The notes beneath the pieces were generated by a model, which did not search any database, had not been told where the DNA came from, and saw nothing but the letters and a program-made list of their open reading frames with translations. The translations under genes and the position numbers were made by a program. DNA of 64,000 nt, from assembly GCA_973895155.1 (NCBI GenBank), contig OZ316891.1, positions 19,059,048 through 19,123,047 on the forward strand, written 5' to 3'. The stretch comes from Marsupella aquatica. Taxonomy: Eukaryota; Plantae; Marchantiophyta. Positions 1 to 64,000 of the stretch are shown in pieces (the first letter of the stretch is position 1; each line of letters starts with the position of its first letter).

Positions 1-160
1 ACCGGACAACTCAACGCCTTTCAGAAACTTTCCTCAGGAAGCGTTCGCTCCAACGCAAAGATACAACACTGACAAAACATGAAAAGGAATTTCTCCTCAT
101 AACGAGCTGTTCAGGGTAAATTGAGGTAAGGTGGGTTGACTAGCTGGTTGGTATGTATAC

Positions 161-448
161 CTCAACTTTCTGCTCTTCCCCAGTGGTCGAATCCAGACCA
201 GCACAAGCAACGATTGGGAGCCTTGTGCCCGAGTAGACTTTGACATTGGCGTCTCGCCGACATGACGGCACAAGACCATGTGCCGCTGTTCCACACTTGA
301 AACCCCCGGGCAATGAAAGCTTTGAGGGCGTTTTGCTCAACCTGGCGGCACTCTCCTGGCCCTTACCATTCCCAGCACTGAGTCTTACAGAACTTCTCAA
401 GATAACTCCAGCAGCAGGAGAAGAAGAAGCCAGCGCTACGGTTGCCAT
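161..448 (-). CDS. First coding exon of a probable plastid-targeted protein; gene continues beyond the left edge
   Basis: ATG at 448 opens MATVALASSSPAAGVILRSSVRLS..., Ser/Ala/Arg-rich and acid-poor like a transit peptide, with an IVACA cleavage-like motif; phase-0 donor GAG|GTATAC at 161/160. The mature domain is not visible. Confidence 0.6.
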
Positions 449-1265
449 GGCTCCGTCCCTCTATCCCCAGCACCCTGTGTGCGGTGGCCAACAGCTGCCT
501 CCAAGCTGCCCTTAAGCACTTCACAACTAGTCACTCTTACGGGACAAATCAGACCGAAATGCCGCGAGGATGGGTTCGTTGCCGGAACGAATCTCTCTTA
601 AACAAATTCACGGACCCAACTGTAAAGAGTGGGAATCAAACCTCCGACTCACTACCCAGTCACTGAATTGATTGGGTTCTGCTCCAATGGTCTCTCTCTC
701 GCAATCCTGACGTGAAACCTTCCTTCCGTGCTACTGGGCTTTCAGTGCAATCAAGCGTAGGAGCAGAACCTGCTCACACTCTGGGCCACAATGAAGTCCG
801 CGCCTCTCAATACAATTGGGAAGACTGGAGAGCTTCCGGTGGTGCAAGTGCAACAGGCAAACACAGAGCTCTACGTAGGTAGATATTTAGCAAGCGAGCT
901 CAGACGGGGAGAGTGAATTCTTCGGGAGCTCAGCCCAGCAATCACTCTACCATCTCCAATACGTCAAAACAGGGCCCTTTCCAGTCCGGCCGAAACCCAA
1001 GTCAGTCTGCCAAACTCAATATTTACTCAATAATGCATGAACTTCTTTCGTTCATAGCCACTCCCCTCCCAAGCACAATAGTCGAAGTTGAACTTCTCCA
1101 CTTACCTCAACCTTGGCATGTCACGAGGTACACTGCTCTGGTTCCTTCTACTCAGCATTGTTCGAAGAGTCTGCCACTATACTTTTCTAAAACTTTCCCC
1201 AATCTCATTTTCCTTGTGGTGGGTTTTGATGGGACACTGCTCACTCAAGGGCTCGAGGCTTGGCA

Positions 1266-1268
<3 letters not shown>

Positions 1269-1298
<30 letters not shown>
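1269..1298. repeat. (AG)n microsatellite
   Basis: About 15 uninterrupted AG units. Confidence 0.95.
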
Positions 1299-1301
<3 letters not shown>

Positions 1302-4300
1302 TGCGGGTCCAAGCCAAACTCCTCAGTTTGACTGTGCCATTGGAAGAGGATGGGGATTGCCCACAACCCACTCGTTTATGCTCACCCTAAAAGATGCTCT
1401 CTAACACACCTCACTTTTATGCCTGTCATTTATGCTTACACCCTAAATTCCTCTAACAATGTCAAATTCAATAAAACCCAAGCAAGGAGTCAACTTCGAA
1501 TGTAGCTCCCAAACAAGGAGTCAAAAATTCGAATATAGTGCCCCATGGCCCATTAGGATATACTGCCCATATAATGCCAAAACAACGAGTCAAAATTTCA
1601 AATGTAGTGTCGTGTAGTGCCCATTCCCAATTATTCAAATATAGAGCCAACGCACTGTGTTCAGGGGTAGACTCAGGTTCAGTATAGGACGCTTCGCATA
1701 GCGAGTGGTTCTTTAGAAGGATTTGTGGAAATATCCATGGTAGTGGGAGTCCAACCCGGCTGGATAACAAGAGTGGTTAATTTCGAGTACTGGTGAGAAC
1801 AGCTTTTTCTCTGGAGTAGGTTTTGTGCATTATGTTTGATAGTTAACTACATCTCATCTTCTCTTCAGAAAAGCTGCGAAAAGCTGCGAGGGTTGGCCTT
1901 TGATAGCAGATTACAGTTTTGTAACCAATTTTCCTATGCTTCTGTCAGGAATGGTATCTATGCTTTGTGTGGTGCGTGTCAGCAGAGCCAAGGAAGACAT
2001 GTAGCTTTGTGAGATTTGAGCATCATTTGAGTATGTTCGTCGCGAAATTTTTTGGAGACATTTTCCAACTGTGGTGTATTAATTTGCCTGGGCGGCTGCA
2101 CGCATCCTTACAGTTGCAGTTGCAGCCAAACAGAGTCGGGGATTACAGTGACACCTAGCTTGATGGTAAATTTCTCTTCATGAACAAATGGAGTTGATAA
2201 TGAACATGAGAAGCTTCAATTCTCGTTGCTACTTAATTTCAGTTGCAGACCAGCATTCAGTTTAATTGGCAATGCGGTTGTACATTAAGAGCTCACTGTA
2301 GATGGCCCTAATCCACACCTAGCGCATTATCACCCTTAGTCCACGTTTCACTGTACATGCCCTGGTTTAACGATATTGTGCATTACTGCAAATGCATTAA
2401 TTAGCATATCAAAGAACACATACAGAATTCTAGAACCATCCACACTTTACAGGCCTGACAATGCCTCCAACTGACTTCAGGAAAGCTACATATTCTTAAC
2501 TTGTTGAACTAATGGAGTTACCAAATATCGTCACATAATGTCCATGAGTAAAGCGAAGCCCCTTGGTTTTCAAGTTGAGGTTAAATTCAACCTACCATAC
2601 CAAATTTCAGGCCTCGACAAACATCTCACTGCTCAAAATCGCTCCAAGGCATTTGACTTGTCAAAACCAATGGATTTCCCTGTTCAGATAATCATGCTGA
2701 CTAATTCAGATCGCATAATTATAAGCAAAGTGAAACCCATTAGCTCTGGCAAGCTAAACAGCTGGAGAAGTAAGATCTGACCCACCAAATCATAATGTTA
2801 AGAGTGCGCTTTTGATTATGATCGGCCAAAGACCACCATTGAAGTAGGACAGTCTCATCACTGTGCATCTAATGCCGAGAGTGGGGACTGCCAGCCGAGA
2901 CGAACAATCGAAGACACTCTTAGCCTAAACAGAAGCGAAAGGAAGAATTACGTAATATAACTCCAATATAATGTGAGCGAGTGCTCGATGTACTGCAACA
3001 AGTTTCAGACCCAGAGCGGTTTCCAACCAAACATCAGCAGACAACCGGATAAGTCCACCAAGATATTGAGCAATGGTTCTACATACCACGATATTGCTTC
3101 TCTGCTGCACGACAAAGCAACCGAGGGAAAAACGAGAAGGACGTAAGGATCACTCTCATTTAGGATGAAAGAGCAGAGAAACGGTACACACTCGAGATTG
3201 TGCCACCCATCCTGAAGGGAAAAACGAAAGCTAAAGATCTGGCCACACAACCTGAATTATGAATGAGAGAACAGAGAGCGAGAACAAGGTAAAGGTCAGT
3301 AAGGACTTCAGCGATCCTTCAGGTGTTTTTCGTTGTGTGGCCAGATCTCCGGACTCAACCACAACGGCGAATTCAACCCAAACCATTAAACATAGAAAGG
3401 CTGCGAACAGACAGTGCGAGACGGCGTGAGAATGGTGTTCTCAACACAGCGAATTAAACCCAAACAACAACTAAACCTAAGAAAGCTACGCACTGGAAGA
3501 AAGTGAGAGACGGCGAGAGAATGGTGTTACCACGTCAGACTGTAGGGTATGGAGTCAGGCATATGGGATGCCTGTTGGGTCCAAGAGTCATCAACCGCGG
3601 ATAGTGTATACCATATATGATGCAGTCTCTGGGTTTATTCAAAGACAGCATTCTCCGCTTCCGCGCCCGAAACTTATACTCTCAGGGGATAACCCTCAAA
3701 AGCCTGTGTGCTTTGCTGATGGGTTTAATCACTCAGGCCTGTAGAAAGGAGCACAGGAGGGAGCTCGTTCACGATGGAAGCAACAATACTTTTTCTTTCT
3801 TTTGGGGGGGGGAGTGAGGTTGGGGGGAGTTCAAACTCATCTTGACCCCGTCTTGTCTATTTTCCTTTTTTAGTTTCTGGAAAGGTCCCCAGCAGTAACC
3901 CCCTAGCCAGCAGTTTGAAATCTTGTAATCCCCTGACGGCATATCCAAGTTGTGAAATTTCAGAAATTTATGTGTAAAAGAGTGGCAGGGGCTCTGTATG
4001 CTCCTGTGCAGTACATGACCCCCTCCGGACCATGGGTTACCCTACACGAATACCCTTCGCTGGCCTGGCCGGGCGATATGAAATCTTGTAATCCCCAGCT
4101 ACCTTATCTAAGTCTCAAAATTTCAGAATGTTATGTGGAAAAAGAGTGGCATGGGGCAGGACTTTAACTAGCTATGCTCATCACCCTTGGACATTGCAAC
4201 CATGACCTCCTCCGGTCCATGGGTTACCCTACACTTAACCCTCCCTTGAATTCAACCTCTGTATTTTCTTGGAGGGTTATGAGCTGACAGATAGAACTGA

Positions 4301-6140
4301 CCTCAAAATGTTGGCCAGAGGATAATGAAGTTCTGCAGTGAAATGGATGAGCAAAAAAGTAGCCCTAACAACTAAGTGGATGCACAGGAGAGGCTCCATA
4401 TAACCAGACTCCCACCTCCATCCCTACTCATAAGCATATTCTAAATAACAAACATTCTATTACCAGAAAGTATAGTGTCTCGCTTCACTTTATTGAATTG
4501 GTCATGAACAATAGACTTTGATTGCAAATTATAGTATAGACTTGTTCAGAAACACAAGGCTGGTAACCAATTGTCAATCCGGGAACATGTGTTGTGACCC
4601 CACCAGGAGATGGGAACCCCACACTTTACCTACTAAAGCTAAATTCTAGGAAGCTTTGCAGGGTGTGGGCCACAAGGTTTTTTGCTGGGAGGGGGGGAAG
4701 GGAAGGCAGGTGACTGATCTTTAGTATTCTTGAGTATTTAACTCTAACATGTTATTGTCTTGGTTATGATATCCCTGTTGATGAACAAAAAGCTTCATAC
4801 CGGGCAACAAGATCCCAATGGCAACAACAGCAATAAGGGACATGGGGTTGGGCAGCGGGCGGGGGGCGGAGGGCGGAGGGCAGAACAGCCAGTGAACACC
4901 AAGGAGCAAAAGAGCCCCCAAGTCCCCAAAATGGCAAACGAACTAAAGCCCTACCGGGCCACAAATTGAAATGCATGGTAGAGCTCCAGAGAAGGGAGAA
5001 ACCCAATGTGGGGGAGAGTCAACCAATCTTTCCCTCCAGACAATATTATAGTCGTTCGGACCCTATTAGCACTACTGGTCATAGAGAAGAATAGGTAGCT
5101 TTGTAAGAAGAACCTGACTTTTCATGTTGAGGCAAGGCAAACAAACAAAAATTGAATCCCATAACTAGAAAAAAATTAGAAAATTGTAAAGTAACATTCA
5201 AATAAACAAAGAAAGGCATGAAAGGGGTAGCAAAATTGACCTTTGGAGGGGTTGAGATTGATATATCAATGTTTACTGATAAATTGTTTGGATTTTCTAT
5301 TTGATTGGCATCTTTTACAACAACCATTGGTAGTAATAAACTCCCTTCAGCTATTCTAACATTTACTTAGGGAACATAAGAAACCCTTTTGCTACTATGG
5401 ACAAAGGAGTAAAACCAAAACATGAAAACCCTTCAACTCCAGTGGACAGAGAGTAACAAGGGAACATAAGATGCCATAAGAACATATAGCATGTATTGTA
5501 TGGACATAGCGTTACATAATATACAAGGGAATATTCTACATCGACTGTCATCGTGAATAATCAGATTCATTCATTAGGGCACAGGTCAATGCAGATCCCC
5601 TACAACCAATGGCCCATAAGTCTGGACACAAGGTGCTTGATGGGTGCAAGTGATGTCGGGTAACTTTTCTTTCAGCCCTGCTTTGAGATGCCATCATAGC
5701 CTCAAAAGACTTATGGGATGTAATCCCTCCACCCCAAGGGGGTTAATAGGGAGTGTCAAAATACTCCCAAAACTAAAGTGTTACAATTTTTATTTTCTGG
5801 ATATACCATCTTTATGTGGTATATATTTTGGTAGCTCATAGCAATTCTGTCCTTGCCTTAATAACATTTTATGTCCTGACAGGCCCTAACAGGAAGTAAT
5901 TCCATATGGCAATGAGATCAGCCATGGCCAACCAGTGGCCCTGTATTAAAAAACAGGCTCGTTTTTCTTTCTCTTTGGGGGGGGGAAGAGCCGAAGGCCA
6001 AAACAGAGCTCTTTTTTGACTGAGTTTGGGCTGAAATCACATTCAATTCCCCTTCAGGCAGGCTGGTGAGGAGGCCAAAAAGTCAGAACCCTAGCACGGA
6101 CGCCAAAACCTCATATTAACCCTAAGAGGCTGGCTGGGCC

Positions 6141-6280
6141 ATGGCTCGTAACCATCTAGAGATCTTTACAAATACAGAGGAGGATGTAAGCGTGGCTCAG
6201 AACCATCTCTATACAAACACACAGGATGCTAGCGTGGCTCACAGCCATCTCTCTACAAACACACGGGATGCTAGCGCCGA
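6141..6280. repeat. Degenerate tandem repeat, about 40-bp unit, about 3 copies
   Basis: Recurring (ATGCTAGC)GTGGCTC..CCATCTCT.TACAAACAC motif. Confidence 0.7.
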
Positions 6281-7694
6281 CCAGATCGATCATCGTATCC
6301 TTTATAGAAATTTGCGTTGCTAGCCAACGGAGTCATCTCAAAACGATGCCAAGTAGTGTGGCTGCTGTTCGGTGGGTTTGTGTACTTCTCAAAATACAAC
6401 CCCACATAATGTTTGGCAGCAGCAGCTACAAAGTGGCTCTGTTAAACGGGACAGGCATTCAGGATCATTTCTGTACGTATGCAAAGGACAACAATTTATT
6501 GGTTTAATCGAAGGTGTGTGACAGGTCGAGAATCTTTGGAAATTATTCTTTCAACACGTGACACGAGAGAGAGACAGGAAGGAACAAAGGTCCTCCATTC
6601 AAGTCAAGGACTTGCATTCCGGTCTCCATGATGAGAAATAAACACATAGATGTCCCGGACAAATGCTCTAATTCTACTAGCTGCAACGAACATTTTCTCT
6701 CGAAGCCCTAGCTCACTATTTCCGTTCGCGGTCCAGCCTATCGACCTCACGTAGGACAGGTGAGAGTCCTTGCCTCGAAAGGAAGTGCTCAAGCCTTCAA
6801 AATAGGCGTGATCCCAAGATTATGGCAGAAAGAATGACTCTATGCCAGAGAGAATGACTCGACAAAAGATTTGACACTGTCAATCCCGGGGAACATAATT
6901 ATCTCAAGAGGGGAGAAGCCATCACTTTAGCGGCCAGCACAAAGCTTCCCACAAATCTACACATAATGCGCCTGTTGAAGTTGAAACCACTCCTCCAAGT
7001 ATCCTATTTCGTTTGCAGATGCACAGAAGTTTAGATTAGCCTCCAGCCTCTCGCTGGTAGCCAGAATGATCTTACCCCTGCACCTTAGTAACAGTTCGGG
7101 AGACAACCAACACATAACACCCCGGAGAAATTTGCCTGGGTCGAGTAGTCACAGCAAATCCAGATCCGTGTGTCTACTTAATAACATGGATTCGTGCTCC
7201 TGTGCAGATCTCCGACGTGTCTGCAACTCACCTATGTCAAGTTCATGGCGAGATCTGAACGTTGCTCGAAGCTGCCCCATAGACGTCAAATGCTCTTGAT
7301 TCCCTACGATTCCGTAACTCGCGTTCACTCAAATGGCTTCTGACGGCCCCTACCGGATTACAACTATATCTTGATGAAGAAAAGATCTCTGGCGTCAAGA
7401 GAAATTAGGTCCACATATAACTCATGACATTCAAGTGTAGACCAATTTTACTGTACACTGCTAATGAGCACAGAGCACATGTCTTTTTAAGACGATTACC
7501 TCGGGGCACTCGCAGATTCAAATTCACGTGAGGAGATGATTGTTGGTCTATGAAAATCTAGAGTAAGAACTCTAGAGCTTCAACTGGAGTCGTGCAGTCT
7601 TCTCTAGCCAGCACAAATTCTCCTCTCGCCATAAGGTGTATCCTCTAACTGACTGCACTCCCACCACAAAATTACCTAAGTGCCTAGAGGCCTC

Positions 7695-10600
7695 TTAAGA
7701 GGTCTGCATTGCTTCCGAGTGGTAACTCTCCAACTCTGCGTCAAGATCCTCCGCTGATTTCTCAACCGCTGTGGCCTTCGGCGCACGGCCGGCTCCTCGT
7801 CCTCTTCCTCGACCACGATAACTTGCTCCTCCTCGCCTTCCTCCATTGTTACCTCTACCCCGATTGACGGCACTGTCAAATCACAAGATCCGCCAATCAG
7901 ATACTTCTCATGAAATTTCTCAGGCAATACACGACCATCGACAACGAAAAACCCAGTTGTGATCCATTAAAATGCTGATGCGACTGGATAATTCCCTTGA
8001 CACTAAGATTAGCTGCAGATTAACCCAACAAAACAGAACAAGTCATTCTCGCCACCAGCCATCCTACCTAGAAACTGGCTTCCCCTCCAGAGAGGCTGCC
8101 GCGGCAGCTCGTGCAAACCCAGGGCTGCAAATTCCAGAGGCAGTGATATTAAAAAAAACTACCCCTTCTACACTAATTCAACTGATCGAACGTGGATCAG
8201 GCCATAACTGTCACAGTTGATAGGCCCTTGGAATAAGAGGATCAGCAGGCACATACTGCATGGCAATAGACCCTACCGGTAACAAACAGAACCTACAAAG
8301 CCCAGCCAAATGTCGCCTTTCAAAGCACTGGACCAGCTACAGAAACAACCGGTATGACAGGACATATGCACCCACTAATTGACTTGGAGGGCGTGAAAGG
8401 AACAAATATCATATGCCATCAGGCCCCAGAAAACAACATCATTGTCCAAATGCTTTCCGTAGTGAAAACAAACATGCGATGTCAAGAACTCAACTAGAGT
8501 CACCCGGCGAACAAGTATCCCTCGAAGTTTGTTCTGGGGGCCATCTTTAGACTGGAAAGACAAGGCTAAGCAGAGCTCTCACTGTTGATTGGAGCAAACT
8601 TGGTGGACTTTTCTCATCTAAATACATCTACATGGAGAAGAAGGTATGACTTACTCCGTTCCTAGGACACGAAGGTAGGAAGAGAGATCTGAGCTGTGAG
8701 CAAAGCGGCAGTTGAGACTCTCAACAAGGTGGCTGAAGGAACTTGACTCGTCTTAAAAAAGCAGACCGTCCTTGGAATTCAAAGCTGATTTGATGAAGGC
8801 GACAGTGGAGCTCTTATTCAAAGCAACTACCACAGGGAAGCCGTCCAACAATACCGACAAAATAAGACCCAGAGAGCATAAAAATTACTCAGCGAAGTGG
8901 GGCAGAACCTGGAAGGGGATTAAGACCTCTGAATGATAGAATCAAATTTTGATTTGGAGGACAAAGTCACGTTGCGTAAAAAGTTCCAAGTCCTTCCTAA
9001 AATTCCCGGACAAAGGCTTATTTGCAGATGAATTGCTAATTGCATCTACTAAAGTCAAATATAGAGGACACCATATGTATTCAACTCCCAACCAGACAAG
9101 GGACGTAGACAAGTGAGCTGCAGGACAAACAACCGAAGTTTTTTGGAGGACTTACGTCATAACCACCGTCCTTCCCCTTCCAGCAGTCAGAGCTCCATTG
9201 CCTGCGCGCTGTGGTGCAGGTCCACCAGTTTGCAAATTGGTCCCAACCAGGGCAATATTCATTGGTTTCCCATCGAGCTGTACATTGTTGTACCTCTTCA
9301 AAGCAGCGATCCCATCTGCCTTTCTTGAGAAAACAACCTCCGCTGTGCCCTGCCAATCACTAAAAGCATAAGTCCGGCATGAAACGCATAGTCAACCCAT
9401 TAAAGCCTTCAGGAACATATTAGCTTAGGTGCAGAGGTCGGAACGACCTGCCCGCGATGATGAGATTTACCTTAGAGCGACCGCTTCGGTCATAATGAAT
9501 GGAGCAACGCTTCAGGTCTCCAACTTCTGAAAAGAGCTCCTGGAAAAACGAAGGCAACAGATTTCCACACAATAAACAGAAGAGGTTTGGAAACACTAGC
9601 CTAGCGAGGCAACGACAGCAGATGTGGCGTGATTACTCCTGCCTCGCTTGCAAGGTCTTCCTCAAGCACGATCGAGCAAGACCATGGGAAGCTAGACTTT
9701 TCACATCTATAGTTTCGCACCCTAAATTCGCCATTTCTTCAACTTGATCTACAGCGCTCGCGACAGCTAAAGAAGGTAAAAGTGAATAAACAAGGCATAC
9801 CTTGATGTCATCGTTTGACACTCCATAATCCAAATTGGAGATGTAAAGCTTGGTTCCTGTCTCGATTCCGGAGGCTCGGCCCCCTGAAGCAACCACACCA
9901 CCTGTACCAGCCTCAAACAAATCATGCTGCCAGGTAGTATCGGGAGCCCGGCGAATGGACTGTTCCGAGAGTCGGCAGCGTGAACAGCACATGCGTTATC
10001 AGCAAGAGACAAATATCCAGAAATGAAGGACACACGCGACGCTCAGCAAAGGACAGCAAACACACTACAGAGTGGTAGTAGTAGTAGCCAGAGTTTTTCT
10101 AACTAAACATGGACTGAGGAGGAAGGTACTGCAAGTAACCACTACTCAACGATGATGATGCAGAGGGAGATAGATGATGCCACATCCTGGGAACTGTAGA
10201 TGTGGATACCTCCTCCCAGGATGTGTCTGTTCTGTGTCAGGTGGTACTGTAAAATCAGCCATACGAAAGAGCGCATTTCGCCACCTCCTTCTCATGAGAA
10301 GCAGGCTGGGAGCGGAGCGGTGCAGCCGATGCACTAAACTGAACTGAACGTCAAAAAGGAGAAGAGCAGAGCCGCGACAGCAGCACCAGTTCTCCACATC
10401 ATAGCCCTTCATTTCCATCCAATTTGAGCACAAAAGCAAACCCACCGCTCCCGACCGAACACGGTACTGTACACCCTTTTTACGTCTTTATGTCTTCAGA
10501 AGAGAAGCGAAGCACCGAACGTCCACACATGAAGAATAAAGGTTTACAAAAGGGATGATGTATGCGCGAACTCTCTCTCTGCATATGAGACGGTATAGCG

Positions 10601-10997
10601 TGCCCGCCGTAGAGAACACGACCATACCATGACCATGTGCTACTTCACTGTCGTTCACTGTACTGTACGAATGTGAAAAGCTCTACACACTGTCTGTCAC
10701 GGAGGCATTGCCAATACGGTAGAGGGGGATAATGATACATGGAGGTGGGGGATGGGATGGATGCCGCTTGCTTGCCTTTGCTGTGGCGTAAGGATTAGGT
10801 CGAACATTAGAGCGATTTGTTTGTCTGCGAGCCGCACCACCTGTCTTGGCGCCACCTCCGTAACCACCTGCAGTAGCAGCAACAGTAGTACTGGCCCCTC
10901 TCTTCGCCGCTTTTCCTCCTTTGCCTCCTCTTCCACCGCCGACTTGCTTGTTATTTTTGATCAAGTCATCGAGAGACATATCTAGCGCACTAGTCAT
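7695..10997 (-). CDS. ALY: ALY/REF (THO complex subunit 4) mRNA export adaptor, about 292 aa; exons 10997-10776, 9959-9801, 9539-9471, 9349-9156, 8124-8068, 7872-7695
   Basis: N-terminal box [14 protein letters not shown]; [11 protein letters not shown]; [20 protein letters not shown]|[23 protein letters not shown]|GTAEVVF...[15 protein letters not shown]; RG-rich region; C-terminal [21 protein letters not shown]. Splice phases are mutually consistent (879 nt total). The 57-nt exon 8124-8068 is frame-symmetric and is the least certain. Confidence 0.95.
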
Positions 10998-11034
10998 TTT
11001 GCCCCTTCGCCAATCCTCTTCGACGAAGCAATCC

Positions 11035-11042
11035 AAACCCTA
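11035..11042. promoter_or_regulatory. Telo-box (AAACCCTA) about 40 bp upstream of the ALY start codon
   Basis: Exact AAACCCTA; telo-boxes are common near plant RNA-processing and translation genes. A short motif, so chance occurrence is possible. Confidence 0.45.
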
Positions 11043-12262
11043 GTTCCGACAGCCAAGAAGAAAGTACAACCGAAATCGCAAACACACGCACTCCTTCGAA
11101 CCCGGACGCGTGGTCTCTTCTCTTGCGTTAACGGTCGAAACCTAAAAGAAAACCCTTCAGAATATCAGATCATCATCGTCGTGAGGCACGTATAGCAGCA
11201 CACCGTGGAAGGTAAAGAGCAGACACAGAACCCCAACGAAAATCTTGCAGTAGCACATCAAAGTTCACTTTCGTATACAGCCAGCCAAGCCACTCTTGGA
11301 AGGAACTGCAGAAACGCCACTACCAGCACACCATCGGTTGTGAATACTGTAGGCACACACTTGCTTGCCAGTCCGCGCTAGTACCGTAGCTAGAGAAACA
11401 ACGCAGCAAAAAATAGGCAATGCAACAGCAGCAGCAGACGAGCAGGGCACTTCTAGAGTAAGAGTTCAGCAATGTTAGAAGAAGAGGACAGCACTTTCTC
11501 CCACAAAAATAGGCTCCAGACACCGCTCTCGCATAAATAACAGCACAGCGTCAAACCTCAACCACCACCCAAACAGGACGAAGAGTAAACAAACACCTGT
11601 TCGAAGGAAGCCCTAACGCAGTCGAACCGAGTCGTCTCGTATCGTGTCCTGTCGAGTCGAGCCAGTCGATCGAGGAGGATAACAACCGATGAGGAAACCA
11701 ATTACACGAATACAAGTGACCGGCACAGAAACAGAGCGAGCGCGCGAGCGAGAGCAGTGCCGGACTCGAGAAAACGGGAAAAGGGGAGAGGTGGGGAGGG
11801 CCGGAATGGACCGCACCGCACCTCAAGAAAAGAAAAGATGTCAAGTACTAGACGAAGGGAGTGTTGAAACAGCAGCACCAGAAGTAGAAACAGAGAGGGT
11901 AGAGATCTGCTCGCGACGCTCCACAAAATTTGTGCGGCACGAGCTCGTATGGTAGAGAAGGTCGACGAAGGAACGGTCGAAAGAAAGGGAGAGGAGAGGA
12001 GAGAGGGCACGAGAGGGACGAGAGGCAGCAGACTGGCGAAGGACGGAGGCAGAGAGAGGGGGAGAGACAGGGGAGGAGAGTGGAGACGCTGCCTGTCGGT
12101 TTGAATCAAGGCGACGACGTGACGAGGAGGTGCGAAAGAGAGGGAGAACGGCGGGACCGTCCAGGAGGGGAGGGAACTAGGGAAGGGATGTCGCTCACTC
12201 AATTCATGTACGGAATGAATACATGTGTACAATCATTCATTTTTGGAAGTACCTACTGTTTC

Positions 12263-12555
12263 CACAATATCTTGCCCTAAAATAACATTTTCTCAAAATA
12301 ACTTTCTCACCAGAGCCATTACTATAATGGAGGTTTGGGTAGCGTTCCTAGCCTGAACACAATATCTTGCCCTAAAATAACTTTTTCTCAAAATAACTTT
12401 CTCACCAGAGCCATTACTATAATGGAGGTTTGGGTAGAGTTCCTAGCCTACTCCAAGAAAGCCCAAATAGTTTCTCTCCCACTAGAGCCATTAGTGTTAT
12501 GGAGGTTTGGGTAGAGTTCCTAGCCTAAACCCTGCTCCAAGAAAGCCCAAAATAA
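12263..12555. repeat. Tandem repeat, about 95-bp unit, two near-identical copies plus a partial third
   Basis: CACAATATCTTGCCCTAAAATAAC...GGAGGTTTGGGTAG.GTTCCTAGCCT repeated. Confidence 0.85.
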
Positions 12556-14018
12556 TTTCTTCTTGACTAATGCCTTAGCAAACTGAGGGCCCCTTCTTTT
12601 TGTCAAGATTAAAAAACTCCAAACCAAAAATCTATCAAATTAAAGCTGAATAATGCAAATACATCGAATGAAGGAGCCAAAGTCTGGAAATGTTTGGACC
12701 ACATGTGGACCTGATCTTAAGATCTAGACAGATTAAGCACTCCACATCATGAACTATGTGGGTCCAATGCTTGCCATGTAGGGTCAGTACACACCATACC
12801 TAAATGGACGCCTAGTACTTGTAAAGCCAACCACAGCCATTACCAATCATTATACCTTCCAGATTTATATTAAGAGGGAACAAAAAGAAGCAACAGGGAC
12901 CTATGTCTTGGGCAGGCATCCTGGATACCAGGTACAGGATCAAAGAGGTCATGGCTCACAAGCAAATTCACTAAGTTTTCTTGTCTCCCTCCTTCAGTTG
13001 GCGAGGCAATCTTTTTCCTACTCTCCTCCTCAACTACCATTTGAAGTCCTTCAGCCTTGCTGATGCTATATACTCTATACCATCCCAGCTCCTTGTTTTT
13101 GTTTTACATTCTCAAAAATCAGGTCATAATATTGTGGACAAAAGTAACCTGCATTGAGATGCAAGTTCCAATTTTAAGATCCCACCACAATTGACTTCAC
13201 TTAATTCAATCAATCATAAGGGCGCACCAACAACATTCAATACAAACCCCAAAATGCAAATGATACGTTCGAGTTAATAAGTTAGGGAAGCTTCACAGAC
13301 AAAATTTGAAGATGATGCTAGGATGGACCGAGCACCTGAACCTCAAGTCCATGACTTTACACACTTGACAATAAAGAGAAAGGCCCAAATGAGTGTTCCT
13401 GCCTCATACACTTAGATTCTTGATGTAGTTTAACTGACATTTAGAATTCCATCAGGCCTTCAAGGAGACAGGCTTTGTATTAATTTTGTTAGTGAAAGAG
13501 AGGGGAAACAAGGGGTCAAAACTATACTCTATGAGATTTTGTATATTTCTGAACTCTGAAACAACAAACAAGTGACGGTCCCTTCTTATTCCATTGTTCA
13601 TTAGTCTCAATGCTAGGCTCGGTTGATCTGAGTAAAACCAATCAGACCATATGGGAGAAATTTGTATTAACATAGTAGCCTAAGTGAGGAATGGACAACG
13701 TCAAAAATGGTCAGGGACAATGTGTCCATGCAGAGCTAGTTAATGTACAAGTGTCTTTCTTTATCTGTCTAGAAGTAAGGAGCAGTTCATCCTGAACTTG
13801 TGGATTGATGAACTCACAATATGTCAAATGTTGAGGTGAAATGTGTCCCTACTGAGCGAATTAATTCTTCTTCTTCTTTCTAAAAGGGAAATCTATGAAA
13901 CCCCACAAAATGGAAGAGTTAGCCACAATAGTTGAACCCAAGACCTATCAGTCTCTACACAAGTGAGCTACCACAAAGTCATGCCTCTCTAGGCTAAAGT
14001 ACTTAATTATTGACGGAT

Positions 14019-14560
14019 TTGGAAAGCTCTTGGCGAGGCGATGAAAATTGATATAAATTGTGCCTCAAACGGTCAACATATGAGCAAGTTACCTCTAATT
14101 TAGGTTTTGTTGTTTCTTCAAATTTTTCGTGCATTTGACAATTTGGGCATTTTTGCGACTTGATTTGGATCATAACTTTCTTAATGCGGCTTGGATTGAG
14201 GACTTCTTGATGCTTCTAATAAGTTCTTGGCAAGGCGGTGAAGATCAATATGAATTGTGCCCCAAACAGTCAATGCATGAGCAAGTTATGTGTGATTTAG
14301 GTTTTGACATTTCTTCAAATTTTTGTTGCGTTTGGCAATTTGGGTATTTGTGTAACTTGATTTGGATTGCAACTTTCTTAATGCGGCTTGAATTCAGGAC
14401 TTCTTCACAATTTTGGGAAGCTCTTGGGAAGATGGTGAAGATTGATGCAAATTGTGCCCCTATCAACACATGAGCAAGTAATACCCGATTTAAGTTTCGT
14501 CGTTTCTTCAAATTTTGTCTACGTTTCGCGATTTGGGTTTTTGTGACTTGATTAGCATCA
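14019..14560. repeat. Degenerate tandem repeat, about 200-bp unit, about 2.7 copies
   Basis: Recurring CTCTTGG..GAAGATTGAT..AATTGTGCCCC..ATGAGCAAGT..TTTCTTCAAATTTT..GACTTGATT blocks. Confidence 0.7.
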
Positions 14561-16379
14561 CTTTGGAGTGTTCCTGTGTATTCTAGCAAGCTTTGGTGGC
14601 CCTTTGTTTTTAGCATGCTTTTGGAGTACTATGCATTTTGCATTCCGGCTCTTTGGGAGTTGTAGCAACTCGGTCTACAATAGTGGAAGGATCTTCATTC
14701 TATCAACTCGTTGGTGGCCACATTGTTCTTACCTTAACAACCCCAAGTTGGAGGCGGCGTTTTCTTGGAATGACGCGGTGGGCTCCTTCCATTATTTTCC
14801 ATTTCGTTCCACATACCTTGGTTGGGCCTAGTGTCGCTTACTTGTGCGCTTTTGCTTGTTTTTGGTTGTGGTCTTCCATATTTGCATTGAGAATGTTGGC
14901 GCATGGGAAGCGCCTAAATCCGAAAAACTATTCTCCTCCACTCTCCCCCCCCCCCTCGCGGTCACCCCTATGTTCACTTTCTTTCACCGAATCTTTTTCA
15001 TATTCAGGATGCACCTATGCATGATGCTTTACCAGCCCTTCCTCCCATCAATGCCATGCCTTTTGTTCCCCAGTCTATTGGACACCCCATTGTCATTTGG
15101 GCCAGTCTTCACCTCTCTCCTCACACCATGTCCCAACCCTATCTTTCCAGCTTCCTCATCAGGCCTATTTCCACGTCTGTTTTGTCTCCACTTGTAGTGG
15201 AAAATTTCCCTCCTCCCTCCCAAGAGGAGCATCCTCAGTACACTTGTCAAGATTGTGGTTGGGTTTCCATCTCCCTCCCTCATCATCAAGGGCGAGGCAA
15301 ATCCCAACGTTGCTAGTAGGCGCAATCCCAACCCTAGCCCCCGACCTTGTTGGCTTTGCCCCTCCCTCAGGGGCCTCACTCTAAGGGGGGTCTCATAACA
15401 CGCTCAATGTTTCTAGGTATTCTAGGTATACCCCTATCTTTTTGGAATACAGCTTTTTACTAGGTTAACCCCCAAACTGAGGCTTATTACAAAGTTGCCC
15501 CCCATTCTAATATAATTGCTATACTGCCCCCCGAACAGTAGATGGGTCAAAGTTCCCGGTATTCCAGGCCAGGGGCGCACCTCATTGGCTCTCCTTCACC
15601 CGAGCTGAGTTACCTTAACCCACCACCAGGTGGGAGTAACCCGTCCCGCCATCGCTACGGCAGCCGGTGCCCCGAGATGGAAATCCCCTCCCAGCCTGAC
15701 CCTAGCATTGCTTCCCGTTCAGAAAACGGCCACGTTTAGCTGCAGCTGTAGCAGCGCCTCAAAGGGAAGCATTTCACGAGCGATTGCAACTCGCGATTGG
15801 CACTTCCCCTGAACATTTTGGCATCCCACCAGGCAGGCGCGACCCTAATCGCTGCATTTTGGCTTGAGAAAAGTTCAGAATTTCTTCTTGAAACAAAGGC
15901 CTCACTTCGAGCTTCAGTTCTGCCCATTTCGTTGCACTGGCCAACATCATTTTCATCGTCTCTGTGAGGTATGAATTTCAGCTCTCGTTTTGCATTGGAT
16001 TCACCACTACAATATGTCAGGTCAATTCTGATTGCCTCTATTGTGCTTAAAATAAAGTGAACTCACTTCTGGTCATTTTTGGTCATTGTGTAGGCAGCAC
16101 GACAGCAGCACTTTGTGAGCGAATTCAGTTGACGACTGAATCGTCATTTCAGGTTGCAACTATCACAACAGACTATGCTCCTTCAAAAGCTTCAAAGCTC
16201 AACCAAGTAGTGGCCGTTCTAGCTCTCAATCATTTCTACTGGGCATTCTTGCTGTCAAACTTTGTGACACTCTGCAACCTTTTATCGACCTGCTGTGAAG
16301 TAGATTCGGTCCATTTTGTGATTTTCCTGCATTGAACATAACTTTGATTTCTATCATAAATTGTCTTTTGTAGTGCACG

Positions 16380-18375
16380 ATGTTACCAATGCCACATTCA
16401 TCTGAGAGAGTGGAAACAGAATTGAAGATAGGAAGAATGTTTGACAATTGGCCAGACCTGAAGAAATTGGTTGTGGATGAGGGAATTCGCACTGAGAGAC
16501 TCTTGGTCACCGACAAGAAGGATGACTATAAGTGGAAGTTGAAATGTAAAGTGGATTCTTGCCCCTGGAGACTAAGAGCTACAAAAAAGTCCAGCACGGA
16601 GATCATCACTATCACAAAAACATGCTTGCAGCACACCTGTGAACGTGCTGAGCATTACAAGCGACGAATGCATAGTAATTCAGACAGGCTAGCAGACAAA
16701 ATCATGGATGTTATCCTGAAGAACAGACAAACACGTCCATCTTTCTTGCGAGATTCGGCTCAGGCTTGGGTCCATCCGGATATCAAATACCATACTGCAT
16801 ATGCTGCCAAGCGGCGGTGCTTGAAGAGACTTGATGGAGATGAAACTGAGTCATTCCATCTAATACCAGCCCACTGTCATCACATTCTTGAGAGGGACCC
16901 TACAGGAGTTGCAAAATATAGAGCACCTGATGGGCATCTAGATATGTTATTTGTGTGTCCTTCAGCATCTAGGGAAGCATTTCATCATTGTAGGCCCATG
17001 ATTGCTTTGGATGGTACTCATACTCGCTGCATGTACCCTGGCATTTTGTTGCTAGCCACCACCTTGGATGCTAATAATACAGTCATCTTGCTAGCATATT
17101 GTTGGGTGCCTTCTGAAATGAGGCTAATTGGTTGGTGTTCCTGAATTTACTCAAAGATGCAATTCCAGATCTCTGCCGCCCTGGAGTTGTCTTTATATCT
17201 GATCGAGAGAAAGGCCTGACTGACGGAGTGCCAGAAGTTTTTCCACATGGAACCCCGGCATATTGCACCTGGCATCTTGGGGAGAATGTGCAGAAGCACT
17301 ATGGTAAGGAGATGAGAAAGCTATTTGACTCATTGCCTTATGCTGTGACCCCAACCAAGTATGACTTGCGGTTACAACAAATTGAGGACAAAAAGAAGCC
17401 AGCTGCTGACTACATTCGCAGGACAGCAAACCCAAAGTACTACTCTCGAGCACACTTCCCATCCAGAAGGTTTGTTCACAGCCTATACTTCATTTATACT
17501 TGATTGAGGTTGTTGCCTTTCTATTAATGAATTTTTTTCTTACAAGACAGGGGGCCTACAATTGTTGATGTAGGTGGGGACATGAAACATCGCAGCAGGC
17601 CGAGAGTAGTAATAGGGCATTGAAACCTCAACGTCAGGAGGTGACATTGAACATGTCGCAACAAATATGAGATTACATGATGGTGAAGTATTTTGAGAAG
17701 CGTGAGTTGGCTCAAACCTTGACTTCTCCATTTCCACCTAACATCATGAGCACTTTGATTGAGGTGGAAGAAAAAGCAGCTCTTTTGACAGCCCATCCTT
17801 CCCATGATGTTGAGGTAAGAATCACTGATGACAGGAATAGACAATACATAGTGCAGCTTCAGCCACAATGGTCCTGCACTTGTGGTGATTTCCAGGACAC
17901 TTTGTTGCCTTGTCTGCATGCATGGCGAGCCATAACTCGTCTACACAAGCGTCATTATGATTATGTGTCTTCCTATTACAGCACCGAGACTTTTAAGAAA
18001 ACGTATGATTGTCATTTGCCTGCCTTAGTTAGAGATGGGCTCATTCCAGACCCCTGGTGTGGTCCTCCACTGAAGAAGAGACGCAAAGGTCGTCCAACAG
18101 AGCGGCTAAGAATGCGGTTTAACGATGAGGAGGTCTGTAGGTTGCCACAAAAATGTGGGGTTTGTGGAGCACGAGGCCATGACCGAAGGAATTGTCTAGA
18201 ACGACCAACACGTGAGAAGGATGTGGAAGAACCTCAAACCACATCAGACATGGAGGAAGTTGCTGTGAATGATGAAGACGACCCCACCCACACTATCGTT
18301 GGATGGGGATCCCAAGAGAGCATGAACATTGGAAGCTTCTCACAGCTGCTAGCTACCATGGAGAGCCAACCTTGA
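16380..18375 (+). pseudogene. MuDRA-type transposase, disabled by a 1-bp frameshift (about 17118) and an in-frame TGA (17668-17670); intron 17470-17573
   Basis: KCKVDSCPWRLRA...HTC zinc DNA-binding domain; catalytic ALDGTH, FISDREKGL, YCTWHL, WGHETSQQAESSN; SWIM finger CTCGDFQDTLLPCLHA; zinc knuckle CGVCGARGHDRRNC. Adding one A restores PSENEANWLVFL. Confidence 0.92.
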
Positions 18376-18903
18376 CACTTCAATCTTTTCTGTGGAGGTC
18401 ATCAAACTTAGTGCTGATCAATATTCACTACATTTTGCACAGTAGTAATAGATTTTGGAACAAATTTTAGTAGACTGTAGTAGGCTTATAGATTTAGGTG
18501 CTACATACTCCCTGTTATGTGTGGATCAATGGTGAGGCAGATTTTGGCAGTGTATTGTTCACACTGGTTTAGAGCCCAGTGTGAAAAAAGGAGTTACGTG
18601 AATTGAGAAGAACATCTCAGTCTATTAATTTGCAAACTTCATTATGATTCACTTTTCTTGTGGACATGACAGTATGAATTGCATGGCAACAGTACTTTTT
18701 GAACTTGGACTTTGCAGGATAGTGCATTGGACCTTTCCAAAAAAAAAGAACTTTGTATTATCTCAAAATTAGCCACTTGGGGCAATACAACAAAAATTGG
18801 AAGCACTTGCTTCACTTTGCTACAAAAACTACAAAATTGTTTACAATCTGTCTACCTGAAACTCTGAGAAGCAAAAACTACTGAACAATATGTGGTCTGG
18901 TCT

Positions 18904-19524
18904 CTAATAATTGCCAGAGGCATGTCCTCGCCTTTGCAACAATCCACCTTGTAAATATGCACATGCCTCTTTCTCTGTTTTAAAGCTTTTAAACTTGCAG
19001 CCACTAAACCCATAGACCTGTCGTTCACATTCCTCCCATGTTTCATAGATACCTGGGGTGAAGCCACGTATGACAGCATAATATCTACGTCTTTGCCCAG
19101 GATGCCAGCCCCTACCATGTTCAACAACCAATTCCTGCAGCTCAGTGGACAAATTTGCAGGTGCCATTGCTCTTGGCTTGTGGTCGTCTTCACCTGCCAC
19201 ATTGAGATTGAGAGGTGTTTGTTGAGTCTCCAGGTTCATAGGTGCCTGAGGTGTTTCATGCTGCTCGAATTGATCCAAAACAAGCTTTGTTTCATTCTGC
19301 AACAACCCTGCTTCCCGCCCTGCTTGCATCTGCAATGTTCCAAGTAGTGTTGGGTTGGGGGGTTCTGTTGATTGCTCAGGTGCAGTCTCTAACCACATGT
19401 GCAGCTTATCCCGACCAGTTTCCATGGCATCAGACACAAATCGAAAAATGGAGCCAATCACACCCAAGATTGCCCAGAGACATATTGCAAGTGCCTCCAA
19501 TATGCTGCTTCTTGTTCTTGCCAT
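18904..19524 (-). CDS. MULE accessory gene, 206 aa: N-terminal hydrophobic segment plus C-terminal RNase H1 N-terminal/caulimovirus P6 (Cauli_VI) hybrid-binding domain
   Basis: Open from ATG 19524; ILEALAICLWAILGVIGSIF hydrophobic stretch; YYAVIRGFTPGIYETWEECERQVYGFSGCKFKSFKTEKEACAYL (about 19083-18952) fits the HBD consensus; no RNase H catalytic domain. Upstream acceptor (about 19575-19587) and donor GTAAGA (about 19792) suggest a spliced leader from the right TIR. Confidence 0.85.
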   Translation of the reverse strand: MARTRSSILEALAICLWAILGVIGSIFRFVSDAMETGRDKLHMWLETAPEQSTEPPNPTLLGTLQMQAGREAGLLQNETKLVLDQFEQHETPQAPMNLETQQTPLNLNVAGEDDHKPRAMAPANLSTELQELVVEHGRGWHPGQRRRYYAVIRGFTPGIYETWEECERQVYGFSGCKFKSFKTEKEACAYLQGGLLQRRGHASGNY

Positions 19525-22500
19525 AGGAATGCCACCAAAATTGCTCACGAGTTCTACAATGCAACACGATCTCACTGTTGAGCACTAAAAGAGAATGATC
19601 CCAATCTGCCAAAACTATTCCCACACATTGAAAGCAAGTAAATGTATTGATTCACACTGCTGTCGAACAGACAGAGGTGAAGTATATGAAGTTCAACAGC
19701 CGAGCAATCAGATGTGCACAAATACAAAAATGTATGTGCAGAAAAAGTGAGTTTGGAAATGAACAGGGGATTAGAATGATGTCGTCTCTTACCAAATGTA
19801 AGCTGGGACCGTTGCCTCTAATCGTGACTACAAATCGTGACCTGAGATTGCATGGACGTCAATCAGCCAGGCTCAAACGCAAGTCGAGAGCCAATGTCAC
19901 TAGCATTACTTCGCGAAATGGTATGAAGTCGAGCGTTTGTCGAAGCTTCCTTTGAACAAAAAATGCAGCAACTACCTCGAAGAAAAAACACAGTGACAAC
20001 TCTTCACCCAAAACGCAGCGATTAGGGTCGGGCCTGCCTGGTGGGATGGCGAAATGTTCAGGGGAAGTGCCAATCGCGAGCTGCATTCACTCGCAAAATG
20101 CTTCCCTTTGAGACACTGCTACAGCTGCAGCGAAACATGGCCAGTTTTTGAACGGGATGCAATGCTAGGGTTGGGCTGGGAGGGGATTTCCATCTCGGGG
20201 CACCGGCTGCCGTAGCATGGCGGGATGGGTTACTCCTGCCTGGTGGTGGGTTAAGGTAACTCAGCTCGGGTGAAGGAGAGCCAATGAGGTGCGCCCCTGG
20301 CCTGGAATACCGAGAACTTTGACCCATCTACTGTTCGGGGGGCAGTATAGCAATTATATTAGAATGGGGGGCAACTTTGTAATAAGCCTCAGTTTGGGGG
20401 TTAACCTAGTAAAAAGCTGTTTTGGAATATTCTAGAAATATTCTCAACATTCATTTCTAAAATCCTATCTTCTTTATTCAAAGGAAAACCCTATTTTCTT
20501 TTATAATTCTCAAAATTGAATTTTAAAAACCCTAACATTCTTCTACATAAATTTAAATGTATTCTTCTCAACCCAATAAACAAACCCTATCCTTACTTTT
20601 GTAGGATGGGTATAAAGGAAAATAAGTGAGGACCCCGGGATCTCGGCAGGCTTGGCATTGGATTTGCACCATGGACCCATTGTAGCCTACCATCTTGGGT
20701 ACATTAGACCCTGTCTTTATAACCACATTCCTCATGCGTTGTGTCCATTGGTTTGGTCCTCTTTGTTGCAGATCATGCAACTTATAATTATGCATCCTTT
20801 GGAGGTCTCCTATTGATCCTTGCTCATTGTTTTTCTAGAGCAAACTCTTACCCTCCATAGTCATGGTGGTCATGTTGGTCATCGAGGGGCTGCCTCATGA
20901 TACACCATTTTTTTGAGAGGAGATTGGAAGTAGCTTAAGAAAGAGTACTTTCTTCGAGCTCGCTCCTTTATTGCACGTGCTTTGTCTGATCTTGCTCACC
21001 ACTTCATTCCTCCTCAACATTGGCACCTTTGCCGAGCTTGTTGTTTAGCCGAGGCTGGAGAATATCGTTGCCATATCCAAGCCCTTTCTCCCACCACACC
21101 AGCTCCCCTTGGTGAGGTCACCTTGAGTGCCCTTCATGATCTTCATCCACAACCCTCGCCACAGCCCTATGACGAGCTTCCCTTATATGTGGATAATTTT
21201 GAGCCTTAGGAGGATCTTCATTTTAATAGGGAACATTTGGAGAACATTTCACCTTTGCCTTACTCCATGCTCCAAGTTATTTTGTTGGGGGCTCCTATGA
21301 CTATGTTTTTGAGCATTTTTGTGACTTCTTCCCCCCTAGCGACCCTTAGTCAAGCTTTTCAATTTTCTCTTCATTTTGCCAACCATTGCAGCAGGGCACT
21401 AGCCTCCTCTGGTCTCTCACATTTTGAACGCATCGCAATTACTAGCCATGGCTAAGTCATCCCCAGGAGTTTGGCCCATTGCGATTGGAGACATTTTTCC
21501 TCGTCTTGTGTCTCGCACACTCACATCACAATATGGTTCTGCACTATTATGTCATCTCTCTCCACAGTAGTTTGTAGTGGACATTCCTCAAGGTTGTGAG
21601 GTTATCATTGCGGGCATTCAGGCTACCTTGGGTCTCAACCCTGATTGGATTGTCCTAAAGGTAGATGTCTCCAATGCTTTCAACACGGTCTCATGAGCTG
21701 CCATTTTTTGTGCTTTGAGAGCAATGGATCCAAATATTTAGTCTCTTATCTTGGTTGTCCGTTGTTTTATCGTTTGGAGGCCCCTTTCCTTTACAGTCAT
21801 CACACCTCCACTGGAAAGTATACCACTATTTCTTCTACAGAAGTTACCACGTAGGATGACCCTTTGGGCAGGCCTTTTCTTCCCATTGCGCATTTTACAG
21901 CTCTTCGAGCAACCCCTTTTGCCCACCCCCAATATATTTTCCCCTCACTTTTTGATGACATCCACATTATTGGTCCTTTCATTGAGGTTGTCTCTACCCT
22001 CACCACCCTTCTGACCAGTTAATGGCCCTTGGTTTGCGGGTTCAGCCCGTGAAGGGTTATGCTTGGAGTCGGGCAGGTTTATCCTCCAATTTGGTGCTTC
22101 CCCTAGGTTCTTAAGTCCAGCAGTCTTTTGTCCTTGGCTCTCCTATTGGTACTCCTACCTTTGCTCATATTTTATTGTGAATGCTCTACATGTTGCTTTA
22201 GCCCCAGCACCCTAAGTTGGCAAATACTCAAGTAATATTCGGGACGTTGTTGAGATGCATCCACCCTAGGGCATCTTATCTTGCTAGGACGCATGCCCCT
22301 ACGGAGGAACTTTGTCGACACCTACATACTTTTGATGTTTCTATTTGAGAGACTTTTGCCTCCCTATTAGATCTTGGTTCTTTGCTCTCATCTCTATGGC
22401 TTCACCAACAACTCACACTTCCTATTTCTCAAGGGGGTTTTGGGCTTACTTCTATTGGGAGCATAGCACCGTTGGCATTTTTGGGTTCGTGGGCAACATC

Positions 22501-25112
22501 ATTCTCTTTGTTGGCTAATTGCTTCCTTGAGCTGAAGATTGGCCCTTTTTACTTTCATCTCCTATGGAGGTTGAGGAGGGTTCCCTCCCATTTTAGGTTC
22601 ATTTCTGAAATGCACGGTCCTCACTAGCTATCGGATCTTGTATGTGACACGTTATGTTCTTTCTAGGAGTTTTGATCCTTGGACCCTCTCCGTCTTCAGT
22701 CCGACCTTGTTGAGCGTATGCACACTTTCACCCTTTCTAGCATCCTCATTCAGGCACTTGAAACAAATTGAAAGGTGTTGGAGGGTGGCTTCAGGCTAAT
22801 CCGACCATCTTTCATCTGAAGTTGTCTTAAGAGGAGTTCCATTGCCATTTGTCTTTGTCTTGGGCTACTTCACCCTCTTCTTGTTGGTCTACCCACTTCA
22901 TGCACATTGGGAAGTCTTTTGATGCCACAAAGTTCCACCTTCTTTAATGCAGTTTGCGAGACAAAACCATAGTTGTTCATGATGTTGTGAGAGATGCTAT
23001 TATCCAGGTTCTCTTTGGGACTTTGGTACACATGCAACAAGAGGTGATGCTTGAGCTACCTGGTCCTCCTCCACAATGATTGTGGGTTGATTTGACTATG
23101 GTCCATGATGGTCAACGTACTTTGACGGATATTGTGGTACCAACCCCTTTGTGTCAAGACCTCATTAAGATAGCAACCACAATGCAAGGGCAATAGCATC
23201 CTGGGCGGCCTTGACAAAGGAGGCAAAACATGTTGATCGAGCTTCATCTGATGCCTTTCTCCCCCTTGCGATTGAGATCTTTGGGCGTCTTCATCATCAG
23301 TTTGATGAGCTTCTTTGACAGGCTGCTCGTGATATTCACAAACAAATGGGTTCCTCCGGACCCCCACTATCCATCTTGACCACAGACTTTTGTCAGTGCA
23401 TTTCAGTGGCCTTAATATGTGCCGTGGCTTGAGTCATTTATTGTTGATCCCTCACAGTGGGCGCCACTATGCCATCGCAAATGCTAGATCCCCAAGAGGA
23501 CATTTATGTCCCACTTGCTAATTTGATTATGACATTGGATGTGACCCATTAGCTCTTGTCACAGATTCCAATGTAGACACTAGTCATTGAGGTTGCACTG
23601 ATCATGTAGTAGTGTTTGACACTATTCTCTTTTATTCCTCAGTTTTTGGGTTTACACTTGCTTTTTGTTTTTTTGGTTAGGTGTTTGTCCTCTTTGGAAC
23701 TCTTTTTCTTTCCTTTCAATGTACTTTGTTTTCCCTGATTTATAAATTCTGATGTGCCTTTTATTTGTATTAATCAAGAAACATTTTCAAAAGAACTTTG
23801 ACTGTTCAATCTTAACAACACAATCTAGATAGAAATAATCAACCCTCAATTTGATAGACTGAATATACCTCTCGATTGAAAATGGCATGAAATTGATTGA
23901 ATAATTAATCCTACCTGATAGTGACTTTGTGCAAGGAATTTTGAAAAATTACACCGAGAACCTTCAGGCTACAGAAGAACCAAAGCAAGTTACAATACAA
24001 CTCAAAACTTAAATCAATTGAATGTAGCTCTGGAAAGAAAGATGGAAGCTGTTGTGGAAGCCAAGAAGTACTAAGGAGTATGTAGGACCTGAGTACTAGG
24101 GCTGGCAGGAGATGCTATGTCTGAATCGGCTGCAATGGACAGAGTAGCAGTTGTGACAAGAGCTGCAACTAATAGAATATAGGTTGTTGCCGGTGCCCAC
24201 CACAAGTCACATTTCAATTTGGACAATAAATAGTGTCATCGTAGTTCAAACTGGCAAAATATTGAGGTCCATCTAGGTTGCAATTTCCATGGGAGCATTT
24301 TGTCAAACATGGAGGGCCATCTGCGTTTTGCTTTCTACAAAGTCTAGCACATTACTTCAAACATTTGCTCATTGAAAAAAATCACTCTTAAGGAGAATAC
24401 AACCAATTTTTTGAAGAAGGGTCAAGAAAAGTACAACAGCTATAACGAGAGAGAAGAGTACACAAGACCTCAAAAACCTACTGGAAAAAACTAAGGAAAT
24501 GTAGGAAATTATCTCAATTATAAATTAAAGCTCCCACAAAGCACAATGTTAAAAATAGAAAAATAGATCACAAAGTTTGGTAAGATGCTTGGATGGTTAT
24601 GAAATCCCACATAAAACTGTTAAAGTATCATGTTCTACTCATCGAGCACCATTTTTCTACATTGGTGATTGCTTTCCAGGACGTGTAATTGTGTTTGATC
24701 CACTCAAGTCATGTAGTCAAACCTTGAGTACTTTCATTCTAAATCATGAATGGAATAGTGAAACTACATGTACCTCTAAGTCTAAGATTGCAAGAAAGGT
24801 ACTTTCAAATTTCAAGTCAATGTTGGTATTCTAGTTTTATGAAGACTTATGGGTTTTTTTGTCAACTTCCAAATAGCTTTGAGTTAGATTTTAGAATTTG
24901 CGGTTAGAATTTGCGGGGACACCTGTTCTTCTTTGTCATACATTCTTTGTCATACATGATTTTGCGCAGTAGTCAGCCATTGCAGAAACTAAGTGGTTAT
25001 GGAAGTGTTGTTGTTGAAAAGAGTGAGTCACTTGTACAAAATTAGGCAATTCTATAAAATAGCTTTTAAATACATTGTCATTAAAGATGTTTGAATTTAC
25101 AATACTCTTAAG

Positions 25113-25485
25113 ATATTCTTACCCTTTTTGGCCCAATTCTTGCCAAAACTCTTGCCCCAAGTGTCACCCCACTCTCTACCGATATAAGCACCTACCATCC
25201 TCTACTTTGCATGGACTTCATAGCACACATTTTGCAGAATGACAATAGTTTTGAGAGTATAACCTTTTTGACAATCAGCCTTTAAGTTTATTGTCACTAG
25301 ATGTTTGAATTTACAATACTGCCACTATTTTTTTCATATTTATAAAAATGTCACGGTTTCCTTATATAGTTCCCCTGGTTACCTTGGTAAACTTGTCATC
25401 CATATACAAAATAGTGACATTTTTATAAATACAGAAAAAAAACAGTGGCAATATTGTGAATTAGAACATTTTTAGTGGTAAAGTA
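25113..25485 (+). repeat. About 370-bp dispersed repeat containing a 190-bp MITE-like foldback; inverted copy at 33196-33575
   Basis: Reverse complement of 33196-33575 at high identity; internal inverted arms TTG(T/C)CACTA..ATGTT..ACAATACTG.CACT...AGTGGCA.TATTGT..TTTAGTGG. Confidence 0.85.
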
Positions 25486-27504
25486 ATTAAAAGCTGTTCT
25501 CTAAAACTATGAACATCGGACTCTTGTGTATTTTTCCACAACTAATGTCATTTCTCAAGTTTCTTGCTCTGGACTTTATGAAGTTGTGACGTTCCGAAAT
25601 GTACTTTGGACCCTTTTTCCCCGCCTTTTTCAGAACTTGTGAAACTGTTTCTTTTAGATAAACTAGCGCTGACTACCCATTCTTTCTAAATCATGAATGG
25701 AATAGTCAAAAAAGTGACTCCTTAAGACAAAACAAATTTGGTATAGTGATAAGAATAGTGTATCAAAAGATGAAGGGATCGAAACCCCACTTGAGAACCT
25801 TTAAACTAGTGTTTTCAGAATTTGTGAAACTATTTCTTTCAGATAGATTCAGACAATACTGGTTTAGGAAAATGTTATTTGGCCCCCAATAGACTCAAAG
25901 ACTACCCATTTATTGTATCAAGAGGCGTGGGGGGACTGCAAAACACCAAGCTCACCTCTAATTGCATCAAATCAAAAGTAGTATTCTTTACTTTCCACTC
26001 CTAACATTTTTGGGTTTGTTGGGCTCACCCAAGAATCCCTCCCATTGCACATACCCATAGTCACACTTAGTTGACATGATGGCAATCCGAGCCTGTCACA
26101 TTCCAAGATTGTTCCTACAAGTTGATGAGACAGTCCATTCTATAGAAAACCTCTACTGTCCAAACTCTCTGTTGAGTGCTCCAACACTCCTCCCTAGGCA
26201 TTTAGTTCAGGTCAAAATTATCTGGACAAATTTTATATGTTTCGGTGATAAAAAAATGCTTTCTGGCCATAACAGCTTGAAGGAGAAAGATTTGATCAAT
26301 ACCATTGCATTACAATGGATGTAATTCTCCTCTTTAACAACATAATTATGCACAATCTCAGCTTTATACCTTTATACCTTGGCCATTCAATCATTGAACT
26401 AATAAACCTATCCATGTAGTGATGTTTCCTTTGAAACTTACTTTTGTGCAACTTTGAACCAAAACTGTCCAGAAAATTTTAAAAGTGTACTAGCCCTAAA
26501 TGTGCAACCTTTTGCACATATGTTTGAATCCAATGTCCCCTTTCTCACCTTTGTTAAGAGCTAGTTTATCTAGATGCAATCTAGTATATGTCTATGCTGG
26601 CACTTGCGGCAAACCACCATGAATTGTTTGGACAAAAAATTGCATATTTGGCCATATGCGTTTCCACAAAAACCTGATTAGTTTGTGTATGATGACTACA
26701 GGATATTTTGAGGGTCTGGGGCCTTGCAGAAAAATATTATAGAATTGTTGAGTAGAGTTGTGAAGATGAACCTGCCTCAATAGAGAGACTATAAATGACA
26801 ACTCAAGGGATATTAGAAAAGGAAGAAAGGGAACTGTATTGATTACTAACGCTAGCTACCTTAAATGCCAGTTTTGTTAAAAATACGTCGAGCCTTTGTT
26901 TTAGACAAATAGACCATTCAGATAGCGTGTCTACTCAACGCAACATTGTTTGATGTGAGGTTAATTTGAACACAGCAAGGATGAACTCTAGTTGAGTTCA
27001 TACAAACAAAACAATGTGAAGGAGCAATCAAATGGAGTTATGACACAACAAGTAGTGAGGAGGAAAGTTTGACCGTTCAATGTCATTTCAAGTTGCATCC
27101 TCCAGGTTGGTGTAACTCCGGCAATGAGGATGCATCCTTAGATGTTGTGATTGTCATCCAACGTGATAACAAATCTCTCAATTAGAGAATTAAAATCAAA
27201 CTATCAACCATTGTAAATACAAATCTGTCAAGAATAGACAAATCTCTCTCTTGGATGGAAGTAATCAGATCCTGAATAGCAATCCAATATTTACTCTCCA
27301 AGTGGTTCCCTGGAATTATTTATACCTGTCAAATTTTATTCCCGTACAGCGATTTTCAAAAGTCCTTTCACCCACCTTCCTCTGTATCTTGAGATCACAT
27401 TCTTCTTTATCCCAAGATCACAAATTCTAGGAGCTCAAAGTTCTTTGAGATTCCTTTGAACCCTGAAGTGAGATAGGAATTGATTACATGTAGAATACCT
27501 TGCT

Positions 27505-27519
27505 AGAAAATTCATGAAA
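27505..27519 (+). promoter_or_regulatory. Perfect heat-shock element nGAAnnTTCnnGAAn, with TATAAAT at 27658-27664
   Basis: aGAAaaTTCatGAAa, 2.3 kb upstream of the sHSP ATG; the acceptor just before the ATG implies an upstream exon, so the distance is plausible. Link to the gene is inferred. Confidence 0.45.
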
Positions 27520-29819
27520 CTCAACTGGAATCTAGACTTAAGCAGTAATGAGGATCAACTATTTGATGAGAGGATGCAAATTTGGTGACTAGCCTCAATG
27601 TAAGACTTGAATTGCAAATCTAGCTGGGTATCAGTTTGATGCAATTTTATATTTAACTATAAATCATGGGTGGATTGGGGAATGTTGAGCAGTCAAATGA
27701 AGTAAAGGAAATAGGGCTATGGTAGTGGTGGTTTAATAAGAATCAGACTGAAGCTAAGTTGATTGCTAAATGTACAAGTATGCTCTCCATAAAGTGATTC
27801 ACAGATACTATATCACTGAAACAGTCAGGGACAATGGGGGGGTTGAATTTTGAGATGAGGTGATTCATGATCTTAAGCATCCACAAGATTGTTATTCACC
27901 GGTCCTTGATGTTCCACCAAAGCATGTATAAGCATAATCAATTTTGACATTTTAATAACATTGAGGACATAATACTATAATTGCAAAGGTGCAACAAGGA
28001 AGTTGCTTGACAATCATGACCTGCCTTTGGGAGCCATATGGTCAGGTCCCAACTTTCAGCCAGAGGAGAAGAATCTCAATTACGGATACCCTGATGGTAG
28101 AAGTTGATGAACCCTGAATAGCCAACCCCGAGATACACTCAACTGCTGGACAATACATCAACTTCATTGGACAATAAGGTTTCCAGAGAGCCAGCTAGCT
28201 ACAACAAACTTAGCTGTGAAGATCTTAGGTTTACCAAAATCTGAGAATGAGCCAAAGAAAAACCCAATCAAAGGAGAAGCACAGAAGCTTGAAGTTCATT
28301 TGGCCCCCACTGGTGTTGAGTGTTACAAATTCACCTATATTGACTACAGAGCTTCTTCAACATGCCCAATTCACTGCCACTACACGGTACTTGAATTCAT
28401 CTGACGATACCATTTAATTGTCTTGAGGCACTCTTGCCAATGAACAATATTGCATTTTCTGGGTTTTGAATTTCTTTATACCTGGAGATAGTTTCTTGGG
28501 CATGCATCATCATGATTGCATGTTCCCAAAGTTAGCCCAGCTTCATAAGATTGCCTACCTTGAAATTAAAACGCAGGCCCCACAGCTATACGTGTCATAC
28601 TTTTTCTTGAGCTATTTTAGGATGAGCAGACTGACTATTTACTTCTTCAATTCTCTTGCATCTGCTTTAAGCCATTTTGAGATATTTTGGGTCGAGTATA
28701 TGTGTTGACTGTTGCCTCCTTCAGCAATCTTTAAGGTCTACTCCATGCTATCTGATGTAAACTTGTGAGCTACATATCCACTTCAAGGTTTTGGATGAGA
28801 GAATCTGTGGAATCTGTTGTCCACAGATCGTGGTTAAAGCAGAGAATTGCCCACACAACATTTTAAACATCTCCTGAGAGAAAAATGAGGGTTGATGTAT
28901 CTTTCCTAAATGAAGCTAATGGGATGGAACAAGAAGGACAAAAAGAGAAATTCTTTATCTTTTATTTTGAGTTGTGCAATGAAGGCCTGGATATTATTTT
29001 GACAAGGGAAGGGTGTGGCTTGGAGTATGGATTCTGCAGGGATGTCTTTCATGCATACCAGCACAGTGGAAGTTGTTGGTCTGTAGGGGATTTGGAGTAG
29101 GTTTAACTCACATTGCTTGGCTCTGTTTGTGCTTCTCCAACAAGTTTTCTGCCTTATCTTTCTGCCTTGGCGCACTTCTCGTGTAAGCTCACTCACACTC
29201 TCATCTTGAATGCATGAAAACATATATATAATTCCTATTTTGTACTCTCAGATATTGTACAACAATACAGGCTACTCCAGTTTTGCTTCATTTTGGAATC
29301 CAGATTAAATTACATAACTAAATTACTCATTCTCAATTGACTTTTTGGTCTTTATTTCTGGTGCTCTAGCTGTGCTATACTTGAGGCAATATGTCCCCGT
29401 CTACCTCACATAGTTTATTCAAATCTAGGTTACGTGTGCACGGCTCTTGGTGTAATTTGGCATACTGCCTCCAGCAGCAACCAGATTTAAACAAAGTTGT
29501 AAATGACCCCTGGTTACCATTTGACTAGAAAGGATATATGTCACATAAACTGATTCTTTAGATTTGTCATTCTAGTGCTTGGCAGATTGAGGTGCTCCCT
29601 GTTTGATTCATTTTAGGTTTGTCACCATTTGAGTTTGCAATCATGTACCCAATAACTTGTTCAAATTGATTAGCCTTTGATCAGTGGAGCCCTTCTAAAA
29701 ATGTAATGGGTCAAAAGATTGTGACGTATATTTAGTCAGCTCACCAAATGTGCAAAAGGTACAAACATCAATGTAATAGACTGATTGGTAGGTTGGATTC
29801 TCTGCAGACAGTAGACAGC

Positions 29820-31789
29820 ATGGCAACCACAGCTGTGGATGTAAAGGAGCTTCCAAACTCTTATGTATTTGTTGCAGACATGCCTGGTCTGAAACATAGT
29901 GAAATCAAGGTACTATGGCAGTGTTTCAAAACTTACAATTTCAAAGCTTACTATCCTATGATATGGATTTGCTGTGACCTGGGGTTTGAATAGCTCAGTT
30001 AATCTTTTGGGTGAAGTGCTTTGAGCTGCTCTCCTCTACATTATGTTTCATATTGCCACATATCCATCAAACATGTTCTTCACCAGTTGATCCTTGAAAC
30101 ACTACATGCTTACATATAGATCATAAGAATTTGAAGAATTTTCAAATGAATCCTAATTTCGCATTTCATTTCATTAAGGTGGCATTCAATAGATCACTTT
30201 TATTTGTTACAGTTATAATCAGGAATAGAAAGATCAATGGACCAAGGGGTTTGTTTGGCCCATCCCAGGGACTGCGTGAGGTCATCAGCCAGTTTACATC
30301 TAGAAGAAAAAGGGACCAGCTGCTTGTGCAAGGACTCTTCACTTTTGGCTAGCATGGGGTTTGACCTGGCAAAGTCTAAGATATTTCTGAGATCAATTGC
30401 TCCATTTGTTATGAGAGTGAAAATGATCAAATATTATTTAGCAACTGTTGTTCACTTTTGTGAAGGACATCCTTAGTAGTTCTTTCTCCAGGAACCCCAA
30501 CCAGTTCTAAACTGTTGGTTTTTGGCAACTTGTACATTATCTGGATAGTCTTCTGATGTCTGTTTAATCTCAAAGTTTGCAAGCATGGGGTCTGATATCC
30601 AATCTTTGACCTCGCAAAGTCTAAGATTGTTCTGAGATCAATTGCTCCATTTTTTATGATGGAAAATGATCAAATATTGTTTAGCAACTGCCATTCACTT
30701 TTGTGAAGGACATACTAAATGAGTAGTTTGAGCATGATTGAGCAACAAATTAGCAGTTTTCTGGATGTACACTTCACTTTTGCAAAGTCGCCCTCAGTAG
30801 TTTAAGCATGAGTGACAAATTACCACTTTTGGGCATGAGCAGCAACTTATCACTGGGTAAACTAATTGATTCTGTCTGCAAACAATCACGAGGCCATCAT
30901 ATACAGAGCACATTATAGTCAAACTGTAAAATATGTCGCTCAATTTCCACTTGGGCTTTAGAGCAAGCCCCTGGGTCCATTTGGGCTTTAACTGGTAATT
31001 CCATTCTCTCCTTTATAAAACATGAAAGTCAATGGGGACTCACTATCTTAAAAGAGAGTTTGTAGGATAAATCTAAACTCTAAGTTTTGGTACATTAGAC
31101 AATCTCCCATTCACAACTTGTACGCAACAACTGGATCCTGGAATAGGCCAAGCAAATGAATGTAAAAATGTTGTGTAACTGTACTTCACCAGAAGCCTAG
31201 AAATCATCCTTTTTGATTATCATTGTTCAGATGATTCCAATGAAATTCAGGTCCCATTTACATTAAATACCGCAGACATATTGCTCAATGTTGTATCCCA
31301 TGTGACCTGTTAGTGTAGAACTTAATCTACAATACAAGTTCCTTGAATGAATTGTGATAAAGTCAGAGCAGGGATAACAATAGTGATGTTTGGTCACTGT
31401 GACACTATGAGTGTCAAGGTTGGAATACAAGAGGAAAACAATAAAAATGAAGAAAGGTTTTAGGCTGTGGGACCTTTCAATACTGGGCCATGAATGAGGG
31501 ATGTTTGCAGGTGCAAGTGGAGAATGATAGTGTACTGAAGATCAGTGGAGAAAGGAAGCGGGATGATTTTGCCACTGATACAGAGATCAAATATGTTCGA
31601 GTGGAGCGGAGTGCTGGGAAGTTTATGCGCAAGTTCAATCTGCCTGCAAATGCTAATTTGGATGGCATTTCTGCCGCCTGTCAGGATGGACTACTCACAG
31701 TGATTGTACCAAAGAACCCACCACCTGATCCCCACAGGCCCCGTACCTTTGATGTCAATGTTGGCTCCACCAGTGTTGCTCCTCCATAA
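29820..31789 (+). CDS. Cytosolic class II-like small heat-shock protein (HSP20/alpha-crystallin); exons 29820(or acceptor 29808)-29909 and 31511-31789
   Basis: [30 protein letters not shown]|[17 protein letters not shown]...[57 protein letters not shown]; canonical phase-0 GT-AG intron. A further upstream coding exon is possible but was not found. Confidence 0.92.
30351..30713. repeat. About 120-bp direct duplication inside the sHSP intron
   Basis: TTTGACCT.GCAAAGTCTAAGAT..TTCTGAGATCAATTGCTCCATTT...TTCACTTTTGTGAAGGACAT at about 30351-30470 and 30582-30713. Confidence 0.8.
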
Positions 31790-31870
31790 GCTTGGATTGA
31801 ATTCATGTGCTCTCCTCCCTTTGAGAGTGTGCTGGAATTTCTCCATGTGACTTTTGTTTGTTAGGAGGCG

Positions 31871-32058
31871 CTATCTGCACATTAATTGTAAAAGAATTAT
31901 TTCCTTAGCTAGCAGGCTCTATGTGCACATTGATTGTCAAAGAATTCTTTCCTTAGCTAGCAGGCTCTATGTGCACATTGATTGTCAAAGAATTCTTTCC
32001 TTAGCTAGCAGGCTCTATGTGCACATTAATTGTCAAAGAATTCTTTCCTTAGCTAGCA
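31871..32058. repeat. 48-bp minisatellite, about 4 copies, just downstream of the sHSP stop
   Basis: CTCTATGTGCACATTGATTGTCAAAGAATTCTTTCCTTAGCTAGCAGG in tandem. Confidence 0.95.
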
Positions 32059-33195
32059 TGCATGTTGATTCTGCCCCAATCTGCCTCGTTGCCATGCCAC
32101 TTGAGTTCAGATGAGTTTGTGCGTGCTCTGGAATGAAGCAATGTCTGAATTGAATACACTGTAATGTTTTGCCCTTGTTTTGCTTTTCCTTGTTAAGATA
32201 GTTGAACAGAAATTAAGGGTACCACAAATTGGACCACAAGTCCACCACATGGAAGAACAGGCCTGGCCCTGATGCTCTCATGATGGACTTGAATGATGGG
32301 TATTCATTTTAAATGCTGGGGATGCTCCCAAGTGTGCATTGCTAGACAATTCTGGGAGGGGAAGCATATGTTGGTCACTTTAAGACACTTACAGGATGAT
32401 CTTGAGAGTTTTAGTCTACAATAGTGTTCAACAAATAATGTAGGACCTCTAAAATTGCTTTAAACTGCCACACTCCCCTATCATGTGGCAGGACAAAATA
32501 GTGCACTAATTACAGTGGCTCCGCCAGGTTTTGCTTGGGGACAGTGGTAGTTTAACCATAGTACATCATGCCAACACTAATAATGTGCACTTGAATACTT
32601 GCACCTTTGACACTATTTCAGCACAAACAAGATGAGCTTTCACAGAACAATTCTTGCAAATTTCCAGTTTCCCATTGAATGCAAATGAAATTGAAGCTGA
32701 CAATGGGAAAATTGAAAGTACCAGCCAAACGTTTTACAAAGTGATTCAACTGGTCCAACGATTGAACTGTAGTGATTCATTGTTTGATTATCGTAGAAAG
32801 CATGATGTGCACCAATCTACAAGACAAAACCTTCACGTTCACATAAGGTGCATTTTGTGATCCCATGTGACTTTAAATGTTTGGATGGAGATACCATATA
32901 AGCTTACAATGTATAAGTATCCAATAAAGTTTGATAAAAAGGCAACTGTGATCGTTCATTCAAAGAGCATGTGGGAATCCTATACGATTTAGAGAGCTTT
33001 TTGAAGGAGATCTCATTTACTATATATTAGTATGATTTCATCGAGGACTTTATGAGCCCATTGAGGGTTCCACAGATATTGTTGTGGTGATGTTCTCATC
33101 GTGAAATCGTTGTTGTGGCGGGTGCCATTGTCATTGCAATTGTGATGTTGTTGTGGCAGTGTTGTTGTCATAGAAAGCGTATTGTCAAAACAAGT

Positions 33196-33575
33196 ACTTT
33201 GCCACTAAAGATGTTCTAATTGACAATACTGTCACTGTTTTTTTCTCCTATTTATAAAAATGCCACGATTTTGTATATGGATGATAAGTTTACCAAGGTA
33301 ACCAGGGGAACTATATACGAAAACCGTGACATTTTTGTACATACAAAAAACACAGTGGCAGTATTGTAAATTCAAACAACTTTAGTGGCAATAAACTTAA
33401 AGGCTGATTGTCAAAAAGGCTATCAGCTCAAAACTATTGTCATTCTGCAAAATGTGTGCTACGTGTTGTTGAAGTCCATGCAAAGTAGAGGATGGTAGGT
33501 GCTTATGGGTAGAGAGTGGGGTGACACTTGGGGCAAGAGTTTTGGCAAGAATTGGGCCAAAATTGGTAAGAATAT
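33196..33575 (-). repeat. Inverted copy of the 25113-25485 repeat with MITE-like foldback at about 33199-33391
   Basis: Direct comparison of the two regions. Confidence 0.85.
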
Positions 33576-35060
33576 GGGCCAAATATTGGCAGTAATGTTT
33601 TTTTCTGGGCATTTTTTAAAAATTTGTTTGCTCTGATAGGATTTCTAAACTTGGACGGATCAGTTTAAAAACTTTTTTATTTTACAAAAGAGCGTGAACT
33701 TAAACTAAGATAGCCTGAATGCAGACTATATCAATTCTGTATAAGGGGCATTTGGGGAGTCATCAAAGTTTGAAAAATGGAGATCCTATTGAAGCTTCAT
33801 GTTATCTAAGAAAAATAGAATAGAAGAGGGAAGGGCAGCCACGTCATGGGAATATACAAGGTCCAATGGGATCCCCATCCAAAACCTTTTGCTCCCATAG
33901 AATTCTTATCACATTGGATCTATAGAAATGTAGATTGAACTAGGATGACATGGATTAAGTGTAACAAAGCCTGATTTTTGTGTATGGAGCACTTTGGGTT
34001 GTGTTCAAACTTAGACATTTGGATAGAGAATGATCTCATCTGTGCTTGGAGAGCCTACTTAAATATGAGACGGCCATTAAAAAATGGTCCTAAAATGCTT
34101 TGGCAAATTTTGTGTCAAGACAGACGTATGGCTTTATGCTGATCCTAAGGAGCATTTTAGGGAGGTCAATCTTTGCAGGGCTAAATCCCTTTGGTTTTGA
34201 ATAGATGAGGCTGCAATTTCCAGAAGAGAAAAAAATTAGAGCGCACTTGTCTGCATTTACCCAAAGTTGTTCCGCTGGTTACCTGAACAATTGTGCTTCA
34301 TTTTGCTGGGAAACATTTTCCTTTTGTGAATTCAATGGGCGAAAGCATGTTCATGCCCACCAAAGCAGTACCCATCAAGCATTCCAGGACTACCATTGGG
34401 CGAGCCTCATGCTAATCTAACTGTAGGGGGGCCATGGAAATCACTTTGTCTCTAACCCTGGCAGCTCGACCAATGGGCATAGCTTGAGGGTGGATGAGAT
34501 GTATACTGTAATTCGCAATTGAAGTTGGTTCATGATCTATGCTGCGAGAGTGCAGCCATAGGCCCTAGTTTTCTCTGGTAAGAAAAATTGGTTTTAGACT
34601 ATGAGGCATGGCTGCATTTTTGGGTATGGGAACAGTCTTGTGCATATTGGCGGGTGTTTGGAGTAGTGAATTGCCAGCAGAGGCGTAGACTCTCCTTTTT
34701 GTGCCCTGAACTACTTCTATGGGTGCAGGGAGGCCCGAAAGGGAAAAAAGGAAGAGGCAGGCAAGCCGTAGACAAGAGGGAGGTAGACATGATACAAAGA
34801 ATGGGCCAGGGTTGCAGAGGGCAAAAGGGAGAACCTGAGTCTGCAGTCCTAGAGAAGGAGACCATATAGCAAGGTAAATTTAAAGGTTTTATTTGTTGCC
34901 AAGGTTAAGTTTTTTGGACAAAAATATTCCTTATTTCATTTTTCTAGATTAATTTGTAATCATTATATCTCCCTCGATTTAAAGATAAGGATTGAGACTA
35001 CCCGTCTCTGGTTAGGTGAGAAACTGGCTAATCCAAAACAAAAAGCATAGCAATTTTTCA

Positions 35061-35730
35061 CCACTAAGATTCCCGGCTAAATAAAAATACGAACTGTCAC
35101 GTAGGCTTCGGTTTAGAAGGGGAAGAAGTACAGTAGGGAGGAGGGAGAGCACAACACCGGGCGAGCAAGAGCAGCAGGAGCAGGCATTTCCCATTAAATA
35201 TTTTCCCGATATGAGGTAGAATTTGACAAAGGTTTGCCAACTAATTTTTTTCCCGCTATAAGGTGTAATTTGGCTAATTGTCGCCAGTAAATAAAAGTAG
35301 TGCTGCCACGTAGCCTGCGGCGGAGAAGGGGACTAAGTACAGTAGGGAGAAGAAGGAAGGGCCCAACACCGGGCGAGCAAGAGCAGGAATAGCAGGAGGA
35401 GGTTGTCGCCACTAAATTCTGTCCGTGTGATTTTGGCTAATTGAGCATGGTCGCCACTAAATAAAAGTACTGCTGCGGCCACGTACCCTTGGCCCTTGGG
35501 GAGAGAAGGGGGAGAACAACGCTGGACGAGCAATAGGAGGAATAGCAGGAGGGCTGGAGGGGGTTTTGGCCACTAAATTCTGTCCCGCTATGGGGTGGAA
35601 CTTGGCGAATTTACTGTGGCCACTAAATAAGAGTACTGGTGCGGCCAAGTACGCTTGGGCAGAGAAGGGGAAGAAGTACAGTGGTAGGAAGTAGAAGGGA
35701 GAGCTCATCGCCGGGCGAGCAAAGAGCAAG
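35061..35730. repeat. Four diverged 170-210-bp modules upstream of the ACINUS-like gene
   Basis: Each carries TAAATAA.A.TA, a (GC)CACGTA-like core, GAGAAGGGG, and most carry AGTACAGT and CCGGGCGAGCAA. Confidence 0.7.
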
Positions 35731-37262
35731 AGGAAGAGGAGGCGGACTGCCGGAGGGACGTGGAGGGACGTGGAGGACCGAATCCAGAAGAGGGAGGGAG
35801 GGAGGGAGGGAGGGAACGAACGATTCGAAGAAAGGCGGGACGACGACGATGTTGCGTCTGCTGCTGAGGAAGCGCTCTGTGTCGAGGCCGAGCAACGATC
35901 GCCACCGTGCAACGAGCGACTGACCATCATTGCTGTTCGGGAAAACCAGAGGTGACCAGCTTTGTTGCCGACGAGCTCCGTTGTTGATTCGAGTCTCGGA
36001 GTTCCGGATCGGGAACGTCGAGTTCGTCCGGGTTTGTGCTGCGGATCCGTCCGAGGAGCGAGGAACACGAAGAAAGAGGCTGCGGGAAGAAGAAGAGGGA
36101 GGGAGGGAGGGCGAGGCACGCACTACGTAGTTACTACGCACGGGCAGATATTTTGGGCGGAAAGGGAAGGGACGAAAACTCAATACGAAACGAAGAAAGG
36201 AGGAGGAGGAGGAGGAAGAAGAAGGGAAGGGAAGGAGTCGAAATCGAAAGGAGGAAGGGTGCATTTAATGTACACCTGCGGTTACTTGGTGGAGAACAGG
36301 GGAGGGACCTCGTAAGATGTCGGGGTGGAGCATGTGAGGAGAAGTGGAGGAGGAGGAAAGTGGAAGGAATAAGGCAGACAGGCAGGCAGTGGGTGGTGGT
36401 GGTCCTAGGGAAAAGGAAAGGGAAGGAGTTTTGAGGAGATCCATTTCGGTGGAGGCGGGTTTGGTGGTGATTGATACGGTTGATTTGTTCAGAGTCCTTT
36501 GAGCGCACAGACAGACACTACACTGTACCACCTTGTCGCGTGAAGGAGGCCAAAAAGGTTAAAAAGCGACTTTGTGTCCCGTCTCGTTGGTTCGGTGTGG
36601 TTCGGTTTAGTTCGGTTGTTCGGTTCTTTCTTGGTCAGAAAGGAGTTCGGTGGTAGGTTTCTTGTGTGTGCTGTGATGTCGAATGCCGTCGGCTAGGCGA
36701 GCGAGCGCTCATTGTTGAATTCCGGTGTTGAGAAGAGACTAGGGTAAAGGGATGACCTAGTTGTGGCACAGATATATCATAAACCTTCGACGTCGGGGTA
36801 AAACGGATTCGGGTTGGTTTGGGAAGGGTGGCTGCGGGACGCGAGGGGGAAAGGTTTGGTGGTTTCTTGTAGAGGAAAAATCTTGCTGGCTGGCTGTTGG
36901 AAGAGAGATCTATTTGATTTTTGGTGTGCCCCGCTGAAGATCATCCGTCTGATTTATTTCTTCTGCGGTGCTACATTGTTTTTGAGGTTACCTATTTAGG
37001 ACGCCATTGTTGAGTTTTTTGTTGCACAGCATTTATAGGCTTTACCTGCTGCTGTCATATTCGGGGCTTCTCTACCATTCCCTTCGTCTGCCTTCTTGCC
37101 TGATCTTTCCCCTTGCATATTTCATTTTCAAAAGATTTAGGTCTTCTGTTCTCTTCTGAAGCCACGTTCTGTAGAGCCATTTGCATCAGTAGCTTATTAG
37201 TAGTGTGCATCTCCATACCCTTGTACACCTAATCAGTGTTGACCTTTTGAAAGATTTTGGCA

Positions 37263-40200
37263 ATGTCGACTCCAATACCATCTTTAGGGAACAAAACCCC
37301 GGAGCAGCTCAGGGTCGCAGAACTCAGGGAAGAGCTTAAAAAACGAGGAATTAACATCAAGGGCCTAAAAAAGGATTTGGTTGAAAGGTTGGATGAAATT
37401 CTGCGCCAGGAAGCAGCAGAGGCGGCCGATAATGAGACCAAGAAGTCTCCCAGTCCCGAGCGGGTCAGCGATAAAGACGAAGAAACTCCCGCTTCTCCTG
37501 CAGTTGTCTTTGAAGCTGTCACGCAACCACCAGGAGAAGAGGACGCTGCAGGTAAAGTGGTTGACCTCAGCCTCGATGTGGGTGAGGTCGAACCCAGCAG
37601 TGAGCCCTTGCATGGAGGGGATGATCTCAAGACAGGAATCGTTGACCCCATACTCAGTGTGCCGGTCCCAGAGGAGGATGATCTCTCTAAAGGCAAGGGA
37701 AGCGAAGTGGCCACATCTCTGGTGGCTTTTGCAGAGCCAGAAGTTGTTGCGAAAGGGGAGCCTGTTTTCGTCGGGCCAGTTCGCTCTCTGACGGCTGAAT
37801 CTATTTCTTCTCCGAACCTTGATGAACTCCCAAGCATAGAGCCAGAAAGCGCTCCACCGGTCGAGGTCACGGATGAGAGCAACAAGACCTTTGTGGATGA
37901 AGGCAAATTGGAGTTTGAGGACACAAGAGATGAGAATCTTGACTCTGGCAAGTTAATAGAGGCTGACGGCGTAGTAGAAGCAGAGCCTGAAGCCATCAAA
38001 TTTCCTGAAGTGGAAGTGCAGGACGAGGCCGAGCAATTGAAGTCACATTATGGCTCTGGTCCAACGTCCTCCACAGACGCTGTGATCATTGAGGCTTCAG
38101 AAGCAGAAGAGGTCCGAACAGAGACTGCAGTTCTGTCAGAGGGACTTCGGTCGACAGCATACGGGGAAAGAGATGCCGAGGAGGAGTCTGTTGTGGCAGA
38201 GACTGGAGGAGACTTAATGACAACTGAGACTGTGACCGTAGAGACGGTTTCTGTCGTCACAGAGACCACGGTCGTGACCACGGAGACAGTTGTCGTGAAT
38301 GAGATTGAGGCAGACCTGTCCACGGTTGAGGGCGATCGCGAGGGATCGTTCACTCAGAGGAGTTCCGACGCAGGAACTTTGAGTAATGAGGGGAGGGTGG
38401 CAGAGGAAGCCTTACTGCAAAACAGAGATCAAGACGAAGGAATGGAGGTAGAGCAAGATAAGGCCAAAGACTCCAAGCCCATGGAGATTGACTCCGACAG
38501 TTTGACAGGAGTGAAGCGGAAAGATGGAGGTGGTTTCTTGGTTCCCGGTTTTCTATTACGTTATCTTGTCTGGCCATCCTATCTACTTTCTAGTGGTGAT
38601 AATTCCTTTGGTGGCATGTAAACATCCCAAGCGAACGAATAGTAATGTTGAGAAATGGCCCGCGTTTACAAGTACGATGCAGGGTGAAATCCTCGGCTGC
38701 TCTTAACCATATGTTCATTGTGAGATGGATATAATTTTCGTAGTTTGTGAGCTCTGTTGTTGCAACCAAGTATAGGAAGTGTGTTGTACACTCGATAAAG
38801 TGCTGAGTCCTTTTTGGTGTTTCTGCAGAGGAACTAAGACAGCAAGAGCCTGCCAAAAGGCAGAGGCGCTGGAATTCTGATAAGAGTCTTGGAGCTAGCG
38901 CAGATGTAACTTCACCTCCTCAAGTGAATACAACTGACACTTTGAAGGAAGCAGTCGCGCCTGCTGCCCGTGACATACCTCAGAAACCTGTGGCACCGTC
39001 TCCATCCACTACGTCGTCATCTACACCCAAGGCTTCTGCAGCGTCTACCAGCTTTGATAAGCCGGCACCTTCCAGGACTATTCTGTCAAGAACTGATATT
39101 GCGGTTAACGGTGACGCAGACAAGAAACGAGTGGGTGGGTTCCTCTAACCGTGACGATGTAGCCGAGTTTTCTCTTATCGTACAATCTGTTCTGTGATCC
39201 GACCATGACCTAGATTTGTTTTCTATGTGGTGGTTTTGCTCTACACTTGGCAAGGTTGAATGGGACATGACATGAGAGTTTCAATGTGTTTGGACGCAGT
39301 TCCTCCTCCCACAAGAAGTCCAACGGTTGCTCTAAAGATTGACAGATTCGTCAGGCCTTTCACAATCAAGGCCGTGAAAGAACTTTTGCAACAAACTGGA
39401 ACAGTGAAACACATGTGGATGGATCAAATAAAGACCCATTGCTTCGTGACGGTAAGACTCCCTTATATGATTTGCACAATCTTCTTGCTAGGCAGCTGTG
39501 TGTTTCCTTAGTAGTGGGAGGCGCTTTTTCTGCTTCGATTATGTTTTATTAAATTCCCTGACTTTGATTGCCAGCAGTGGTTCCAGAGTATCTTCATTTG
39601 AAAGCCGATCATCGCTACCCCGGATTCTGCCTGTTGTTCATGACTTAACATTCCACTTGTGCTCAATGCAGTATTCTTCTGTAGAGGAGGCAACTGCAAC
39701 GAGGAACTCCCTTTATCACCTGCAATGGCCTGTGGCTGGAGGGAAATTGCTTATTGCTGAATTTGTGGAACCTGAAGAGGTAATGGCACGAGTTGAAGGT
39801 ACGAACGATAAGCCGGTTCCTACACCTGTAACGACGCCACGTGGCTCCGCAAACAGCTCAACGCAAGTGGCAGGCGTTATGGGGATAACTCCTCCTGCGG
39901 CACACATCCCCACCAGTGCTCTTCCGCCCCCACCACCGCTTCCACCACCTCCAAGAGAGAGGCCAGCACTGCCACCAAAGAAAGGTAAAGGTTGGCTTAG
40001 GATGTTGAAATTAACGTTGGTGTTGAAGAAGTCAATGATGTACGAAAGCAGCATAAGAATCTAATTAATTGCTTAGCTGATATCAGATGTACCATCCTTC
40101 CCGCTTCTTGCTGAATTCCCCAGAAATTCCCATATGAAACTCTTCGACTCCAAAAATCTAAGTTCAAGATTGATCATCCAACTACTGTCTCAGTAGAGCT

Positions 40201-40525
40201 TGTCTAACCGGTTCAGAAATTCTTTCTCAAGGTCATAGTGTTCTCAGGGCAGTATGGAGTAATGTAGAGTTATTTAATTCAAAGTAGAATTTTGTAACCG
40301 TGATTGTTTCTGGCAAAATTTGTGAATATTGCATGGGCCCTTGTTCTAGTTACTCATTTTTTTCCGTCTTTTTTTACAGAGCCAGAAGCAATCCCAACGC
40401 TGGATGATCTTTTCAAGAAAACACGGACTAAACCGCAAATCTACTTTCTTCCTCTGACGGAGGAACAAGTAGCAGATAACGTGAGGAACAAGCAACCAGT
40501 CGGGAAAGCCCCTGTAAAGGCTTGA
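37263..40525 (+). CDS. ACINUS: ACINUS-like splicing/EJC-associated protein, about 727 aa; exons 37263-38529, 38829-39134, 39300-39451, 39672-39984, 40380-40525
   Basis: SAP domain LRVAELREELKKRGINIKGLKKDLVERLDE; long acidic region; EPAKRQRRWNS; RRM ALKIDRFVRPFTIKAVKELL...WMDQIKTHCFVT|YSSVEEATATRNSLYHLQWPVAGGKLLIAEFV; RSB motif TLDDLFKKTRTKPQIYFLPL. Splice phases are consistent (2184 nt). Confidence 0.95.
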
Positions 40526-41741
40526 AGCTCCGGAAGCTCTCCCTTGTTTTTGTGAATGACCGTTACATTCTGAGTTCCTATTGCCCATGTTTTTGGGTAC
40601 AGCAGTCTGACTTTTACCGGAGTGTCATAGAGGTTGTTGTCTTGTTGTCTTAAGGAGATTGTTATAGCCAAATTGGAAGGAGAGGTTTCTGGTTTTGTAT
40701 TTAAGACTTAAGTCTATCAAATTTGAAATCTGTGGGTCTTGGGACTTGTTGCCTTTGGGAGTGATACATGTGCTGTCCCTGTTCGCATTGCCCCTTGGCA
40801 CCAGGGGTCCGCATGGCCATGACAGGCAGTGCCGAATGATGACATGCCCACTTCTCTGTCCTGGAAAGGTTATAGTCAGGGATTGAATATTGTGGCAGCG
40901 GAATTTCAATTTCATTGAATTTCTTGTCTTCCATTCTTCAGAAATTGAGAATCCATGTATTTTTTTGCGATATTTGGTCAGGGGTGTTTATTAGCTGATG
41001 GCTCCGTGGAAGCGGTTTGCATGATTGTCTTCTTGGGTATGGATCAAGGTAGTCCAGGTTTGGTCATAGATATTTATCTTGGTAATGACTCAAACCTGAA
41101 GGATATACGGCCCCTGGAAAGGTTTCTGAGCTGTACTCTTTTCATTCTGGTTCGTATTGACGTTTTGGATTTTCCGACGTCTGATATCGAATAGTATTGC
41201 TGAGCAAAAGTTTTTCCTTCTGCTCGTCAAACCTCTGCAGTTGGCCTTAGTAGGATTGTTAGACGAGGTGCTTCTGCTGAGCAAAGAGTCTTCGTTTGTT
41301 GTGTCCGTACCGGTTATTGACAAATTTGATCCATTAACATCCAGTCTCGCTAACAATGCTGATCTAGGCCAGTGGAGATGCTTTAAAGCGCTATGAAATT
41401 ATCCACAGTGGGTGTCTCATGACCTTCCCCGGCCCTGATATGAGTGTCTTGGCAAGAGTGGACTTGTATCCCACTCCATGGCTATTCAGCCCGAAAAGAA
41501 GGAAGTCGGGCTGAATTAATCGTTACGGCCCAATTAATCGTTACTCCTGGCATCTGGCTCTCCTTTTGCCAACTGGAGAAGTTTTTCCATCCTTACCCAA
41601 ATCATGCCCCATAATGTTACTTGTAATTGTTTTGTATGGCCTAGGTCTAGAGTGAAGCCTGTAGACCAGAAAAGCCTGTCTGGCTTACTTGACTTTGGGG
41701 GTGCAGGGGACGGGGACAATATGGCCTATGTATGAACGGAA

Positions 41742-41863
41742 ACTGTCTGGGTGGTCAAGGGAATGCCTACAAATCATGAAAGAGTGTCGATCGTAGGGCT
41801 AACTCTGTCTGGGTGGTCAAGGGAATGCCTACAAATCATGAAGGAGTGTCGATCGTAGGGCTA
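41742..41863. repeat. About 62-bp tandem duplication
   Basis: CTGTCTGGGTGGTCAAGGGAATGCCTACAAATCATGAA.GAGTGTCGATCGTAGGGCTAA twice. Confidence 0.9.
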
Positions 41864-42994
41864 ATTTTCTTGCAAGTCTTTTTGTACTCACCTATGCCTC
41901 GCCTCGGTCCTATGTTTCGCCTTGGGCTCTCAATTTTGGGGGTGCAGGGAATGGGGACAAATCCTACATGAGTGTCAATTACGGGTCACTCAAATTTGGG
42001 AGTGAAGGGAATGGGGACAAATCAGAAATGAGTTTACATAATGGGCGTCAATAATAAGGTTTTTTCCTTGCAAGGGAAGTCAGGCTAGTTGTTCAGATTT
42101 TGGATAGGGCCTGAGCCCGGTTACATGTCGGCCTGAACGCCATGTACAATCACTCAATGGTCAATCATGTCTGGTGGGTGAGGAATTACAGTTTCTCTTT
42201 GAGACGGGGTGAGGCAGGGAGTTGTCGAACTTGCATCTTCAGTTGCTTGGAATTGATCGGGCCTTCCCTGCTGCTCTTGTCAAGTGCACATCATGTCGGA
42301 GTGTCTCTCCATTGCAAGTATCTTACAATGTCTCGAACGCAGAACGTATTCACATGTGAGTCTTATTGCCCTATGCCCCCATACATATGCCACTCATCCA
42401 ACGAGCGACTCTCACTACAACAGGAATGGTGGTGCGTTTAGCAAGGTTGGCTTGGAAAGAAAATGAAATCTCAGAGACAACAGCATAGACAAATGATATA
42501 TGTGTAGAAGCTGGCAGGTCTGAATTCACGTTGGAGTCTTATTGCTCTATGCCCCATACATATGCCACTTATCCAACGAGCGACTTCCACTACAGCAGGC
42601 ACAGTGGTGCCTTCAGTTAAGGTTGGCTTGGAAAAAAAAACAAATCTCAGAGACAGTAGTGTAGACAATTATATCTGTACAGAAGCTGGCCGGTTTACAG
42701 GCCGGAAGTATTGACTGAAATTCCACTTTGAGACGATCATTGTCCACAGATATTCACGCAGAATCGATAATTGAACATCTTTCAGATTAGAAAATACTAG
42801 CCCACTCTTTGGAAGTAAAAACCATACATCTTTCAGAATAGAAAATGCTAGCCTGATTGCACATTCTTTGAAAACAAATAGAGGTGAGAAAGTAAAAATC
42901 TAACATCTTTCAGATTAAACGCTAGCCTGAGTGCACATTGTCTTACACGAAAACAGATTCCCTACTGTCAACTGGTCATGTTCAAATGTAGTCC

Positions 42995-43690
42995 AATGGC
43001 TTGCCTCCAATCCCTGGTTCCACCTGCATCGTCACCTTGAATTATGCCCCAGAGCCAATGGCTTGCCCCCAATCCCTGTTTGCATGCACCCTCACCTTGA
43101 GTTATGCCCATAAGTAGATGACTAGCCTCCAATCCCTGTCTGCTTAAATGTTTTCCAATGACTTGCCCCCAATCCTTCTTTGCCCTCACCTTAAGTTATG
43201 CCCCAGAGTAGATGACTAGCCTCTATTTCGTCTTTCCCTAAAGCACAACTGTCCTTCAAAAGCTACCGGTTACTCATAGTTATCATTAAAAGAAAATTTT
43301 TCCTGAAATTGTGGAAAAAACTGGCATGCTAGAGAATAAGAGTGATTGAAATATGGAAAAAGAGGGAGGTCTTGGACACTTCCCCTTATATAGGGGAAGT
43401 TGTGATTGAAGTATTTCCAAATGACTTGTCCCCAATCCCTGTTTTCCGCCAGCACCCTCAGCTTGAGTTATGCCCCAAAGCTTGCCCCCAATCTTTGTTT
43501 GCCCTTACCTTAAGTTATGGCCCAGAGTAGATGACTAGCCTCCACTCCGTGTTTCCTTAAGTATTTTCGAATGACTTGTCCCCAATCCCTGTTTTCCGCC
43601 AGCACCCTCAGCTTGAGTTATGCCCCAAAGCCAATGACTTGCCTCCAATCCCTGTTTGCCTGCACCCTCACCTTCAGTTATGAGTCACGC
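42995..43690. repeat. Two blocks of a degenerate 55-60-bp minisatellite (about 42995-43225 and 43420-43690)
   Basis: Recurring AATG(G/A)CTTG.C.CCAATCCCTGTT...CACCCTCA.CTTGAGTTATGCCCCA. Confidence 0.85.
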
Positions 43691-43785
43691 TCTAGAGGAG
43701 GCTTCAGTTATGGGTCAAGCTCTAGAGGCTTAACAGTAGGCGAGAGTAGCTTTTCGATCCAGATTAGTATACAGCACTGAGCACT

Positions 43786-45473
43786 CTAATAAGCACTCTT
43801 GGAGGCTGCCCACGTCCCTGGATACTTGTTTGCGTCCTCTAGAATGTTCTTTCTCAAGGTACTACTTATAAACCCAGTAAGCTTTTGAATGACTGAACTG
43901 TCAATAGTTTCTGCCTTACAAACGGTGAAATGATTTGCTGATTGGTTGGTGTAATAATTAGATTGATCGATGTCACATCGAGCGGATGCGTCTTCAACAA
44001 CTACTTTTCTGAACACAAAACATGTGTACGGTGCCTGCATTGACGAACGAAAATCACGTTACGGGACGGCCAGCACTATCATCATGAAAAAACTCCCATA
44101 CGGGTGAAAAGTTCGGATGAATCATATTCCCCAAATTGAGGACCAAAAGCTTGACAAGTCCTCAATTTGGGGAATATCAATCAGTGGATGGATCCATCAA
44201 TCAGTGAAAATTTAGTTTGATCTTTACTCTTCAAATGAGGAACCAAGCACTTGAAACAGAAAGGTCGAGAGATCATACCCGCGCCGAGATTGCTGCGGTA
44301 TAGCCTGAACTCCTCGTTGATCCTTGTTCGGTGGGTATCCAGAGTCTTGAGGAGTCCTAGAATCGGACTTGTGAATGGCAGCCGAGATGCCAAGTCTGCT
44401 ATCCTGGAGCCTTGATGGGGAGTAGCGTAGTAGAACACGCCTCTGAAGTTTGCAAGAAACGCTTCAACTCTGGAACTGTCTCGCGGTTTCATTGTAGTTT
44501 GCTTCTGAAATGCAGAGATGATGAGTTGCTTAATGACTAATCCTCCGAGACTGTGACCCACAAAAAACACTGGGCGAACTATGCCGATGTCGAGATCTTC
44601 ACTCATAATGATGTCACTAACCAAGTTTTCTCCCAAGGCATACATATCCAGTTGACCTTCACTTTGTTGTGCAGAAGAATCATAAGAGACGGAGAATATC
44701 CGAGCCTTCGGGTACTTCTTGGGGAGCCAGTCTCTTGGCCAGATCACACTTTCGTCCTTCCTAGCCAGCCAAGTCTTCCAAAATGCATTTCTGAAGTCTC
44801 TCAATTGTAGACCATGAAAAAATATAATGTCCATCTCAATTTTCCCTTCAGGTGGAGAATACAGTTTATACACATAGTCGTTAAGCTGCAGATTCAGCAC
44901 GAGAAAGACATTTATCAGTAGAAGTTAGTGAAAATAGACGAGTAAGACATTTTCAAAATACGTGAATCCTATATGTTGAGAAAGAGCCCTTCGACACGGG
45001 ACTCCCGGATCAATGTGCTCAAAATCTCAAAATTGAGATGGATGCGATAGTGAATAAACTTCACCGTATTACAACTGAAGCAAGCTTGTTAGATATTTGA
45101 GCAAGCTTCACGACATGTTGCAATCATGTTTTATTTAAAATTTTGAGAAAGGCTTTAAGAGCGAAAATTGAGATGGAACTTGGAGACTGCGCTAAGTCTG
45201 CTATAGAGAGATTTAGAACACAACAGGAAGCAAACTCGTTTTGGAAAATTTTGGCATTCTTAGAGCAGGATATGAATCAACGATGCGTTGATTTATAACA
45301 GTCAGCGCATACAAAAGACTCCAATCCTCCATAGCAAACTGATTTCAGCGATCACTAACCTTGCTTATGCCTTCAGGTAGCTTGACCTCTGAGGAGTCTT
45401 CTTCGCCATCGGGTGAACTGCCGGGGATCGTGATCGTCAGACCCAGCGCTGCAGTCGGTGAGGAATCATGCAT
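43786..45473 (-). CDS. Stand-alone alpha/beta-hydrolase (SERAC1/DUF676-like; the type found N-terminal to NB-ARC in liverwort hydrolase-NLRs); exons 45473-45360, 44885-about 44280, 44034-43786; last junction unresolved
   Basis: DIIFFHGLQ..AFWKTW..IWPRDWLPKKYPKARIFSVSYDSSA; nucleophile elbow FVGHSLGGLVIK; GVFYYATPHQGS; last exon VVEDASAR..ANHFTVCK then stop. The exon 1-2 junction is clean phase 0. Confidence 0.8.
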
Positions 45474-45767
45474 TGATTAGTGCCATCCTGAATTCCAGCT
45501 CGAGGAGAGAATTCAACAACTATGTTGCTAGAGTTCCGGCTGAAACCAATTCAATAGACGATCGAATTGTCAACTGGTAACATATGTCAAAACATCTGGT
45601 ACAGTCTATTTTCTTATCATTTCAAGCACTACTAGAACGGTGTCGTTAAGCCACCACCAGATTTTCATTCAGATCCACCTCTAGGGTGGTCAACCTGCTC
45701 CATCTTTTGAAGAAAGTAACTAAATATGGGCAAACCTGGGTCCACGACGTACAAACTAGGGATGTCA

Positions 45768-45770
<3 letters not shown>

Positions 45771-45842
<72 letters not shown>
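45771..45842. repeat. (GA)n microsatellite, about 36 units
   Basis: Uninterrupted GA run. Confidence 0.98.
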
Positions 45843-45847
<5 letters not shown>

Positions 45848-47357
45848 TCCAACACAGACAAGAGAAAGATGTCTGCCGTCGTAATTAGCACAATCATGAT
45901 CGAAGAACCTGTCACCACCAGCTTACCTTTCAAAACAAAAATCAAAACGACGACAATCACAACTGTGAACGTCCATAGCACACGATCACTCCCGGGATCA
46001 CTCCCCGACCCCATGCCTCCCCAACCTCGGATGAATGTCGTGACCTCCCTCGGAACTCTCGCGAGCACGACGTCCCCGACTCTAGCAGGCACGAATCCGT
46101 CCATGTCCAATCGACCCAAGTGCTGTAGCTGAGCGAGAAGATGTGGTATTCGTTGTCACGAGGTCCTAGACTCCTTATGCAAAACTCCTGTCAACCTTTT
46201 TCCACTACATTGTCAACAGTCCTAGAACAAAACAAAGTTGAAGCTCAGATTTCCAGGATTTGACAAAAAAAGTTCGCTTCAATCCGCCATCGTTGTAGGA
46301 TTCTGATGCTATGAAGTCGAGACCATCGACGTATCGTGCTTCATAACTACACCGAAACCAGTCCTGTCAACCTCTTGCACTAACTTGTCGACAGTATGAC
46401 GAAGATTTGAAGTTCTGACTTCCAGGATTTGACGAAGGAAAGTCGGCTTCAAATACGTCATTGTTGAGAAATACTGATCCTATGAAGTGGTGGGCAACGA
46501 CACTTCGTGCTTCACAACTTCACAACTTCACTGAAAGCCGTCCTCCATCGAAAGCGCGTAAAAGTCAGAGTCCGAGGTGGCACTTGGCATACCGAAAACA
46601 CGGGAAACTACTGTGGATTCCTTGACTTCTGACCAAATTTTTGTTTTCTTCGCGAGCGTCCCTGCCGAGCAAGTCCTAGGGGATTTGTGGCAATTTTATA
46701 ATAATTTATTGCATGTTGGCGAAGATGCCTCGAAAGGCTGCCAAGAGCGAGAGAGTTCACGACTGACACCACTGTTGAAAACTTCTGAAGTCCTGCTTCA
46801 TAACTTCACCGAAACCAGTCCCCATCGAAAGCTCGCAAATTCAGATTCCGAGGTAGCACGCAGCGTACCAAAAACATGGGAAAGTATGGAGAGTTTACGA
46901 CTGACCAGGCGATGCACTGCATGTGCTTCTTCGCTCAACAAATACTTCCCAAAGCTACATATGGGGTTGTCGACAATTGTATAGGTTCACAAAATGACGA
47001 AGAGAGTGGACTTCTCTTGGCAACTCTCCCGCAAAGCTTCAAGCAGCTGTGGACAGTTGTCCATGTTCACCACAACAACAAAGCTGTGGACAGTTGTCCA
47101 TGTTCACCAAAACAACAAAATTTCAGGGGAATGACAGCATGCGGCGGAATAATACAATGTCAATAGAATCTAAATCTTTGTAGGGTCCGGAATAGTCAAA
47201 ACAACAAGAATAGTGGAGTGGATGAAAGCTCAAGACGACCTGTCGCTAGAGCCAACATAATACACTACCTCCAGAATACACGGCCGAGATTAGCCAAACC
47301 TTTGAGAACAGTGGAGGTGGATGAAGGCTCAAGATGACACTCTAGAGCTACAGCCAA

Positions 47358-47627
47358 TTTACAACTATAATAAGGGATAATAAGGGATCTTGCAGTTAAA
47401 GTTTTTAGTCCTTGGTCTCAATACAAAAAAGTTCATGGGCGGGAAAGATACACAATGGTTGCACTTGTTTGGCTCTTGTTTGGCTGTTTTCCTGATCATT
47501 GATGAAAGAAATTAATGGGGCACCCCTGGTGCATATGTGTTTCTACACTCTGCCCCGTAAATGCCCCGGCCCGACTCCCTATGGGCCGGCCCTCCTTGCA
47601 CCGTGCAACCCACGGGCACAGGGCTTG
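47358..47627 (+). mobile_element. Non-autonomous Helitron, 270 bp
   Basis: 5' A|TTTACAACTATAATAAG; 3' hairpin CCGTGCAACCCACGG followed by GCACAGGGCTTG|T; both termini shared with 60901-61334. Confidence 0.7.
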
Positions 47628-48126
47628 TCAGTAGGATTTAGAATAATACAATGCGCCTAGAATCTATGGTCCAGCTTACTCTAGAGTGGAAGGCTCAAGC
47701 TAAAAAAAATGCACTCTAGCTTGCCCTCCAGGTTGGCAGGACCTTCACAACTTTGAATCTATATTTCCCTTTCCACGCATCGACAGTAGGCAACTTGAAT
47801 GTTGTCCGCTCTGTTAAAAAATAGCTCAAAACTTTGAGGTGGGGTCTCCTTGACAAAAGAGTACAACAATTAAGTTGTCTCATAATAGAGAAATCCTACT
47901 GTAGCCATAATTTTAGCCCTCCCCTCACATTCCTAGATTGAGGCTCCTGCGAAACCCCACTACAACTGCATGCCGTGGGGTCCCAAATTAAATGAGGGTT
48001 GCCTAGATCCATCGGCTTAGCTGTTATTAATATCAAAATTATCCTCTTTATATAGTCCTAAAGAATCCATTAAGGTCGTTTGGGTGATTTTTTTGTTTTT
48101 TTAAGGCTTTAGGCTACTTCCACGTT

Positions 48127-48470
48127 TGTTAAGGATTGCTCTTAGTTTTGTGACTCAAAGGTTACGATAATTAGGTTGACCTCAGTTAGGGACTTAGCTG
48201 AGGTTAGGTTAGTTGTGTGTAACCTTGAATATACTAGGGCTAATGTAAGCTATTGGTATGTGGTGCTTGCTCATTGTAACAAAACAACTTGAGGAAGAGA
48301 GGGAGCTTGTGTGTCGACTACTCTGAAGTAAAGTTGGAGTGCTCGTGTGAACGTAGCCTTGGAGAAGAGGTGAACCACATATGGATTGTGTCGACTACGT
48401 GAGCATGGTATGAGTCATGATTGTATCGTCATGATTGTATCGTCATGAAGGAAGACATTATAGTTCAACA
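48127..48470 (+). mobile_element. Solo LTR (344 bp) of a copia family related to the 53033-59261 element
   Basis: TGTTAA...TCAACA ends; 5-bp TSD ACGTT at 48122-48126 and 48471-48475; shares CGTAGCCT..GAGGTGAACCAC.TAT..TTGTGTCGACTAC with the reverse complement of the copia LTR. Confidence 0.9.
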
Positions 48471-50155
48471 ACGTTAGCATTTTTGGCCTTGATTATTTTC
48501 CATTAAATTAGACCTTATTTTTATACAGTCCGCATACAATCAGGATTACACATAGTCGTGGGAGCGTCCTACAGCTCATCCCGCGTGGAGCTTTCCAACT
48601 CACCCACGGCAAGCTTTCCAGCTCATCCCAAGGGCAACATCTAGATCCGCAGCCATGCTCGCATGAGATTAGAAGGATTTGAATAATCAACAGGAGAAAT
48701 TCTGACAGTGCGGACCAAACTTTATTCATATAATTCTGTCAAAAACATGTTGGATGCTCTTCATGAACAATCGAGTTCCATCAGCCTTCATTGATCAATG
48801 AATACTAGTCCTAAATTCTACTCTAATATGCAAAACTGTCAAAAATGACATGTTGCTGAACCAAAAACACATCTGAACATTCTAATGTCCTTACCAACTA
48901 AAATCACTTTCAATTAGATTGATGTCTCATTAGCATGCAACTACAGTGTCAAAAGCTGACTCTATTACAATGCTATCACAATCTTACTATTGAGCCGCAA
49001 CTACGTGTGTTGCTCATATACAGACTTAATTTGTTAGCTTGCATTGCCTTTTTGTGGGCTTTGACAGTGCCGTTGTTCAAAGAACTGATGTGTCCCAACA
49101 CTACAAAAATTGGATTGATCACATTTTGTGGCCTTGAAGTACAAGCATCCCAATCCCTGAGATCGTCTCAGTCTTCTCAATTCACATGAGCACCCCATGT
49201 ATGCAAATTACTCATGCTTGATAGAACTTCAACTCCGATACCATTGCCACAGAGAATAGGAGTTGGATGCTCATCAATAAATGGCAAGTGACTCCGATTC
49301 AAGTGCAATTTTTGGCCCCTCTTACATTTAAACATCATAGACATTACAATGCTCACATAATGGACAATAGTTGCATTCAATCAGCAAATTCAGCTACTAC
49401 CTGCATCACTGAGTCCATCAACGGGATGATGCTCTCATTGATTGTAGTATCCTTCATTCGTCAGACCCACTGAACATGCTACTGGTCAAGTCTGCACATG
49501 CACAGCCCAGAGAGTAATTTTGCACAAAGACACAAAATAACTTAGACCATTGCATAACCAAAAAATCAATGACAAATTAAGCAGGAAAGGGCTTTCACCA
49601 TGTTGCCCTTTGCTCTTCTTTAAAGGTGAGATATCGTCTTTGTCCTCAATCCCTGAAACAACTTTGTTCTTGAATAACTCTGTCTCCTCCTTGATAGTCA
49701 TACCGTCAGCACTCCCTTTGCCAGCGCACTGTTGAGCTACTCTCACTTGAGCATTGAGTGATTTGTCATATCTGTTGTATGCACCCTGGATTTTGTGGCC
49801 ATTGACACATATACTGATGGGTGCAAGGATGCCCTCAGATGCCATGCGAGTGATGCACGTGGTGCAACCAGATTTATTGGACACAACATTGGTTAGTAGG
49901 TCACATTCCTTATGAATTTCTTTCATGCAGCCTGTAAGTCATTTGGCTGACACACAAATGTGGAATACCATGCATGCATCCTTGCATTATCGATGCATTG
50001 GTAGAAGAAGAAAGTACTTGACACTGGTAGATGCTGAATTAACGCATGCAAAGTACTAACCATGCCTGGATAGTGTTCAGTCACTATGGGTCTAAAATGC
50101 TCATCCTCGTACCGATCCGAAAGAACCTTGTAGTTTTTAGAGAGACGCTCATCAT

Positions 50156-51449
50156 CCCTGGGCCCTCACTCCTAGTATATTATACATACATACCTGTGAG
50201 CCTCCCTTCCCCTAGTACCCCTACTTATTATTTTTTCTCACATTGAGATTAACCTTGTTTTTTTGTAAAAACTACATTTTTGCTATTTTTCATGTGTTTT
50301 GAGTATGTTATAAAAAATGGTTTTGGGCAATAATATTTACCCTTCATAGATTACAAATTTAGTGCATTCAAAAGGATTTAAAGATGGAGAAAACATATGT
50401 AAGTGGTGATAACAGGGGTGTATCTTTATTTATGTTCTACTTATGAAGAACTTTGCCTAGATTTGGCTCATATAAACCCAATCATCTATATATAAAGGCT
50501 ATTTAAAGTCTATTGTGTGAATCAAGATAAAAACCTACATAACTTCTGGACCTAAAGAGTCTAGAGGCCCCTATGATTTTTGCCATCAAAAGTACATCCT
50601 CACTTAGGGCCTCATGTAAGAGAACTTTTGCCATCAAAAGTACATCCTCACTTAGGGCCTCACATAAGAGTACTGGCCATTGTGCTTGAATTGCCAAAAA
50701 ACATGATTGTAAAAATGTGACGGGTCCAACTAGAGGCACGTCCTCCAGCAGATCATATGATTTTCAAACTGAGACCACACTCTATATTCCCTCCACACCT
50801 GCCTCCACACCAGGAACCACAACATCTAGCTAGGACTCTTATTTAACCACAACCACCAAAACTCTCTTTAACTTTCTCTAACTCTTGAATTAACCACCAT
50901 GATCCCTGCCGCAGGTGTCAGACATTTAATACCAGGTCCGCTCTTGGTCCCACTCCAGCTCACTCTAGAGAGCTTCTTCATCACTTTTTCCCCCACCACA
51001 GTCATATCAAAGTCCCCAATAAACCTGACCCAAAAATGGACCAACACCATGAATCAGTTGCACACCTCAAATTTGTGTAAGTAACCCCCCTAGCTAAGTT
51101 CTTTTGGCTTAGGATACCCATTTGGGCATTCCCTTGGGCATTATATACATTTTGATATATGCAAACATATATGGACAAAACAGATGTATGGACACATGTG
51201 CCAATTAAGAATGGACATGTGTACCACTAATGTAATGTTGCGTGTTGTTGTTACCTATTGATCCCGCCTTCCATAGAAATAAAAATGAGAAAATTTAAAA
51301 GGGTCTTGCAAAATTAGAAGGAGGGTCAAGAATATATGTGGAGGTTACTTACTTGTAAAGTAATTATAAAAATTACTGTGAAAGGGATAAAATTGACTCT
51401 TGAATGGTTCTCACGTCCTCCTCATTTTAGAAAGGAGTGGGGGGCTAGG
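50156..51449. mobile_element. 1,294-bp non-autonomous insertion in the YR reading frame
   Basis: 9-bp direct repeat GCTCATCAT at 50147-50155 and 51450-51458; imperfect terminal inverted motif CCCTGGGCCCTCACTCCT / AGGAGTGGGGGGCTAGG; removal restores GERYDERLSKN in frame. Contains a small tandem duplication at about 50578-50662. Confidence 0.8.
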
Positions 51450-51627
51450 GCTCATCATACCTTTCTCCAACTTCATTTGTTCCGAAAGAAAATTCCTGTT
51501 CCTCCAAATTGTACAGCTCCTTATCACCTTGAATTGCAAAATGACACAAAAGATAGTAGATGGCTCTACGTTGAAACCCTCTTGGATGTGAGGGGCTTGT
51601 ACAAGCATGTGATAGTATAGTCTCCTC

Positions 51628-52245
51628 TCGGGGGCCTCAATCCCCTGCTCAATCCAAGGGGTGTCCCATATTATGCGTGAAGTTTTGGGGGAATAAACAC
51701 CCTAAAAGTTAAGTCAATAAAGTTTTTTTTTGGAATTGTTTTCCCCTAACTTAATGGAATATCCAAGAATATACCCAAATTTGATTTAAAAAACCCTAGG
51801 ATTCTTATAATGCTCAAAATTGGATTAAAATAACCCTAATGTTCGTCAACACAAATTTATAAGTATTTCACTAAACCCAATAAAAAAACTCTATACTTAT
51901 TCGCACGTGATGGGTCCTCGGGGGTCTCACTATATGGATGCCTCCCCATCACCTTCAATGTTTTTAGGTCTCGGACCCCCTAAAATGTAAGATTTTATTT
52001 TTATTTTTCAACCCCAATAAACTTGGAATATTCCAATTTTGGTTATAAGGACCCTAATGTTCTTATAAGTCTCAAAATTTGATTTAAAATACCCTGTTGT
52101 TCTTCATAGAAAATTCTTGAGTCTTCCATTTGAACCAATAAAATGACCATATACTTTGTCGCACGTGATGTGCCATTTTTATGGAAGTGAAACTCCCAAG
52201 GATGGATGGAAGAAAAGGAGTGAGGACCCTGGGACCCGCCCCAGG
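51628..52245. mobile_element. 618-bp non-autonomous insertion in the YR reading frame
   Basis: 9-bp direct repeat AGTCTCCTC at 51619-51627 and 52246-52254; GGGGCCTCAATCCC / GGAGTGAGGACCC terminal motifs; removal restores TLSDEETILSH in frame. Confidence 0.8.
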
Positions 52246-53032
52246 AGTCTCCTCATCTGACAAAGTTATAATTGCAGCCTTCTTTTGAGGGAGGTTGGCA
52301 CCTTGCCTCTTGGAGCGCTCCATGGCCAACACACATGATATACCAACCTATTTAAACTAGGGACTTGACCACATAAAGAAAATTGGTTCATCGATACCTG
52401 TTTGCTATACCCAAGATTCTTGCTTATGACTTGCATACGGTGAAATGCCCTGAACAGGCCTATCAAGGTTTGACTCGGATACAACTGTCCATCTTTCTTC
52501 TTAACTTGCTCAGAAAACTTTGCGAGAAGCATGTTGGAGTCTTGAGGCGATAGTTTCTCCAAAGAGAGAGACTCATCCAATCCCTTAAACAGCCAAAACT
52601 TATTTAACCTATTGCGGGCCCACTTGTCCATAGAGGCTGAAGGATTTGATCCACCCTCGGCAAGGTTCTTTGAAAGGACTCATTTTCTTGAAGAAATTTG
52701 AACAAGGGTCCTCCTTTGACATTAACAAAAACTTGACTGGACACTGGACTAACATTGGCCAACATAATTGAATCAAGACCAAGGTGCAATGTCTCGATAA
52801 GAGCATTTGTTTGCTCATCGACGTTTGGCTCTATGGCATCAATCTTTGTTGTCGTTGCCCCACTACTACTGCCATTGGGACTTTCATCTAATGGCACCAA
52901 AGTCACTTCCTTAATACCATTTGCAGATGCGATATATTTCAATCTTGAGCAAAATTAATCCAATACTGAAACTCGGGGAGGCCATTCCCTGATGCATGTC
53001 CAGGCATGATTGCACCGTGAATACATTGGGAG

Positions 53033-56000
53033 TGTTGAGCATAGACGACACTTGTAACGATAAGCACATGACACATCCAACGCGCAAGTAGTCGACACAA
53101 GAGATACGTGGTTCACCTCCTTGAGGCTACGTCCACAGGAACACACAAGAGAGCTTTACTGAACTCTAAGCCCGTCGGCTATACCAAGTCTCCACAGTGT
53201 AAGCTCTCCTCATCTCTCAAGTGGCCCCATAACAATGAGTCTAAGTTCCACTTATCCAAGCAAACACCGCTTGGCATATAGTGTGCATCCTAGTTAACCT
53301 AACCATGTCTCCGACTACGGTTAGTCTAACTATGGTTACATGTCGCAACCCTAGACCTTGAATAAATACCTAACAATCTCCCCCTTGACTCTGGTCTAGG
53401 GGAGGGTAATACTGCTAACCTATATGATTTCTCAGCGGGAAGTTCTGGATGAAAACTAACATGGTTTCCCCTCTCTAACTAGAGCAAACCAGAACTAAGC
53501 CGTAGCCTATTACTAGGAGCGAAGAAGAGCATATATCAGTAATTACAGCAAATGTTAAGAAAAATCCTTACTTGTGACGCAATTGCAAAACCTCCAGCAC
53601 ATCACGATGTCTAGAGAAACTTTTGAAAGGAATCACTTTAGTAAATGCGTCAACTGGGTTGAGTTTACCGTCTATCTTGACTAGCTCAAATAAATTATCA
53701 AACACAGTCTGCCTAATAAAATGGTACCTAACGTCTATGTGCTTCACTCTACTATCCATCACCTGGTTCACAGCAAGGTGGAGCGCACTCTGACTATCAC
53801 AATGGAGCTTCACATTCCCCTGTGGCAATCCCATTTCAGTGATAAGTCTATCCAACCAAATTGTTTCCTTCGCTACTTCCGCTGCTGCAACATACTCTGC
53901 TTCTATAGTAGACTAAGCAATACACTTATGCAAAGTAGACCTCCAACTTATGCATCCACCGCCAAGTGTAAACACGTACCCTGTTGTTGATCTCATTCGG
54001 TCCAGATCTTGTCCATAGTCAGAATCTACATAGCCAATCAATGATCTTGCATTATTTGCATTTGCATCAAATAAAAGGCCATGATCCACGGTACCTTTCA
54101 AGTACCTGATAATCGACTTCACTGCTTCCCAATGTACCTTCCCTGGATTCGACATGTACCTGCTTACCTTGCCCATAGCCATGGCAAGATCAGGTCTAGT
54201 GCAAGTCATCAAATACATGAGACTTCTCACTACCTTATCATAAGGAACCTTTGACATCATCCCCTGCTCTGTCACATCTGTGGGACAAAAAGCTGATGAC
54301 AATTTGAAGTGTGTAGCCAAAGGGGTACTTACTGGCTTACTATCCCCCATGTTGAACCTGACAATTACCTTCCTTGCATAACTGCTCTGTGTCAACCATA
54401 GCTTACCAACCTCCAAGTCCCTAGTGATCTCCATACCCAAAATCCTCTTAGCTAGCCCTAAGTCCTTCATCTTAAACTCTGCACTTAGCAGTGCCTTGAG
54501 CTTAACAATCTCAGACCTATCCTTGGCCGCAATAAGCATGTCATCCACATAAAGTACTAAAACAATGAACCCAAAGACAACATTTTTCACCGGTTTCAAA
54601 TGTACACAAGGGTCAAACACACTCCTGTGAAAACCTTGTGACCGAATCCAATCATCAAACCGCTTGTTCCATTGTCTTGGTGACTGCTTCAACCCATACA
54701 AGGATTTCAGCAATCTGCAAACCAGTTCCTCTTGTCCTCTCTTCACAAAACCTAGCGGCTGTCTCATGAAGATCACCTCTTCCAAGGTGCCATAGAGGAA
54801 AGCTGTGACAACATCCATCTGATCTAGCAGCAGACCAAACATTACAACAAGCACACACAATAGTCGTATTGTAGAGTACTTAGCAACTGGTGAGAAGACC
54901 TCATTGTAATCCACACCTTTCTCTTGTGTGAATCCCTTTGCTACCAACCTAGCCTTGTAGACCTTTGATCCACTTCCTGCAGAATTATCCTTCAGCTTGT
55001 AAATCCACTTGCTGTCCACCACTTGCTGACCCTTAGGCAGCTTAACAAGCTCCCAAGTTTTGTTGTCCTTCAGTGACCGCATCTCTGTTTGCATTGCTGC
55101 AGTCCACTTCTGTTTCTCCTTTGAAGCACTTGCCTCATCAAATGAAGAAGGTTCCCCTTCTTCCAAAATTAACGCATCACCCTCATCATCAGTTGCAAAA
55201 TTATCCTCTTGCAGTTGAGATGAATCAACCCACTGTCCATACCTAGGAGGAACGCGTACAGTGCGACCAGATGTTCTTCTAGCCGATGACTCCGGTTGAA
55301 TTGCGTCTACTGGTACAATTTGAAGCTCAACAACATCCACTTGCTGCTCACCAGCATCAACAACATCCACTTGTTCCTCTAGCACAGGAACCAGCTCCAT
55401 ACTTGGAGCACCTCCTTCTCTCCGATCATGCACTTCATGATCAATCTCTCCCTCAACGAGATCCGGGATATGAGATTTTCCTTTGTCAGTACAGGAGACT
55501 TGAGTATTCTTCCCCTTCTTCAATAATCTGGATTCATTGAAGGAAACATCCCTACTGACAACGAGCTTACAGGCGATAGGATCCCATAGCCTATAGGCTT
55601 TCACACCACTCTGGTACCCAAGAAAAACACATTTCTTGGAGGTAGGATCCAACTTGGTCCTATTCTGCTTCGGTGTGAGAGCATATGCATCACTTCCAAA
55701 AACTACCAAGCCATGATAGTCTGCTTGCCGCTTATAGCGCATTTCAAATGGCGTTTTGAAATTGATAGCACTAGAAGGAGAAAGATTTACCAAATAAGTT
55801 GCGGTATTGACAACTTCTACCCAAAATTCCTGTGGTAAACCTGATTGGCTCAACATACTCCGTGACTGCTCCAATAGTGTCCGATTGAGCCTCTCAGCGA
55901 CACCATTCTGCTGTGGAGTATAAATTGTGGTGAAATGACGAGTTATCCCCTGTTCTGAACAGTACTCTTCAAATTCCACTGAAGTATACTCCCCGCCGTT

Positions 56001-59000
56001 GTCGGACCTCAGACTCTTCACCCTTGTATCCAAATACTTGACCGTGTTTCCAGTCTGATTCTCCACCTGGGCCTTCCACTTCTTAAAAATGGACAAGACA
56101 TCAGACTTATGCGTCATGAAATAAATCCACATAAATCTTGCGTAATCATCAATAAATGATACATAGTACAACTTTCCAGAGTGTGAGGAAGTTGGGGATG
56201 GACCCCACACATCACTATGTATGTACTCGAGAACCGCTTTGGAATGATGAGTTCCAATACCGAAATCACGACGATGCTGCTTTCCAAAAATGCAATGCTC
56301 ACAGAAATCCAATTTACAAGACTGCAAATCAGAAATGAGCCCATTCTTTCGCAAGATAGCCAATCCCTTCTCACTCATCTGGCCTAGCCGTGAATGCCAC
56401 AGTTGAGTCATTTTCTTGTGAGACTTGGTTACATTGGCCTCTCCACATATTGTATTGCCCTGTAGCACATACAAATTCTTCTGTCTGCTCCCCTTCAAAA
56501 TCACTGTCTCTCCCGACATGACTTGAAGTTCACCATCAATTACTTGCCATTGATGACCATTTGTATCCAACACACCGAGTGAAATCAAATTCTTACGCAT
56601 GCCAAGTACAAACCTGACTCAGACACTGTGCACACAATGTCATCAAACATTTGAATCTTTACAGACCCAATACCCTCAACTCGACAGGAGTGATTATTTC
56701 CCATCAGAACTGAACCGTTTGAAACAGAGTAAGAACTGAAATACTCGCGAATATAACAAATGTGAAAGGAGCAAGCACAATCAAGAATCCACACATCGTT
56801 TGCTCTCCTAGATGATGTGCACAGGGCATACTCCTTGCTTCATAAAACATACTCATCATTGAGTAAATCAACTTCTCCATCAGCACTAGCCACATTGGCT
56901 GATGAAGATTCAGCTGCTGTACCCTTACAATCCCTCTTACGTGACCAACCTTGTGACACTTCCAACAGACTACTGGCTTTCTCTTCTGGGACTTCCCCCT
57001 TGAAGCAAATCTTGTCCTAGATTTACTTCTTCCCCTGCCATTCGTGCGCTGCTCTGGATGCTTCTGTGACCTCCCACGATTCACATTCAAGGCAGCACCA
57101 GACGACGATGATGGCTGAGAGGGCATGGTCAATTTTTGCTGCAAGTCATCAGTGAACAGAGCACTTACAACTTCATTGTAAGTGATAGTCTTCCTGTCAC
57201 GATGAAGCAGCACTCGTGACAATGACTGATATGATGAGGGTAAAGAGCTAAGCAAGTGAAGAGCCTGCCGCTCATCACTCAAATCCTCCCCCCAGATTTT
57301 GCAAATCAACGACCAGGTCGTTGAAACCATCGATATGGTCCAAAATCTTTGCACTTCCCTCCTTCATCTTGAAGCTCATCAGCTTCAAAGACGTGTAGAG
57401 CCGATTCGACAGCTCCTTCTGATGGTACTTTTCCTCCAATGCGGCAAACAATGACGCACAATCGACATGGTCCGCCACCTGCTTGATGACATTAGGCTGA
57501 AGATAGAGCATCACGGTGCTCACAACCTACTCCTGCATGTCATGCCAGTCATCATTGTCGACATCATTTGGCTGGTCCTTCAGCAATTTCCCAAGCCCGG
57601 TTGCACGGAGTACCCCCTTCACTTGTCGCTCCCACAACAAGTAGTCCATGCGGCCATCGTATTTCGTAACCTCAAACTTGGGATCTCCAAGCTTGATTGT
57701 TCCCATATTTTTTCTTGTCACTCGTCGCAATACCGGTGACCACAATTCCGCTAGATCGTCTACTTCCTCCTCTGTTCTCTCCGGTGACTCAATGGAACCC
57801 TCCTCCAAGTCACTCATGTGAGAAATCAAGAAAAAATGACGTTTTTCTCAACTTCTCAAAAAACTCAAAAGTTATCACCGCAACATAGCCCATGAGCCTA
57901 GCTTTCCAACGCTGAAAACCAAAATCGAAACCAAACTCCGACGTAAAAGTTATTCACTTTTCGGTCAGGGTGGGTAAAACTTGGAATTCTCCCCCGTTTT
58001 GACCACCTCGGGGAATAACCAAAATGTGAACTAGTACCCAACGTCAGAAATGCAATTCAATTTGTGCACCGCGTTGCCAACTCCGATGGCTAGCAACTTG
58101 CCAAAGACGAACGAAAAAAGTTACCTTTCGGCGGACAGAATCTTCGACGGACGAACAAAAAATAGCTCTTTGGTTTTTTGGAATATTCTATGACCCTTGT
58201 ACAGGCCCTGTGGGGATTTTGGAAAAGCAATCAAGGGGCTGACACGTGTCCTCAAATCCCCAAAACCCCCTACCACCCTTCGTCGTTGAAATCTGGTCGC
58301 GCGCGCAGAAAATACACATGATAGAATGTACTCCTCGACACCAAACACAAGATATCTCACTCGGGTTTTGACGAAATCAAGATCTGATTTCAGATTTGGA
58401 AACTAGACTCCGAGGCGGTGAAGATCGATATAAGAAGCACCTAAAACGAGGAAAGAACGAGGGAGAAAAAAATGGGTAAAGATGACAGATTTCTCTCAAT
58501 TGCCATAGCCAATTTCGAATCAGTTTTTTTCAAAGAGAAAAAATGGTACCTTGTCAACAACGAATGTTGATGAATTATACTTGGTGTCGTCACCAAGTCC
58601 AACAAGGTAATTGATTTCGCTTAGCCTTCCTCTTCGCATCAAAGAGCCAATCCCGGACTCAAAACAATCATCTTGCCTCAATCTCTCCGTTGAGTCAAAA
58701 CACTTGACGCTTCTCCCTCCGAGTCAATTGCCACGACAAGAAACCCCGCTCAGGCAAAAGAGGACTCCACACCGTTAGAAAGCTATTGCCCCGATCTATC
58801 CGTTGAGCCCATAAACTCCAAGTTCCATGCGACGGAACTCCGGGAAATCCACCGACACTCAACGCTGGAAAAACCGTCACGAACACACGTCACCTCCCAG
58901 GCATGCTCTGATACCAATTGTTGAGCATAGATGACACTCGTAACGATAAGCACATGACACATCCAACGCGCAAGTAGTCGACACAAGAGATACGTGGTTC

Positions 59001-59261
59001 ACCTCCTCGAGGCTACGTCCACGGGAACACACAAGAGAGCTTTACTGAACTCTAATCCCGTCGACTATACCAAGTCTCCACAGTGTAAGCTCTCCTCATC
59101 TCTCAAGTGACCCCATAACAATAAGCCTAAGTTCCACTTATCCAAGCAAACACCGCTTGGCATATAGTGTGCATCCTAGTTAACCTAACCACGTCTCCGA
59201 CTACGGTTAGTCTAACTATGGTTACATGTCACAACCCTAGACCTTGAGTAAATACCTAATA
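53033..59261 (-). mobile_element. Full-length decayed Ty1/copia (Tnt1-like) LTR retrotransposon, 6,229 bp
   Basis: 343-bp LTRs at 53033-53375 and 58919-59261; TSD GGGAG at 53028-53032 and 59262-59266; tRNA-Met PBS TGGTATCAGAGC next to 58919; PPT AAGGGGGAGAT next to 53375; 13 LTR mismatches by manual count. Confidence 0.98.
53568..57817 (-). pseudogene. Copia gag-pol with stops and frameshifts
   Basis: Gag KFEVTKYDG..YLLW, knuckle CWKCHKVGH, protease WILDCACSFH, integrase SFIDDY/LRSDNGGEY/PQQNGVAERLNRTL, RT YVDDML, RNase H GYVDSDY..RSTTGY..KHIDVRYHFIR; order PR-INT-RT-RH. Confidence 0.95.
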
Positions 59262-60900
59262 GGGAGCCATCCTACTATCTTATTAGTCGGGAGGCTAAAA
59301 ATTACATTAATGGTGAGCCTGATGGCAACTTTGACTCAATACATTGCTTCAATTAGAAATAAGAGGCGGATGGCAAGTTACAGTTGTTGGATACCTTCAA
59401 TGGAGACAAGCAGAAATATAAAAGGTTTTGTACTTGCAAAAAAGTGTCGCAATAGCAGCGATGTGACAAGCCTCAATGCGAATAGGATCGAGCACCGACA
59501 CATACCAGCAGCAATGCAAATAGGAGCATGCAGGACATAGCACACACGCCAGCCTCAATGCAAATAGGAGCACTGACACACGCCAGCAGCTTCAACATGA
59601 ATCAACGTAGGGAATAGGAGCAACTTCAACGCGAATCAACGTAGCACTACAAGACTAATCAAAGCAGAGAGCACTATGCACCCAATGGACCAGAGAGGGA
59701 TGACTCGTGACTGGCTGTCGACAAATGTGGACCCACTCTGACCTAATATAGGCAACCTGCACCTCCTCCTAGCCCATCCTGATCGTCGATGTATTCGTGA
59801 ATGGCCAGGATTCTTCAGGCAGGCACGCTGGATACTCCTCAATGGATTAGTTGGTGTTTATATTACCCAAACGACCTTAATGTGAACCTAATGCCTGCTT
59901 GTTTCTTTATGAGCGTACGTGGGTTGACCATGTACAGTCTACTAAAATACCTCATAAAGAAACACCTGGTTACCTTAATTGTATACATAACCAAGTGACG
60001 TCAAACTATAGAGTCTTTAATGTCATCAGCAAAGCAAGAAGACAAAGAAAGGTTTTCATGGGAGCCAAAAACAAGTCATTGGCAGCAGGGGCCACTAATG
60101 TACATTGCTAGGGGCAAAGAGAAATATGGTCAGGGTAACAAACTGAATTTTTCATATCCTTAAATCTAGTGAGAGGTAAAGGTCAGAAACTAATTGGTGG
60201 AGTTAGCCAAGGAATCTTCTGAGCATCTTATCCTTCACTTGAGGTGACATTCACCACCTTGACCAGAAAGTAAAAAATTGGCCTGATTACGCATCTGTCC
60301 TGGAGGAGGGTTGACAGTTGACACCCCCTCTTTGGGTGTCATACATGATGGAGAGGAGGGAACTACTTGCTCTCAAAGCAGGAAATGGCCTTCTCATGGT
60401 CATGGTTGAGGCCAGAGTTTCTTTAGTAGTTAATGTCCTTCCTGATTTTTCTCTTTGTAATCTTCAGGGCATTTGTGAGAAGAATACACAGTCAAGATTT
60501 GGATCAACGTATAATGAAAATTCTTCAGAATAGCCAAAAGAATGTCTGGGATTCTGAGTGTGATATCTTCTGGTCGCTGTTCATAATCTCATGGCATGAC
60601 TACAGTAGTTAGACTTGTTTTCCGGCCCATTGGGCGCTTGCGCGTGTTCTTCTTCTTCTTGGGAGGCTTTTGTCCCTTGTGTGGTGTTGACAGGCCCCGC
60701 ATAATTTTCTATTAAAAAATTATAAACAATTAAAAAAGATGAAATTCTTCTGTATGCTACTAAATTAGCAAGAACAATAATCTCTTGTATTTTCAAGTGT
60801 ACGTATTAAGGTCCAGTTACCAGAACATTGTTGGAAATAATAGCCCTCAAACCTCAAAGTGAAGCTCTTAGTTTTGGAGGCATTATGGTCCACAATGCTA

Positions 60901-61334
60901 TCTACAACTATAATAAGTGATCCCTCCTTTTTTTGTCCTTCGTCCGTTATGAAATCCAAAATCAGGGGAATCAAAACTGGCCGTTAGATATTTTAAAGTA
61001 TTTTCGTATCCGTTTGATTAGCACTTACCCTCTTTGGTGAAGCCTCCCGCGCCCGTGCCTTCAATATGGACCCCCCTCACGATATACATATACGGGCATC
61101 AATGCTTGCGATGCCTCACCGGCCCTCACAATGCCTTGCCCTGACGCCCTGCTTCGCCATCCCCTTGGCCCCGATGGGCTCGCCCCTGCCTCTCGCCCTC
61201 CCCTTGGTCCATGCCCTGACACCCTTGCCCTGACACCCTGCCTCGCCCTCCCCTCAGTCCCGATACGCTTGCCCCTGCCGACTCCCTATGGGCTGGCCCT
61301 CCTTGTGCCGTGCAACGCACGGGCATAGGGCTTG
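60901..61334 (+). mobile_element. Non-autonomous Helitron, 434 bp
   Basis: A|TCTACAACTATAATAAG 5' end; 3' hairpin CCGTGCAACGCACGG then GCATAGGGCTTG|T; inserted between A and T with no TSD. Confidence 0.8.
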
Positions 61335-61531
61335 TAAACATAATATTACTATACACAAAAAGTTGCTCATTTCTCTTCAATTTTGGCTAGAATTAGCCTG
61401 ACTTTGTTTGCCTTGGTTTAGCCAGGTCACATACCCCAATAGCCAGCTTTTTGGCTTTGAATTAGGCAGGCCACAACCCCAGTAGCCAGAATCTGACAAT
61501 TATGCTTAAATCTAGGGAGATCTAATGGTCA

Positions 61532-62165
61532 GGGTAATTTTCCCATCTGCCCATGGAGGAGTGTTACAGTTGACACCCCTGTTAAGGGACCATGATGTAG
61601 AGGAGATATCTATTTGCTCTCAAAACAAACAAAACAGCATGATTGTCATCATCCTTGAAATGGGTAATTTCTCCAATCTGCCCATGGAGGAGTGTTACAG
61701 TTGACACCCCTGTTAAGAGACCATGATGTAGAGGATATATCTATTTGCTCTCAGAACAAACAAAACACAGCATGATTGTCATCATCCTTGAAATGGGTAA
61801 TTTCTCCAATCTGCCCATGGAGGAGTGTTACAGTTGACACCCCTGTTAAGAGACCATGATGTAGAGGAGATATCTATTTGCTCTCAAAACAAACAAAACA
61901 CAGCATGATTGTCATCATCCTTGAAATGGGTAATTTCTCCAATCTGCCATGGAGGAGTGTTACAGTTGACACCCCTGTTAAGAGACCATGATGTAGAGGA
62001 GATATCTATTTGCTCTCAAAACAAACAAAACACAGCATGATTGTCATCATCCTTGAAATGGGTAATTTCTCCAATCTGCCCATGGAGGAGTGTTACAGTT
62101 GACACCTCTGGTAAAGTGCCATGATGCAGAGGAGAGAACTATTTGCCCTCAAACAAACAATACAG
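61532..62165. repeat. Tandem repeat, 130-133-bp unit, about 4.8 copies, upstream of the RWD gene; diverged monomer at about 60293-60410
   Basis: Units start at 61532, 61662, 61795, 61928 and 62060 (GGGTAATTT...CATGGAGGAGTGTTACAGTTGACACCCCTG...). Confidence 0.95.
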
Positions 62166-62371
62166 GATGACATACAGTACAGTGCACGCATGGATGCGTA
62201 TGTTGGGGACACAGATACTCTCTACTTTTAAGCACTTCTTCTTCTGGCACTGCGCTCTCAAACCCTCAATCTCATCCTGTGTCGCTGCAGGAGTTCTAAT
62301 TTCCAGTGCCGATTTTCTAAGCGGAGAGTAATTTAGTTTTTTTTTATCTTGATTTTGGGAGCATTCAGAGC

Positions 62372-62440
62372 ATTGAATCGAATTGAATTGAATTGAACTG
62401 AACTGAACTGAACTGAATTGAATTGAGCCGAATTGAATTG
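62372..62440. repeat. (AATTG/AACTG)n pentamer microsatellite in the probable 5' UTR
   Basis: Direct reading. Confidence 0.85.
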
Positions 62441-62524
62441 GCTTTGGTTTGGGTGGGTTGCGTTGAATTGCATTGAACTTGGAGTGAGGAGGATTGGTAG
62501 ATTTTGGCAAGAGTGGGGACAGAG

Positions 62525-63702
62525 ATGGCAACGGAAGAGGTCCAGGAGGAGGTGGAGGCCATGGAGGCAGTTTATGGTTCTGATTGCACAGTCTTCCAAG
62601 TCTTTTCTCCCCATCTGAGCGTCTTCATGAAGCCCCGCACAGCTGACGATGCCTCCGTTCAGGTTTGTTTGCCTTCTCGCCGTTCCGTCCTTTTCCTCTA
62701 CTCCCACTTTTCCGATTTTTCTAGGCCTAGTCTCATCGAAAACTTACCGCAGCATTTGCCTCTTTCGATGATTCACCGACCCTCTTTCACTAATGACGTT
62801 AAATTCGTTGATGGCCTTCTAGAGTCTGCGGATTGTGGAACTGGTAGGAATCAGATAGGGTATCATTCAGCAAAAATTCGTTGGTTGAAATTCCTTTTGT
62901 GGGTTATTATAACTCATTCCTTTTTCGGCTCCTGAAGGATTTACCCATAGCCACTAGCTCTAGGGTTTGAACGATCTGCTTTGTAACCTATTGGATTTTT
63001 CGTGATCTCAGTTTGTGGAGGCAGTTCTAGTGATCAAAGCGGGAGCGAAGGTATCCTTGTGCCCTCTTCATTCAAAGAATCAAAGAGGTTGGGCGTCTAG
63101 AGTACATTGAGAGTTGAATGCAATCAACTTCAATAATTCGCATATAGCAGGGATAGGTCCGCGAGAGAATTTGGGTGCACTGTTCAGATGCTGGCACACA
63201 GGGTGACCGGCTGTTAAAGAAATATTAGGACAGTTCAGATAACATAGTTAGAGTCTGACGGCACGCAGACGGTGGGGTAAAGTGTGAGTTCAGCTAGATT
63301 GAGCAAGTTAAGGGAGAGAAACTAAAGTGAGAACTAGACTCAATGTGAAAAAAATTTAAAAAACTAAAAAAACTACTCGCATTTAGCTGGACTAGCATTG
63401 TCGGGCATTATTATGTGTTGACAGGGAGACAACATGTTCTTCTAGGGCAATGTCCTAAGTAGCCTGTCGACCTCAGGATCAAGAGAGGAAGATGGACATA
63501 GTAAGGTTCAAAAGTGAAGCCCTGCAGCTTACTGAGATGCTGATGTTTGAATATGTGTTGGCAGTATCCAGACGCACCACCTGAGTTGGAGCTAAGGGAT
63601 GTCAAGGGCTTAGGTGACAGTCGCCATGCCCAGCTGCTAGGTGATCTGCGAGAGCAAGCTGCAGAACTAGCTGGTGGCCCTATGCTGGTGGCCATTTGTG
63701 AG
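62525..63702 (+). CDS. RWD-domain protein (RNF25-like E3 ligase), 5' partial; exons 62525-62662, 63012-63050, 63565-63702
   Basis: MATEEVQEEVEAMEAVYGSDC..KPRTADDASVQ|FVEAVLVIKAGAK|YPDAPPEL..KGLGDSR..MLVAICE; RWD YPxxPP motif; all junctions phase-0 GT-AG. The RING domain would lie beyond the window. Confidence 0.88.
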
Positions 63703-64000
63703 GTGTCCATCTTTATCCTTTTCCCAGTTCGCAATCTTCTCTGGATTGTTCCCACGACATCTTCTATGTACACCAAACATAGAGACTCTAACAATTTAGA
63801 AACGGTCTTGTCCAATATCCTGATTAAGTGTGAATTCTTCGAAGGGATGTTTTATCCTGTCATAGCCATCAGCAAACACTGCAATGAGGTTTGGGCAATG
63901 TGAGAGTGCATGCATAGAATGAATGGACTAGGTCCTGATAGGTGTCTTTCTAATGTTAGTAGAGCTGAGTGTGGGCATGACGAGAAGGGGCAAAGTCGGT

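Follow-up and report, generated by a model that had tools for sequence, protein, structure and literature searches.

A two-gene MULE carrying an RNase H1-type hybrid-binding domain with a predicted membrane anchor

The two genes of maize MuDR, mudrA and mudrB, are convergent. VANC, the accessory protein of Arabidopsis VANDAL/Hiun elements, acts sequence-specifically on DNA, and hybrid-binding domains (HBDs) of the RNase H1 type bind, irrespective of sequence, RNA:DNA hybrids and less strongly also dsRNA. Two ORFs are reported for MuDR in PMC6446971; both there and in PMC12973397, mudrB and vanC are treated as accessory genes of MULEs. The element analysed here shares with MuDR its long TIRs, a 10-bp TSD, a transposase of MuDR type and, on the opposite strand, a small second gene, hereafter ORF2. 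It differs from MuDR in that ORF2, in which no likeness to MURB was detected, contains an identifiable HBD besides its hydrophobic N-terminus, and in that the transposase of the present copy is broken. Like VANDAL/Hiun, it is a MULE with an accessory gene for which a role against silencing is proposed (PMC6446971, PMC12973397). No VANC-like family was detected in ORF2, Pfam giving PF01693 only and the listed HMMER matches centring on the HBD; in contrast to VANC, recognition of hybrids or dsRNA by an HBD depends on shape.

ORF2 resembles the RNase H1 HBD (PF01693; human 3bsu, yeast 1qhk) in sequence, predicted fold and most contact residues. Unlike RNase H1, it lacks the catalytic domain, carries the HBD C-terminally behind a hydrophobic helix and linker, and has a longer last helix. 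The HBD is also common to ORF2 and the 520-aa caulimovirus P6/TAV, from which an anti-silencing role had been argued in the initial annotation. As described in PMC3836500, silencing suppression by P6 is abolished by deletions in D-I and is retained in one deletion of miniTAV, a region overlapping the RNase H-like domain. Because suppression maps outside the shared domain, the P6 analogy is weak.

Nuclease-free PF01693 has been recorded before in DNA transposons, one active MULE cluster among them: capE of a Pleurotus Helitron contains PF01693 (PMC4289320), and Table S6 of PMC12973397 tallies Cauli_VI as an accessory domain in 1 of 1846 MULE, 3 of 775 CACTA and 1 of 217 PIF/Harbinger clusters, and within the transposase in 3 of 217 PIF/Harbinger. 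These cases are listed there, not characterised, and share with ORF2 at least the HBD. The main text of PMC12973397 does not mention Cauli_VI, and that of PMC12730594 mentions neither RNase H nor Cauli. A published characterisation of an HBD-only MULE gene was not found in the literature searched, subscription papers and Repbase lying outside the search. The earlier remark that no characterised MULE accessory protein of this kind was known is to be amended in that the domain was already tallied as cargo of plant TIR transposons (PMC12973397).

Structure of the element and its transposase

The following features were assigned in the window, i.e. the whole 64-kb stretch of DNA analysed.

15450-20419: MULE element, 4,970 bp
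15440-15449, no strand: left TSD, 10 bp
20420-20429, no strand: right TSD, 10 bp
15450-15869, + strand: left TIR, about 420 bp
20001-20419, - strand: right TIR
16380-18375, + strand: MuDR-type transposase with one predicted intron
16380-17469, + strand: transposase exon 1, with DBD_Tnp_Mut, LDGTH, SDRE and CxxH motifs and a 1-nt frameshift near 17115-17122
17470-17573, + strand: predicted GT-AG intron of 104 nt, placed by frame continuity only
17574-18375, + strand: transposase exon 2, with the AESSN catalytic motif, SWIM and zinc knuckle, and a premature stop at 17668-17670

The element is a MULE by every structural test, combining TIRs, a TSD in the 9-10 bp range of the MULE/MuDR superfamily (PMC6446971) and a DDE transposase with Mutator DNA-binding, MULE and SWIM domains. 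The clean TIRs and 10-bp TSD noted initially were borne out. The TSD (TTTTGGAATA) is exact on both sides, with a chance expectation of about 2e-6. Alignment of the TIR arms (15446-15869 and 20001-20423) gave 94% complementarity over 413 nt, rising to 98% in the outer ~200 nt and falling to 90% in the inner ~216 nt. The insertion site is a high-copy repeat and not a gene start; contigs of kindred repeat copies without the element were obtained, one of which departs from the window sequence at 15449. Further copies of ORF2 or the transposase were not found in the window, which elsewhere contains a copia element, a SAP-domain gene and a DUF676 hydrolase and is eukaryotic and plant-like in character. 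The element was present in four DNA runs (X1 to X4) from two organisms and two studies, no RNA run being among the holders listed. Organisms A and B carry the same insertion, identical over long stretches and flanks.

The transposase matched PF03108 (E 7e-8) and PF04434 (E 3e-6), and PF10551 as a fragment only and under the cut-off (E 7e-4). All three acidic motifs and CxxH are in place. Searching for its 5′ part among longer proteins returned one of 841, an unnamed 621-aa MULE transposase (28%). Sequencing error was considered as the origin of the two lesions and ruled out using contigs of run X1, which may be the source of the window's own DNA. These showed 0 differences from the window over 16976-17299 and 17604-20203, covering both lesions, which are therefore real; at both sites, contigs of relatives read differently from the window. 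Given the frameshift and the premature stop, this copy is non-autonomous. The element had been described as a two-gene MULE, and an intact autonomous form, with an intact transposase frame, is not what was found. Nor is it a Pack-MULE, in which no transposase gene is kept: a full-length but broken transposase is present.

The ORF2 protein and its relatives among known proteins

ORF2 faces the transposase in a convergent layout.

18904-19524, - strand: ORF2, intact, 206 aa, with hydrophobic helix, acidic disordered linker, HBD and extended C-terminal helix
19447-19503, - strand: hydrophobic segment, residues 8-26, predicted membrane anchor or signal
18955-19086, - strand: PF01693 RNase H1 hybrid-binding domain, residues 147-190

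The initial annotation of an intact 206-aa ORF opposite the transposase (19524-18904) with an N-terminal hydrophobic segment and a complete HBD devoid of the RNase H catalytic domain was confirmed. Hydrophobicity peaked at residues 8-26 (Kyte-Doolittle maximum 2.31). PF01693 was the sole Pfam family found, matched over profile positions 1-44 of 44 (E 7e-19; 68.2 bits, cut-off 21); this complete match refutes the possibility that the family would not be hit. A catalytic RNase H domain was not matched, and the ORF ends 16 residues past the HBD. The predicted structure consists of a helix at residues 2-50, a low-confidence linker, the HBD at 147-190 and a last helix reaching residue 203. The linker, initially called Q/P-rich, is only mildly so and is chiefly acidic, since residues 46-135 contain 19 Q+P out of 90 and 15 D/E versus 4 K/R. 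Directly after the hydrophobic segment lies a second in-frame methionine (Met34; 19425), with G at -3 and +4. Taken together, ORF2 is predicted to combine a membrane anchor with a nuclease-free HBD.

Sequence matches in the PDB were confined to human and yeast HBDs (3 sequences), the best being human 3bsu (E 4e-8). Foldseek with the ORF2 model gave nothing at E<=0.001, human and yeast HBDs ranking top and 3bsu again best. Following PDB alignment, the contact residues Y29, W43, F58 and K59 of the human HBD, whose roles are given in PMC9603397 and PMC6868509, were found to be kept in ORF2, and R57, R35 and K60 to be replaced by K, F and S, respectively. Other HBDs most often have S at the place of K60 (KS in 117/302), and an aromatic residue at that of R35 occurs in 36 of 327.

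HMMER with ORF2 against 1.84 billion proteins yielded 5,130 matches; all 150 matches listed centre on the HBD. The best single-domain matches (P0071/P0153, P0188 and P0147/P0154) form a tight clade in the HBD tree (support 100/93). A profile search (68 rows) added one more member of this unnamed family, the Calypogeia fissa (liverwort) protein CAM6111292.1; of the 64 further rows, most are RNase H1 enzymes. Like ORF2, the family shows a long N-terminal helix with a hydrophobic segment, a disordered linker, a single HBD and an extended helix ending in HA. Unlike ORF2, its members (P0071/P0147/P0154/P0188/P0189) end in a conserved H..H..CxxC module, predicted to form three strands. Neither ORF2 nor the DNA following it contains this tail; a hidden downstream exon encoding a zinc-ribbon tail was looked for in the DNA and not found. 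Among 253 proteins compared, the hydrophobic N-terminus occurred only in ORF2, P0154 and P0188, and the extended-helix pattern in six, all from the group of ORF2 and the unnamed family.

Identity between ORF2 and the family amounts to 29-35%, and the N-terminal 140 residues of ORF2 had no significant match to any family protein. The HBD tree (56 rows and 53 columns, built from the 60 best-scoring of 243 with P0189 added and duplicates removed) leaves ORF2 unplaced. Layout and score suggest kinship, and the family is a possible host donor of ORF2; a description of it was not found in the literature searched. Other searches were as follows. A word-index search with the ORF2 protein retained 0 of 99 candidates. 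Of 141 loci in a metagenome scan 80 were kept, all matching about the HBD only, and tblastn found transposase pieces in 0 of these 80. ESM Atlas gave HBD-only clusters from Basidiomycota for ORF2 (0.93) and P0188 (0.87); recognition stayed under the 2300 mark, and these clusters are leads only.

ORF2 copies in sequencing runs and constraint on the HBD

Relatives of ORF2 were sought by mapping runs X1, X3 and X4 to positions 18890-19560 with a likeness threshold of 80%; X2 was omitted for its almost absent cover. Organism B contained an identical ORF2 copy and a variant about 94% alike (runs X3 and X4), and both organisms contained relatives about 82% alike that match in the HBD only (runs X1, X3 and X4). 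ORF2 is thus not limited to this copy. At this likeness far more contigs were obtained on the transposase than on ORF2, depth giving no copy number here; because of the far fewer contigs on ORF2, many transposase relatives may be without it. In the contig of the ~94% variant, the 3′ end of ORF2 is continuous with the element's spacer. Cover of the transposase leader in X3 was not raised alongside that of the variant, which may accordingly be a partial element. None of the run contigs connected a diverged ORF2 with transposase sequence.

At the lesion rate of the transposase (two in 1,893 nt), an ORF of 621 nt evolving neutrally has a chance of 0.52 of remaining uninterrupted; the intact frame in this copy therefore proves little. 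A total of 52 substitutions were collected, pooled over several non-independent relatives and taken from stretches passing the 80% filter; the 40 best supported were listed, comprising 18 synonymous changes and 0 stops. Within HBD codons 141-196, 9 of 15 listed changes were synonymous, versus an expected share of 0.20-0.27 computed for three transition biases (P 0.001-0.008), corresponding to a crude omega of about 0.2. This differs from an RNase H1 exon drifting neutrally, with dN/dS near 1. For the N-terminus and linker (codons 1-140), where changes come mostly from the ~94% variant, 9 of 24 were synonymous (P 0.07-0.21) and constraint was not significant. One further listed substitution lies at codon 197. 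The tabulated indel events (3/3), belonging to the ~94% variant, were in frame (+3, -6 and -12). Reading loose ends by hand revealed one relative whose HBD is frameshifted by an insertion of 5 nt, and tails of RRGH or RRGR, resembling the short RRG tail of ORF2 and unlike the tail of the unnamed family.

The HBD being nearly unchanged in related copies, ORF2 likely helps the element, and we consider it fairly likely that the gene has been selected as part of the transposon.

Candidate roles of ORF2

Our preferred reading, held tentatively, is that of a non-autonomous MuDR-type copy in which ORF2 is a selected accessory product shielding the hybrids or dsRNA of the element. The gene would probably derive from a host-type family of the same layout, its zinc-ribbon-like tail having been lost. 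Both near-identical TIRs may fire inward, giving rise to converging transcripts and fold-back RNA. The ORF2 protein would cover the RNA:DNA hybrids or dsRNA of the element, competing with host RNase H1 and Dicer-type enzymes, and such binding without cleavage may lower silencing. The long form would reside on a membrane, and translation beginning at Met34 might yield a soluble one. Should ORF2 indeed be selected within the transposon, we lean slightly towards shielding as its mechanism. Certain observations sit uneasily with this scheme: a membrane anchor suits action on chromatin badly, a hydrophobic N-terminus being a poor fit for a free chromatin factor, and the human contact residues R35 and K60 are replaced, though by states that other HBDs also show. 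Against an accessory role in general stand the want of a contig tying diverged ORF2 to transposase, the non-significant constraint on N-terminus and linker, and the one relative frameshifted in the HBD.

That ORF2 is instead a captured passenger, most of a host helix/HBD/zinc-ribbon gene having been taken Pack-MULE-style and its constraint dating from host lineages or early history, seems rather unlikely. Such an origin would agree with the layout shared with the tight clade of best matches, with the hydrophobic N-terminus confined to ORF2, P0154 and P0188, and with the occurrence of a family member in a liverwort. The missing H..H..CxxC tail is as expected of a truncated capture, the linker changes are near neutral, and the Cauli_VI cargo of MULEs is a singleton among 1846 clusters (PMC12973397). 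Any capture must however be old because of the low identity to the family, and yet the ORF2 frame is whole. Moreover, several distinct relatives share ORF2's own tail, one of them being frameshifted, as transposon copies are, and the HBD tree, with its 53 columns, leaves ORF2 unplaced and does not put it in the family clade.

Less probable still is a MURB-like cofactor which, either soluble (started at Met34) or in the inner nuclear membrane, would bind both R-loops and transposase, directing insertions into transcribed DNA or aiding reinsertion. As given in PMC12973397, heritable insertions in maize require MURB, which binds the MURA N-terminus, and the domain occurs inside PIF/Harbinger transposases. 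The G residues flanking Met34 agree with a soluble form, but ORF2 showed no MURB likeness, Pfam returning PF01693 only, and this copy was inserted in a high-copy repeat instead of a gene start. A host use or other role away from the element, e.g. as a membrane-tethered sensor or as a competitor of RNase H1 in an organelle, with the transposon as mere carrier, appears very unlikely: the hydrophobic N-terminus would suit membrane or organelle targeting and the insertion is shared by organisms A and B, but TIRs and TSD are fresh and copies vary between the organisms, one being broken.

Returning to shielding, the recurrence of the HBD in MULE, CACTA, PIF and Helitron elements makes it a candidate convergent tool. 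In its broadest form, which we regard as doubtful, the proposal would be that several plant and fungal DNA-transposon superfamilies repeatedly recruited a nuclease-free HBD as a sequence-independent means of countering silencing, the version of this MULE family being membrane-anchored and holding hybrids or dsRNA away from the silencing machinery. If true, DNA transposons would possess a means of evading silencing that acts on RNA and differs from that of VANC. The layout of ORF2 is probably new among two-gene MULEs, and the gene probably selected. Most MULE second genes have no assignable biochemistry. The cargo of ORF2 is a domain of solved structure with known contact residues, so that defence of DNA transposons at the level of R-loops or dsRNA is open to direct test.

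Proteins sharing the hybrid-binding domain

Among the proteins nearest to ORF2, the second gene of the MULE, were P0071, P0147, P0154, P0188 and P0189, one of them from Calypogeia fissa. They form a single unnamed family in which a hydrophobic helix is followed by the RNase H1 hybrid-binding domain (HBD) and an H..H..CxxC tail, the latter predicted to be three-stranded. Three members were scanned against Pfam, giving PF01693 alone and no second family. The HBD was also found fused to PIF1 or UvrD helicases (P0046, P0050, P0087, P0095 and P0116), one of these fusions being from Mesostigma viride.

Other features of the window

The following features were annotated elsewhere in the window:

14024-14561, tandem array, 2.8 copies of a 197-bp unit
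25113-25488 and 33192-33575, inverted repeat, arms of ~380 bp matching at 89%
near 29800-29910 and 31510-31786, pieces of a small heat-shock-protein-like gene (labelled by eye)
37251-38618, + strand, SAP-domain gene exon, 456 aa open
44184-44924, - strand, DUF676 alpha/beta-hydrolase frame
53033-59259, copia LTR retrotransposon with integrase and RT frames
61532-62164, tandem array, 4.8 copies of a 133-bp unit

Both arms of the inverted repeat showed palindromic likeness within themselves, and between them lies the heat-shock-like gene, split by a long intron; a TSD was looked for at this repeat and none was found. The DUF676 frame is of a kind that precedes P-loop domains in plants; no P-loop frame was seen in the 4 kb following it. 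LTRs of the copia element were 341 bp long and 96.5% identical.

Possible deletion derivative of the MULE

In one contig from public DNA sequencing run X3, position 15601 was fused to 19502, joining the left TIR to the ORF2 5′ end. Depth was elevated over 19440-19560 in X3 and in a further run, X4. Organism B, one of two organisms whose runs contain the element, possibly carries a ~1.1-kb derivative of the MULE arisen by internal deletion.
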